Assembly (NCBI GenBank): GCA_013115125.1
Contig: JABANN010000001.1
Location: 1-64,000 of the forward strand
Source of the DNA: Perkinsus olseni
Taxonomy: Eukaryota
Direction: 5' to 3'
DNA length: 64,000 bases
In this document: piece by piece, positions 1-64,000 of the stretch
How positions within the stretch are numbered: position 1 is the stretch's first letter
How the letters are laid out: each line of letters opens with the position of its first letter
The notes under the pieces: generated by a model
Database searches by the model: none
What the model saw: the letters and a program-made list of their open reading frames with translations, nothing else
Told to the model about the DNA's origin: nothing
Program-made: the position numbers and the translations under genes

Positions 1-559
1 CTCTCCCACACTCCCGACCAACCGTCCGCGCCGAGAGGCAGGGGGTTCCGAATAAGGGAACGGGCCTTGATGACGATGGTTTGAGTAGGACCAACCATCA
101 CAGCATTGTTTGGGCCGATTGCAGCACGCGAGGCTTGTCATTCTGGACGACTCTTCCTCCTCTCGTGTAGGGTTAGGTCATCATCAATAATCCAGAAGCA
201 AGCCATGCCCCGTCAGGTCGTCGTCGTCGTCGTCTTGCGCAGCACGGGCGAGCGCTACCTCAACCAAAAGCGTTCAAAAAATGACGCTGGCATCCTGGGT
301 GGTCTTTGGGAGGGCCTTTCCCACAAGGATGGGATAAATCAGTCGGTGATGAGGTACTAAGGGGGATACAATAGAAGGCGATGCTCAGAGCCGACTTAGA
401 GAGACGATCATTACCACTCTCACCGGTGTTTTCTCGGACGCCTTGCTACGTGCCAGAGGGGCTCGGCGGAGGCTTCGGAGCTCTGGTGATGGGTCGTGTT
501 TGCAGTGCGCGTTACAGTATCGTGGTGTTGGGGACAATCAGTTAAGGTTCTTGGAACCC

Positions 560-3298
560 ATGTCCTCAACAGTCGACACGCAGGAGGCGACAGCAGCAGC
601 AGGTGGGGAGGAGGAGGCCGTCGTGTCCAATCTCACCGGCAGCCTCAGAATTCTCAATAGAGGAACTTCACTCTTGGATGGCTCTAACGGTACACCCTCC
701 CTTAAAGGCGTACTGTATCGACGTACCGAGCGCGTTGCAGGTAGCCAGTCGTCGGACGCTGCTGCCACCGACTGTCTCGAAGTGTCTTTTCGAGATGAGC
801 AGCAGCAGCAGGCACTCCCACCCGGGCAAGTTTTCGAAGCTTTGAATGAGGTTAGAGTGTTACTAGCCATGAGGGACCTGGTCGGACTGCTTCGTTTCAG
901 ATTGGCGATGTTCGATGGATCGACTTTTCGAATTTTCATTTGAACCGCACCATTGTGGTTGCATACTTCGACCTTCGTGCGGCCCAAAGAGCGTATACTA
1001 GACTTAACGAGGTAGCATCGCTCCGCTAGCATCCAAGGTTGGAGCTGGCCATTCTCATTTAGGCGGAGCTATCGGCTTCGGCGGAGTACGTACACCTGCC
1101 TGAGAGCCAGGAGGACCGTAAAGTGGTACTCAGTGTCACCAGCACTGACAGCTTTGATACCATCCGAGAGGAGCTTACCCAATTCGGCGACCTTCATAGG
1201 ATGAGTTTCCAGGTACTAGGCAGGAGATTTAGTCACGCGCCACGAAATTGCCTGGGGCAACTGGTTTGAAATCAGGACTCTTCCATCGTTGCTGAGTTCT
1301 ACGACACGAGGGCTCGCGCGTCCATCCAGGCCTCGCTGGGTGCTCCAGGGTTCAAGCAGCTTGGCCCGGCCATTGGACCAGGTAGTAAAGACTGAGGGAC
1401 GGCTATAGCGCATCGTTCGCTCTTCAGCTCTGAGGGCGCCATCAGCGTCATTGATAGGCTCCGGCAAAGGTAGTAATTGGGCGAAGGTCCTCCCGGGCTT
1501 TGCGCGGGCTATTCTGACCGGGGATGGATCATAACCTGTTGCTGTTGATCAGATCGGATCAATCTGCACGCCCCTGGATCATCTAGTGGCTCCTGTTCTG
1601 GAGCCCAGCGGGCGGCTATGATGGGGTGAGGACGCTTGGATGTTGGCTGACGAGAACTCGGCAAGTGGGGTTGTTCTCGAGGTACCAACAGCCACGAGTA
1701 ATCACTACTGAAGGGCGGGGTGCATCCGTTACTACCGGCATGTACCCGGACCAAATATGTAAGTATCCGAGGTCGATGCATGTCGTAGACGGATTTTCTT
1801 CAGCGTGCGGGTCGGAGTCGGTGACCAGTGGTCGATATCCGAAGACCACTGCGGTGCCTAATTCCCAGTTCGTGATTGACTTGGATAGAGTTGCCAGTGG
1901 TGCTGATCCTCGAACCACGTGTATGATTAGAAATATCCCCAATAAGTACACCCAGAAGATGCTTTTGAAGCTCTTTGATTCGGTAGTATAAAGAGGGGCG
2001 GGGGTACTGTTAGCGGTGATAATGACGCGGGGGTATTCTTAGTGTTATTGTGGTGGCACTATGAGAAAGGAGCACGAAGCGGCCGCTGGGGGAGGGCGTT
2101 GGCGTCGTGCAAAGTGTCTGTCGTTTGCAGCGGAGCGGAGGTGCCATGACTCACTGGTCAGGTACCTACTATATGCGGTCAGTATGACTTCTTCTACCTT
2201 CCTATGGATTTTCGAAACAAATGCAATGTTGGCTACGCCTTCATTGACTTTGCGAATCCGCGAACAAGTAAGGATGATTGGGGTAGACTCGCTGGTCTAT
2301 TGGTAGTGTGTGCTGTTTTGTACCCGAAGGGCGTGCGTTCGATCCTGAGGCACTGCTTTCTCTGCAGGTATCCCTGCGTTGGTGCGGGCGTTCGATGGGA
2401 AGAAGTGGGAAAGGTTCAACTCTGAGAAAGTAGTAGCATCTTGAGGTCCCCGTCGTCACTTACAGTGTCAACGATCAGATATGCAAAATCACATTCGCAA
2501 GATTGCAAGGGTCTAAGCAACTGATGGACCACTTCAAGACTTCGAGCGTAATGCAGCAATCGAACAAGCAGATCAGGCCATGGTAAGGGACGGTCGTGAC
2601 CCGGTGTGATGCATTATGAGGAGAAGCAGGTTCCAGAGGGACCAGTCAGGGATGGGGCAGTATCCTCCTCGGAACAATTCACCCGGCGAGCACGCAAGGC
2701 ATCACCACCAGCTTCCTCAACCGCCTATGAATCTAGATGGTTTCAAGGGCCCGATGGCCGCTGCAAACAGCGAGCCAGCAGCGCTCGACTATAATATCCC
2801 ATTGGCAGACTTGTGTGCCATTGGTGAGCCGAGTCTCCTAGCCAACGCTTTGGCGGAGCTTCAACGGAACCAGGAAGGATCATCATCGGTAATTGTGGTA
2901 TGTTCGAGCGACTCAATTTTACTTGGCGACTTTCGGTAGGTTATTTTGGAGAACTTTCCTTTGGAGAACTGGTCGGACGGTGCGAGTTCGATAGGCGGCT
3001 TGAGCGCTCCGGCTACCTACTACTCGGAACCAGCACATCCACCAGCTTCTATGGTAAGAGGCGGCTATACGATACCAACTTTTTCGCGATTCGTGGGTCG
3101 ATGCTAGACGTTTTATTATTTGCCTTTCAGCCCACTCTCGCTGGATACAGTCAGCTGGACTTTTCCTCTCTACCAGGATGGGCTGATGATAGAAATCAAT
3201 CCCTTAGTGTCTCGAACGCGCCGATGGCGGCGGCCGACACTTGGCAGCGGGCACAGAGCAGCGACCCTCCACCACCACCACCACCCGCCGGAAGGTAA
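560..3298 (+). CDS. Mei2-like RNA-binding protein (three RRMs, C-terminal RRM_2/Mei2-type), multi-exon
   Basis: Spliced exons give VVAYFDLRAAQRA (RRM1), VAEFYDTRA (RRM2) and the Mei2 RRM3 signature DPRTTCMIRNIPNKYTQKMLL...YDFFYLPMDFRNKCNVGYAFIDF...FDGKKWERFNSEKICKITFARLQG. The 5' end could extend upstream. Confidence 0.9.
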
Positions 3299-3354
3299 CT
3301 CCGAAGGCCTCTCGTCTGCTACCACCGCCACCGAGGACTCGATTGTCCTGATTT

Positions 3355-3712
3355 GTTCCGTCGTCGTCGTCGACGTCATTGTTGTCATCGACTTAGTTTT
3401 CGTCGTTGCTGTCGATGACGCGTGGCTGGCTGCTGTTGTTATCATTATAATTATTGTTGTTGTTGCTGACGTAGAAATCTGTCGTTCTTTTTGCTGTACT
3501 ATTGCTGTTTTTGTTGTTATTGTTGTTGCCGCTCATACCCTCCTCAGGGGGGCTACTTGCACTATTCCGACCACTAACGCATTGCCACATATTTTTCCTT
3601 CTTTTCGTAGCTCTTACTGCGACTATCATGGATTGCATCTTGATGGTCGTAAGATGAGCACCTTGTACCGCTGCTGCTGCTGCCGCTGCTGCTGCCGCCG
3701 TTGTTGTTGTAG
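3355..3712. repeat. Low-complexity trinucleotide tract (GTC/GTT/ATT/CTG), probably in the 3' UTR of the Mei2-like gene
   Basis: Visible runs such as gtcgtcgtcgtc, ttgttgttgttg and ctgctgctgctgccgctgctg. These produce the spurious poly-V/I/C/N ORFs in the track. Confidence 0.7.
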
Positions 3713-3940
3713 GGCCTTTCCTCTAGAGGCCACATAAGGACGGCCTGTGCGTTTTCACAGCTCTTCAACCTGCGGTGTGTGCTGTAACACTATAAGCCAG
3801 CCTTCCTATAAATATCACCGCTGTTGGTTCGGTGTTGCCTAGGCAAGTGTTTCTAACCGTAACATATTCTGAGTTCGAGTGCCGGGTCTTCCTTACCGTG
3901 CTTCGCTCCGCTCTCGAGTTTGTAGGCTTCATTTTCCAGT

Positions 3941-5090
3941 ATGGCAGCTCATGCTTTTGGCCTACCAGCCGACGTTTCGCTGTACTATCAACGCTCCCGC
4001 GCAGTCGGGAACTCTGGCTGAGCTGTTAGGTACAGCCCGTTCTCGACGGCATCGACTCCGAGCAAGGGACGACCTCAAGATTCGACGACGCCGTTCGGAG
4101 TACGGTCTGGCCTGAACATCCGACTGGCAGGAGAGTTCGCAGCAGTGGTGGAGTGGGGCGACTACATCGTCTTTGCCAAAGCATCTGTAGGATACTCCCG
4201 CACTCGGTAGGCGTGGATGGGCTCATTGGCAGGGTCCGAGACAGGCCACAGGAGCCTTGGTGGCAGTGGGTCGACAACATGACCGCCTCGCCCTGGACGT
4301 CAGTGTCTCGGCCTCCTCTGTAGGAGTGTCGCAAACCGAGAAAGAGAAGAGCGACGCGGAAGCGGTGTACTGGTGCTGGTTGACCGCACAGGTGTACAGC
4401 GTCTCTTTCTGTTCAGATGTGAGGATATTGGCAGTACTATTGCCAGTGGGCTATCAGCAGTGGTAGTGGCTGAGCATTACCCAAAAAGCGTAAGGCAGCA
4501 TCACGTCCTCAATCGTAGGGCTACTCATGTCCCTCTAGGTTCTCCCACTCAACGTGTCTGTCGTCTCCTGCCCTCCTGGGGGGTTCTCAGCTGAGCGGGT
4601 GCTGCCCTGCGCCATGGCTGCAGCAATGACCGCTACGGCCCTCTGTGTAGAAAGGGGGCATCATTTTGCTTCTGCTCGTCGTCAGGGGCCCGCCTCCGAC
4701 GAGCTCTCATTGGAGGCCCACTCAGGTGCATGTATCGGATATCGTCAGTATAGCTAACGTTGTCTCTAGAGGCAACACTGTGCTAGCGGACCCAGCAGTG
4801 GGCGAGGATCTCCCTGATGGTGACAAGACTGAGCGGAAGCATCTTACGACACTTGGCCTGACGTACATCACCAAGGAGGTAGTATGTGGCGATATTGCTC
4901 TTGTTTGAGAGCGCTCGTACTACAGGTACTCCTTCTCCGGTCAGCATCATCTCCGGGTGAGGGTGAGGGGAGTAGGGGTGGCAAACCGAACATGTCCAAG
5001 ATACTCAGCTATGGCTTTTCGGCGACCACTCAGGTGTCGAGGGAGATCGAGAAAGTTATAGGCGAGAGAGCACATCGCAAGGATCCCTGA
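3941..5090 (+). CDS. Exosome complex RNase PH-like subunit (Rrp41/Mtr3/Rrp46 family), multi-exon
   Basis: Joined exons read FAAVVEWGDYIVFAKASGPRQ...LSAVVVAEHYPKS-VLPLNVSVVS...LPCAMAAAMTATAL...VLADP...TTLGLTY. This matches the RNase PH pattern GSA..E.G.T.V...V.GPR / YP.S.I.I.V.V / LLDP. Confidence 0.7.
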
Positions 5091-5209
5091 CTGTCAATAC
5101 GTCAAATGTTTATAGTTTTACGTTGCTCGCGTTCTAGTGCGAAAATGGCACATCGTGCTTCGCTCCGCTTTTTTCGACAACAGCCAGTCATCACCAAGTT
5201 CCTTCTTTC

Positions 5210-7413
5210 ATGCAACATGACAAATTTAACACCGGCAGTAGTGGACGGCCATCCGTCATCCGTACGTACTGCGTAGTTCTCCCAGTGGCACTGGTGACGT
5301 TATGGATTGGGACAGCTATTGTGTTGGAAGCGTGGAAGGCTGATAGGACCAGAGGGCAGCCAGGTGACGGGTGGGTTGGGCTCGCCGCCGGCGGATAGCT
5401 CCGACGTAGTGGGAGTGATGGGTGTGTAGGCGTACCTGATCCATTGACACGAGATGAGTATCTTTACCGTGAGGAACGGTTGGGGATACCGAATATCAGC
5501 TTCGCTCCGCTAAGGATAGCAGCACGATGGTTGTTTTACTGCCAGCCAGAGCTCTCATTGGTAAGCTGACTAGGGTTCATCCCACTCCTCTACGCCACGT
5601 CGTCCTCAGGAAGTTGGTAGTGCAGGGGGAGTGCATTCGGCCGGTGATGAGCGTTTTGCATCCTGGTACCTCTCACCGCAACAACAGATATTGGAGTACT
5701 TGATGTACTCTATTATATTCGTGGCTTCAATCGTGGGTGGCGTCATGAGGTAACTAAGGTCCACAGCTGCCCTTGGGATATGCTTGTGTGCAGGGGCCAT
5801 TGGACACTACGAGCACCGGCCAGGGATGAGAGTTCTAAGATGAGTAATACACTTGAGGGCTTGGATGGCCGCTCTTGCTAGAGTATCGCCATTCTAGTCC
5901 AACGGCGGTCCGATTCGAGTATGGCGCGGGACCTAGGGCTTCGACAGCGATGAGAATCTCATTTTCCCCTCCGAATTTTGGTTGAACCCAAGGACGGAGT
6001 ATCGACGGAGAGGGCGCCTTAGACGAGGGCCGTTGATGCTTGGGCCGTTCGGAAGGGTATACTCTCACCCCTCAGACTTGATCGAGTTACTCAACGCCAC
6101 AATAACAACTCTACTGGCATTGGGGGCGATATGCTACAAATCTGCAACAGCTATCCTGGCTCGTCGAGAGGGCCTTTCTTCCTCTGCGGATGTTCTTGCT
6201 ACATGGTTCCTACTGCAGCCCTGCCATGTAAGCCTGCCCAGTGAGCTCATGATCGTTGATTATCGCCATCAGGTTTTCTGCATCGCGCTAGCTGTTATCT
6301 ACTGGTCCCGAAGATGGAAGGTGTCGATATATTTCTTTAACCTGTACCTCCACCTTATGTGGGGCGTGGCCTTGGCTTTGGTCTTTGCAGAGATGGAGGA
6401 GTATTATAAACGACAATATCCTCTTGGTAGTACTCCTATGGTATCCTCGTAGTGTTGCCGCTCTGGTCGCCAAGAACTCGGCATCCCAGAATGTGAGTGT
6501 ATACAGCGCTCCTAATGAATGTAGAATCTGGTCCCTACAGTTGATATCGTCTCAACTACTGAGAGTGACACGCTATTCGTTGCGGTGATAGGAATACATC
6601 TTAGGCCATCACATTTACCTTGTTCAACAGCTTGCGGACCGCACGAACCCGTCTCATTGGAATGCATTACCGTCTTTCACTTTGTAGGGGCATGTGTTCC
6701 TAAGGAGTGCGTTCGGGCGTGAAGACGCTGAGCTACTGATCTTGGTGTTTTCTTCAGAGATCCTTCACTTCTATTTGGACCATTGGGTACTTGTAATAGC
6801 CCCCTTCGTCCTCATAGCCTTGCGAACGTAGGTCTAATTTCGTGGCGCAGCGGTCATGATGATGTTGCACGTGGTTCAGATACCCAGTATTCAAGCCCAG
6901 ACTTTGGTTCTGCTATTCTTTTGCGGGTGCCTTCCACTCTTGCATACTACAGCCCCTTCACTTTGTGCTACTGGTACAAATCAACTACCAGACTCATCCC
7001 CCCGGAGGTAAGTGTCGTTAATATGGTATTCCTGCTGCTGTCGTTATGTCCTTGTGAGTGTTTAAGTCTGGCCTGGCGCTGCGAGCCTTGCTCGTCTCAG
7101 GTCCCTTGCGCCACTTCGGCAAGTTGTACAGGCCCGTCCAGTAAGGTTGATACCCTCGTCCCCCGGAAGACGCCGCCAATGTAGATACATCTTCTGCTGG
7201 CTCTTGACCTATCTCTTCTCCCAATGCATCATCCCGGCCTGGGTCTCCTTCTGTGAGGCTCACATATGGCCTAGATTAGGGCGATTCCAGCAGAGTGAGG
7301 TCTCCTCAGTCAAGGTAGCGTCGCGGCCTGCTCAACCTTCCGGCCTTCAATAGGTGTTTGGCGCTCAGGAGTCCGACCCTGTGAACGGCAGAGTGGATAA
7401 GAAGACCTTGTGA
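5210..7413 (+). CDS. TMEM164-family multi-pass membrane protein, multi-exon
   Basis: Motifs WFLLQPCH, FFNLYLHLMWGVALALVF, EILHFYLDHWVLVIAP and VQINYQTHPP correspond to TMEM164 (LLNPCH / EIYWIQH..LYVVP / NLNNMLCP). Confidence 0.75.
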
Positions 7414-7576
7414 GTCCCACCCAGTCTTGCTCGTGTATCCTATCGTCATACTTGTGCATAGAATCTCGCGTGTAGTTTACGGCCTGTTCGAGTCGAATAT
7501 ATTGATGAGGTGTTGGTCGTCTGAGCTACAGCCACTTCAGCCGCGATTCGATCGTACCATAGTTTTTTGTCTAGCA

Positions 7577-9672
7577 TGTTTGCGACGGTCGATTCATTGG
7601 TGAAGACCATTCTCAAAGGGGGTACCGCCGGGGAGGTGACTCGTCAGCTGAGCTGGGTTAAGGACGCCAATGCTGTTGGGAAGAGAGGGGTCACGCCCCT
7701 GATAGCAGCTATTGAAACTGAGGACGATGAGGTGCTTGCCCGGGAGGGGCTGTTCAGCCCTATTTCTGCAGGTTCGGATGCGGCCTCTCGCCTCACGTGT
7801 TTTTTTGATTGCATGAACAATAACATAGAAAGGGCAATTAAGCATGATCTCAGATTGTGATCGCCAGCGTATCTCTCATAGTCTAATAGGACCGGTTCTA
7901 GCTTTGGTTTGGCCATTTCCTAGATTTGCGGCCTTGGGATTCTCTGATACTCTCTTCAAAACAGGAGGATTTCTTGTGCAGGCAGCGGCAGCTTCCATTT
8001 TTGTGCTTGCCTTTTTTCTCTGCAGATCATTGCTGTGATGCTCGATAGTAAGAAGGTGGATGTGAATGTCCGTGATAAGGAGATGGGGCTGCCCCCAATC
8101 GTGAGCCCCGGGTGGTCTCCGAAGCCTCGCATCAGTGGCGTCAGGTCCATGCGGTACGTCACGGTGGAGGGGCAGTACTACCTCTGATGAAGAAGGGTGC
8201 TGACCTGAAGGCCGCCGATGATGGCGGGGACAACGTGGCGCATTGGGCGTGTAGGTAGGAGGTGAGGGCTTGTCCTGAGGACCGACGTTACAGACGGGCC
8301 CGCCTACGTTGTCTTCGCTGGGGAGCGACGTTGTGTTTTTAGGTCGGCTGAATGAGCCTTCGGTGGTAACTATGCTCGGCAAGGCGGACCCCTCTATCTT
8401 CGCTGCTGTGGACGGCGAAGGGAGTACCACCTCTTTCGCTCCGCTTCGCTAGGCTAGTCGTCTTGACTCGCAGATACTCCGCTCCACGTGGCTCTTATTG
8501 AGGGCCAACAGGAGGCTGCCTTCGCTGTCCTCTCCGCCGAATCTGGTCTGCTTGGGGCGCTGGACTTCAACAGAAAGAACGATCTTGGTGACACCCCTCT
8601 GCTACTGGCAGCCAAAGGGTAGGGTGGGACGCCCGGCTGGCGGTGACTGATCCTTACAGGCGTATGGCCAATGTAGTGCAGTCCCTGGTTGAGACGGGTA
8701 AAGTTGACGTCAACATGCCGGATGATGACGGCAACACAGCTCTGCATATAGCTGTTAAGAACGTAGCATCACAGGGCTGCTACGGGGGGTACTAGTGGTC
8801 TCTTCTCGGCAGGATATGAGCGCAGTTGAGGGGTTGCTGGTGGAGGCAGGAGCTGACAGGTCGATACAGAACAAGGCGGGTTTGACCCCTCAAGGCCTGG
8901 CCGAAGAAGTGGTCCAGCAGAGAAAAGTAGGGCGGAGGGGGGTGTTTGCCGATCTCCGCCACGCTATTGGAGGACATGGAGCATTCAGGCGAGCCAGCAA
9001 TGGAAGGAGGAGCAGCGTCATCAGAAGGAGGAACGCAAGGCACAAAAGCTGGAGACCGAGAAGGAGCATTCTGAGCTCACGGCCTTCCTGCGCGACCACC
9101 ACTTGGAGGACCTAGTGGATGTCTTTTTCGCCAAGAAATTCAAGTCGGTTCTTTCCGCCTTGAGGACCGCTGGTGGGGATGATAGATGCGTCAGGTATGT
9201 TATCGAGGTAAAGCGGTTGACGGATCGGGACCTCCGCCGGATGGGCATCAAGGACCGCGGCCAGCGGGAGGAGTTCCTGGCTGTGGTGGAGGAGCATTTT
9301 CAGAGAATAGCGGAGGTAGTCAAGGGACGGGCGTGAGGCTTGTCGCTGCCAACACGCGCACTCGGGGGTTCTGATCTGATTCACCGCGTGTCGCTCTCAG
9401 GCTGAACGCCAGGCTGAGGAGGAGCGCAGGAGAGAGCTTGAACGGAGGGAGCGGCCGATCAGCAAGACCACGGCCGTGTTGGCCCTGGTCGGGGTGTTCG
9501 TGCTGATCTATGTCTGCCTGAGGTGAGTCCTTCTCCTCCTCCTCCTCCTCCTCCTCCTCCTCCGAGGCGAGGCTGTATAGTGCTCCTCGTTGTCAGGATA
9601 ATCATATACAACCGTACCGGTGGCCGGTTAGACCGTATCAGCTACCCCGGCGTTGGCCTCGGGGACCTCTAA
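7577..9672 (+). CDS. Ankyrin-repeat + SAM-domain protein with C-terminal transmembrane helix, multi-exon
   Basis: ANK motifs GVTPLIAA, GDNVAHWA, DTPLHVAL, GDTPLLLAA and GNTALHIAV. A charged coiled stretch follows, then SAM-like ELTAFLRDHHLEDLVDVF...LTDRDLRRMGIKDRGQREEFL, then TM TAVLALVGVFVLIYVCL. Confidence 0.8.
9533..9563. repeat. (CTC)~10 microsatellite in an intron
   Basis: ctcctcctcctcctcctcctcctcctcctcc directly after a GTGAG donor. Confidence 0.9.
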
Positions 9673-9836
9673 CCCCTGATCCCACTGCCTGTTTCATGTC
9701 CCTCAAGTGTTGGCCTTCGGTTGATGTTCCCTGTGGCGATGAGTATGGCTTGTTGTTGTAGCTGTGAGGTTGGTAAATGTCCCGCAAGAGATCTTTCAAT
9801 TCTAGTGTCGCTCAACCAACTTCAGTCCAAGACGAG

Positions 9837-12693
9837 ATGCCGCGATATGCTAACGTAAGGCGCTCAGATCCTCACTGCTGCTACAGTTAACAAGAGGCGG
9901 CCGCTCTTTGACAGGTTCTCTGCTGTGTGTGCGGTGCGTCTATGGTGCCCAATCAGTCCAATATGTGTGTAAACTGTATGAAGGGCGAGGTAGACATCAC
10001 TGAGGGCATATCCAAGCAGGCCGTCGTCAACTACTGTCGGGAGTGCAACCGGTAAGCGATCAATGCGGTCCCATAGGGCCTCCCTGATGTTGGAAAGGCC
10101 TCTGTTTTCCGCATGTACCACTGCCATCAAACTTGGGTTCTGTTCTCTTCTCTTCTCAACCCGGGGGCATGTCTAATTTTCTGAAATGTTGAACGATCTT
10201 AGAGTGACTTCATTAGCCTATTCTCATCGGAATTGTCCAGCATATGACGGATCATGTCAGTGAGCGCTTCGCTAGGCTCTCCAGTCTTCCCCTTCCTCAT
10301 CGCCGCACCTCTCCGCTACTGTGTTCCATCTCCTTTCGGTAGATACCAGCGTCCTCCGTGGGTCCCCTGTGAGCCCGAGTCTCGAGAGCTTCTCGGGATA
10401 TGTCTCAAGAAGATCAAGGGCCTGAACAAGGTCAAGCTGGTGGACGCCAATTTCGTAGGCCTATCATCGTCTCCTCATCGCAGTACCTCTTCTGCCGCTG
10501 CTCAGATCTGGCAAGCCCCCACGAGCAAACGGATGAAGGTGAAGTTGACTGTACAGAAGGAGGTCATGAACGGTGCCATCATGCAGCAGTCCATGATCGT
10601 TGACTTTATCGTAAGTCCTTCCACTACTACCCCCCGCCTGCCTCCCACGTCGCCGTTTATGCAGGTCGCCTGGCAGCAGTGTGATGACTGCAAACGTACG
10701 TACACGCCACACACGTGGAACGCCTCGGTAGGTTGGTCAGGGGTGTAGCTAGAGGTGTCAGAATCAGCCGTCGAGCGACAACTATGGCGATTTTACAGGT
10801 CCAAGTTCGACAGAAGACGGACCACAAACGAACATTCTTCTACTTGGAGCAGCTCATCTTGAAGCACGACGCTCATGAGAAGGTTGTGGGTATCAAGCGA
10901 ACGCCCGACGGTCTCGACTTCCATTTTGGGCACCGAAGCCACGCCCAGAAGTTCTCCGAGTTTGTGCTGAGTCAAGTAAGGAAGGCTGGTCTGATGGTAC
11001 CTCCGAGGGTCCACTGTGGATGGTGGTCGTAGGTCCCTTCTCGAGTAAAGCAGAGCAAGCATCTGATCAGTCATGATTCTCACAACACTACGTGAGAGCC
11101 GAGGAATCCATCCTCTGTGTCTTGCACCTCCCTGTGGTTCAGTTACAACTACAAGTACACGACCCTCATTGATATGTGCCCGGTATGCAAGGATGATGTC
11201 GTGTTCCTTTCCAAGGCGTTGAAGAACAAGTTGGGTGGCGTCAACCCGATCCAAGTCGTCACTAAGGTGGGGAAAAAAGGACAGTTGTGATTCCCTGATT
11301 GATAGCGCGTTGGTGTTATCAGGTCTCCAGCCAGATCCGCCTCGTCGACCCTCTCACGGGGAAGGTCTCTGACCTGGCCGGCATTGAGTAAGCCCAGTGG
11401 CTCTCAGTACGACTAGCTGCCCACTTACGTGCCGTCAGATACTGGAAGAATCCCTTCGACCCTCTGCTGACTCGCCGCCACTTGGTGGAGTTCACCGTTC
11501 TCAACGTTGAAGAGAACACAGGCCCTGCCCGAGCGTCTGCTTTCAACCGCCGCGGCCAGAAGACCTACACCATGGTCGACCTCGAGCTCATGCGTAAGAG
11601 AGTCGTACCAGGATACAGGTCCTTACTGTACTGTTGTTAGGCACCCAGGGCAGCGGAGAGGCGGCAGCGGGAGATCCCGAGATCATCACTGTGAGGTCCC
11701 ACCTCGGCGGCGTCCTCCAACCAGGCGACCTTTGCGCTGGGTAACGTACCGCTCTGCCCCGTAATCGTTCAGATCTTCACCTATCGTCTATGACTGGCTT
11801 GTTCAGTATGATGAATTGCGATGATTTTGTTTCGGATTTCCCTATTCCGCCACGTGGAATTCCTCTGTGTTTTCACTATTCTCATCATACTACTATCTTC
11901 TTCTCATTTATCCTCGTGTGAATATTCTGAAGTCTTATCGTCTCGTACCGTCTTTTCCCGTACTCATCTGCAGTTCGTTGCTTCACCTCAGATACGATCT
12001 TCGAACTGTTAACGTGTCGGGGATCGACGAGGAGATGCTCGAGAAGACGAATCTTGATGTCATCATTGTCAAAAAGACATACACCAGGCACCGCCAGCGC
12101 AAGCGTCCGTGGATTCTCAGGAGGCTCGAGAGAGATGATGCCGGTACGTCACAGAGCAGGGGAATCCTGCTAGCTCATGCTGGTCTAGCTTCGAGCTCAC
12201 TGAGGCACCCTGTCGAGAGGATTATGTTGTGAAGTTGTTGCCCTTCAGGCGAGGGGTCGAATGATGGCGACTACGAGCAGTTCATGCGGGATATTGAAGA
12301 GGACAAAGACCTCCGTCAGGAGGTGATCTCGCAATTGTGTGCACTGTCCCCTTTTTACCACGTATCTTAGATCAACCTGTTCCGTGACCCTGCATGGAAG
12401 GAGCCCGCAGCTCAGCACGTGCAGACTGCTGACGAGGAGGACGAAGGAGATGTAGGTCACACGGTTCTCGGTTCTTTTGGGACGCCCTTCCAACGCACGA
12501 TAACTGATGGAGTTGCCCTTCAGGAGAACGAAGCTCCCGAAGTGGACCTTGCTGAGTTGTTGGATGGCCTTACCCTCAACGATAAGGGTAATCTCACGTT
12601 AGCCTGTTAGCTTCGTCTTCGCCCTGGACTGTTTTTCCAGGCACTGCGGCTGATGCTGCCAATGAGGGTCATCAAGACGATGACGAGCTGTGA
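9837..12693 (+). CDS. NMD3: 60S ribosomal export adaptor NMD3, multi-exon
   Basis: MPRYAN|VLCCVCGASMVPNQSNMCVNC...YCRECNRY...CEPESRELLGICLKKIKGLNKVKLVDANFIW...CDDC...WNASVQVRQKTDHKRTFFYLEQLILKH...YNYKYT...CPVCKDD, with C-terminal NES-like LAELLDGLTL. Confidence 0.97.
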
Positions 12694-13064
12694 AGAACGC
12701 CTCATCCGGCTGTTGTTGTTGTTGATGATGACGCCAACGTCCGTACCTGACACGATATTCACCAGAAGACTAAGTACCTGTTTCTCTCCGTTAGGGGCGG
12801 CGCCGCTGTTTTGTTTCTGCGTGGGGAGTCCTCATCATCCTGGGTTCGCCTCAGTTTTACCTGCTGTTCTCTTGTAAAGCAGCAGCGTCATTTCTGAACG
12901 TATTAATGGACCCCAGCCGGCAAGTACCATCAGAAGGCTCCCCAATGCAGCCACAGGGCTGCACTTCTGTAAGGGCAGCAGCATAGTCAGTGCCCCTTTC
13001 CTTGTACTCTCCCACTCAGGCCCCAGTAAACCCTACTGGACTGGAAGCCTTCTCTCAGCCGGCG

Positions 13065-16034
13065 ATGCATGATGCTCAGCAGTTGCCCTTCGCTGAACTC
13101 ACTCAGGTCCGCTTCGCTGTGAGACTGTGCTGTTAGAGGTGTGATCGTGTCAGGTCACCGCGGTCCCCACGAATGCGCCTCCTACCACAACATTAGTACC
13201 TAGCGAGCAAAAGGTAGGTTTACCGTTCTGACCTTGAGTTGCCTTCTCCTGCTCTCTCGGACCGACCGTCAGCGGTTGTGGCAGATTGTGGATGATCCAG
13301 AGGAGGTTGACACCGAAGAGCACAACGACGACCCTTCCAGTCTTAGTGAACCGTTGGGGATGGGCCGAGCAAAAATGGTGAGCAGCATCATCGTGGATTC
13401 ATCACTAGTGCGAGGAGGGTCTTAACAGGTCCACCTCGATCTCGACTTGGCCGTTGACTTCGAGTCCACACGACTGGTGGGCCGAGTCGATATCACCTGC
13501 GTGCCGAATACTGCTGGTCCCTGCGAGTTGGTGCTCGACACCAGAGACCTCCAGATCAGACAGGTCAGCAGCCTCTATTCCCCTATCCCCCCATACCTCA
13601 CCATTCCCTAGGTGTACTTGGTAACAGCTCATCCCCCAATCATACCGGGCGCCTCGGCACCGTACATATTACAGGAGCTTCCCTTCGAGCTGGAAGAGGA
13701 CCGGAAAGTGAGCACCTTCGGCAGTCGTCGCGGGTGTAGCGTTGTGTTCAGGATTCTGTCTTCGGAACCCCACTTCGTATAACATTACCCCCAACATGTC
13801 TTGCCGGACAACAGTTGTTCGTCAGAGTGGTCTATGCTACGTCAAGCGATAGTTCTGCCCTTCAATTCCTTACAAAAGAGCAGACCTCTGGAGGTGATGA
13901 TGATGCTCCTCCTGTCCCTTCGTCCATTCTCGTAGTGAGAATGGACGTTGCCCCCATTCAGGTAAATTCCCATTTCTGTTCTCACAATGCGAGGCCATCC
14001 ACGCCAGAGCGATGGTCCCTCTCCAAGATGGCTGCAACTGCAAGGTGAGTGTCGCTGAGGCAGTGGCATTGAACGTATTATTCTCGATCCTTCCCAGGTC
14101 ACCTACTCTGCCCGCGTGAGAGCTCCGACCGAGCTATTCTGTCTGATGTCTGCAATTCGACAAACCTCCGCTGGCCACAGATGCCAGGTAGTAGGCCTAC
14201 TACCCCGCCTCTCCCTTTCTCCAATGTTTCCTATTCCCAACAGCCGCCTCACGACTTCGGCATATCTACAACGCCACCAGAGTTCTCGGGGCTCTGGTCA
14301 GCGCACACCTTCCGCCAAGACGTCGCCATACCGCCGTACCTCATTGCTATTGTATGCGGGGAGTTGGCCGGGAGACGACTTGGCCCTAGTAGGACGCGTT
14401 CTCATGTGGTCTTTGCGAGCATTATTATGTCCCTCAGGGTCCACGGTCTGGGCTGAGCCCTCGGTTGTTGATGAGGCTCAGTGGGAGTTCGAAGAGACGG
14501 AAAAGATACTATCCACGGCCGAGGAGTTGTGCGGTCCGTACAGGTTTGGAGTGTATGTGAATTATCGTTGGCGGCCTTGTCTCAGGCCAGTCGTGTCAGT
14601 TACGACCTCTTTGTGGTGCCTCCATCCTTCCCCTACGGCGGCATGGAAAATCCCTGCCTGACGTTCGTCACGCCCACCCTCCTCGCAGGAGACCGCAGCC
14701 AAGTTGATGTGATCGCTCATGAGATAGCCCACAGCTGGAGCGGCAACCTCGTGACCAACCGTAAGGTGAATTTTGTGAAGTGCGTCTTGGATGGTCCTCC
14801 CGGGCAGGGAACTGGGAGCACTTCTGGTTGAATGAAGGGATGACATGCTTTATTGAGCGAAAGATCGTCGAGTGCTGCTTCGGCGAGGAGCGGGGAGCAC
14901 TTCGAGCTGAGAGCGGCTGGCAAGCGCTACGCCAGTGCGTTGAACGGTAGGGGAAGCTCGAATGGGGGCGGTGGATCATCTAGAGAGCTCCTCAGGACCG
15001 GACCCGACCACAACTTCACATGTCTAGTGCCTGACCTATCCAATGGTGTCGATCCGGATGATTCATTTTCCACCGTGCCCTATGAGAAGGGGGCCAGTCT
15101 ATTGTGGTGAGGCATGTCTGGTCGTTTGAATGCGAGTAGTGAGGTCCTTCCCTGATAGGTACCTTCAAGAACTGGTTGGAGGCGACGAGGTCTTCCAGCC
15201 TTTCGTGAGGAAGTATTTCAATGCTTTCGCTGGCTCCACGGTCACGACACAACAATTCGCAAATTTCTTCATGCAAGAGTTCAAGAACAAGGTGAGATAT
15301 TTCGTGCCCACGCCTCCACATCTTCGAGGATCAGATAACTCAGCAGCCCGACTGGAAGAAGCTCTTCTATTCGCCTGGCATGCCGGAATACAAACCTCCA
15401 TACGACCCCAAACCGGTAGAAGAGGCTAAAGCCCTTGCCGTCACGTGGGAGGAGGCTGCCCATAATGGCGTTATTCCGGAGTGCTTGGGTGTGAGAGATT
15501 GGCCCAGCGCGAAGAAGTGCATCATGCTAAACACTCTCATAAGCGACGGCAGGTGAGACCGAGGCTCCTCAAATTCCTTGTTTATTCTCAAGGCCTGCAT
15601 GCCTGTCAGATTCGAGGATGGTAGATACGCCTCAGATGTCGTGAAGAAGATGAACGATGCCTACGGTTTCCTGGACACAAACTGCGAAGTATCTTGGCGT
15701 TTTGGTTAATAGAGCTAGCGAGTTGTCGTTGTAAGGTGCGCTGCGACTTCATCCAACTCGCCCTATCATCGGGTTGGGAGGAAGCCAAGCAGGAGGCTGT
15801 GAAGTTGGTGACGGAACAAGGCAGGATGAAATTCACTCGAACCCTATACAGGTTAGTGTATTGTCCCAGCAGGGTTTGTTCGGGCATTGGTGCTCTCTGT
15901 GGTTCAGATCGCTAGCTGAAGTCGATCCCGAGCTAGCTAGGAAAACGTTCGAGGAGCATAAGCTTTTCTATCATCCGATATGTCGTAAGATGGTCCAGAA
16001 GGACATCGGGCTTGACAGCGATAGTGATGAGTGA
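13065..16034 (+). CDS. LTA4H: Leukotriene A4 hydrolase-like M1 zinc aminopeptidase, multi-exon
   Basis: [32 protein letters not shown] and VPYEKG motifs, plus the LTA4H C-terminal [13 protein letters not shown]...HKLFYHPI. Start is uncertain (alternative ATG near 12907). Confidence 0.93.
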
Positions 16035-16497
16035 TGACGATAATAAACCGTCCATTATTTCACCTTTTTATCTCCATATGTCGCTTCCTGCTTACTCTGA
16101 TCTCTGTAGTGTTGTACGACCGACGGAACTCACTGAGTCTAGACTGAAGAGAAAGAGCCGTTCTCCGAGTACAGTTGCCACACGCCTCGCCTCCAGGGAG
16201 CTCCAGCGGTGACACGACTGTCACCGACGGTGAAGTTTAATTGTCTGTGTGCGTAGTTATAACGAAAACACAGGGAGAGAGCAGCCAATACCGTAGACGC
16301 ATACACGGAATACGTGCATCCACTAGCGGAACAAATGCCTCCCGGTTCCGCAAAAACAAAAATGCCGGGCAACAAGCGTGGTATTCCTTTTGGTTCACCA
16401 AGTTGAATTCTCCCCTTCCAACGTGATGTTCACCCGGTGAGGTGCATAATCGTCGTCGCTAAGCTCAAACGTTTCTCGCACGCATCGCTGTGCTTTC

Positions 16498-19400
16498 CTA
16501 TTGCCGACCTAGTGCTTTCCTCAACGGGATCGTCGTAGTGAGTATCTTTCTGTACACAATTAACTCGCTTGCCAAGATACTTGCATGTGAAACGGTCTGC
16601 CCAGCATGGGTTGGCGCTGATGGACCATAGACCCTTTTGAGCCCTCCGTCGTTCTTGAGTTCCGGCCAGTTCCTATTTAACACTGAACATCTTACACCAC
16701 ATCTTTCACATCATGTGAGACTAATCCCCGACTCTTGGGTTGAGCGAGGCAAGGCAACTTTGCAACGCAACATGTCTCGACAAGAGAAAGGCTCATCAAT
16801 AACACATGCACTGATACTCATCATTATCCATCGGCTCGGAGAACTTTCGCTGCATTTGAATCGTCCACATCATTCTGACGCCTCTTGCGGTTCGCGAATG
16901 GGTTACCCTATCGATAGATCGCTTCCCCATCAACCTCCGTACAGGACTCACCCTAATCGGCCCCCGCTTCGAGATTCCTTGGTTCCTGCCTTCGGTCACC
17001 TCTTCCGTTACAGGGGCCTCCCGGCGCTGTTCTCCCTCGACCGGATCGAAAGCCGTCCGCGGTGGTGCTGTACGTGCAGGGGATGGTACACTCGTCTGTC
17101 CACTGGGAGCAGAGCTCGGTATGACAGGCCGAGCCTGTGGTACAGCGGGTATACTAGGGCTCGCTATTGATGCCATATCTTCCTCAATACGGGCAGCCAA
17201 CAGTGGCTGACCGAGCTTCAAAGCCATCTGAAAAGAAGTAGGTGGAGTTGCAGCGACAAATCTTGGCAGCGCGGCGATCCACATGATTCGCACGGCCTCT
17301 TCGAAATTCACAAAAACCACTCAAATCCATCCATCCTTATATCGACCGACCTTCGCCATGAACCTCGGAGTGGCCGGTATCTGTAGAGCGAGTGTAGAGG
17401 TATCATAGGCAGCTTCTAGCTGCTTCGACTGCACTAGGTCGCGGAATGTCATCACCAACTTCTTTTCTAGACCAACCTACAGATACGTCACAGCCAGCGA
17501 GTTGTGGCGATGATCATGACGAAGCTACCGTAGTCTTTTTCATTTCGCTCGGATCTTCCCCAAGGTCGACGCCCCGGTCCCAACAGAATCTGAGTACAAT
17601 GGAATTCAGGCCGCAAGGCGATCGAGAACGTACTGCTTCCAGGTTGCCACAGCCCGCTCCGCGAAGGCACGCTCATTCTCCGGTCGGTCGCCAAGACTGG
17701 TCTTCTGAAAACAGAAGCCGCTCGTACGATCTCTTAATTCCCAGCTGATGGACCGACATCAGAGCCCTTTGACGAGCTCAGGCGGATCCTCCAGATTATC
17801 GAGGGAATGACTCTCGGCAAGGCCAGCCCTCTCGGCTCATATGCATCCTCGTAGCGCGTCCGGCAGATATGGAGATTGAGGCCTGACCATCCAACGTCGA
17901 CGGCGTGGTGGTCGCGGCGTCAAGAGCCCCACCAGTGCCGCCGATGGCCCAGAAGCCTTCGTTTTCACGTTGGATCTCGGCAACGCAATCGTACACAGGC
18001 ATCCACCTGGAACATGAGATAGACCGAGCAATCAGGGTGGGTGTATGGTTGCCTGAGGTCCACAGATGGCCCGGCGGTAGCCATCCCTGTAGGAAGTAGG
18101 GCCCGCAGCATCCCTACTGAGTCCATCGACAGAGGTATCGACTCGGAAGTCATCCTAAAAGAGACAAGATTCCCGACGACTCCGCCTGCTCCAGCGTCCA
18201 CCCAATCCAGGTGAGGGTCGGCCCCTGGCCAGCGTCGTGATGGCCATCAGCCGATACTGGTAGGGGTCCCTCCGAGAGAACGCCCACTCGACTTCCACTG
18301 CCGGCGCTATGGGCTAAGCAGTACCTAAGGGGAGCATCAAATGAAGGGCAGTCACCGGAGCGATTGGCGACCTGATCTTGGTGGCATCACCACCGTGATC
18401 AGCCACAGCCCAGAGGATAAGGCCGCTCGAGGCCGACGCGACCATGCTAACAGGCCGGCTAGACGGGCAGCCAATAGAGAGGACGTTGGTCGGGAGCCCA
18501 GCATTGAGAGACCTACAACGAGCCATGACGAGCATGGAGGCCCTCGGAAGATTCGCCTACCAAATTCGGATGCGCGGGCCGAGCTTCCTGCAGTTGGTCA
18601 TCCCCGTGACGAAGTCCCGGCCAATAGCAACGCAAACTAGCTGCTCACCAGAGGGCACTGACGCCGTCCAGTCTCGAGGGCCCGAGTTGGATATTCCTGG
18701 CCGATAATTTGCCGATGGTCGGAATTGAACCTGCGTGGATTAGGCCCTGAGCTCCACCGAGCTACTCGGAAACCCTCGTCATAGACGGTGCTCTCACAGG
18801 AAAGCTTCGGCTGGCACACAGTGTCTCACCGAGTGCGATCGGATGTAAAGAAGTTCACCCCTCGGGAAGCGGTACCCTGGAAACATTAGTCGGATTCTCT
18901 CCGCCCTGTTTGGTGTCCGTCACGAAATCATCCTCATCATATGCATCCTCATCAGTGGCTTCACTTGCCAAGCACGGAGCGCCTATCGAAGCACTGAGGG
19001 TGATTTGCAGGGAAGCTTCCACCCTCACCGAGGACGACTCCCTTGTCGCTGATGCTGGCCATCGACCAGCCGTAAACGGAGTCCTTAATCCGAGTTTGCC
19101 GAGGAGGTGCCCCGGGTGTGGTATAGGTGATCTACCCCAACGTCGATAGGGCGGAGATTGCGATATGACCCTACCTCAAGGGCGCTCTCAGGGACCTCAT
19201 CATCGGGGATTTGGACGTCCGGAGGGGTGAGCATCTGTCTCGTAACGACCCCGTGCGAGTTCCAGCAGAGCAGTATCTGCAAACGGGTCCACTGGACGGC
19301 TAAGTGAGGGAGATTGACCTTGTTTATTCCGTTATTCCCCTCGGTCGCTTGGATCCCTTGAGGGGTATTGGCACCAGGGCAGAAGGCTGGCTGCATCGTC

Positions 19401-19860
19401 ATCATGCGAGTGGGGCGTTGATGACGGGGATCTCGCGATACTTCAACACGAGCAGGGGATGCTACTGCCGATGGCTCCGGTGGGGAAGCAGCCTGCTCCT
19501 GAACGCAGGCAGAGGCTCACGGGCAAGAGGTTGGGACCGGGCTGGGGCTACCCGCTCAGCCGTAGCGTCTATCTCGTCCATAAGTTCATCTTCCGAATTG
19601 GGGGCCTCCTGATGTGGATCCTCCTCCGCGAAGAGATCATCAGCTCTGGTGTCATCACCCCCGGCGGAAGAAGCTGTGGAGGGCACTCCTGTGTACTGGA
19701 TAGGAACGTAGATGTTACCAGCTTCCTCGTCTACAAAGTCCTTGGCGGTTTTCAGGCGGCGACCTGTAGTGGGTTTCGCGGGGCTGCTCGGGGACGAAGG
19801 CGAAGAGGATGATGACCGCGCCGGGGAAGAGGACGAGGGGGAGGAGGAGGGTGAGCTCAT
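16498..19860 (-). CDS. WDHD1: Ctf4/AND-1/WDHD1-like replisome hub (SepB/Mcl1_mid beta-propeller plus helical domain), multi-exon
   Basis: QPAFCPGANTP...LLCWNSHGVV, LSIGCPSSRPVSMVA, LTWIGW...PLSMDSVGMLRAL, WMPVYD...FWAIG and helical LGQPLLAARIEE parallel AND-1 (QKPFQSGSTP..FMVWNSIGII / LAWIGFS..PCYVDSEGIVRML / WTPI..YWVVG). Confidence 0.78.
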
Positions 19861-20022
19861 GACGCTTCGGTACAACTGGTCGAGGGATCGCATTCAGCAC
19901 TGCAACTCGACGCCAACAAGTATTCACATCAATAACGCCTGGTAACAACACATGCCACTTTGAACAGCGACGGCCGATTGAATTCAATGGCGGGCTGAGG
20001 GCAGAGCAGCAGATTGAGCATC

Positions 20023-22629
20023 TCAGGACCAGCCCATTCCCTCAATACCTCGCTGTATGGCCTCCTTAACCTTGGACACGTCGATTTCACAAGGCTCCTT
20101 AGAAAGATCTCCGCACGATCGAATGACTGAGGGGAGCGGCAGTAGAGCAGACAACGTGGATGCTGCCCAGACTTACTCGTGACGATCTCGTGGTCCACCA
20201 GCCTCCTCCCAATACAGCTAGCGACCAACTCGTTCAACTCATCCGGATCGATGCGGCTTCGCGAAGTGAAGTCCTCGCAAGATCTATCAAGTGATCGAGT
20301 GCCTTCTGGTATAATGTGATGGGCTTACTCTAAGGGGGCCAGCTTCTTAGCTATAGTGTTGAGGTCGCTGTAGTGGAACCCCATTGACGATCCCTGCTCT
20401 TCCATATACCTGGCACAAGCCGGGGCTCAGATTGGGACCAAAGGAACAGAGCAGCGGCAGTCCAGGGTTGGCAGCAGCAGCCTACTACTTGAGGGTGTAC
20501 TCATCCGCTCTGACGATATAGAAGGGCACTGCTGCTAGGGTTACTGTGGCTCCTACATAGAACTCGGACGGCGAGAACCTGAAACCGTGGGATGGTACAG
20601 GGTTGGTAGGGCGAGAGAAGCGAGCATTTCGGAGCACGTTGGCTCACCATTGTCCGGTAGCGGGGTTCCTCTTCCTTGACTTCTCCGAGAATTTGCCCTC
20701 GGTCTGGCCAGAGTTTCGACACCTCATCTCCCACACAGCGACTTGGTCGTCCAACAGATACACGCCAATAATGAACCTGTACGCAAGTCGCTGTCGTCCA
20801 GTTTGTTACTTGAAGGAGCACTCGAGCGCAGCGGCCCGTCACCTTCTGTTGGCATCCTCGGGCTGGTTGTTGTCCATTCTCGCCTCGAAGCGTAGTATCT
20901 TGCCCGAGTTCATCATCTTCTTCACCATATCTTGCCGTGGGGGCTTCGGACGAAGGGAATAGCAGGAGCCCCTGGAAAGGTGGTGGCCAAGGCAGCAGCA
21001 CGCACAGGCATCTCACAGTGAGTCCTCCTCCAGGCCAACACCGATGTGAGGAGGCTTGGTCAGCTCGTAGTGGGTCGGCGGCTCCACATCAAGCTCAACT
21101 GCCTCCTGAGGGTTGCCGTTGAACCTGCGCCCAGGAAAACTTTTTCTTGCCCCGGAAATCAATCCCTACTTCTTGTAAAACTCCCTCGTGGCTGAGTCGC
21201 AGTCGTAGATGAAGAAGTCACGACCATAGACTGCGATGGTAGTATTAGTGGAGAGGTCGTGCGGACTGTACCTGACACAGGCAAAAGCTGAGGAGCTCCA
21301 GCGACTGGGAGGCAATATTACTGCATTCGCCCGCCGGTCTCATCGTAGGCAGTCTTCATCTCATCCACGAACATGCCTGGTGTATGGACCTGGCCACCTC
21401 CGTTCTCAGCCGTCGTCACCCGCAGCCCCAGTCCTACCGGTATGGGCTTCTTGAGGAGTGGCCCTCTCTTATAGAAAGTGGGGTAGCGATCACGGCCCGA
21501 GTTCCTAGTATGTATTTCCAGTATCTCCATAGTATCGTCAACCAGGAAGAAGTGGATCGTATAGTACTGCCGCGTGCCGTACCTGCCCAGGCGGATCAGC
21601 TGCACGATTTAGCGACACCCTGGAAGGGGCCTTTTGTTCTGTAAACAGCCTCCCTCATCTCACCGGGTCTTGTCGTCCCAGTAGGCGTAGAATCTGAGCA
21701 CTTTTCTGTCGTTTTCCAAGTACTGTTTCATCTTAGGGTTGGTACGGCCACCTCCGAGGATCATCTCATTGTAGCTGAACACCAGCATCACGTTCCGCAG
21801 CGTACTCCGCAGGACCAAGGGGATTGATCGAAAGAAACCGGTCAGTAATGGTCGAGGTCTTGGACGCGACTCCGGTGGTATTCAGAGCCAAGCGCAAGCG
21901 GATACGGGATGTACATCGTGTACCTACACTTTCTGTTCCCGCACGGCCTCAGGGATGGGCTGCTGAGACAGCTGGACTGATTTCTGTTTCGCAGCAGTAT
22001 ACTGATCCAATGGGGTCTCCCTCTCCTCCCCTACCAAGGGCCACATCTATGCCAGCAGCTGGTCCAAGGGCGTCGACCTACCTATGTCCAGCCCGTGCTC
22101 CTTATAGAAGTCCTTCGTGAACTTATCACATGAAGTGACCATGAACTTCCTCCCATAGACATTGATGGTGATGCCGCAGCGCAGGTTATCAGGACCAAAG
22201 TAGCCTCCATCAGGATGCTCAACTCTGTGTCGCTTCAGGAAGGGCCCCTGGGGGTGGCACCGTGTGACAGAGGGACCCGCTGACGCTCGTTGCTCACTAC
22301 CTGTTGGAGGCCACTGTTGTGGACCTTAGGCTCCGAAATCTGCAAGGAGCCGTCTTCCAAGTAGTAGAATATCGTGCACCTGACGAACCCGAGAGGAAAG
22401 TCCCAGTCCCCGGCTACCCCGGGCACGCACTTCCTAATCCTGAAGTTCTCAATTGGCGACTCCACCACGGGCTCTTGGAAGTAAGCGTAGTACCGGAGCA
22501 CCTGATCGAACGTGTCCCGTAGCCGAAAGTTGCAGAGGCGAAAGGCAGTAGTAGTCTGACCTGCTTGTCGTGCTGCATCCAGGCCGGCTGGATGCGGAGG
22601 TCTGGGGCGTTCTTCGCTACAGCTACCAT
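20023..22629 (-). CDS. EFHC1: EFHC1/Rib72-type axonemal microtubule inner protein with three DM10 domains, multi-exon
   Basis: PAWMQHDKQVLRYYAYFQE.VVES..ENFRIRKCTIFYYLEDGSLQISEP..NSGLQQGPFLKRH (DM10-1), ENDRKVLRFYAYWDD...YTIHFFLVDDTMEILE..NSGRD.YPTFYKR (DM10-2) and LRFEARMD..PEDANRRFIIG (DM10-3). Confidence 0.92.
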
Positions 22630-22781
22630 TGGTCAAATGCCTGCCAAGCTGATGCTTGCCTCCGACAGCGGGAAGAACACAACCCTTCCTGTTTCCACAA
22701 CATGGAAACTAATTCCAATGCTCATGGTATCAACGAGTATCGATTGATCCACGACGCAATGAAGGAGCCATGCACTGCAAT

Positions 22782-25371
22782 TTAAGCCTTCAGAGGGAAC
22801 CCCGGCACGATCGGCCGTAGATGGTGAGCGCAGGAGCCGGCTGGGGTCACGCCGATCTGACTAGGCCTCCAAGAGCAAGGCATCTGAAAGGGCTTCACGT
22901 CACTCAGCGGAAGCCGACCCCAGGCACGAGCGCTCGTTCATGACTACTTGTAAGGCAGGCAGCGGCTGGGAGACAACCTGAGGCCCACTAGAAGGCATTG
23001 TGTGGTAGGAGGGGTTGAGCGAGACGGATCTGACTTGGATGCCGCTTGGATCGGCTAGGCTAAAGAGCATCTAAACCCCGTCACCACACCTTACCTTATC
23101 CGAGCTCCTCCGATGCCGCCACCAGCAGTGGGCGGCGGTCCACCACATCCGACAATCCTGCCTACTACCGGTGGGGGAGGGCCCCCCGCTAGAAAGGGCA
23201 CAACGGCACCGGATGGGTGAAAGCTCAGGCGGGGAGCCCCGAGTTCCAGTCGAGGCATCGGTATTCGCCAAGCTTGAGGACCGAGTCCACCAACCGGAAT
23301 ACGCCTGACCGCCACAGTCCAACAGCGGCAGGTATCAACTGCTCACCCAGATGCCTGCATTCCGAAACCTCGATTAACGGGAGGAGGCAGGGACCGGGCG
23401 AGGCATCGCTCCGCATGTGAATGGGGTTGTATGGGCGGTAGGACAGCCTTCGGAGGGAGAGTCACCGGCTGCGCAACCTGTCGACCACCGGGCATCGCCA
23501 GCCGAGCGTTGTACGCACCCAGTTACCTTCGGCCCAGACTGAGCAGTACCGCTGCGCAGAGGTGTGGTCCGCTTCCGCACCAAAGTGGAGTGTCCTTCTG
23601 TCTTCCCCCGGGTAGCCCGCTTCCTCGCATCCCGTTCAATATTCCAAATCCGATCCAGATGCTCCCTTAGACGCTGGTGGCCCCAGGGGTCTATCTCGCT
23701 GTCCTTGGGCGCAGTCCTATGGGCTGCGTTCCAGTGCCTGCCGCCAGCCCGCTAGTACCGATCCGAAGCTTCCTAACACGGTACTTGGTGTCGCTTGGGT
23801 CGGCCAGTTCTATCCCGTAGAGCATGTTGTGCTTCCTCAACCAGTTGAGGGACGCCAGGAACCCGACACAGTCGATGCCTGCTCAGCACTGAGGTCGGCT
23901 AGACACCACTGGTCCTTACTGTAGCGCTCAAAGGCTCTTCGAAAGTACCACAACTTCCACGACCGCTGAATCCGGCTTGCACGGAAGCTGCGGCCAAGGC
24001 GAGGGGTCCTCGGCAGCTCTAAGGACGCCCTGTCATTATCTCTGGACACAGAGGCTACCTGGATCAACCTCGCTGCCCTCCTTGAGTGGAGGCTTCACCT
24101 CCTCGGAACCTGCTCTCGAAGGCCGTAGTCTCGGCGTCATCGGACCTGATACGTCTCGCCTCCATCACGAGCAGGATGAGTTAACTTGGGGTGATCCCAC
24201 CCCTCGTCTTCATCGGTCTTCTTGTACCAAGCCGAGGTGTAGAAGGCGTCTTCCCCGAACCTTCGACGTGCGCTCCTAGAGACATATGATACCACCAACC
24301 TACTCCGATCGCCCGTTGGTGCATGGCGTCGATCATTCTTCTTCGCCGATGCGCTACTAGGCGGGGGACGCCTGACGAATTCTGCGCCCCTCGGACAGCG
24401 GCTCTCAAGCCCCACCCCCTCGCCGCCGATGCAGGAGGCGCTGCGATCGCCGGTGGACCATGACGCCGAGGCTCCTGCTGTGGAGCTGTCGCTAGTAGCC
24501 CACTAGACTTGAGGCTCGGCGGCACCGACGAGTACCTAGTACAAGTCTGGACGGCAACACATTAGAAGCATACCTTATGATATCTGGAGCCTGTCTTCTG
24601 TCGGGCGTCACTGGGCCAGAGGATGACGATCGGACGACGCTCCTGGAGCTCAATGGCAGTCCAGGAACGAAGAAAGGTGGTGGTTGGGTTATTAAGGGCG
24701 GTACCTACCGCCGCCGCCCCACATTCGGTGGTTGACAGGATTTCGACTAGCCTACAACTGCTTGCCCACCGATGAGCCAAGAAGGATTGCTAACTGGCTG
24801 CAAGGACGTGAATGTCGGCGGAGCGATGGCTGACAACGATCTGAATGATGCAACAACGAGCCAAAGGTTCCCACTTGTTCGGGGCGTATGCAAGGTGCGG
24901 CTCAGTGACCGACTACTAGCATTAGAGCCGATGGAGCATTCTCTCCGGCTAGAGTAGCCCACGGGTACGGAGAGCTGTGGAGCAGCCCCTGGGATCCGCG
25001 AGACCTCTGAACCTCGACGCGAGAATGGGTGTGGGGAAGGTCCTCGCTGGACAGGCGCGCCGAGAGAGACCACAACCTGACAGGGATGATGGCCGACCAG
25101 CGCGATGCCTTGGATAGAACCAGCGGCACCCTTGGAGGCACTGCAGAAGAGAAGGCTGGCTTGGAAGTGCATGGAGCTCTGTATTCTAGAGGGCCAAGCG
25201 GGAACGGTGATAGGAAGCGGAGCTTGGGACCTGACAACGAGGAGGGTCGCATCAGAGCCGACCATGAGCGGGCGGAGGGCTATCTCGGAGGCGGCGAGCG
25301 GAAGAACCGAGAGGGAGCCCACGCCCACCTTCCGGAGGATGGAGCAGGGTCGGAACGGCAACGACCATCTT
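22782..25371 (-). CDS. Hypothetical protein(s), multi-exon; no recognisable domain
   Basis: Runs of open exon-sized segments bounded by GT/AG on the minus strand (e.g. WYFRRAFERYSKDQWCLADL, WLRKHNMLYGIELADPSDTKYR, ending VPGFPLKA*). This could be one or two genes. Confidence 0.35.
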
Positions 25372-25710
25372 AGGAATAACGCAACGCCAAACTGCGCTGA
25401 TCACCGAACTCAACCGCGCAATTACAGTAGCGCACGCCCGAAAATGATCCCGGTGGTATTCAGCAAGGCAGTTGTTCAGAATCGATTCTGGAACCGCATT
25501 TAACGTGTAGAAGTCCATTCAAGAATGGTTTCTGAGTTCTAGAACTACTTCACATAACAGGGGGTTCGGGTGGGGTCCGTTAAAGTACTCCTGTGGAATA
25601 CGCCCTCCGTGGCCCTCGGATTTAAGGTGTACTTGGAAATGAATCTAACTTCAGGACACTCGAATGGATATACGATTGCGGAAGTATGCCGGGAGCTGAA
25701 GTAGATCAGG

Positions 25711-27190
25711 GCAGCTGATCAACCCGATACCAACAGTTGTTTCTGAAACAAACTTATTCAACTATTGTGGCATCTGATCGAAGAAAGTGTTCGCTTTTGC
25801 CGCCGCTTTTAGTGTCAAGACGGATGTCAGTGATGACAGCCTCCTTGCATACACTCTTGACCATATCTTATATTGTCAATGCTGCTACACTGACCGCAGT
25901 CAAAGCTTCCATCTCGACGCCCGTGGCATCACGACAGGCGACCTCCGACGTTAGATGCACCCCTACGCCACCGGGAGCTCGTGCCAACTGCACATCAGCG
26001 AAATCCAACCTGATGGCACCTTAGTAGATATCGAGGATCGGTGATGTTACCTTACGTTATGACACAAGGGGACGAGATCAGCTGTCTTCTTGGCAGCCTG
26101 TACCCCGGCAACTTGAGCAGTCAGCGCTACCAGGCCTTTGGCCGACTCTCCCATTATGATGTCAGTAACTTCTCGCGAAATGTTCGTTATCTTGCATGAG
26201 GCCGTTGCCCTTCGGGGGTTGGGGGTTTTGGATGACACATCCACCATTCAGATGCCACTCGAAGACGCCCGGCTCAGGTGGGTAGGAGCAAGAGCTGAGG
26301 CCAGGCGGACCACCCCTCCTGACTGAAGCATTAATGGCGCGAAGGGGCTGAAAAAAACTAATTCGCCATTCGGAAAACGACATCGGCCGAGGAAAGAAAT
26401 ATCTTGCATCACACAGCTGAAGCACGTGCCCACAGCCCAGTCGGCGGCTACAAATTCGGGTGGTGCGAACAAGGAGAGAAGGTTCAAACTAAGTTGGTAA
26501 CCAGGAATTTCTCCGAGCGTCATGACTACAGAGGGCCGGTACGTTACCAGTAACGAGCACATGACTATTCCTGAGAGCGATGAGCTCCTCTGCAGAGTAT
26601 GCCGAGCCTCGGCAGCCGAGGGACAGGTCACCGAGGATGAGCACCGAGGATGAGCACATACGGTATGCTCACACCGTATGCTACTGCTGGTGATTATGAT
26701 CACAAGAGCTCTAGTGAGGATTGCTCAGGCTATATAGTGAACCCGTAGGACATCATTCACATCGGATGTAGTTCCTCGACGCTCATAGCCAACAGCCAAC
26801 AGTTCTCAGATAACGCCATGAACGCACACTCGGTGGGCCTGAAGAGCACCTGGGGGCTCACCGACCGAAGACCCTGTCACCACCACTAACCTCAAACTCG
26901 AAGCCCTAGTAGGTATGGAAAGCCGTAGCTTATGATGCGTGCAACTGCGTAAGGAATGTGGCAAATGGTCTGGCAGCGCAACTACGATGAATAGCGCGCG
27001 TCTAGCCACGCACGCTTCCCCATAAAAAATATTAAACGAATTAGCTAAGCTCAGACTGGCGTCTTGATAAATACGGCGGACTATCACAGCTAGGGCCATA
27101 AGCGTACCGTGCACTGACGGCGAAACGAAAGGAAAATTGGGAGCAGCAGCGGCTCTAACAAACTACGAGGTCCTCGGACCGGCCAACACC
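25711..27190. repeat. Segmental duplication, copy A (copy B ~30396-31575, offset ~4.7 kb)
   Basis: Near-identical over 25711-26016 vs 30396-30701, clearly diverged in moaC exon 1, and patchily alignable further on (e.g. ataagcgtaccgtgcactgacggc vs ataagcgcaccgtgcactgacggc). Confidence 0.85.
25754..26331 (-). pseudogene. moaC: moaC/MOCS1B (cyclic pyranopterin monophosphate synthase) copy 1, two nonsense codons
   Basis: Same two-exon structure as copy 2, but TGA replaces CGA (Arg before MVDV, 26248-26250) and TAA replaces TAC (Tyr of the conserved TIYDM, 25868-25870). Confidence 0.88.
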
Positions 27191-27330
27191 ATCTCAGTAG
27201 GAATCGTCCGGTTGTACAAAACCTGACTCCTGATTTGAAAATTCCGAGCTGAAAGAAAGATTATGCAACCATGAAGTACAGAGTTCGATGGCAACCCAAG
27301 GCCGGGCCTCAAGCTTATCATAGCGGGCCT

Positions 27331-27999
27331 TCACTTGGGAGTAGCCAAATACATGCAGACCTTATACCCCTGGACGTTGGCGCATGTGCCTCCGTTTATG
27401 CAATCCTAAAGACGGAGGCGTTTAAATAGAAATCACGCCATAGGCGAGCTGAGCTTACTCCATCTCCACTGCACCTCAGGAAGCAATAGTCGTAGGACTC
27501 CCCATCCATAGATACGGTGGCGCACCTTGAGGTGCCACCTGGGGGCGCAGGGCAGCTGACTCCATTACAGCCGTTGGAACATACTATGTAGCGGTTCGAA
27601 TTGTCATCAGTCTGACACAAAGCAGCTAACGGTGGTGATCTTCCATCATACTCACCGGATAATCCAAAAGATGGGCGCCTCCTACTCCGCAAGCACAGTC
27701 GGATAGTTGCCTGGTCGTTCTGGTGTATAAGCAGCCACCACTTGGCCTTAGATAGGACGAGCAACAGGGACCTAGAGCAACTTATATAGAACTGATAGGG
27801 CGAGTCTCTCTCAATCCTACGCACCTGCTGCCTGAATGGCGTTCAAGAGCTTCCAATGCACGCTCTGGTTCCTTACTCGGAAAACCAATTACATCGTGTG
27901 GAAGAAGTCGAATGACAGCTTACGTGGTCTTGGAGACTCTCAAATCCTCAGCGGCGTTGCAGAGGGCTACGAGATGGAGAACGCTCAGAAATGCCGTCA
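27331..27999 (-). CDS. Small secreted cysteine-rich protein, multi-exon
   Basis: Signal-peptide-like start MTAFLSVLHLVALCNA, then CSNGCNGVSCPAPPGGTSRC...YCFLRCSGDG|DCINGGTCANVQGYKVCMYLATPK*. Confidence 0.7.
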
Positions 28000-28227
28000 T
28001 CGTGGTCAAATGCTCCGATTTGAGTTTGGTTTGGGGGTGACACAGACGGCCGCAAATGAGCACAACTTAGCGCAGCTGATTGTCGAGAACACGTGCCTCT
28101 GACAGCACAATAGTTCATCATCAGAACAAGACACTCTTCTCGCCGAAAACGTAGGCCCTATCATCCCTTGGGCCCCCATGGCGATTCAGCTGTGGGTAGA
28201 GATATCTTTTGGGAATCACCAGGCCCA

Positions 28228-28348
28228 ATCTCTCAGTGGTGACTGACACGATAATATCGTGTCAGTCACCACTGAGAGATCTTTCAATCAGCATAATAGG
28301 ATACCTCTAGGATATCGTGACGATATCCTAGAGGTATCCTATTATGCT
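28228..28348. repeat. Two adjacent perfect palindromes (26-bp arms 28228-28280; 29-bp arms 28290-28348; 1-nt centres)
   Basis: atctctcagtggtgactgacacgata-a-tatcgtgtcagtcaccactgagagat and agcataataggatacctctaggatatcgt-g-acgatatcctagaggtatcctattatgct. Arms checked base by base. Confidence 0.97.
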
Positions 28349-28715
28349 TGGCGCAATGGCGCGCCCCACTCGGACCTCAGCCAGTAACTCCACTTCTCAA
28401 CGCCTGCGGCAGCTGTACTGCCTGTTCTGAGCTGACAGCCCGGCATTTCCGAGTAAGGGAAATTCACGAATCGCAATGCAGACGGGAATCTGTTTCGATC
28501 GCGCGCGTGTGTCATGAGAGGAAGACAACCACTGACCGACTAGGATGGAATCTGGGGAAGCGGTGCCTCGTACGCCCATTGAAACCTGCAGTCTAAAGGA
28601 GGTTATCATGAGGCGAGCGAAAGCTACTCGAGCGGCCGTTTGCAGTTTCCAGGCGCCAGTAAGCTTTTCCATTCCTGTCGAGTTAGAGCCTGTCAGGAAT
28701 CTCATTTATTTTTGA

Positions 28716-30028
28716 ATGTATTCGACAAGAAGAAGACCTTGCCACACTTGTATCGACTCTCTAACGCTAGAAATTGAGGTGTTTAATAGAGCGGCGACGA
28801 GCTGCAGTCTTGCGGATGACCTTAAAACCAAGGTATGGAGTTACATGCCGACCCGCCACCTCCCCAACTCGCTCAAGGCTGCTGAAGTCACATCCGGTCT
28901 TCGAAGGTCTCATGGTTTCATCTGCGTACCTCGGGCGAAGCCGGGCCTATCTATCGAGTGCGCTGGTTGGCAAACCCTTGTTTTCATGAATAGCCAGCTC
29001 GCTAATTCGATCGAAGGCCTCCCGGGTGAGGGAGCTCATCTCATTGTGGGTTTGGAGGGCTCACCAGAGAATCCTAACATCGTACCCTATTTTCTTAATG
29101 ACTTTCGTATACAGCATTCGAGCTGTGTTGTTCGCGACGTGTTCTACTTCATCCCATGGGCACCCCCTCATACTCGCCAACTGGGGAGGTTCCACATCCT
29201 CACTCGTCAATTGCTATCACCCATTCGGTTGCCATGGGAAACTGCGGATCTCGCTGTTGCCGATGATACTCTCTTCGTTATCTCCGGTCGAGGTGACTAC
29301 AGCGTCTACATACTTTTGACTGAGTTGACTGGGGCATCGAGTGCTACCGGCAACGCCAAGCAAAGCGATACGGCGTACCAACTCTGTCGGGTGTCACCGC
29401 TCCCTATTGATCTGCGGGATACCATAGTGGGCGTATTGCCAGCTGGGCGAGAGTATCCCCAGGCTGGGGAAGCTCTACGAGCCTCGTGGGGTATATTTGG
29501 CAACCAAATGTCGAGCTTGCTGGACGAAGATGGCCGGCTGGTACTTATCCCAGAATTTCTAGATGCAACTGCCGTCGACGAGGTTCATCCACGAAAGCTT
29601 CTGTACAATGCCCGCGTTGTTGGTGGAGCTGAGCCCCTCTGCGTTCAGTCGTTGGGTGTTCTCTGACTCAAGTCCAAAAAACTCCTGCTTTGCAAGCCAG
29701 ATTCGTCCCGGCCACTGGTGGCACTATTTGTGTCGCTCTTCATCGTACTCACGCGCTCATATTGAAATTTACTGAAGGAGGCTCTGCCACTGAACTGTCC
29801 AGAGTACTCGGTCCTTCGTTCGCCGACTTCCCCTTCAAAATGTCCATCACTCGAGACTGGAGGATATCCATTCACATGCGTCCCGCCGGCCCCCTGGACT
29901 CACTGTATGATATTATTATCGAGCGCGATGAGGATGATATACTCCCACGTTGTGAGAGGGTCTCCTGCCTTCGACTGTGGGCGGTGCACGAAAGTCCTCA
30001 TTGTTGTTGTAGTAAACTTGTCTGTTGA
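28716..30028 (+). CDS. Lineage-specific hypothetical protein, intron-poor (316-aa ORF plus downstream ORF), weak F-box-like N-terminus
   Basis: Uninterrupted 951-nt ORF, unusual for this genome. LADDLKTKVWSYMP loosely resembles an F-box helix; the rest is beta-rich-looking sequence. Link to 29690-30028 is uncertain. Confidence 0.45.
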
Positions 30029-30438
30029 GACCGCTGATGCCATGAGTGTTACATGTTTTTGTCTAGTCGGCACATGATAGTTGTGTGGTAATCTCTAATC
30101 ATAGCCTAGGAAGGTTTAACAATCTGCGCTGGTTATGTCTGATTCCAGAAGGGGACTTCCTCCTAGGCAGAGAAATAGGTACAGCCACCATACACTGAGG
30201 ATGACGGAACTGAATGGTGTCCGCCTTGTACTTGAGGAGTTAATTTCATGTAATCATTATCATGATCGGAACAGAAGTAGAGCGAATCGATTGTTTTTCC
30301 CCATATTAAATTACTGATATCAAGCCATCATTTTCATATTATTAGATTTATTAGCTGTGGGTCGCAGTGAACATTCAAGCCAAACGCTTTATCAAGCAGC
30401 TGATTAACCCGATACCAACAGTTGTTTCTGAAACAAAC

Positions 30439-31047
30439 TTATTCAACTATTGTGGCATCTGATCGAAGAAAGTGTCCGCTTTTGCCGCCGCTTTTAGTGT
30501 CAAGACGGATGTCAGTGATGACAGCCTCCTTGCATACACTCTTGACCATATCGTATATTGTCAATGCTGCTACACTGACCGCAGTCAAAGCTTCCATCTC
30601 GACGCCCGTGGCATCACGACAGGCGACCTCCGACGTTAGATGCACCCCTACGCCACCGGGAGCTCGTGCCAACTGCACATCAGCGAAATCCAACCTGATG
30701 GGACACACCTTAGTAGATATCGAAGATCGATGATGTTACCGTATATTATGACACAAGGGGATGAGATCAGCAGCCTTCTTGGCAGCCTGCACACCGGCCA
30801 CTTGTGCGGTCAGCGCTACCGGGCCTTTGGTTGACTCTCCCATTATGATGTCGGTAACTTCCTGCGAAATATTTGTTATTTTGCATGAAGCTGTTGCCCT
30901 GCGGAGGTTGGGGGTTTTGGAGGACACATCCACCATTCGAATGCCACTCGAGGAAGCCCTGCTCAGGTGGGTAGGAGCGAGAGATGAGGCCAGGCGGGCC
31001 ACCCCTCCTGCCCGAAGCATCAAATGGCGGGGGAGGAACTGATGCAA
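30439..31047 (-). CDS. moaC: moaC/MOCS1B cyclic pyranopterin monophosphate synthase, intact copy, two exons, probable mitochondrial presequence
   Basis: PTHL...[10 protein letters not shown]...RRATA...[25 protein letters not shown]...[25 protein letters not shown]...KSGGKSG. The N-terminus is Arg/Leu/Ser-rich and lacks acidic residues. Confidence 0.95.
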
Positions 31048-31704
31048 GATGGGAACGAGGTTACTCGGAACTCGACCCCGCCAGAAAAAAATCTTTCATC
31101 GCTCGGCACAAGCACGTGGCGACTACCCTATCAGTAGTCGGACTCACAATCTCGCGCCGATAGTGCAACAAAAGCACTTTCGGTGGGATATGAAAAGCTA
31201 AAGACACGGGCACAAAGATCATGTTACCATCATTGACTTCCAACACGAAGCCTCTCCGGGATATAGAAAGCCTCGCGCTCGTGTAAATGCGTAAGGAGTA
31301 TGGGTACTGGTGCGACTGCGCAACTACATTGGATAGCGCGAGACTCGCGCTATCAGTCTGATGAGTCGCTAAACACGCGCCGCGAGTGTAGCGACTCACG
31401 CAAACTCAAACAATACTCAGCTCGGACTGGCGCTTTGGTTAAATGATCTTTATCAAATGGGATGGACAATGGCAGCCTGTGAAATAAGCGCACCGTGCAC
31501 TGACGGCTCCACGAATGACACAGTCGGAGCAGCCGAGGCTCCCAACAAACAACAAGGTCCTCGGGCAGGCCAAAACTATTTTGGGTCATATTGCGCGGGC
31601 ATTCGTGTTCCTCGGCACTGTGAGCACTTCAAGAGCATTTGAAATCTGAGTTTCGGGATACTATCCCGCCCTCCATTGTTCCGCTAGTCAATCATCTGAA
31701 CTAG

Positions 31705-32236
31705 TGGAGTGGAGAGTAGTGGAGACACGATGACACAATTTGCCATTGTGCCAAGAGCTCAATATGCCAGAACGCATAATAGGTTGCCAATAGGTTCGAG
31801 ACCGGTATCCGGAGCCGATCCCGGCAGTGATTGGGACAGTTGTTCCGTGGCGCCGAGCGCGACAGTAATACTTTGTGCAGCACGCGTGCACAAAGCGTTT
31901 CGTCTTCTAGCGTTTCGCTAGAAACCGTTTCATCATACTCACTAATCACTTATCATACTTGTACTTTCTTAAGTTTTCCTAATTACTATGTCCTCCAGTA
32001 ATTCTCAGTCTGCGTTGCGTTCGACTGGTGCCCAGACCCCAGTTGATCGTCTGAACATGACTCTTTCCGATATCATCCAAATGGATGGAGTGGAGAGTAG
32101 TGGAGACACGATGACACAATTTGCCATTGTGCCAAGAGCTCAATATGCCAGAACGCATAATAGGTTGCCAATAGGTTCGAGACCGGTATCCGGAGCCGAT
32201 CCCGGCAGTAATTCTCAGTCTGCGTTGCGTTCGACT
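31705..32236 (+). repeat. Interleaved direct repeats: 124 bp (31705-31828 = 32086-32209) and 31 bp (31996-32026 = 32206-32236)
   Basis: Exact copies at offsets 381 and 210. The second copies of the two repeats join through a shared CAGT. Confidence 0.92.
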
Positions 32237-32531
32237 AGTGGTAAGACGCACTTCTCGTAAAGTAAGGCTTCCAAATGTGGCCAACCATACTCACAGTTTT
32301 CCTCCAGCGGTGGGCGCACAAGCTGCCAGCTTATAAAACCTGTGGTCTCCGAGACGGGGTAAGGCACGGCAGTGCCGTGACGGCACCCAACTGGCGTCGC
32401 AAAGGTCGACAGGACCTCACGGCGGCAGCCACGGTAACGCGAAGGCAAACTGTGCTGTAGCCGACGGCGAATACCACAAATGGAAAACGCGGTTCGGCAG
32501 GCAGAAGTTGTCTCTCGAAGACCTCGATTGA
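31988..32531 (+). pseudogene. Disrupted Aly/REF/Chtop-like gene remnant (UAP56-binding-motif-like ends)
   Basis: N-terminal VDRLNMTLSDII resembles the N-UBM (DKMDMSLDDII). Downstream QKLSLEDLD* resembles the C-UBM (LSAEELDAQL). The interior is rearranged by duplications. Confidence 0.4.
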
Positions 32532-35500
32532 GAAAATGAGAGCGTCGGGAGGACGACGCTCGTGACGGACGGCCCGTCGAACCGAAACCGTAACCGAGCA
32601 CCAGACAGCTCGAGCCGGCACACAAGGCACTAGCTTGCTAGTGCGGGAGGCACAGCCGGGACACTAAGTGCCCTGATATGCGCTAAACATACCATAGCAC
32701 GTTGTGCCATTTGGGTGTACCGGGTGACATGAGCTGCCGGCTGGCTGCACATTGTCGCACATTTTTCCGAGGAGATGGGCCAACTGTGGGTCTCCTCTTC
32801 TTCTGAGGCGTCCTACATGATGAAGCTGAGTCCGGCGCTCCACGATTGCTCAGGAACGCCGGTCACAGCTTGTCGACAAAAGTGAAGAATCCCTTCCACA
32901 CGCTTCGGCATGAGCAACGGAACTCGATCGAAGTTAAGGAGGCACGGTAAGACGAATAGCCTGCATTCAGCCAAACGGATTCAGTTGGTCTACGGGGGTC
33001 CGATCAGCAATCTGATATATCATACAGGGTTGGCATCGCAAGGAACAACATGCGACTAGCATCAGAGCCTGTCATGCCAACCTCTGATGCAGAGGCCAAC
33101 GTAGAACGGTCCAACGGTCATTTCACGGTCCCCAGGCATGTACCTCCATAACGAGCTGAGCTCGTGGAGAACTGCACTAAATGGGGAACAGGTCCGATCA
33201 TCGGACCCGGAAGACTCATTACATCAAGTCGATTGCTGAGCCATGAAATGACCGTGGGAAAACACCACACCACAGCGCACAGGCTCGTGATGCATAGCAT
33301 GATGTGCGCTCAGAGTACTGCGCTCCACGGCCATAAGTACACAACAATGGAGGGAGACGGCGCTATGAAGAAGCCGCGATTAGAGATCAGAGAGAAGACA
33401 TTTCAGGATTAGCAGCATGAGCATGAGGCACCGGCCTGCCGACAGTCTACCAAATAGTATTCGTGCAGTAGTAATTGTATATACAACTACTACTGCACGA
33501 ATTCACATACGTATGTGAATTTCTGGTGCCCTCTCGTATGCTACAAGAGCTGGAAGGGCATACTCCCACAGTAAGACAGTCTAATAATGGTGATCGATCT
33601 CGACTCATCGAGCGATTCAACAAAAAGTAATACTCTCTTTGACACGCTGACGGACGTACTCGGAGTACGTCTGTCACGGACGGTCCGTGGAGAACGGTAC
33701 TCCCCGGTAGAACATGACATTTTGGTTTTACGATGGGCTAGGCGATGAGTACAATGTACCTCTACACCACAACAGACTAATGGCACTGCAATAGTATGAA
33801 AGGACTTCACAAGGCTGCTGGGAATGAGAATTTCTCATTGAGAAACCTTTCAAGTTGATGGTACGGCAGAGTTGGTGAAGTTCAAACACGTCCGTGAGAC
33901 CTCTGATGCTCGAGAATCTTCATCTTATTGATCGTGGAGAGGTCAAGGCAGCAGTACTCGCACTTATCCTCATCCTTCGCCTCGTCAGTGACCTCCGTCT
34001 CCATTACGTCGCTCGGAACATCTGATAACGAACCTAGATCCGAGCACATTGAAAAACTAACACCATAACCACCTCTATCTTATTGAGATATGCCGCTACA
34101 CATCCGCCGTCTGTGATCGCTGCTCTCCATCCTGTTCAATCGGCCTTCGAACCCGCAATCTAGTCATGGTGCTATGTACTAAAGTGGACTATGTACGTAG
34201 TTGCACGCATGCAGTGGGACACTGTTGAAGCCTGCACGATAGCCTTACGACGGTCTCATTCATTCGCCAGAATCCCACTGGAATGATAAATGGCATGGAA
34301 GCGGTATTCTCGAGCATGCACAGGTATACGCCACTTTACGATACTGATGGATAAACTCAACAAATATGCCACTTGGCACGAAATAACTGAATTAATACAA
34401 GCTGTCGCGCATGAGTCACTACAACTCAAGCAAATATCACTGCGCCGACAGAGGCCGCGCGCCACAAAACTTCATGGGGAACATGAGACATTCATGGCTC
34501 ATCATACTGATCCATGACTGGCCTCTTTCTCTCATGCCGAGGTATGTTGGGGACGAAGTCGTTCGGGGACGCGTGCATGTGCGGATGGGATAGATTGCGC
34601 TATACTTTCCTCCCTTCCTTCACTCCTCGGCGACGAGTCCTCGCGGATGAAGGCTATCCCTCTTTAGAGACCTGGGACCGCATCGAGTAGCCGATCGGGA
34701 CCACCGATTACAGTCATGCTGCTGGTCTATCATAAGTCCGTCGTGCCGCATGGGGACATTGGTGATCACAACACTGTCGCACAAGGGGCAGCGTGGCTCG
34801 CAAGATCGGGGACAGTCGACTCCAGCGGTGCTTCGTGACTCTTACATCTTTGTTGTTTTTCCACTCGCGTACGCCGTGTGGTTGGTGGTTTCGGTCGCAC
34901 AGGGGGTTTGTGCGAATGTCTATCCATTTGTAGCGTTTTACGTACGGTACGTGAGTTGATCGATGGTCGAATGGCCGGATAACTCAGAAATGAGTAAGGT
35001 TCCGGGGAGTTCTTTCCTTTTTGGTTTCATCAGAATGAGGTTTGCACTGTAGTGACAACTACCTTCATTACTGCTACGTACCCACCTTGCTCTTTGTGCG
35101 CCTTTGCTCGTACTACGTACGTTCGTCCCAGTGAACACGTGCGTTCCTCGTCATGCTATGGAACATACGTTCACCATAAAGCCAACAGCTAGATCAGTTT
35201 TCCCGAACTCCTCTCGAGTCCGGTCTTACCTCTCTCCAGTGGTGATTGGCTTAACCAAGAAAATGCTACAGTCGCCAGTTTTCTGACAATCTTTATCGTT
35301 ACCACCCCAGCTTCTCCATGGCTACATCTCATTCTCGGAGTGAAGCTCAGTCCAGAGGCTTTTCCTCCTCCCCCTCACTGGTAGGGTGAGACATATTGAA
35401 TGACAATGACCAGCATGACTGCATTTCAACTTCTTCGTTAGGTCCGATCCAGGGTGGCGTATATCATCTTCCACGTTACGCTTTTCCTGCTGGCTCTCAA

Positions 35501-35546
35501 ACCACTCGTACACATGGCTGAGAGGTTCGATGACTGCCACTGACAA

Positions 35547-36689
35547 ATGCCGCTTCACTGGAGAAGCTGGATCGTCACCTCTTCAGGACTATTTATCCCT
35601 GGTACACCAAACGGTTCGTCGCGGACGGTAATCTCTCCAAAAGTGATGTGCTCATTGGCTTCCTTGGTCCAATGGGCCATATCGGCTACTTTGGGAGCGG
35701 CATATTACTATCACTGCCTACAGTAAGATCGCTACATGTATCATTGTTGCTCCATTGCTAGCAGGTTCTCCGCTTCACTAAGGGGAAAATGCAACTCAGG
35801 AAAGGATACCAGTCTATATTCGCCGGGATGCCAGTCATTCTCTTGGCATGGATTGTTGGCAACACCTACGCGTAAGCACACTATACAATTCATAATGATT
35901 CGCTGCTATGAATCGTCTCCTCGGGCTTCAGGTACGTCGTGCTCATGTATTTTACGAAGGACGGTAAGCCCTCTGTGGCCACTCTCGTATATATATCCGT
36001 GAGTTGAGCGTTCAGATTTTGTATTCGGAGAACTGCCGCGGTACCAGCATGTAGCTCGTGATATATTAGTCTTCATGCTCGTGGAGGAGGTGATGCTTTA
36101 CTACCTGCATCGGCTGTTTCATGAATGGAAGGCAGGCTATAGGGCTGTGCACAAACTACATCATAGGTAACGAGCACAGAACAAGAATAACCTCCCCGAG
36201 GAAATTGAGTCCCGCCAGTGATATCGTGATACCTAGGTTCACAGCTACCGTCCCTCTTCAAGCCCTACACAGCCACCCGATCGACCAAATTGTGACCAAC
36301 GTGACGCCAATACTGGCCGGGACAATCATAATGCAGTCTCACGTAAGGCATAGCATCAGGGAGAATCCTGATTTGACGAGTCAGATACTTACCTTCACAT
36401 TATGGCTGACATTTGCCTTCATCAACACCTTGGTGTCCCACTCAGGATACGACCACATTTTTGTAGAAGGCAGTGCGGCAGGTGGGTTTTCAATTCAGCT
36501 CATATCAGGTATTGAACCCCGAGATGCATGACCTGCACCATGAGCGTGGTAATTGCAATTACGGAGTACTCGGCATTCTCGACTATTTACATGGTAGAGA
36601 GTTCACAACTAATCTGTACTGACGCTAAACTCTGTCAAGGTACATACCGCGTTAGAGAATCCGGAGCCGAAACTGGAGATGCCAAGTAA
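35547..36689 (+). CDS. Fatty acid hydroxylase / sterol desaturase family membrane enzyme, multi-exon (5' end uncertain)
   Basis: His boxes FYYLHRLFH, VHKLHH, HSHP, SHSGY and MHDLHH...NCNYG..GILDYLHGTYR. Confidence 0.88.
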
Positions 36690-37729
36690 AGGAATCAGGT
36701 TCCCTCTGTCGTGCGAATTGGCTTGCCGTGCATATCACATTGCATTCGCGATTCAACGACGACGAACATGTTCTTCGTAAAAACTTTTTTTCCATTGCTT
36801 TCTTCACCATGGCATTCGACATCGACTGAGTGCCGGCGAGAAAGACCGAGATACATTCACCAAAATGGTGGATCACCATTGATGATGGTATTGACGCTGC
36901 GGTCGTTTCTCACCAGAACCCCACATACATTGCGTGAAGTTGAGGGAGGCGTGACATTCTCAGTTCACATTGATGATGCGGTGACTGCAACGCTGTATCC
37001 TCTTGCACCGCAGACGAGAACCAGTTCAAACATGAATCAACCACGGTGTTTTCAGCCCCGATGCCTTCCGATGCCCACGTAGGAGCTGTCGGTACACCAA
37101 CGAGCCGCCCCATCTGATAAATTGCCGATCTTACTTCTTCTCAAGATTTAGCGTGATAGAGAGGCTGTGGCTAACCGTCGACGATGTAGAGTTGTCGCTA
37201 ATGTTCACTAGGGCACTAAGGACCCCCCTTCGGGGCACTAGGGAGCCTTCGACAGCATTTTTACGAGTCTATATGCCTAGGGCTACTGTACCAGCTTCAA
37301 GCTGGTAGTGTCTACTAAGGAAAGATTCAAACGAACGAGTCCGCACGATCAAATACGAGTCTGCCAGTTTGCTGTACAGAACGATGATACTACTCAAATT
37401 TTTGAGGTTGAGCACACGCAGGTTTTTGAGCATGTACTCTTCGTAATATTCCTGCTATCTTACTCAATGCCCCAAGTAAACCTCCTAGACCCTCCTCCGA
37501 TAAGACGCATGCAGCGTAGTCAGCATCGCAATCGACGGGTTTCATCTCGGAATCGAACCGGCAGATGCTTTTCGAGACCATCTTCTAGGGAAATCCCACA
37601 CTCGTAATTCGGTACTCGACGAATAGAGTCGGGGACTCGAAACTCGACACCGACAGATAGGAAGTAAGCACGTTGCATCACTCGGTGTGAAACAGGCCGA
37701 GGACTTTACCAACGGTGACAGCACGCTTT

Positions 37730-39524
37730 TCAGTGGAAGGTACTTTGCTCGATAGTCAGATGGCCATTGTCGCCAAACCGAGCCAGACTCACGCCGCCAT
37801 CGTCACGCACCTGCAGAGAAGTCTAATTTGTCGGGACGGCCAGGCATGAGGCATACTATTATTTCGGTGATGCCGCAGTTCTCTCCGCCCATCCTGAGCC
37901 AGGCTTCCGGAGGGAGCTGCAGAGCCCTACAGACAAAGTACCTGAGTGGGAGCTTCCTTGCGGAGCGATGGCAGTGGCTGCCCAGCCTACCTAATGACGT
38001 TCATGTGGCAGACTACGATGTAATACTCATGTCCCTTGGTGAGGTCCTCCTCGTCGTCACCGTCCTCCCCTACCGCTTCTTTGCTGGGCCTACATCAGCC
38101 AGCGTCTCAAGTCCGCCTGCCTGGCCCGCTCGATCTTCCCACTTATAGTAATCCTCTGATATCTTCTTGGTTTTCTGCTCGGTTTTCTTCTGTTCCTCTT
38201 TCTGTGGCTTGTCCTTCTTCTTTTGGGTCTTCTTATGATCTCGTGCTCGATGAACGTACTTCCTGTACGCCGCCTCTAGCCTGTTACCCTCCTCTAGCAG
38301 GCGAGCAGGCCTTATCTTCGAGTAGCTCTGAGACGATGAGCACTGCTCACCACTCCATAACCCGGCACACTGACCCTCTCAGACATCGGCATCGGCACAC
38401 ACGGCCAGCCCTCCGCGAGAATCGGGTCCGGATCTTCATAATGGACTGTCTCCTCGCCTCCGAGGACCTATACAGGAGTTCTTTACCGGCACATCGCTGC
38501 GCTACCGCCCTACCTCGTGAATGATCTCCGCGGTTTGTTTGGCCCGCAGCACGTCCGAGGAGATTAGCTTCTTGAACCTGTCGACGTTCCCGTGAACCTG
38601 ATTCCCTCAAGCCAAGACGCCCCTACTTTATCTTTCTCGTGCCGTACCGGTCTGACTTCATACCATCCGTCATCTGCTTCAGCCGCTGGCCTGGGCAACA
38701 GCCATGTAAACTACCACCCCATGAGGTCAGGAGCGCTGCTACCGACTATCCGGCTTTGCTCCTTGCCAAGCTCCGTCAGCTCGTTCTCATCCGAGTCCAG
38801 GTTGTACTGACCATGTCGTATGAGCAGCAAGTGCACAGTCGGTTTGTACTCCTTCTTCGAGGCAGACTGAGACCGAAGCACTCAGAGGACGGCTCCCCAA
38901 CGATTAGTGGTGCACCTTCTCTTCCCCTTCGCCTTCCTTTTCCGTAGACTTCTTCTCCTGGGCAAAGCAGTGAGACTCCTCCCGTGTGAATAACCTACTT
39001 TTTTGGCATCTTCACGAGGATTACGGCCATCCCAATCCGAGTTCCAAAGCCTTGTCCATTTCCTGAAGTAACACGGTACCGAGATCAAGCACTCGGCAAC
39101 CAGATCATTACGATACGAGTATTGTGTGGACCACACAGTTGTGATAGCCCGTGACTCAGGTGATTGAGTGGTGATTCTAGCTCCTTACCCATATTGGCCC
39201 ATGGTGATCTCTTCCATGCTCTTATGCTTCATCTCATCCTTTATCCAATCCCTGGGATCCTCCTCACACCATACTCTAGGCCTCGGACGGTTCCTAGAAT
39301 CGCTCACGGCGATGAACTGAGAGATGACGAGATATGCGAGAACGATGGAGACAAGCAAAGAGACGAACTCACCCCGCAAGCTACTGCAGACACAGGCAAA
39401 ACGGCCCGGTGGAGGAACTGACGGGACATGAGAAAACTAACAGCAATCTGAGCAACAACTATGGCAACCGCCGCGAAGGGTATCGAGACAGCCTAACGGC
39501 GAATGCCGCAAGGACCCGTCCCAT
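37730..39524 (-). CDS. PGAM5: PGAM5-type mitochondrial Ser/Thr protein phosphatase (histidine phosphatase family), multi-exon
   Basis: [10 protein letters not shown] (WDxNWD motif), [11 protein letters not shown]...[34 protein letters not shown] and FGDNGHL. Start is approximate. Confidence 0.92.
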
Positions 39525-39643
39525 AGGGGAGGGCTCAGTCAAGGAACGGCCTATCAATTATTCGAGGAGAGTCATAGCTTTCTTTCCTTCTGCCCAAGCG
39601 CAAGAGCAGCAGTAAAAAGTATCCGAAACGATACCCATGGCAG

Positions 39644-40307
39644 TCACATATTGATGCTTCTGAAAAACTCCACAATCTTCCAAGTGTGTATCCCCCGAAC
39701 CTCCAGCGACCCGATGTGGAGACGAACCTGGACGCCGGCCGAAGTGACCGAGCCCACCCTTCTCGAGGAAATTACCGGGGCCTCGCAGATCTCCGACAGA
39801 TGACGGCGGCATTGGTTTATGTCTCCCCGAACGTGCCTCACAATCGTGTTGACCTGCGGACAGCTTTACGCTCTGGTCCACACAACACAATCAATACGAA
39901 GAGTGTGAGTTCAAAGTCCAACGCCGACAGCCGGCTCAGTCGGACTAGCACCGATGCATTCGTTCCAAGAGGGATGATTTTAGACAAGTTTAGTCAATCC
40001 GAACAAGGTAGGATATGTACCTCTCGGCCAGACTTCATGAACCGCTTGTAGACCGGATACCGCCCATTAACCGTCTTCAGAACCTAACAGCCATAACTAA
40101 CTGAGCCGAATGGCGCTGTGCACTGCTCACTTTATAGTCGATCCTCTCTCCACCAGGGGTTGGTGCCGACTCTCCCTCCTGCCCATCCTCCTTGATGTGC
40201 TCCACCCTCCTCTCGGGAACAGGATGGACGTATCGTACTGCTGACACCACTGGATGGCGAGAGGACGGCCTCGCTGCCAGCTGGCTGAGGCACCACCCTC
40301 GCAACAT
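39644..40307 (-). CDS. MRPL49: Mitochondrial ribosomal protein mL49 (Img2/MRPL49), multi-exon
   Basis: Presequence-like MLRGWCLSQLAARPSSR, then YKVLKTVNGRYPVYKRFMKSGRE|VNTIVRHVRGDI...GSLEVRGIHTWKIVEFFRSINM. Confidence 0.82.
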
Positions 40308-40558
40308 TATTGGATGAGACGATAGCTGCGCGCAGGGGCATGTGAACGCGTCTTCCCCTAGCGACGTCGCGTGCCTTGACGTATCCGAGAGGTACTGGCC
40401 CCTCACTGCAGCTCGGACGAATACACGACAGCTAGGGCGAAGCGTGAGTATCAGAGCCCCCCATCCAGCGGCGGGTCGGATGCGTGATGGAGCCCTCATC
40501 CACGACAACTCAAGACATCCGCAAACTCGAAACTTTCACCTCTTAACAGAGAATCGTG

Positions 40559-42384
40559 TTAGCTTTGAAATGAGCTGTTGTTGCTATTCGTCGATATTTG
40601 AGGAACCGGTGTGTTGTACTGTACGTAGCTTCTAAGCTCTATCATCTTGCCCTTGATCTCCTCGACCATCGGATGCCCGCTGCCGTGGGTGATGCTCAGG
40701 ATTCGGCACTAAAGGCAACGCACTAGTCATCACAAGGTCCTATGCCTGGTGCGCGAGAGAGCCCGTCCCGACCTACCGCCTTCGCAAAGTACGCTAGGGC
40801 TTCTCGCAGTGAACCTGAGGAAGGATTCGAAAGAAGGGCCAGGGTCATCTTCCAACTCACCATCGTCTAGTGAGAGGATCTTCGCCAGCATGTAAGCGTT
40901 GACGCCAAGGCAGACATCGTACTCTTGCCCGCCAGAAAGAGAAACCTGCGATCAAATTCCTTAGGAAAACATGCTTGAGAACCTTGTTATATTTTATAGG
41001 AAAGAGGCGACGGCTACGCAGTCTGCCAGCTGTCAGCACAACGTTATGGCGGATTCGAACCCAATTCGAGTCCACCACGGCGGGATGAGCTCACCCTAAG
41101 CTCATCGACGAGCCGTCCCGCCCTCGCCGCTTCCTTCCAATCTTGCTTCTGAACGCTAAGCCGCAGGTCTTCCTCTGCATAAACCAACTTCGGATAGGAG
41201 CTGTCCTCATCAGAAAGCGTTGGCCCTGAGAACCCAGCCGCTCATGGCATCCCCAGTTGGCACACATTGAAAATCTCACCTTCCCTCGAGCATCTTTCAC
41301 AGGAGCAATCAAACTTGTATTGGTCATGAAGCCGCTGCCGCCGCTTGGACGTCGGCGTTATGCATACGTCAACGTAGGATATGAACAGCTCGCCTCCTTG
41401 CGGTATGGATCGTATCGCTCGAAGTGTCCTGCGAAGGCAGAACGATTCAAGACTTGATGCTCAACAGTGAACCAGCCCTACACTGTAGAGCCTGAGAAGG
41501 TGAGAACAACATTCGGGGAGCAACTGTGGTTCATGGCGGAGACCTCTCGGTAGAACCCAAGTGCCACGTCCTGAGACCAAAAGCCTATCCTCGGTGAGCG
41601 AGTAAGAACGACCGACCTGCAGAGAGTCATTCGTGATCGTAACAGCGTTGTACCGCAAGACACGCAGGAGGTCCAGCATGATGGGGACAGGAGGGGAATC
41701 TGGTGACACTAATTGACCAGACGGGAGTGCTTGTAGTTTCGTTACCATTCAAATAGCGGCTAAGTAGGATTGCCGTGGAGCCTGAGTCTGCTTCTAGTGT
41801 ATCGTTAGCATCGGCGTGCCGACACATTTCGTCCAGACTACTCTGCACCTGCGAAGCGCTGAAAGTGGCTCGGGGCCCAGGCCAAAGGAAAACCGCACCG
41901 TCTCATCTTCCTCCGCGAGCCAGTGTAGTTTAGCAGCTGCAAGGAACGTGGTGAGAGGAGCTGAGGAGGCGTGGTCGGCAGGGAGTTTCTTTATCTGAAG
42001 CATCAATACTATCATGAGAGCGGCGTTGGGCGGTCGTACCAGTTGGCACTCCCGCTTGTGGGTCCCCAGCTTATAAGCGGCCTTCGCACACCCCTTGCTG
42101 CAGTAGACAGCATACCGACAGCCACTGCATTGGTAGTACTTAGACGCTGAGCGAGACAAGACGCATCGATTATTCCTGCTAGAATATCGACTATACTTAC
42201 CATCAGTGGTCAAGCACCAGTGGCAGCAGGCCTTAGCCATGGCTGGTGTGACGGAGTAGACGAGAGGCTTGTAAGTGGCGATCAGGTCACCCGGAATGTA
42301 GTGAACGGCGTCATCAGCGAACAAGCCTCGGCCGCCAACCGAGCTCGACTTTATGCTGGGAGTTGGTGAGCTCCTCTTGGACAT
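40559..42384 (-). CDS. SET and MYND domain lysine methyltransferase (SMYD family), multi-exon
   Basis: GGRGLFA (S-sequence), CHWC...CSGCRYAVYCSKGC...HKREC (MYND), AMNHSCSPN (SET), YVD...YKFDCSCERC (post-SET) and C-terminal ITHGSGHP. Confidence 0.92.
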
Positions 42385-43495
42385 GCTAGGAACGAACTAG
42401 CACTGCAATGATCTAATAAGGTTGAGGTACGCGGGAGAATTGACCCGCACGCAACGAGTTCTACTCAGCCTTGCTCTCGCAACCTTCGAACTCAACGACA
42501 TGAAAGAGGGGATGTACAGAAAACAGACTAGCCTCAAACATGATAAGCCGATGGCTCATGTTACCAGGTAGCAGTTACCTCTTTCCTCAGGCAATCGTCA
42601 GGCCCACGATTGCCTCGAGACTAAGTACTTACTCGACCCCCTAGTATTGTTCGTATACTTCTCGTCGTCGGTTCCCTACAGTGTGGAACCGCCTGTGGCT
42701 TTGAAAATGTCGACCACTGGAAAGGCGTATGATGGCAAATCCCTGATCAACACAGCAAGTAATTGCAAGCATATTGCCATAATTTCAATAAAAAACATAC
42801 GAACCCCCATTCGGGAGATCCACACAGCAACTCTTTCGAAGCAACTAGTTACTAGTTGTCCAACAAGAACTACACAACTTAACTTTCTCTATGTACTGAT
42901 ACCGTTCTACGCAGCGTTCTACCATGTACATCTCAGTTTCCCCATCGAAGACCACTTGAAGTCCTTTAAGGGAAGGAAGATCTTCCTCGGAACCGTACAG
43001 GAAACAACCTCAGCGGAGTTTTGGCCGTCGTGGGACATGCCAATACATCCGAGATAGAACAGCGCGTAAAACTCTCAGAATCACAGTCATAATCTGAATC
43101 ACAGAATGAATCCTCCTCTCCGCCAATATCGCGTCGCGACAGCGCGTATGGCTTCTCTGACGAAGCCCCTCGAATCGGGAATCGTCTCCGGCTTGTTACG
43201 CTCCAATGCTTTGCCACAAAACGGTTTAAAGCGCTCCTTGTCCTTCCGGAAGTACATCGCCGATATGCATTCCATCGGGTACCCTATCTCGCGGGCCGGG
43301 GATAGTGCAGGAGTCTACGACCAATGTACAGCCATTGGCTGTCAGCCAACTCTTAAAAACCTTAGTGGAGAACATCGCCTTTGCAAATGTTTCCTCCCTC
43401 AGCCACAGGGAGGAAACCTTCAGAGAGGCGGGGCCGAAGGGCAGAGGCATCTGAGGGCCTCAGCTCCTTCGGCCATTCACCCTTGAGTAGCTGAG

Positions 43496-43599
43496 GACGC
43501 CGTACTCGTGCTCGATCACTGACAAAAGGAGATGAACAAACATCTTAGACGCCGTACTCGTGCTCGACCACTGAAAATAGGAGTTAGACAGATATCTTA
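43496..43599 (+). repeat. Tandem ~52-bp repeat (two clear units) running into the gap
   Basis: gacgccgtactcgtgctcga(t/c)cactga...atctta repeated at 43496 and 43548. Confidence 0.8.
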
Positions 43600-43900
43600 G
43601 GGCCTAATAGTCCGGGGCCTGGCCCCGGACTGGTGGGGGGGGGGGGGGGTGGGGGGCGGGGGGGGGGGGGGAGCAGTTTGTGAGATGTGGGGACGGGGCG
43701 CGCCGGGGGGGGCGGGCGGGGGGGGGCAGGAGAGGGGGGTGGGTTGTTTGNNNNNNNNNNAATCAAAAAAATTTTTCCCCGCCTAACTGGTGCTCTACCA
43801 TTAAAATTTGTTTTTACACATATATCTTGGGCCAAATTCGCCGGGGGCGGGCCCCGGTAGTGGTGCTGCACAATTTTGGCCCAGCACGAGTCTCTTGAAC
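43600..43900. other. Assembly gap (N10 at 43751-43760) with low-quality G-rich flanks
   Basis: Ns flanked by long G homopolymers and noisy A/T/G/C runs typical of degraded read ends. Confidence 0.85.
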
Positions 43901-45047
43901 TTCTTTGAAGCAAGTTCAACCACGGGCCTCGAGCAGAGGCTTCAAACTCGACTCTACATTCTTGGTCTTGAAACTTGGCCCCAAATTAACAGGCAATAAG
44001 GGGGCTAGTCCTCGACCCTAAAATATACGCCCCTCAATATCATCGACCGCATCGACGCACCAGACCCCGTCCCGCACTCAAATAGCGCGTCCCAGCAGCC
44101 GGGACGGTACCAATTTGCTTTAGGAGTCGCTTTCGGAGGCATTATGCAAATGAGAACTTGCGAGAGCAACCGAGAGACACTTCCACGGAAACAAGCCGCC
44201 TCTGATATGATAGGAGAGCGTCACACGGTTCGTCGAAAAGGGTGCTGACGACGCCGGAAGGCGGCATGTCAACGGGGAAGGTAACCTTCCGAAGGTTTTT
44301 CTCTGAAATCTGAGGCGCCGGATCGATTCAATTGCAAAGGAAGCAGTTGGCTACACGTCGGACTCCCGGGTTCCTACCTCGGAATCCGAGGATACCGAAA
44401 CACGGTAGAGAGACGTAGCTAACCTTCTGAATAATCAGCTTGTCGTCTTCGAGCTTACCTGCCAACCCTCTCATACTGAGCAACGTCCCATTGATGCATG
44501 GCAGGCGAACTTACGAGCAAGCCGGACTAGTAATAGTATAACGGTTATACTCGGCGCGCCTCAGCAACAGTTATATTATAACTGTAATACCGAAAAGCCG
44601 CCAGGCACGCCGAGCCCGTGGTGAAATAAGTAGAGGTCACGACAACCTGGCAGCCAGTCGCCTCGCCACTAGCTGAGGCTGAGAAGGAAACGACGCCGAG
44701 GAAACTGGAGTGAAGGACTATCATAACAACTCAGTATGACATTTCCGACTAGTTCCAGTGAAGATTCTATACCCATCCAGAAACCATGCATGGGAACCAG
44801 CAGCCTAAGCGGCGGATAATCGTAAATCACTATCAGTGTATACGGCGGGATCTGTTATAATATGCCTGCGGCATTTTAGAACCCATTGAACTGTGTAACG
44901 CGACCATGCAGGTACCCGCTGACGTGATTACATATCTGCTATACTGGTATGCTATATCTGGTATGCTGATACTGATAACAGCTCACATGCGTGAACATGA
45001 CGGAATCCAAACCTCACTATCCCGAGGGTAACATGCGAAAGCATTCT

Positions 45048-47975
45048 TCAAACGATGAGCATTTTGAGACCAATGCCAGTGGGAGAACTGTCTGAAGCCG
45101 TGCTACGGTACATGAAGTCGTTAATAAGCAAAAGAGCAGCCTCAGGGGCATCTTGAGGTACCATATGGCTGGCGTTTACGACCTGAAGCCAGATTTCGCT
45201 TCGAAACTGCGACTGAGAAAAGAGCGACCCCGTACCCTGGCGAAGGTGAGACCACCAAGACCGCCTAGCCTTTCAACAGTGCGCACCGTGGCACCAAGCT
45301 TGGACGACGGCAGCTGAATGACAGACGATCGCCGGCTGAATAAGCACAGAGGGATGTTGACCCACCTTGAACGGGCTCTCAGTCGCGCTGGCGAACCTCG
45401 ATTTTCCTGGCCAGTCGAGCTGTTCGGCTGTCTCTAGAACGCTGAGCCAGTTGCACAGGAAATCCTGATCCCCAGCATAAAGCAGCACCTGCGATAAGGG
45501 AGGCAACCTGCTGAAGCTGTAGCACCCAAAAACGGGCTCCTCAGACCACTGAACAGACTTAGGACTGCCCGAGGGATACCCTCATGCTACAGACGAAAGA
45601 AAAAGGAGCAGGAAACTCGGAAGCTAGGGTTGGATGCTAAGACAACAACTCATCCTCCAGCCACTACACTAATTCCGTCGGCCAACAGCCGTGCCAGCTG
45701 CTTTTCCGCAGACGTCGAGAAGAGTTCTCGGATATGAAATGCCGCTGTGACCTGAATTCAAAATGGTCACCTGCCTTCCCTCACTACAGATGAACTCCAT
45801 TCTGCCCCTGCAGATGTGTGACACGGACGCTGCGCACAGCGATGAAGATCTATTCCCTGTGCATCGCGTCAAAGGACGTGCAGCGGCAGCCCCCGAACTT
45901 CGCATACAATGCTACATTCTCGTTTGATGATTTCCACCCTATATGAGTTCCAATTGCCCTCTGCACAGTGTGGTTATTGAAATACGCACGAATCTGAGAA
46001 GAAAAAAACTGAGAGATTGGAATCCAATCAGTAACCGGTCTTACCGGTCGGTCATCTAAGCAGTCTGGGAAAGGACCGCACTTGACCCTCAAGTCGTATC
46101 TGTCAAGAAAGGATAGCAGATACATATCAGCAGAAATCTTCCGGTAGCAACTTTCTACTGAAAACTACCCCAGCTACACTTTCAAAAGCTACCCTATTAC
46201 ATGCTCCACTTGGCATTACTAATGGGGTCAATGAGCTTCCTGGAACATCTGTCGTACAAAGCCTGGCAGCTTAAACGGCCTAAAAAGAGGTTCGTATTCA
46301 TACATCGGTATCTCGCCGCCATTCCCACCAGTCAAGCAGGACGATGTCTCCTTCACACAGTCCTCCGCTGCCGCCACCATACTGTTGTACCTGAGTTACT
46401 GTTGATGCCACTTCAACGAAGGAGGCTGGTACTACTACGCAGCTGAGACCCTGCGTGGCGCGGTGCCGCTCTCGTAAGCCATTCGAGGGTACGACCGCCA
46501 CCTAGGGAGGTACAGGGAGACAATCAGTACAGAGGATTCCATCTCGATAAAGCAGTTCTCACGAGGCGAGCCCATCGTAAGCAGATGAAGCAATGCGAAG
46601 GAAGTACTCGTTCCGACTTACACCCTATCTGAGCTGAAGTAGCCGTTCCCGATAGCAATCCCAACAATGTCAATCACGGGCTTAGCTCCAGCCCTCTCGT
46701 CGCTCCTTATCCTCATAACTGTCTCGGGGATGAACTGACCTGTGGGATGGAAGCTCTTAACGCACTATCATTCAATCGGATGCCTGTCGTTAACTTGCCA
46801 TGGTTGTGAGCGGCGAGCCCAGGTGCTAGCGGAAACTACGGAAGCTTACCCGCATAGGATTCGCCAGCTAAGAATACCCTCCGATTGTACTGCGGATACT
46901 TTGCAAAAAACGCATGTAAGAATTGCGACCTACAAGGCAAGTTGATGCGCCGCCAAAAACACCTGAGTTAAGGCCTACAGCAGCTCTCCGGCCCTCTTTG
47001 TGGAGCTTATCAGCGGCCCAGTGCTGAAGCCCGTGCCAGCGGGCTGATCTATCCATATACCATTCGCCTTGGACGTCCAAGAATGCCTAATGATATGCAT
47101 ACTGGCGGAGTTCGAGATTCGCCCAAAACATAGTTCTCATCGCTACGCCCAGCGGTGGATACGATTGACTTCCTGATCTTCGGTGACCCGCACCACACGG
47201 GTCATACCAATAGCAGCGCCTCCCCTATTACGAATTAATTTCCGTTTTTTTGCCACCATTGGCGACACGACAGGGGCCGTTTTCGAGTACCATCCCTGCC
47301 ATGCTGCTGAAGCCCGGGCCACCATTTATCCAGACAATCATCGGATCGGTCTCAGGCGAGTGTCTCGACTCGAAGAACATAAAAAAGTACCTGCCCGGGA
47401 TCGAACCTGCGACCACACTGCGGATATCACTGTTCTGCTACCGTGTGGTATGTTTCTTCAAAGTGATATATCCAGATATTTGCCGGACGTTCGGATCGCA
47501 TGGACCTCCGCTGCTGCTCTCTCGGACATCGAAGACGTAAGGGGAGCTCGAGCGGCCTGCAAAGAAACACATCAAAAACCAGGCCCGCCGATTAGGAGGA
47601 AACCCTACTTCACCCACAAGGAAGAGCCAGCGAGTTGACACACGGCTCCATAGACTCGGCAAGCACTCATAAAGTACAAGTCAGAAACAGCAGTGGCACC
47701 GTCGGTCTCCACGGTAGGAAAGTAGAGTGGGCGGTCCAAATCCATGGCGATGTAGATGTCGAGGGGCTCCCAGTAACAATGCTATGGGCTACTAATACTC
47801 ACGCTATCCTCGCAGCTCTCGATTCAAGAATTATCGATTGCCAAGGTAATGGGGACGATACCAGTGTACTACCTTGCACAGGGCCCAAATAGCCATCCGT
47901 GTCCAGGGAAAGGCGACGACCGAGGGCTGCACCGACATAGAGAAGAGTCGCCAGGAGACCAGGAGGCCTCCCCAT
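45048..47975 (-). CDS. Serine carboxypeptidase, peptidase family S10, secreted, multi-exon
   Basis: Signal-like MGRPPGLLATLLYVGAALG, YFFMFFESR..PETDPMIVWINGGPGFSS..G...ENGP, DQPVGTGFS-type motif, catalytic GESYAG, VLLYAGDQDFLCN and NASHMVPQDAP. Confidence 0.93.
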
Positions 47976-48179
47976 AAGTGAAAAATAAGGGGCCTGCCAA
48001 GGCAGCACTCAGTCACATGGGCCCCGGAGGAGTTGCTAGATCGCTGGCACGAAGAAGCCACCAAACCCACAGTTGACACAACACCCTGGGAGATGGCCAA
48101 TAGGCTGCAATGAAGAACTAAAGTGTGCAATCAGCATGCAACGTGGGATTGAGGCAACTTGGACATGCACAATACTCAA

Positions 48180-51100
48180 CTACAGGGACTTAGCATAGTA
48201 CCTGCGCAGCCTCCTCGGGATCTTCCACGCCTTCATAAACGACCCAAAGCGTCCCCGATGAACCACAGCAGGCTGCTCAGCCCCGATGTCAGCAAACTCA
48301 ATCTCCTCTTCCTCGTCATTCCAGGTGTTCCTCGTCACCTCCTCCTCTAGAGTGTCATCACCCTTGTGACTATCAAACTCCTTCAACAGCTTCGCAGGTG
48401 CCGTAGTGGCAGCCTTCCCCACCTCCTTGAAAGTCCTGTCGAAATCCACTATCGTCCGACCATGACTGACCCATAGACGGCAATGCAACCAGAAGCAAGC
48501 TGCATAAAAATGGGCCAACACCTTCATCACCGTCCCTTCCTCGTTACACCGCCGGCTAAGTGCTCCCGACCGGAAGATATCCATCGCCAGCTTAGTGTAC
48601 TTTATCGAGGCGCAGGCAAAGGGAAAATCTGCGCCTGCCCGCAGCGACGCTTCGTACATGGCAAGGCTGAGCATAGGGGCAGTGTCGCAGAGGTAGAGCA
48701 TGTGAATGAGATTGAGGACACCACCGAAGCGATTGAGGTCAGTGGCGGGATTGGTGCCTTGGAAGCCTATGACCGTCCAATGCTCTCCAAGAGCCTCACA
48801 GTCATAATGCGACCCCGTCAGTCTGCGCCATAAAGTCTGTATGACCCTTCTGTGCATCTCGAAGTCACTCGGGTTGTAGTGGGCTCGAGTAAGGCACAGT
48901 AGCAAGTCCCTCTCCTCCGCTAAGTCCTTCGCGATGCCCGGTGCGGGATGACCCACGGCTGAGCTATCAAACCCCATGGCGGTGGTGCAGCAGGTGAAGC
49001 CAGCGACGATCGATCGGTGAGCCGGCAGAGGCATCATGTAGCCATCAAGGACTTCTGATAGGACCTCCGGTGTGACTATCAAGTCCTTATTACTCCTAGC
49101 CCAATCGAAGGCCTCCTTCGACGTGACAGCAGCGACAGGTTGGACCTGAATGACGGGCTGCGGCAGAAGCCGAGGCGGCATCGACCTAGCTCCAGTCCCT
49201 ACTCCCTCCTGGGCTGCCTTGTCCGCGTCCATTCTCCGCTTTGTCTCAGCTTCGGCCGATCGCCACATCTCCTCCACGTTCGCATCATCTTCGACAATCA
49301 CCTCGTCCAACACAGGGATAACCAAGTCATCAGAGATGGGCTCCTCGGCACCGCGCTGTGAGCCCTCCTGAAGGGGAATTCTCGTGAACTCACCGGTTCA
49401 CGAGCCCAACCCACCTCAGAGCCATTCTCCTCCTCGTCTGCAGTAGACCTGAGAGCAACCTCCGACCCAGTAGGCTGCCCGCGACCTTACTTCTTGCCCA
49501 CAGCATACTTATCAAGCACGCCCCGCAACGCTGAGCTTCTGTCCTTCTCCTGATCCGTTGAACGCTGAGGGTACATCCCTCGGCGTTCCATAGCCGTCGA
49601 CTGAAGCACTGCCACTGATGCCTCAACCGGGCCGTCATTGCCATCAGACGAGTCGTCGATTGCCATCCCCTTCCCATCATTAGACTCAGGCTCGCTTGAA
49701 TCGTCTGCGGCTGCCACCGTCGCTGCCCCCTCGTCGCCGTCAAGAACCTCCCAGGTATCCGCAAACTCATCACGATCTCCTCCCGCCACGGTAGCCTCTA
49801 GCCACTCAGCTGCCTCCGACACAGGCTCCAGGGGGCCTGAGAGAGGCACTACCAGGTGCCATACCCTCCCCCATGTGACCACTACCGCTGCTTCTGCCAC
49901 CGCTCAAGAAAGCATCTCTACAGGCAACTAAATCCACCGTTGCTGCCTCTCGGCACGAATCAACAGGGGCATCGCGGAACGCTGAAGGCACCTGGCAGAG
50001 GAACTACAACGGGCTGCCGGTGCAGGGGGACGCGGCGGTACCCGCATGCTGGCAGTAGTAGAGGCACTAGCCCCCTCCACAACATCCCGGCAGCCCTCTC
50101 CGTCAGAGGTCTTCTTCGCAGCAACATCCAACAAGCATACCTAGACGGACAAGTGAGCTATGACCTGAACCCTCGGCTGCTGTACCTCATCAGGGTCGTC
50201 GTATTTATCAACATAGCTGGTTGGGAAGTAGCCAGCAGCAGCAGCTGTGCCCATATCTATATAAAGACTCGTTCAATCGCTGCTGGAAACCCTCTCACAA
50301 TGGCGACGAGGGACCACTACGGGCAGTGGGCACCTTCGGAGCACTCGGACCTACCCCTAGCGTCAGAGGCCAGCTGTATGACTCTGCCATAGGACCACCC
50401 CATCTGGTCGCCAATGAGCACCTGCAGGGGCCCTACTATCCATACAGACCACCTCCTAACCTACCTTGATGATGTCCCCAGTCTGGAAGCGCAGCGGCGG
50501 GCTGTCACCACACGGCCAGGATGAGCTCACGGGTGGGTCGAAGGCAAAGGTCGCCTTTACGAACTGAAGTGAGGACAACAGGGTGCCCCTTCGCCGCGCC
50601 CCGTAGCGTTACCCGACTAATGGGAGGAGCTGGGGGAGGCCTCGAGGGTGGCGGAGGAGCTTCCACGCTTTCCTCCTCCTCGGCCACTGAAGCCTCCGAA
50701 GCTCCACTGCTATCGGTGAAGTCCACCTCCACCTTCTCGTCGAGCTGAGGTCTTTCTGACACCTCTAGCTGCGCTGCAGCCGCACCCAAATCCTCATCAG
50801 CAGCACTCGTCTGTGAAGCTTCGCTCGAGGAAGAGGACCGCAAGTCATCCGACTCGGGGCTGTTAGACAGACTCCCCTGGTCATCATCAATATCACCCAG
50901 AGCAGCTAGAGAGCGGCTAGTGAGCTGTTGAACATATAAAGCCGCCGCCTCGGAGGTATCGTAGGGCTCAGGCTGCGGGTCGATACGCTGTAGAGCCAGC
51001 TTGACCAGTGAGGAGTTGTAGGATACTATGCTGTCCCGTTTCACGACGGGAGGGCTGTGCTCAAGAGGGGACGAGATGCAGTCGAGGAGTTCACCCAACT

Positions 51101-51487
51101 CCAGATCGGAGGCGTCCGCGGCAGACGGGCACTCTGGGGCTCCAACGGCAGGAGGACCGTCAAGAAGCCTTCCTTCGACCTAACAGACATCATCACCCTG
51201 TCCGGCTTAGGCCATAGTAGCTCGTGGCCCTACAGTGTGAAGGTTCTCGGGGTCCTCGGAACGGCCAGAAGAAGGTGGTTTCTACAACAGGATGATATAC
51301 CAGGATGACCGGGACGCCGCCCTTCAGGACCTTACCACATCAACGAAGCTGTGCCACCTACCGCCATCGATAGCCTCGTCGCCACTAGCACCTGCTGATG
51401 AAAAGTGGTAGAGCCGTCCCCGAGCGAGAACATGCTCCCACCTCCCCTCGGTCCAATAGCATCATAGACGTCTTCAGATTCCGACAT
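48180..51487 (-). CDS. SH3-domain + ELMO/CED-12-domain protein (ELMOD-like), multi-exon
   Basis: ELMO: HWTVIGFQGTNPATDLNRFGGVLNL...FPFACASI. SH3: ATFAFDP...PLRFQTGDIIK|VLIGDQMGWSYGRV...GYFPTSYV. The intervening exons join in phase through GT-AG introns. Confidence 0.82.
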
Positions 51488-51652
51488 GGTAGTGAGCAGC
51501 ACTTCGACAACTACAAGGCTCCGGGAGGGTAACAAACGCAACCGTCACAGACAGGATGACCTCAGAAAAGCTTTACAATACTATGCCAGGGCTCCTCCTC
51601 TTCTTGCTACTTCTTGCCGAGGTCGGTCTTGTTGAGGACGTTACCAAGGGGT

Positions 51653-52169
51653 CTAGAACCTTCCCTTGCCCTTACCCTTACCCTTGCCACCTTTACCCTT
51701 GGCACCAGGAGCGTTCAGGCTTCCCCAGCCAGAACCTGCAACAACAGCAGCATCATCCAGCTTCCCACCGAGTCCCCCCTCTACTACCAGCGCCCTGTCT
51801 CCTAGGCTTGAACATAGGGGCATACCGGAGGTTGTCCGGGACGACAATATAACGAATCTTAGAACCGCGGATGTAGGCCTGAGAACCACCGTCAGCAGAC
51901 TTCCCCATTACAGCCATTGAAAAGCTACCTGCTCCAGACTAGTCTGCTTGCCATCCTTCCTCGTCACTACCACCTCCGCAATAAGAAGGTTCATATTATC
52001 CTCGGTATGGATGAGATGGCCCCTGACGACCAACGCAGAGTGCCTCCGCTACTACCCCTACCACCCTGGGCTATTGCTACCTATATAGCTCGCCTGTTTG
52101 CATCTCCACAGTGACCGTATGGCCGACAGACTCGTGGAGCAACTTGATGGGGATACCGACAGCAGCCAT
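51653..52169 (-). CDS. SNRPD3: Small nuclear ribonucleoprotein Sm D3, four exons
   Basis: [41 protein letters not shown]...LEQ|AYIRGSKIRYIVVPDNLRYAPMFK. Confidence 0.95.
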
Positions 52170-52414
52170 TCCGGAACCAAGGGGACACCAACTGCTACTG
52201 CCGTTATCACCAGACCACCTCTCCCAGTCCACAACACAACAGCCGTTCACACTAACAATGAAAAGAGTGGATATGTTGACAGGAAAACGGTGGAGGCTTC
52301 TTCTACGGCGCCTCGTCGGTCAATTATCGTGTCTTCTATAGCTACGTAAAATCCAGAAATCTGTGGATAGGCCCTCAGAGGGCCGCTCTCTAAGGCCAAA
52401 TTATCTACAAAGCT

Positions 52415-53821
52415 CTACTTCCTCGCCTTGTCGAAAGCAGTTTTCGACAGCCACTCCAGAGTCACCGACTTGGGCCTCTCGATTGGCATGGCCATAGCCC
52501 GGGCCCAGATCATCTGCGCCATCACGCCCAGCGTCCTGGACACGGCAAAAGTGACTGTGTAGTAGTCCGACTCCTTAAGGCCGTAATGCTGCATCATAGT
52601 GCCAGACAGGGCATCCACATTCGGGTAAGGGTTCTGAATTTTACCAGTAGCCTGCAGGATGGGTGGGATTGTCTCGAAGCAGACCTCAGACAGCTTGAAC
52701 ATCGGATCGTCCGCGATGTGTTCGAGACAGAACTCCCTCTCCAAAACGTACCGGGGGTCAGTGGCTCTGAGAACAGCATGGCCGTAGCCAGGGACCACCA
52801 GGCCCTTGGCCATAGTATCTTTCACGTACTGCGTCACTGACTCGGCGCTAGGCTCGATACCAAGACGTTGGTGGTACTCCCTGAGCCTCGTCAGCCAGTT
52901 GAGACTCTCTTGATTAGCTAAACCGTGAAGGGGACCAGCGAGGCCACAGATACCAGCCGCCCAAGCGTAGAAGGGATCGGCGAGGGCAGAGCCAACCAGA
53001 TGGGTCGTGTGGGAAGATACGTTGCCACCCTCATGGTCAGCATGCATTGTTAGATACAAACGAGTAGCTTCCTTAAAGTTATCATCCTCCGAGACGCCAA
53101 GCATGTTGGCGAAATTGCCAGCCCAATCGAGATGAGGGTCGGTCTCGATGAAGATGCCGTTGTAGAATGATCTTCGATATACCCTAGCCGCCACTTGAGG
53201 CACGCGGGCAATCAACGTGATCGCATCATCAAGGATGTACTCCCAGTAGTCCTTCTTAGCCAGCCCACCCTGAGAGTGCTTCTGAGTAAACTGAGAGTAG
53301 GGCTGCATCGCAAGGATGCCAATCGCCAGCTGGGTCATAGGGTGCATAGAGGTCGGCAAGGCGTCAATGGACTCGATGACATCAGCAGGCAGCCAACTGC
53401 GACGATGCATTTCCTCGTTAAGATTAGAGACAATCTCAGGAGTGGGCACCTCACCAGTCATCAGGAGCCAAAACGCTCCCTCCGGCAGACCGATTTTACC
53501 GTTAGGTTGGGCCTTGGGAAGCGCGGCGTTGACCTCTTTTAGAGTCATACCGCGATAGCGAATGCCCTCAACAGGGTCCAAGTCGGAGGTGTCAGTAATC
53601 ATCGCCTTGATGCCACGCATACCACCAACGACCATACCAGCAGTAACGTCACCAATAACGACGTCCTTGTACTTCTTCTTGATGTCGAGGAGGCGTGGTT
53701 GCTCACGAGCAGCCAGATGCTCGACCTTGGTCTTCAACTCTTGGATGACCGGAGCCGCATGGTGATAAAAACGAGAACCCAAGACACCGATTCGGGGCGA
53801 TAGGAGTTGTCGGGATAACAT
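52415..53821 (-). CDS. CS: Mitochondrial (eukaryotic-type) citrate synthase, intronless, 468 aa
   Basis: GGMRGIK, HPMTQL, DHEGGNVSSHT, GPLHGLANQE, VVPGYGHAVLR.TDPRY, PNVDA and IERPKS motifs, plus an N-terminal presequence. Confidence 0.97.
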   Translation of the reverse strand: MLSRQLLSPRIGVLGSRFYHHAAPVIQELKTKVEHLAAREQPRLLDIKKKYKDVVIGDVTAGMVVGGMRGIKAMITDTSDLDPVEGIRYRGMTLKEVNAALPKAQPNGKIGLPEGAFWLLMTGEVPTPEIVSNLNEEMHRRSWLPADVIESIDALPTSMHPMTQLAIGILAMQPYSQFTQKHSQGGLAKKDYWEYILDDAITLIARVPQVAARVYRRSFYNGIFIETDPHLDWAGNFANMLGVSEDDNFKEATRLYLTMHADHEGGNVSSHTTHLVGSALADPFYAWAAGICGLAGPLHGLANQESLNWLTRLREYHQRLGIEPSAESVTQYVKDTMAKGLVVPGYGHAVLRATDPRYVLEREFCLEHIADDPMFKLSEVCFETIPPILQATGKIQNPYPNVDALSGTMMQHYGLKESDYYTVTFAVSRTLGVMAQMIWARAMAMPIERPKSVTLEWLSKTAFDKARK

Positions 53822-54188
53822 GGAGAGATAAAAAAATGTAAACTATTGAGTAGAGAGCTTTTCCGGAGCCTGCTGTGGTAACTAGCGATTGAATCACCGA
53901 CCACCTCCTCCTCGTGTCCGGGTTGTTCACGCCCCGGCAGCATTTCGTGGTCGCCTGCCTAGGATTTCCCGCTGTAGGATGGAGCGACTCCTGACATTTT
54001 TCGAAGGGCTCCTTGCATAACAAGAGTGAACAAGAGCATGTCACAGAGAGCGTCTCCGCTTGTGGGGGCGCGCGACTCCGACTGAACTCAGAGCTTCCGC
54101 TAACCGCCCAGGTTCGATCCCTGGGTCGGTCGTTTTTCCCCGGACTTCTCATCACTGTAGCGCTCATAGCAAAGGGGCCCACCGCGAA

Positions 54189-56142
<1,954 letters not shown>

Positions 56143-56279
56143 TGTCCTCTTCCCTACTACTGAATTGAAACGTTTGCCTGGCGTTTCGAAGCAACGTACT
56201 TGGCGTCCTTGTCGTGTTAAGGGGAGCGGCGTATCGTCGACTCAGGTGTTTATTACCTATATTCATTACTGTCCTCTAG

Positions 56280-58479
56280 ATGGCTCCAGGATTGCCTCTC
56301 AGTCGGGAAAATCTCCTCACCGTTATCGACCAGGGTAACGGTATCAAGGACTCCATCACTCTCGCGCAAAGTGCAGGATGGGACCATGCCAAGCTGGTTG
56401 GTGTCATCAAGAGTTTAGAGGTAGTCCCATGGGCCGTGCCCACTTGTTTCGGTAACGCTCCGCTCCGCTTTTCTCAGTCTATCGAGTACGTCACCACCAC
56501 GCCTTTCGAGGAGGAGAAGTGGACGACGACCGAGGAGGGCGAGCAGTACGCCACTGTTGGCAGCCCCGAAGCTCAGGTTATTACCGAGGGGTGATGTGTA
56601 GATGGTCTTCGCCATGGTTGCCACCCCTGTCAGGTTGTTTCCTACGTCAAGGAGCACGGCCCCTGTGTTCAGAAAGATATCATTGCCTCTCTCGGAGGCG
56701 TTGCCAAGGTAATAGAATCTTTCAGATGGGGTTCACGGTGAGACTTCCGGCTCAGATTGGTTTCGGTGCAGCCATGAAGAACGGCTGGTTGTCAATGGAC
56801 AAGGCCACTAAGGAAGTGTCAGTGTCTGACAAGGCCAAGGACGGTATCGAGGATACCGTAGCCGATCTTCTGACCAAGGTAGTAGACTCGTCAGCTCTAG
56901 TTGTTCATACCCGCCATCATTACGGCAGGTCAGTAAGGGCGAAGCCGCCTCCCTTGCCAAGGGCGATATGGACATGCTCAAGAAGAGGAAATTGGTAGCC
57001 TTGGGAAAGAAGGGCGTCAGAGGCGGCCAACTGGGCCTCATCAGATACACCTCACCAAGACTACAGGGTTCAAGGTGGACAAGACGAGCAACTTCAGGAC
57101 AGAGATTGTGAAGCAAGAGACCGAGCTTACTCAGGAGATGATCCAGAATAAGTCCTGGAAGGATGTCCAGTTCAAACCGTAGTCGTACATATGAGGAGGT
57201 GTGGCGGCATTTTGAAGTGATTAGTTACAACTTGAAAACTGCCCTCGGCCGGGACCTTGGCGGCGGCCATCTACATCCCCTTCTTAAGGTCAAGACTGAG
57301 ATCAGGTAGGTAGCTTTTCAATACCACATTATCCTCAACTCGTTCTTCTTTGACAGGAATATCCTTCTCCTTATGGGCTTCGAAGAGATGCCCACTAACC
57401 GTTATCTGGAGTCCTCCTTCTGGAACTTCGATGCCCTCTTCCAACCCCAGCAACACCCCGCTCGTGATGCTCATGATACGTACGTGCCCCAGAGAAGAGA
57501 GGAGAGGCACGCCCCTCCTGATGGTGCTGTCGTCTTAGGTTCTTCATCACCTCGCCTGCCTCCACCAACACGATCCCTAAGGACTACATGACTGATGTCA
57601 AGTAAGCTGCGGCCTCGCGAGGGCGGCAGCTTCCATGGTCGATTTTCTGTTAGGAAAATGCACGAAGTCGGCGGTTACGGCTCTATCGGCTGGCGGTACG
57701 ACTGGTCCGAGGAGGAGTCTCGAAAGAATATCCTGAGGTTGGCTTTGGCACCGGTTATTGAGAGAAGATCCTTTTATTTCTGCTAGAACCCACACCACCG
57801 CTGTCAGTACTCGTGTTCTCTACGAGATGGGGCAGGACTACATCCGCACCGGCGTTTTCAAGTGAGCAACATCCTCGAGACTTGTCAAACCCACCATCCT
57901 CCCTTTCCAGGCCCAAGAAGTGCTTCTCTATCGATCGTGTTTTCCGTAATGAGACCTTGGATGCGACCCATCTCGCCGAGTTCCACCAAGTGGAAGGTTT
58001 CGTGGCCGACCGTAACCTCACCCTCGGCAACTTGATCGGCGTAAGGCCGTTCATGACACACGGCAGCTGCTAAGGCCCTTTTTCAGGTCATCCGGGAGTT
58101 CTTCCGGCGTATGGGTCTCACGGATCTCCGCTTCAAGCCAGCGTATAATCCCTACACTGAGCCCAGTATGGAGATCTTCGCCTTCCATCCGATGCTCGAC
58201 AAGTGGGTGGAAATCGGCAATTCTGGTATCTTCCGACCGGAGATGATCCGTCCTATGGTGAGTAACTTCACCTTTGCTTCGCGTGAATAATAAGATTCTT
58301 TTCAGGGCATTCCCGAGGACGTGTCGGTGATCGCTTGGGGCCTTTCCGTCGAGCGACCTACCATGATCCAGTACGGCATCGGTAACATTCGTGAGCTCTT
58401 CGGCCATAAGATGGACGTCACCACTTTGAAGAAGAATCCTGTCTGCTGGTTGCATCCTGGTGAGGAGGATGCTGACTAG
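56280..58479 (+). CDS. FARSA: Cytosolic phenylalanyl-tRNA synthetase alpha subunit, multi-exon
   Basis: [92 protein letters not shown] and [14 protein letters not shown]. Confidence 0.98.
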
Positions 58480-58802
58480 GGACTGCATCAGCAGCAATGG
58501 AGCTGTTGTGCAATATACAACCAGTTTCTCGACTATAGCTTGTGCTTTGTTCTGAGCCATGTCACCCAAAAATAGAGCAGGACCTCTGTCAACCTCTGCG
58601 AACCCTTCGCGTTGCTCGGCATCTTCACTGGAATTTCCGTTCTGCCGGTAAAGAGTAGCAAATATTCCCACGCTCGGAATGCACGTCAAAGGTAAATACA
58701 GATTTCCGTGCTATGAGGGCGAGTGGGGGGACCGGTGAACCCCTCCGCCACTCGTAGCAGAAATAACTACGGTCTTTACAACGTGATCAGCGTGGAAAAT
58801 TC

Positions 58803-60510
58803 TCATTCCTGATGGTAACAGATGTGACTGGGGGCAACACAAGCCTTCCGCGTGAGATGAAGAAACTCAATGCCTCCGCTTCTTCTGACGGCCATGAGCG
58901 CCGGGGACCTTCTGTTGGCCTGAAAGGCAAAGCGTCTTCGTCCACCATCGAGGATGGTACGTACCTTGCCGTTGAGGACGTTGTTGCTGCTGTGGAACCT
59001 GTGGCTGCTGTTGCGTCTGGGTCGGCCCTTGGGCGGACTCGGCCAGAGAGCCGCTAGACATGCTGGTCCGGAGGCCATGGGCCACGGGAGCCGGGAAGGC
59101 TGCCTGGCCGGGTGAGGGAGAACGAGAGTGATGAGTACCTGCGCTGTTACTTGGAGCAGTCCTATGGAAGGGCCGTACCTGGCGGGACAGGGCTGGTCAC
59201 CTGCATGACCCGTGGGGCGTTGTGATGCACCGAGCGATGGTACTGATGCAAATGGTACCTGTAAAGGAAGCACTACATTGGCTAGTAGAGGCCGCTGCCC
59301 CTCCCTACTGATGGAAATAGTGGACAGTCCCTGAGTGGCCTCCAGCGCCGTGATGACCTCCGCCTTCAGCAGCACCGGCACTCCCACAGGCCTTCTTACA
59401 GAACGCATCCAGCAGCTGCAGGAAGGGCGTGGCGACCGCCTTTTGAGGGGTGAACGCTCCTCCGCCCCGCTGGACAGGGGTGTTGGACCCTCCAGTGTAT
59501 TGCCGGGTATCTTCGGGGATATCAGGCAGGGGGATGACTCCACCAGGAAAGCTTCCCGGCGGCGGAGGAGGGGGTGAACCTGCACAGGATCTATTGAGTG
59601 CCTCGTGACTATTGAGGTTGTACCTTTCCTAGCCTGCGAGGGAGGCCCCTGAGAGCGAGGAGGGGGAGGCATGATAGACTTGGGAGCCTCGGCCGCCCTT
59701 GCTGCGGGAGCCTGGCTAGTCAGAGGCTGAGTCCGTTCTTGTCGTATGACTCCTCGACTGGTCTCCGTAGCGGCCGGTTGGCGTCCCGCAGCAGCCACCG
59801 TAGCCTTTGCTGAAGGGACAAACCCACTTATAACCGGGCGGACACGAGCATTGAACATTACGGGGATCGGTAACGCTGATCGCCGGTGACTTATCGGTGC
59901 CATTGAGTTGGGCTGGTGTCGGACTCGACGTCTCTTCCCGATGAGCAGCAGCAGCAGGATCGCTGCCGAGAGAGGAGGTCGACTTACGACGCACACGAGC
60001 ACCCCTGGCTGATGAGGTCTCCCGAGAGGCAGGACTGAAGCACCATACTGCTGGCCTGGGGGCTCCCTTCACGAGATTACCTATTCTCGTTGAAGGAGCT
60101 AGAGCGTCGGCGTAGGGGGGAGGATGGCAACGCTAAGGGTGCGGCAGTAAGACCATCGGGGAATAGCTGAACAGTAGAAGCGTTATGGTAAATGCCCAAC
60201 AAAGCGCGCTCTCGGTACTTGGTCGATATAGTCCTTGGGCAGGCGGCCCTCCGCTATCATCTGTGAGAGTGGCTTCCGCTTGGCCAGAAGGGCTTCCAAG
60301 GGTTTGGAGGTTCGTCGTACCTAGGAACCACCCTCGAGCCCACGAGAGGAGAGAGTATCTTTACGATGCTTATGCCCTGCATGATGTTGCTCTCGATAAG
60401 GTCTCGCTTGCTCCACTGCAAGGAGCGTTGGAAAAGGGGTTCGACTCTCGCTACGATGGACTCGAAGGAGCCTATGCTCGATCTGTCACACACGCCGTTG
60501 GGAGTCACTT
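58803..60510 (-). CDS. Hypothetical low-complexity (Pro/Ser/Arg-rich) protein; may be the 3' part of the upstream gene
   Basis: Long minus-strand open frames (58803-60002, 59716-60072) with a short Cys cluster QCSCPPGYKWVCPFSKGYGGCC. Exon structure not resolved. Confidence 0.35.
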
Positions 60511-60643
60511 GAACCTGCCCAAACTGGAACTGTCAAGATGATAACATCACACGAGTTCTTGAGGGTTTATGCTGCTCTGAGAGCTGTGATTTCACCCGAA
60601 CTCGATCATCAGCAACATTGCTTTAATCAAGCATTAGTTCCCT

Positions 60644-63222
60644 TTAATCCAATGAAGCGGGCGAAATGCGGTATGTCCTATTGGGAATGCCGGTAATGGT
60701 AGGACCCATGCCCTGTATTACGATATCGCTCTCTGGTGGCTCCGAGTCCGTGGTCGTAGAGCCTCTAGTCTTGTTCGGAGCGGCTCTAGCCTTCACGCTG
60801 CCTTCAGGTTTACGAGCCTTCACACACTTGGCCAACTGCAGCATCAACTCCCTCACGCTGAAGCCTTGAGGTATAAACCTGAGACGACCGCCCATCTACG
60901 GCCCACCAGACGCGAGGGCGCCTCACTCTGGACGATTGTGTATAATCTTAGTCACATCATACAGCTTCTCACTGAGCATGTCTCTGAGCAGGGCCCCGGC
61001 CCTCTCGGGCATCCGTACTTCTGCTGCTGCCGAACTCTCAAGGGCGCTGTCAGACTTCGCTGGAGGCTGCAACCCGCGGGATTGAAGAATGCGCATTTGG
61101 AATTGTATATTGGCTTTGGCTCGGACCTGCACAACGACAGACGTCCAAGTCGGAGACCAAGTGATAGGGGGTTGGCTACATCGAAGCCAACGCCGCGGAC
61201 CAGGGAGTAGATCTCATCGGGGATGAACTCTGATATCCTTGCTGGGTCGAGTTGCTCGCTCAACTGAAAGATACCTCATGAAGACGGCGGAGCGAAGCCG
61301 GACCCGTCAGCCACCATCAAGTAGAATAAGAAAGTGGCTCTGAGAAGGGCAAGCCATATTCCTGCGGCAACTGGACTGATGGGATCCTCCTTCCCTACGA
61401 ACTTCAGCTGCCGAGGCATTGCTAGGACAGCCTAGAACAGGGACCATCACAACTGAGGCCGCTACTGCGATGCTTACCGAGCAGACATGGACGCACAGGA
61501 CCCCCCCGATAACGAGGTTGCTATTGCTAAAGTTGGGCCTGCATGCATCGTCCAGATCATGAAAAAAGTGTTGTGGTAGTTGAGTGGTGGTAAAGTCGAC
61601 GAGCGCTTCCAATAGACGATTGAGAATATTCTGCAGTCGATTGAGCCGCTGCTGGGGTGTCAGTTTCTGAGCAGCATCGAAAAGTACCAGCAAGGCCACT
61701 CCTGCTGCCAACTCTGTCACGCGCCACGAAATTCCCCTCGAACTCCTCACGTCACTCGACTGCCCTCCCTGGTACTACCGATCCTCCAGAAGCGAGTTCT
61801 CGAACTTGAGACTGTACATGACTGAGGTACTCCTTGAGTTGATTATGTCTGTAGACTGTCACGAACGCCCTCAGGAAGCAGCCGATGTTGCTGAACAGAT
61901 AGAGGAGCCTCCGCACTGGTCGGTCCCCAGCGGAGACTCGGAAAACCTGAGGAACGGTGCAGTCGAGAAGGAGCTTCATCCAGAAGGGATCGCAATAACC
62001 CATCAGGCATTCGTAGCATGACGTCGGCGATGAACCGACTCCCAATGGGAGTGCGGCACATCCCTGAAAGGCTACCTCCTGTTCCGAGAGGCGGCCAAAA
62101 AAGCGGAGCGTAGCGGTGTAGTCCATCGCGTGCATGAGTATGAGAGCAGTCTTATCCTTATTGGCAACAGAAGCAACATGGTAGAGAGCGTAAGGCAGCA
62201 CCTGACCTCGGAGTTCTCTCACTTCCTCGGACAGTCGCAACGACTACCCCGGCCGGGTTGTTAACCATCTTGATGATCTGCAGGATGTAGGGTTTACTAG
62301 CTTCATCAGGGTTTATACTATCGCTGGCGATATCCCAGGCCTTGCAAACACTGTACTGTATCCGAACCTGCATGCCCGCAATACGCCTGTCTCGATGCTA
62401 CTACCACTACTACTTCAAGGAGCCTGTTCTCATGTGTGAATTGGACCCAGCGGTCCACCATATGGCCACCTCTGCCGGCCTCCTTGTATGATATCTAATT
62501 CAAACTGGAGAGACCGGAGGCCCTCCAGGCGGGTTGTCTCACCTTCAGAGGCTCTCCAACTATTTTAGCCTCTGGACGGCCAGGCGGAGTGCTCCCGCCC
62601 TTGGCGACCTTTTCGTCATCCTTGCCACAGGACCATGGAAGGGGCGATGGAAACGGAACGCCCTGGGAATCCCGATACATCCCAGACCTGTTTTCTGACA
62701 CCTCTAGCTGCTCACCGGTCCAGGCTGGACGACAAGGCATAGCTCCAGAGGCCGCTCGAAAGCCGCAGGAATGATGAGAGCGTCAGCGAACCTATTCAGG
62801 GCGGGTTCGAAGGCCGTGGGTCCACACTACCACACTACCTGCTTTCGCTGATGTAGTACTGGGAGAAAACATTACTTCGAAGACAGAAAGCGTAGCGAGG
62901 CCCAGCAGCGGGCGACCTCTCAGTAAGCAGGCCCCCAGAACCTCTGCCCGAGGCCGCTGCTGTGGCCGCATCTACTACCGCCGCCGAGGACTTCCCTTCC
63001 TTGGGAGACGCTGCTGGGCCCATCCGCGTGTCCACGACTGACCCAAGAGAGACTGTGCTTCAATGGCAGCGACACATCCCCGATATTACAGTTGAAGTAG
63101 AGTATGCCCGATACTGTGGCGGGGTCGGAGGTCGGACCACTGGCCACACTGCCATGTCCCCCTCCACCGTCACTTGGCGACTTGCCGCTGGTATCTCCCG
63201 GAGGAGCCTCAGCCATATTCAA
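60644..63222 (-). CDS. Hypothetical protein, multi-exon, predicted helical
   Basis: Consecutive minus-strand ORFs with protein-like composition (e.g. LPYALYHVASVANKDKTALILMHAMDY, LNRLQNILNRLLEALVDF) separated by intron-sized gaps. No family recognised. Confidence 0.5.
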
Positions 63223-63457
63223 CCCCGAAGATCGACGCCAACGACGACGCTACAAACGACTGTATTCCCAGAGACCGTCGTGGTTATGACTGAACTCAAG
63301 CATGTAAGATACCCAGTGAAAAGATACGACAGTACTTGAAAAGAAACTCGCTTTTAGTAGAGTACGCTAACTGCCTCCTTCCCCATGTCTAACTCGGTCA
63401 CGCTGGCCAGATCCGAGGTTAATGTTACTAGCAGCTTTGATGATACGTTTTGGCAGC

Positions 63458-64000
63458 TTAGGCGGCGGTCACAGCGGCGGTCGACTCCTCAGTGCCGGTG
63501 GTCATGTCCGACCAGAAGTTGATGGCGTCCAAGGCCACCTTGCAGCTCTCGACAACAACCGCTTCATCCTGAGGAGAAAGGTGGAGTAACGCAAAGGGGA
63601 AACGAGAGAGGCGAGAAAGGTACCTCATTATGGTTGACAGGCCTTTGGACGTATTCCCTGAGGAACTTGGTGGCCTCCTCGCCGCCGACGGAGCCGAGTG
63701 CTACAGCGGACTCATGACGGACCATGCATGCCTCATCAGTGTCCTTCACTGAGTCAATCAGGGCCTTGACGCTCGAGAGGGTCTGCCATAGCGGGAGCGA
63801 TGAAACGGGGGCCGAGTCCAGGTGAGGCTGTACTCACCATTTCCTTATCGGCATCGAATGCAACCTGTGCTACGACAAAGGCAAGCTCGTGCCTCATCAA
63901 GGCCGAGGAGTGGTCCTCTCTCAAAACTCTGGCGAGAGCCTTCAAAGCCTCGGGATCGGGAGACCTGCCGACGACCAGCGTGGAAAGGCAGCAAGAGATC
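63458..64000 (-). CDS. DOHH: Deoxyhypusine hydroxylase (HEAT-repeat diiron enzyme), 3' part; 5' end outside the window
   Basis: SALMRHELAFVVAQ, CMVRHESAVALGSVG and VVVESCKVALD (HE iron-binding motifs). Confidence 0.92.

Follow-up and report, generated by a model that had tools for sequence, protein, structure and literature searches.

Paired palindromes in the Perkinsus olseni genome as probable excision footprints of hAT-type DNA transposons

The paired palindromes in a 64,000-nt stretch of the Perkinsus olseni genome (GCA_013115125.1, contig JABANN010000001.1, positions 1 to 64,000; here called the window) are very probably footprints that hAT-type DNA transposons left on excision. Within a pair, both palindromes are built on one 8-base word, T, in a fixed register, and the 1-base centre of each complements the outer base of T. 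In the most frequent form, T(1-7) is followed by the reverse complement of T and by T(2-8), which makes 22 nt and adds 14 nt over the empty site. For Ac/Ds excision, the part of the literature cited here (PMC5873905) gives the rule that a palindrome has at its centre the complement of the base adjoining the element. DNA transposon excision normally leaves finished genomes without a visible trace, and therefore lifetime jumps, excision-to-retention ratios and the share of footprints in spontaneous mutation are hard to measure. In P. olseni, one fixed 22-base scar is so frequent that the genome sequence by itself suffices for a count of past jumps.

Register and frequency of the palindromes

A preliminary description of this stretch had listed seven palindromic loci, and palindromes are present at all of them. 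They exceed chance, both singly and in pairs. Against 100 block shuffles that preserve trinucleotides, the window holds 37 palindromes with arms of at least 7 and centres of 0-1 nt (shuffle mean 8.3, maximum 16) and 8 adjacent pairs within 25 nt (0.05 in shuffles, maximum 1). Nearly the whole excess lies in the class with 1-nt centres (20 versus 3.2 for arm 7, 4 versus 0.8 for arm 8, 7 versus 0.26 for arms of at least 9), while 0-nt centres occur about as often as expected by chance (6 versus 4.1). The sequences had been called unrelated, which is true between sites; within a pair, by contrast, both palindromes carry the same 8-mer in fixed register.

Counts of perfect compact triples single out the length of this word. 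In the window, there are 5 triples for T=8 (0.0002 expected) and none for T=6, 7 or 9-12; in 39 other loci totalling 300,283 nt, there are 33 for T=8 (0.001 expected), 1 for T=7 and none for T=6 or T=9-12. With up to two mismatches allowed, the compact motif is matched 12 times in the window versus 0.21 expected. Centre lengths other than 1 nt are near expectation in the 300-kb set, where 0-centre palindromes with arms of at least 7 number 19 versus 17 expected. Zero-centre pairs number 13 versus 2.9 in shuffles, only 3 of them with a shared overlap, and zero-centre triples are weak (2 versus 0.29 for T=5, 1 versus 0.02 for T=6). These triple counts led us to reject triples with a 0-nt centre, and every T length except 8, as the main class.

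A census of 653 kb yielded 524 distinct 1-nt-centred palindromes with arms of at least 7. Perfect compact scars account for 266 of them and compact scars with one mismatch for 55; an exact spaced partner exists for another 51 (control 0.3%) and a partner with one mismatch for 41 (control 7%), leaving 111 partnerless. Both centres obey the complement rule in 133 of 147 compact pairs and in 17 of 19 spaced ones. Short overlaps and fillers occur among the spaced pairs, and partners up to 65 nt apart still have the 8-mer in common, with complemented centres. T is biased to nTnnnnAn, if weakly (41%): T2/A7 occurs in 109 of 266 cases versus a background of 24% (p 1.5e-9). Scars are rare in stop-free frames of at least 200 aa, which hold 4 of 133 while covering 17.7%.

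The +14-nt product is the dominant one among detectable forms, the detector being blind to precise excisions and to deletion footprints. Eight letters separate the duplication cores in 125 cases, and spacings of 1-5 letters are without excess. Short footprints of the maize type that keep both cores likewise show no excess (34 versus 49 expected for 2 letters between the cores) at a sensitivity of only tens of events. Plain tandem copies of T were seen 39 times versus 16, for which ordinary tandem duplication may account.

Footprints in the window and their empty counterparts

The list of seven loci was sound as far as it went, and many more had been overlooked, including four perfect overlapping pairs recovered by an exact-motif scan (at 26600, 32365, 43328 and 44276). 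Of the original seven, four fit the hAT rule, two fit it loosely and one, at 33459, fails it with its zero-base centres. The features, none of which has a strand, are as follows.

26600..26621, perfect compact footprint
28228..28348, spaced footprint of 26-1-26 and 29-1-29 palindromes with a 9-nt filler, both implying one 8-bp duplication
31332..31398, spaced footprint, left hairpin 11-1-11, decayed right hairpin centred 37 nt downstream
32365..32386, perfect compact footprint within a dispersed repeat
33459..33521, pair of 0-nt-centred palindromes with only a 4-nt overlap in common, outside the hAT rule
33648..33703, spaced footprint with centres at 33662 and 33696
33668..33689, compact 22-nt footprint with 1 mismatch, nested in the preceding one
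33824..33845, perfect compact 22-nt footprint
34623..34644, candidate decayed compact footprint with 2 mismatches
36865-36886 and 42559-42580, further decayed compact candidates from the scan allowing at most 2 mismatches
42842..42858, single partnerless 8-1-8 palindrome
43328..43349, perfect compact footprint
44276..44297, perfect compact footprint
44529..44590, two 1-nt-centred palindromes, 8-1-8 and 9-1-9, with a 6-nt core in common
52370..52391, compact footprint with 1 mismatch, right after the stop of a citrate synthase frame

Both hairpins at 31332..31398 imply an identical 8-mer, making them exact partners. The locus at 44529..44590 fits only with 2 mismatches, as one spaced or two decayed compact footprints. 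At 42842..42858, the implied 8-mer is self-complementary and would probably leave a +7 scar; the pieces of X7 and X8, which come from diverged strains, contain 7 gap letters over 42536-42909, whose place within the piece is not shown.

Polarisation by paralogues succeeded for part of the inserts; searches of the same genome gave no covering paralogue for 28228, 31332, 42842 and 44535. Paralogue C1770 is without the inserts, which amount to +14 and +41 nt in the window copy. At 33824..33845, the paralogue carries the 8-mer only once and falls short by exactly 14 nt; at 33648..33703, it has the site in single copy and lacks 41 nt; and 33459..33521 is 33 nt longer than its paralogue. Among the other copies of the repeat at 32365, 12 of 13 are 14 nt shorter and one is 24 nt shorter; one copy bears a +14 scar of its own at another place. 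Relative to the empty paralogous sites, which hold the target T only once, the scar is the derived state. The duplicated block 25711-26316 / 30396-31005 was useless for polarisation, its one palindrome being common to both copies.

Source elements and competing origins

The preliminary description had also offered, as one option, that both broken ends are hairpinned and reopened after hAT/RAG-type excision. Our data speak for this option, and it can be narrowed to hAT-type geometry because of the 8-bp duplication and the complemented 1-nt centre. The genome also has the corresponding genes: 11 matches to the hAT dimerisation domain and an open 819-aa transposase frame with DUF4371 and a hAT dimerisation domain. 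Its Pfam domains make this protein a putative hAT family member; it has no sequence match among the solved structures of the PDB, Hermes included. Elements of hAT type with terminal inverted repeats (TIRs) and exact 8-bp duplications exist in the genome, and one copy, with trimmed ends, sits between two 1-nt-centred palindromes that imply an identical 8-mer. This case joins the flanking contigs of a collapsed repeat, paired via their shared 8-mers. Only 1 of the 5 element duplications read has both T2 and A7, and the target bias thus finds no confirmation in the resident elements. Two candidates were rejected: the multi-copy repeat at 35043-35235, whose other copies run on beyond the end of the window and have no TIR/duplication structure in the stretch examined, and a 9-bp reading of the L047 junction, which by eye requires 2 mismatches and does not account for the left flank.

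Mutator elements are a possible co-source of scars, and it could be argued that MULEs with 8-bp duplications, forming flank hairpins as hAT elements do, make most of them. The genome has 18 MULE transposase-domain matches, several in long open frames, and Muta1 forms flank hairpins (PMC5499845) and 8- or 9-bp duplications (PMC5225508), according to the parts of these papers cited here. The same part of PMC5225508, however, describes excision that is about 90% precise and insertion without target preference, whereas the scars carry the T2/A7 bias, and compact scars with T=9 or T=10 are absent. Since, moreover, the element between the paired hairpins has hAT domains, we consider a predominantly MULE origin unlikely.

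Still less probable is an origin independent of transposons, in which replication template switching or a Pol theta fold-back copies 8 nt backwards and then resumes. The genome encodes a Pol theta orthologue, the part of bioRxiv 10.1101/2023.04.19.537475 cited here describes template switches that make perfect hairpins de novo in one step, spaced pairs do contain short overlaps and fillers, and the 0-nt pair at 33459 and the 13 zero-centre pairs lie outside the hAT rule. Template-switch mutations as described there, however, lack a fixed register and an association with transposons; templated synthesis predicts variable insert lengths and registers, but a single sharp peak at 8 is seen, with other centre lengths near expectation. 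It gives no reason for complemented centres and a common 8-mer in distant partners, nor for nTnnnnAn. For the same reasons, iterative fold-back break repair as a habit of this genome, the headline of the preliminary description, is not supported. The two seemingly iterative cases, 33668-33689 and the right flank of L047, are read instead as repeated insertion and excision at one spot, 33668..33689 being probably the second such event there.

An 8-nt staggered cut by a nuclease or an abortive transposase, with ends filled, hairpinned and rejoined and no element ever resident, seems highly improbable to us. In its favour, the 133 perfect scars far outnumber intact elements, of which the same 653 kb has 3 with CAG-starting TIRs and 8-bp duplications, and neither the matches listed nor the paralogues include an allele pair with the element in one and the scar in the other. 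However, repeated cut-and-paste itself gives many donor scars per element; the fill-in followed by a 1-nt-offset hairpin that this explanation needs is what insertion and excision supply; and one element does sit between such hairpins.

Fold-back chimeras of amplification or assembly deserve almost no credence, even though contigs break at two of the palindromes and the library type is not on record, since a separate study's contigs for two other samples, at a depth of 80-100, have the identical sequence, decayed copies exist, paralogues differ by exactly 14 nt and coding frames are avoided. These contigs, from runs X4 and X6, have 0 differences over 26400-28241, 28267-30435, 32208-34818 and 35206-43500. 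The matches listed break at 28242-28266 and at about 31370-31394, and none of them bridges the centre of the first long palindrome or the second hairpin at 31380.

A model of hairpin opening and the record it leaves

Our preferred reading, hAT excision, suggests the following model. An element would insert and duplicate its 8-bp target T. On excision, the transposase would nick one base into each flank and seal the flanks as hairpins, as is known for hAT elements, and the base at the hairpin tip would therefore complement the one in contact with the element, which is the rule seen in the scars. A host nuclease may then open the hairpins no less than 8 nt from the tip and as far as about 29 nt from it, as the arm lengths suggest, leaving long 3' tails. 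As these tails would begin with complementary copies of T, they would usually anneal over those 8 nt, and trimming and fill-in would give the compact +14-nt form. Along a minor route, joining further out would yield the observed pairs of separate palindromes with short overlaps or fillers, presumably by microhomology and possibly with Pol theta. Scars would survive where no coding frame is hit and would form clusters at places of repeated insertion. An inventory of repair genes, which had been proposed as a check, found one Ku-domain locus, three ATP-dependent ligase loci and one SNM1A-like nuclease (nearer SNM1A, E 1e-45, than Artemis, E 3e-18) besides Pol theta; it did not establish that any end-joining gene has been lost.

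The mechanism of hAT excision is already known; what we did not find described is the stereotypy of its product and its readability across a genome. In the parts of the Ac/Ds studies cited here (PMC5873905, PMC1978519), footprints with P nucleotides in plants, S. cerevisiae and C. albicans resemble the scars in their palindromic inserts on a complemented base and in hairpin opening followed by microhomology joining. Those footprints, however, come from a reporter locus and are heterogeneous and mostly short, with a longest P insert of 3 nt in C. albicans and arms up to 20 nt in S. cerevisiae, whereas the P. olseni scars are natural and genome-wide, with arms up to 29 nt and one dominant product. 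Hermes shares the flank hairpins, the 8-bp duplication and the nTnnnnAn preference (cited parts of PMC6900584, PMC2803484), but differs from the 819-aa transposase, which has DUF4371.

RAG/Transib cleavage makes a blunt hairpin and a 5-bp duplication. The P nucleotides of its coding ends are also palindromes from opened flank hairpins, but without a central base; only 33459-33521 and the few weak 0-centre triples resemble them. At a hAT excision site in Ascobolus, that of Ascot-1, palindromic additions reportedly occur, and its footprints are said to have been proposed to contribute to spontaneous mutation; this was reportedly one locus and not a genome-wide census. Our literature search, which mostly lacked subscription papers, found no genome-wide census of such scars.

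The scar has 14 constrained bases, which by chance would occur at about 4e-9 per position; it can be counted, mapped and dated by its decay without an outgroup, and it keeps the target preference of departed elements. Extrapolated to the 40-Mb genome, the number of perfect scars comes to about 4,400. We lean slightly towards the view that, in this lineage, transposase-made hairpin ends are nearly always opened at a distance from the tip and annealed via the target duplication, and seldom repaired by short-footprint joining. Most detectable excisions would then leave a self-identifying 22-nt scar, and the perfect scars, together with many more decayed ones, would be a datable genome-wide record, legible in a single assembly, as well as a major contributor of non-coding insertions and hairpins. 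The one-line motif test can be applied to any eukaryote as a way of asking in which lineages hairpins are opened at such a distance.

It had also been suggested that such repair could create hairpin RNAs de novo. No RNA runs contain the stretch, and an Rfam search gave 0 matches. Annotating such palindromes as regulatory sites or microRNA precursors is to be avoided. A hairpin RNA is possible, as 28220-28356 folds at z -19.7, but it is a trivial consequence of any palindrome.

Palindrome excess and the eight-base rule

The palindromes are real. All seven loci of the preliminary description were found in the window, where palindromes with arms of at least 7 nt and centres of 0-1 nt number 37, against a mean of 8.3 and a maximum of 16 in 100 trinucleotide-preserving shuffles. 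Their suggested pairing was borne out as well, with 8 adjacent pairs against a shuffle mean of 0.05 (maximum 1). The excess is concentrated at centre length 1 (arm 7, 20 versus 3.2; arm at least 9, 7 versus 0.26 in shuffles), and 34 of the 37 palindromes lie within 24-48 kb, a stretch with few recognisable genes and with dispersed repeats. The window opens a 272-kb contig, of which it covers the first 64 kb, in a eukaryote assembly of 39.9 Mb and 3,353 contigs. Two further samples, from a separate study, yield contigs that match long stretches of it with 0 differences and are interrupted at two of the palindromes. For the window's citrate synthase, the best named matches are mainly in myzozoan alveolates (Perkinsus, dinoflagellates, Amoebophrya; about 54-59% identity); the top named match is a protein labelled ostracod (46%), so an alveolate lineage is probable rather than certain.

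The overlapping pairs obey a single formula, T(1-7) + rc(T) + T(2-8), with T an 8-mer. Five perfect compact cases with T = 8 occur in the window (expected 0.0002), none with T = 6, 7 or 9-12, and 12 with up to two mismatches (0.21 expected). In the long pair 28228/28290 the two members stand apart yet obey the rule: joining the left arm's last 7 bases to the complement of its centre gives the same 8 bases as joining the complement of the second centre to the 7 bases after it. The same spaced rule holds at 31332 and 33648. In the 653-kb set described below, 133 of 147 compact pairs and 17 of 19 spaced pairs have both centres complementary to the outer base of the target; the spaced pairs have centres separated by 13-65 nt and arms of 6-29 nt.

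Fit of the seven loci to the eight-base rule (window positions)
28228, exact
31332, exact
33648, exact
33823, exact
42842, loose; without partner, implied target self-complementary
44535, loose; two mismatches required
33459, no fit; 0-nt centres, 4-nt overlap

The genome was sampled at 39 loci (300,283 nt, 120 kb of it on the window's own contig; one 68-nt locus excluded), picked by position or contig number regardless of repeats. This sample holds 33 perfect scars with T = 8 (expected 0.001), one with T = 7 and no perfect triple with T = 6 or 9-12. Palindromes with 1-nt centres and arms of at least 7 nt number 133 versus 16 expected, and other centre lengths are close to expectation. Scaled to the whole assembly, the count of perfect scars corresponds to about 4,400, with a Poisson range of 3,000-6,200 that is too narrow because scar counts are over-dispersed (p 0.011). 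The density was measured in this genome alone and may not be unusual among eukaryotes.

A larger set (653 kb, 106 sequences, duplicate loci removed), biased since it was partly picked near hAT matches or repeats, contains 524 distinct palindromes, 266 of them in perfect and 55 in one-mismatch compact scars. Of the rest, 51 pair exactly with a spaced partner (control 0.3%) and 41 do so with one mismatch (control 7%), which leaves 111 without a partner. Compact scars are under-represented in long stop-free frames (1/33 and 4/133, versus about 18% cover).

Scars and empty sites

A paralogue on contig C1770, aligned to 33394-34170, is without the scar inserts: it lacks 14 nt relative to 33824, with the 8-mer in single copy, 41 nt relative to 33648-33696, and a net 33 nt relative to 33459. 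The host repeat at 32365 is 14 nt shorter in 12 of 13 other copies and 24 nt shorter in one; the copy at locus L107 bears its own +14 insert at a different position. Because paralogue and repeat copies lack the inserts, the scars are, judging by these alignments, derived insertions at a duplicated 8-mer. No allele pair of occupied site and scar was seen.

Pieces from diverged strains (runs X7 and X8) have 14, 21 and 7 gap letters within 26766-27166, 33108-33473 and 42536-42909, respectively; all three totals are divisible by 7, which is what polymorphic scars would give. A minor X7 contig (depth 21) has 4 letters in place of the first long palindrome (28227-28276) and picks up again just ahead of a 9-nt filler, probably a secondary palindrome deletion.

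Probable excision mechanism and candidate sources

The palindromes are very probably footprints of hAT-type excision. hAT transposases are reported to turn the flanks into hairpins (PMC6900584), with cleavage that agrees with the flanking nucleotide (PMC1978519), and hAT footprints are described as palindromic, with the adjacent base's complement at the centre and with joins that often fall at microhomologies (PMC5873905). The 8-bp register, the complemented centres and hAT elements with 8-bp duplications favour the earlier proposal of hairpins at both flanks. Opening of both hairpins 8 nt or more from the tip would leave 3' tails that start with complementary copies of T; annealing over T would yield exactly the 22-nt compact form, and joining further out the spaced form. 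Yeast Pso2 and Artemis, in contrast, are reported to cleave 2 nt from the apex (PMC3299998), and a different opening or extra resection would therefore be implied here. Among scars keeping both target cores (low-complexity cores left out), the 8-letter form occurs 125 times and 1-5-letter forms show no excess, in a count that precise excisions and deletions escape. Pol theta, an SNM1A-like nuclease, one Ku-domain locus and three ATP-dependent ligase loci are encoded, a set compatible with classical end joining but no proof of it.

Flank-hairpin excision chemistry is already established, and published footprints from single loci may well include the 22-nt product. A literature search confined mostly to open-access papers found no natural genome that carries a single stereotyped scar in thousands of copies recognisable from sequence alone.

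The genome has 11 hAT dimerisation-domain matches. On contig C521 an open frame of 819 aa carries hAT domains and matches no solved structure; it belongs to a two-copy element collapsed in the assembly. One copy ends in 16-nt terminal inverted repeats and is flanked by an exact 8-bp duplication; the other, whose flanking contigs were paired by inference from shared 8-mers, has trimmed ends flanked by 8-1-8 and 6-1-6 palindromes implying an identical 8-mer; on our reading, this element was rejoined to, or copied back into, its own donor site after the hairpins there had been opened. Three further elements combine CAG-starting terminal inverted repeats with 8-bp duplications; two more matches of that scan are probably chance. 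Scar targets (n=133) have T2/A7 in 109 of 266 strand readings versus a 24% background (p 1.5e-9), the same bias as the reported nTnnnnAn preference of Hermes (PMC2803484; PMC6900584), and both bases are present in only one of the five element duplications read.

Mutator elements are a possible source: the genome has 18 matches to Mutator transposases, and Muta1 reportedly produces flank hairpins with 8- or 9-bp duplications (PMC5499845; PMC5225508), but scars with T = 9 were absent from both the window and the 300,283-nt sample. Nested cases, the scar at 33668 within the one at 33648 and, by eye, a compact form with one mismatch in the flank of locus L047, are better explained by insertions that recurred at the same place than by the iterative snap-back synthesis first proposed. 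A hairpin-RNA function is unsupported, as no RNA run carried the stretch and Rfam gave no match.

Other observations

Zero-centre pairs somewhat outnumber those in shuffles (13 versus 2.9) and may have a source other than hAT excision. A few zero-centre triples with 5-6-nt units (L013:848, L027 about 5279, L066:515, L078:7372) are possibly footprints left by an element of blunt-hairpin (Transib/RAG-like) type. At G000:C3157:5799-5866, the terminal motif of one element stands in two inverted copies only 68 nt apart, possibly a minimal MITE; the motif has 18 genome-wide matches versus 3 for a control. A 4.5-kb element with terminal inverted repeats (L028:4796-9276) has a duplication readable as 7 or 9 bp.

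Hairpins with 7-nt loops are mildly over-represented (arm at least 9: 3 versus 0.22 in the window, 4 versus 0.5 at other loci), and the one at 31871 is common to repeat copies.

Hairpins with 7-nt loops (window positions)
31120
31871
41084
42589
43389

Long G runs at 43635-43761 adjoin a 10-N scaffold gap, with a 52-nt tandem pair and an 11-1-11 palindrome (43609) upstream. A direct local duplication (25711-26316 and 30396-31005), whose coding stretch looks MoaC-like by eye, has 99% identity in its first half and 88% in its second, a step that suggests partial gene conversion. Four mutually unrelated dispersed repeat families lie at 35043-35235, 39903-39992, 32334-32694 and 31707-32026, some with dozens of matches elsewhere. 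An inverted pair, 47381-47409 and 54109-54137, resembles tRNA 3' halves by eye.

Follow-up and report, generated by a model that had tools for sequence, protein, structure and literature searches.

The chain of palindromes that lies upstream of one of two duplicated MoaC genes in Perkinsus olseni raises the question of how such structures came to stand beside one duplicate and not the other. The window, by which we mean the whole stretch of DNA analyzed (the first 64,000 nucleotides of contig JABANN010000001.1, forward strand), is eukaryotic, with short exons that encode ELMO/CED-12, citrate synthase, a DM10 domain, NMD3, PheRS and others, and it holds two tandem MoaC genes on the minus strand, 4.69 kb apart. 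The palindromes sit in non-coding DNA, 292 to 358 letters upstream of the trans-splice acceptor of the gene that we call MoaC-B. The two genes are laid out as follows.

30439-31040, minus strand: MoaC copy B, intact, recognized by Pfam MoaC matches and by spliced contigs of runs X8 and X12
31040-31039, minus strand: trans-splice acceptor AG of MoaC-B
31020, minus strand: ATG of MoaC-B, 18 letters past the trans-splice acceptor; exon 1 runs to 30738
30693-30737, minus strand: 45-letter intron of MoaC-B, followed by exon 2, which runs to the stop
30439-30441, minus strand: stop codon of MoaC-B
25711-26339, minus strand: MoaC copy A, 92.7% identical to B 30396-31029

MoaC-B is both intact and expressed: the spliced X8 and X12 contigs jump exactly 30693-30737 and show no differences from B. 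An RNA-like contig of X8 stops at 31040 with nine loose letters. Taken in minus-strand orientation and with the genomic AG at 31040-31039, these letters agree with the 3′ end of PmaSL1, the Perkinsus spliced leader given in PMC3101222. MoaC-A carries two in-frame stops (TGA in exon 1 and TAA in exon 2) at codons that encode Arg and Tyr in B, and is therefore a probable pseudogene. The identity of A to B is about 99% in the 3′ half and about 88% in exon 1; so high an identity in the 3′ half despite the stops suggests that the MoaC-A pseudogene has been partly homogenized by recent gene conversion. Upstream of copy A, a spliced minus-strand gene (26947-28030) has three short introns (27405-27457, 27612-27655 and 27770-27822). 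Its exons at 27250-28030, with a stop near 27333, encode a cysteine-rich protein of no Pfam family and are spanned by RNA-like contigs of X8 and X12 down to about 26947-26991; the 3′ untranslated end alone of this gene is duplicated upstream of copy B. The RNA-like contigs of the same two runs leave 31124-31421 uncovered, which contigs cannot turn into proof of absence. A minus-strand ORF that spans the palindromes (31061-31399) has no Pfam family and was not taken as a gene. Farther upstream of the palindromes is a direct repeat (31691-31832 and 32072-32213; 128-142 letters, 95-99% identity, 381 letters apart).

A preliminary description of this DNA had placed three palindromes at the locus, and all three, P1, P2 and P3, are found there. 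For P3 its ten perfect outer pairs hold, but the true extent is longer, with 18-letter arms and 37 letters in all. The parts of the chain are given below, numbered where needed by their position in an inferred 8-letter target; the "joined form" is that of the related run X9, which is described further on.

31332-31354: P1, 11-letter arms, 11/11 complementary, with a lone centre letter A at 31343
31332-31342: original left flank, the outer arm of P1, homologous to A 26990-27000
31343: the A at the centre of P1, complementary to target position 8 (T)
31344-31354: inverted copy (P nucleotides) of the left flank, 11/11 letters, absent from A and from the X9 joined form
31352-31362: P2, 5-letter arms with centre T at 31357
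31355-31361: 7-letter filler, templated by neither flank, which with its adjoining letters makes P2
31362-31398: P3, 37-letter odd palindrome, ungapped 18-letter arms, 16/18 complementary, centre C at 31380
31362-31379: inverted copy (P nucleotides) of the right flank, 16/18 letters, absent from A and from the X9 joined form
31380: the C at the centre of P3, complementary to target position 1 (G)
31381-31398: original right flank, the outer arm of P3, homologous to A 26995-27012; the X9 joined form resumes at 31381
26994-27001: the corresponding site in copy A, unscarred, where one 8-letter stretch homologous to the target lies within the 3′ untranslated end of the spliced minus-strand gene

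The 44 letters that B has in excess (31343-31386) consist of inverted copies of its own two flanks and the 7-letter filler, and the two mismatched letters of P3 are 31372 and 31375. Positions 1-7 of the target stand at 31336-31342, which are kept in the X9 joined form, and positions 2-8 at 31381-31387, with the six letters of 31337-31342 repeated at 31381-31386. When the two centre letters are complemented, the reconstructed left and right flanks overlap by exactly 8 letters; when they are taken as read, the flanks show no overlap. The number of letters gained over a single 8-letter site is 44, equal to the 44 skipped in X9. The proposal in the preliminary description that the new arms were copied from neighboring sequence is thus borne out by the inverted copies (11/11 letters on the left, 16/18 on the right), but its view that all were copied from the ancestral left arm is not, since the ancestral arm is the left one in P1 and the right one in P3. 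The filler possibly originated by snap-back synthesis during end joining; small palindromes also occur inside the fillers of two other sites, 33653-33703 and 44535-44585, and hint at such synthesis. A small mobile insertion of the MITE kind was considered and set aside, as the 44 letters are templated by unique local flanks and no other copy of them was found in the window.

The palindromes are real and far above chance. The window contains 13 palindromes with arms of at least 8 letters and a loop of 0 or 1 letter, whereas 30 dinucleotide shuffles gave 2.1 on average and 5 at most; for arms of at least 11 letters the figures are 5 in the window and 0.03 in 30 such shuffles. A lone centre letter is present in 11 of the 13 with arms of at least 8 (P = 0.011). 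As single-stranded DNA, 31328-31402 is predicted to fold at -26.3 kcal/mol (z -5.72), a stability that none of 200 shuffles reached, and the paralogous stretch 26984-27058 at -7.2 kcal/mol (z -0.43), with 60 of 200 shuffles as stable. P2, with its 5-letter arms, is not significant by itself. Strong predicted folding and a position about 300 bases upstream of the trans-splice site would suit a selected regulatory hairpin of MoaC-B, such as a protein binding site or a pre-mRNA element. We find this reading hardly credible, because neither paralog A nor the X9 allele has the hairpin, structures of this kind are scattered over the non-coding DNA of the window, and the window gave no match in an Rfam scan; a tRNA scan of it gave none either.

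Whether the palindromes were gained in B or lost from A can be judged by comparison with A and with other runs. The upstream parts of the two copies were aligned by local and semi-global methods, an alignment that the preliminary description had proposed as a check on its polarity; it had also called the flanks paralogous, and indeed A 26868-27192 can be aligned with B 31215-31579, the ungapped columns being about 78% identical. The site in A is single and unscarred. The stretch between the flanks of A, which that description called non-palindromic, is not unrelated to B, as A is collinear with B minus 44 letters: deletion of 31343-31386 from B raises the alignment score against A from 50 to 86 and lowers the gap columns from 36 to 18. 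X9, a related run under the same organism label whose common share of sampled words is only 0.40, has the orthologous B site without the 44 letters. It joins 31336 to 31381 in 2 contigs with a summed depth of 58.5 and 61 letters on the shorter side; the joint is known from contig assembly and not from raw reads, six letters could belong to either of its sides, and what lies between is entered as "not known." X9 carries an A-like copy as well, seen in a loose end at 31020 that continues as in A, which makes the A/B duplication older than the scar. The scarred form is present in an independent run, X4, in a contig that covers 30672-31369 with 0 differences and a second contig that begins at 31391, with none of the pieces listed crossing 31370-31390.

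One could also suppose that the palindromes are ancestral and that copy A and the X9 allele each lost them. Palindromes tend to be deleted, and the 6 letters common to 31337-31342 and 31381-31386 could have mediated a precise 44-letter deletion as direct repeats. Two independent and identical deletions would be required, however, and the structure must anyway have arisen from an A-like site. The arms, moreover, differ at 2 of 29 pairs, against 6.1 expected if they were older than the A/B split (P = 0.04), and are thus too clean to predate it. We consider ancestral loss very improbable. The unscarred site in A, the joined form and the A-like copy in X9, and the clean arms together support a gain of the palindromes in B that followed the A/B duplication and took place in the lineage of this assembly. 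This is the polarity that the preliminary description had proposed, with the proviso that an outgroup retaining the palindromes would speak for decay in A; the one related form, X9, does not retain them.

A mechanism for the gain is indicated by the other palindromes of the window. We defined a stereotyped scar as target letters 1 to n-1, the inverted target, and target letters 2 to n, and counted this form window-wide. For n = 8 there are 5 matches, against 0.00024 expected by chance; for n = 6, 7 and 9-14 there are 0 in the window, and for n = 5 there is 1, with 0.98 expected by chance. The corresponding even-centred form has 0 matches in the window for n = 5-12. All five perfect 22-letter scars lie outside recognized coding exons. 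They are listed here with the two other long scars that follow the same rule.

26600-26621: stereotyped scar, 22 letters (target 1-7, inverted 8-letter target, target 2-8)
32365-32386: stereotyped scar, the same form
33824-33845: stereotyped scar, the same form
43328-43349: stereotyped scar, the same form
44276-44297: stereotyped scar, the same form
28228-28348: largest scar, 26- and 29-letter arms with centres A (28254) and G (28319), 9-letter filler, 8-letter overlap
33653-33703: third long scar, with left, middle and right palindromes and an 8-letter target overlap

The perfect palindromes of the largest scar measure 53 and 59 letters. Three of four long double-palindrome sites (31332, 28228 and 33653) obey both the 8-letter overlap and the rule of complemented centres; the exception, 44535-44585, has a 6-letter common core and centre letters that do not fit the rule. 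The window has 42 odd palindromes with arms of at least 6 letters. The complement rule finds a partner 7-mer for 17 of them, one of which (42850) is a self-overlap artefact; three control choices of base find 1, 3 and 3.

Several observations concern neighboring or similar sites. At 28228-28348, a contig of X9 passes from 28227 through four other letters to 28276, so that most of the left palindrome, including the original flank arm, is gone and the filler and right palindrome are kept; this form may be a secondary deletion of an unstable palindrome. At 31619, X9 has 14 extra letters that include a small odd palindrome, and 14 is the gain of a stereotyped 8-letter scar. The two forms may be reciprocal, with a scar in X9 and none here; fitted by hand, the letters agreed only inexactly with the stereotyped form. 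Two abutting even-centred palindromes at 33459-33521, with 22-letter arms (one mismatch) and 11-letter arms, overlap by 3 letters, and their flanks have only 4 letters in common, which places them outside the 8-letter rule. A G-rich run at 43632-43760 follows a palindrome at 43609-43631, and the 10 N from 43751 within it are probably an assembly gap. Beside the largest scar, the ORF at 28716-29663 matched no Pfam family and, in a protein atlas, scored below 0.9 with unrelated bacterial and viral clusters. Two short stretches, 29250-29308 and 29713-29733, are matched by X4 and X9 contigs from other parts of the genome that skip the 404 letters between, so part of this ORF belongs to a dispersed repeat or gene family.

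The preliminary description had attributed the hairpins to a fold-back mechanism, which we take as spontaneous replication fold-back or template switching with no transposon, in which the nascent strand briefly copies the opposite strand and then returns. Template-switch mutations can create hairpins in one step, as perfect inverted repeats of adjoining sequence, and the inserted arms here are likewise inverted copies of adjoining sequence; the 22-letter form can formally be written as one switch and return, and the window contains no transposon that we could find. Such switching would leave an inverted copy of variable length and no target duplication, whereas the scars described here have a fixed 8-letter unit, a duplicated target and a complemented centre letter. 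Fold-back gives no reason for a fixed length, yet only n = 8 is seen (5 matches against 0 for 6, 7 and 9-14), and the three long scars, with arms of 9-29 letters, all have the exact 8-letter overlap and complemented centres. Two facing palindromes, one per flank, around a duplicated target would also need at least 2 coordinated switches. We therefore regard replication fold-back as quite improbable; the 8-letter target duplication and the complemented centres point instead to hairpin-capped excision ends.

A fixed 8-letter unit with a one-base offset is what would be expected if a target of 8 bp had been duplicated and the nick had fallen one base outside an element. We propose, with a probability of roughly three in four, that the palindrome chain is the donor-site scar of a cut-and-paste transposon that made 8-bp target duplications and left hairpin-capped flanks, most likely one of the hAT superfamily. 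The element would first have inserted into the 8-letter site GCGCGAGT upstream of MoaC-B and duplicated it. At excision, each flank would have been nicked one base outside the element and sealed as a hairpin. The hairpins would then have been opened far from their tips, at a distance of 11 letters on the left side and 18 on the right side, so that each flank was extended by its own inverted copy, with the complement of the base formerly in contact with the element at the centre. The two extended ends would finally have been joined through the 7 filler letters. A simple excision model of this kind does not account for P2, the filler of 7 letters or the two mismatched letters of P3.

The locus has four features expected of a hAT footprint: 8-bp target copies, P nucleotides from the flanks, complemented centres and an unscarred allele. 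From these we infer that an element was once present, the family to which it belonged, and the enzymes responsible for hairpin opening and joining. No occupied allele of the site was seen among the runs compared, and no transposase domain was found in the ORF translations of the window (12, 62 and 80 ORFs scanned, some overlapping). The lone candidate for a resident element, at 59448-59572, has an 8-letter duplication and terminal inverted repeats and was rejected as a low-complexity coding stretch. The hAT superfamily prefers targets whose second letter is T and whose seventh is A, a tendency and not a strict definition. The preference is weak in the inferred targets: read by eye, T stands at position 2 in 1 of 8 and A at position 7 in 4 of 8. 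Judged by titles and abstracts, literature searches gave no report of hAT elements or excision footprints in Perkinsus.

The closest known counterparts are the excision footprints of Ac/Ds, a hAT system, which the available parts of PMC5873905 and PMC1978519 place in maize, Arabidopsis, budding yeast and Candida albicans. As the former describes them, these footprints contain palindromes centred on the complement of the base adjoining the element. As in our scars, the 8-bp target duplication is retained except for the base that adjoins the element, P nucleotides are inverted from the flanks (PMC5873905), and joining proceeds at times with microhomology and at times with letters outside the hairpin model. 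Unlike Ac/Ds, the arms here reach 11 and 18 letters, and 26 and 29 at 28228-28348, whereas the longest named in the discussion of PMC5873905 are 20 in yeast and 3 in Candida. The host is also different, an alveolate parasite for which the literature searches gave no such footprint, and no element or transposase was found in the window. Off-tip opening of a hairpin-capped end likewise yields the short inverted repeats known as P nucleotides at V(D)J joints, where the hairpins are made by RAG (PMC1978519 and PMC5499845, in the parts available). Those joints differ in that they have no target duplication and usually few P letters, and the locus described here is not an immune one.

The same kind of hairpin-repair scar could in principle have been left by a different enzyme, either that of a Mutator-like element, which makes duplications of 8-9 bp, or a domesticated nuclease, hAT-like or RAG-like, that acted with no mobile element. 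According to the available text of PMC5499845, hAT, Transib, RAG and Mutator-like enzymes all make hairpins on flanking DNA, and Muta1 in particular does so with duplications of 8 or 9 bp, while Kat1, a domesticated hAT transposase of yeast, makes hairpin-capped breaks (PMC4763223, in part). A hAT gene, as noted, was not found in the window. Against Muta1 is its excision, which is mostly precise (more than 90%), and its hairpin product of 43 + 43 nt, with no sign of a one-base offset in the available part of PMC5499845; 9-letter scars and even-centred scars (n = 5-12), which a Mutator-like source would lead one to look for, number 0 in the window. A nuclease that never inserted anything, for its part, would not duplicate 8 letters. 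We judge a different enzyme to be unlikely. Dada elements, which occur in Perkinsus, were rejected as a source, as neither their 6-7 bp duplications nor their tRNA-gene targets, as described in the part of PMC3706591 available, fit the scars.

The chain upstream of MoaC-B is most likely a known kind of scar in a new host, and it is notable for its length and density. This reading accounts through a known process for dense perfect palindromes in non-coding DNA and cautions against taking such hairpins for regulatory elements. Tentatively, and with more doubt than assurance, we suggest that the genome of this parasite may harbor a very active family of elements, or a domesticated enzyme, that makes flank hairpins and 8-bp duplications, with repair by inverted copies of up to 29 letters and strain-variable scars about once per 6-7 kb; excision, and not replication error, would then be the main and ongoing source of new perfect hairpins in non-coding DNA. 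Scars vary by strain, the one at 31332-31398 being present here and in X4 and not in X9, and X9 having at 31619 a 14-letter insertion that the window lacks. Such differences give them potential as strain markers and point to recent cut-and-paste transposition in this shellfish parasite. The very long inverted copies suggest that, in a Perkinsus-like parasite, hairpins are opened far from their tips, which bears on how its DNA is repaired.
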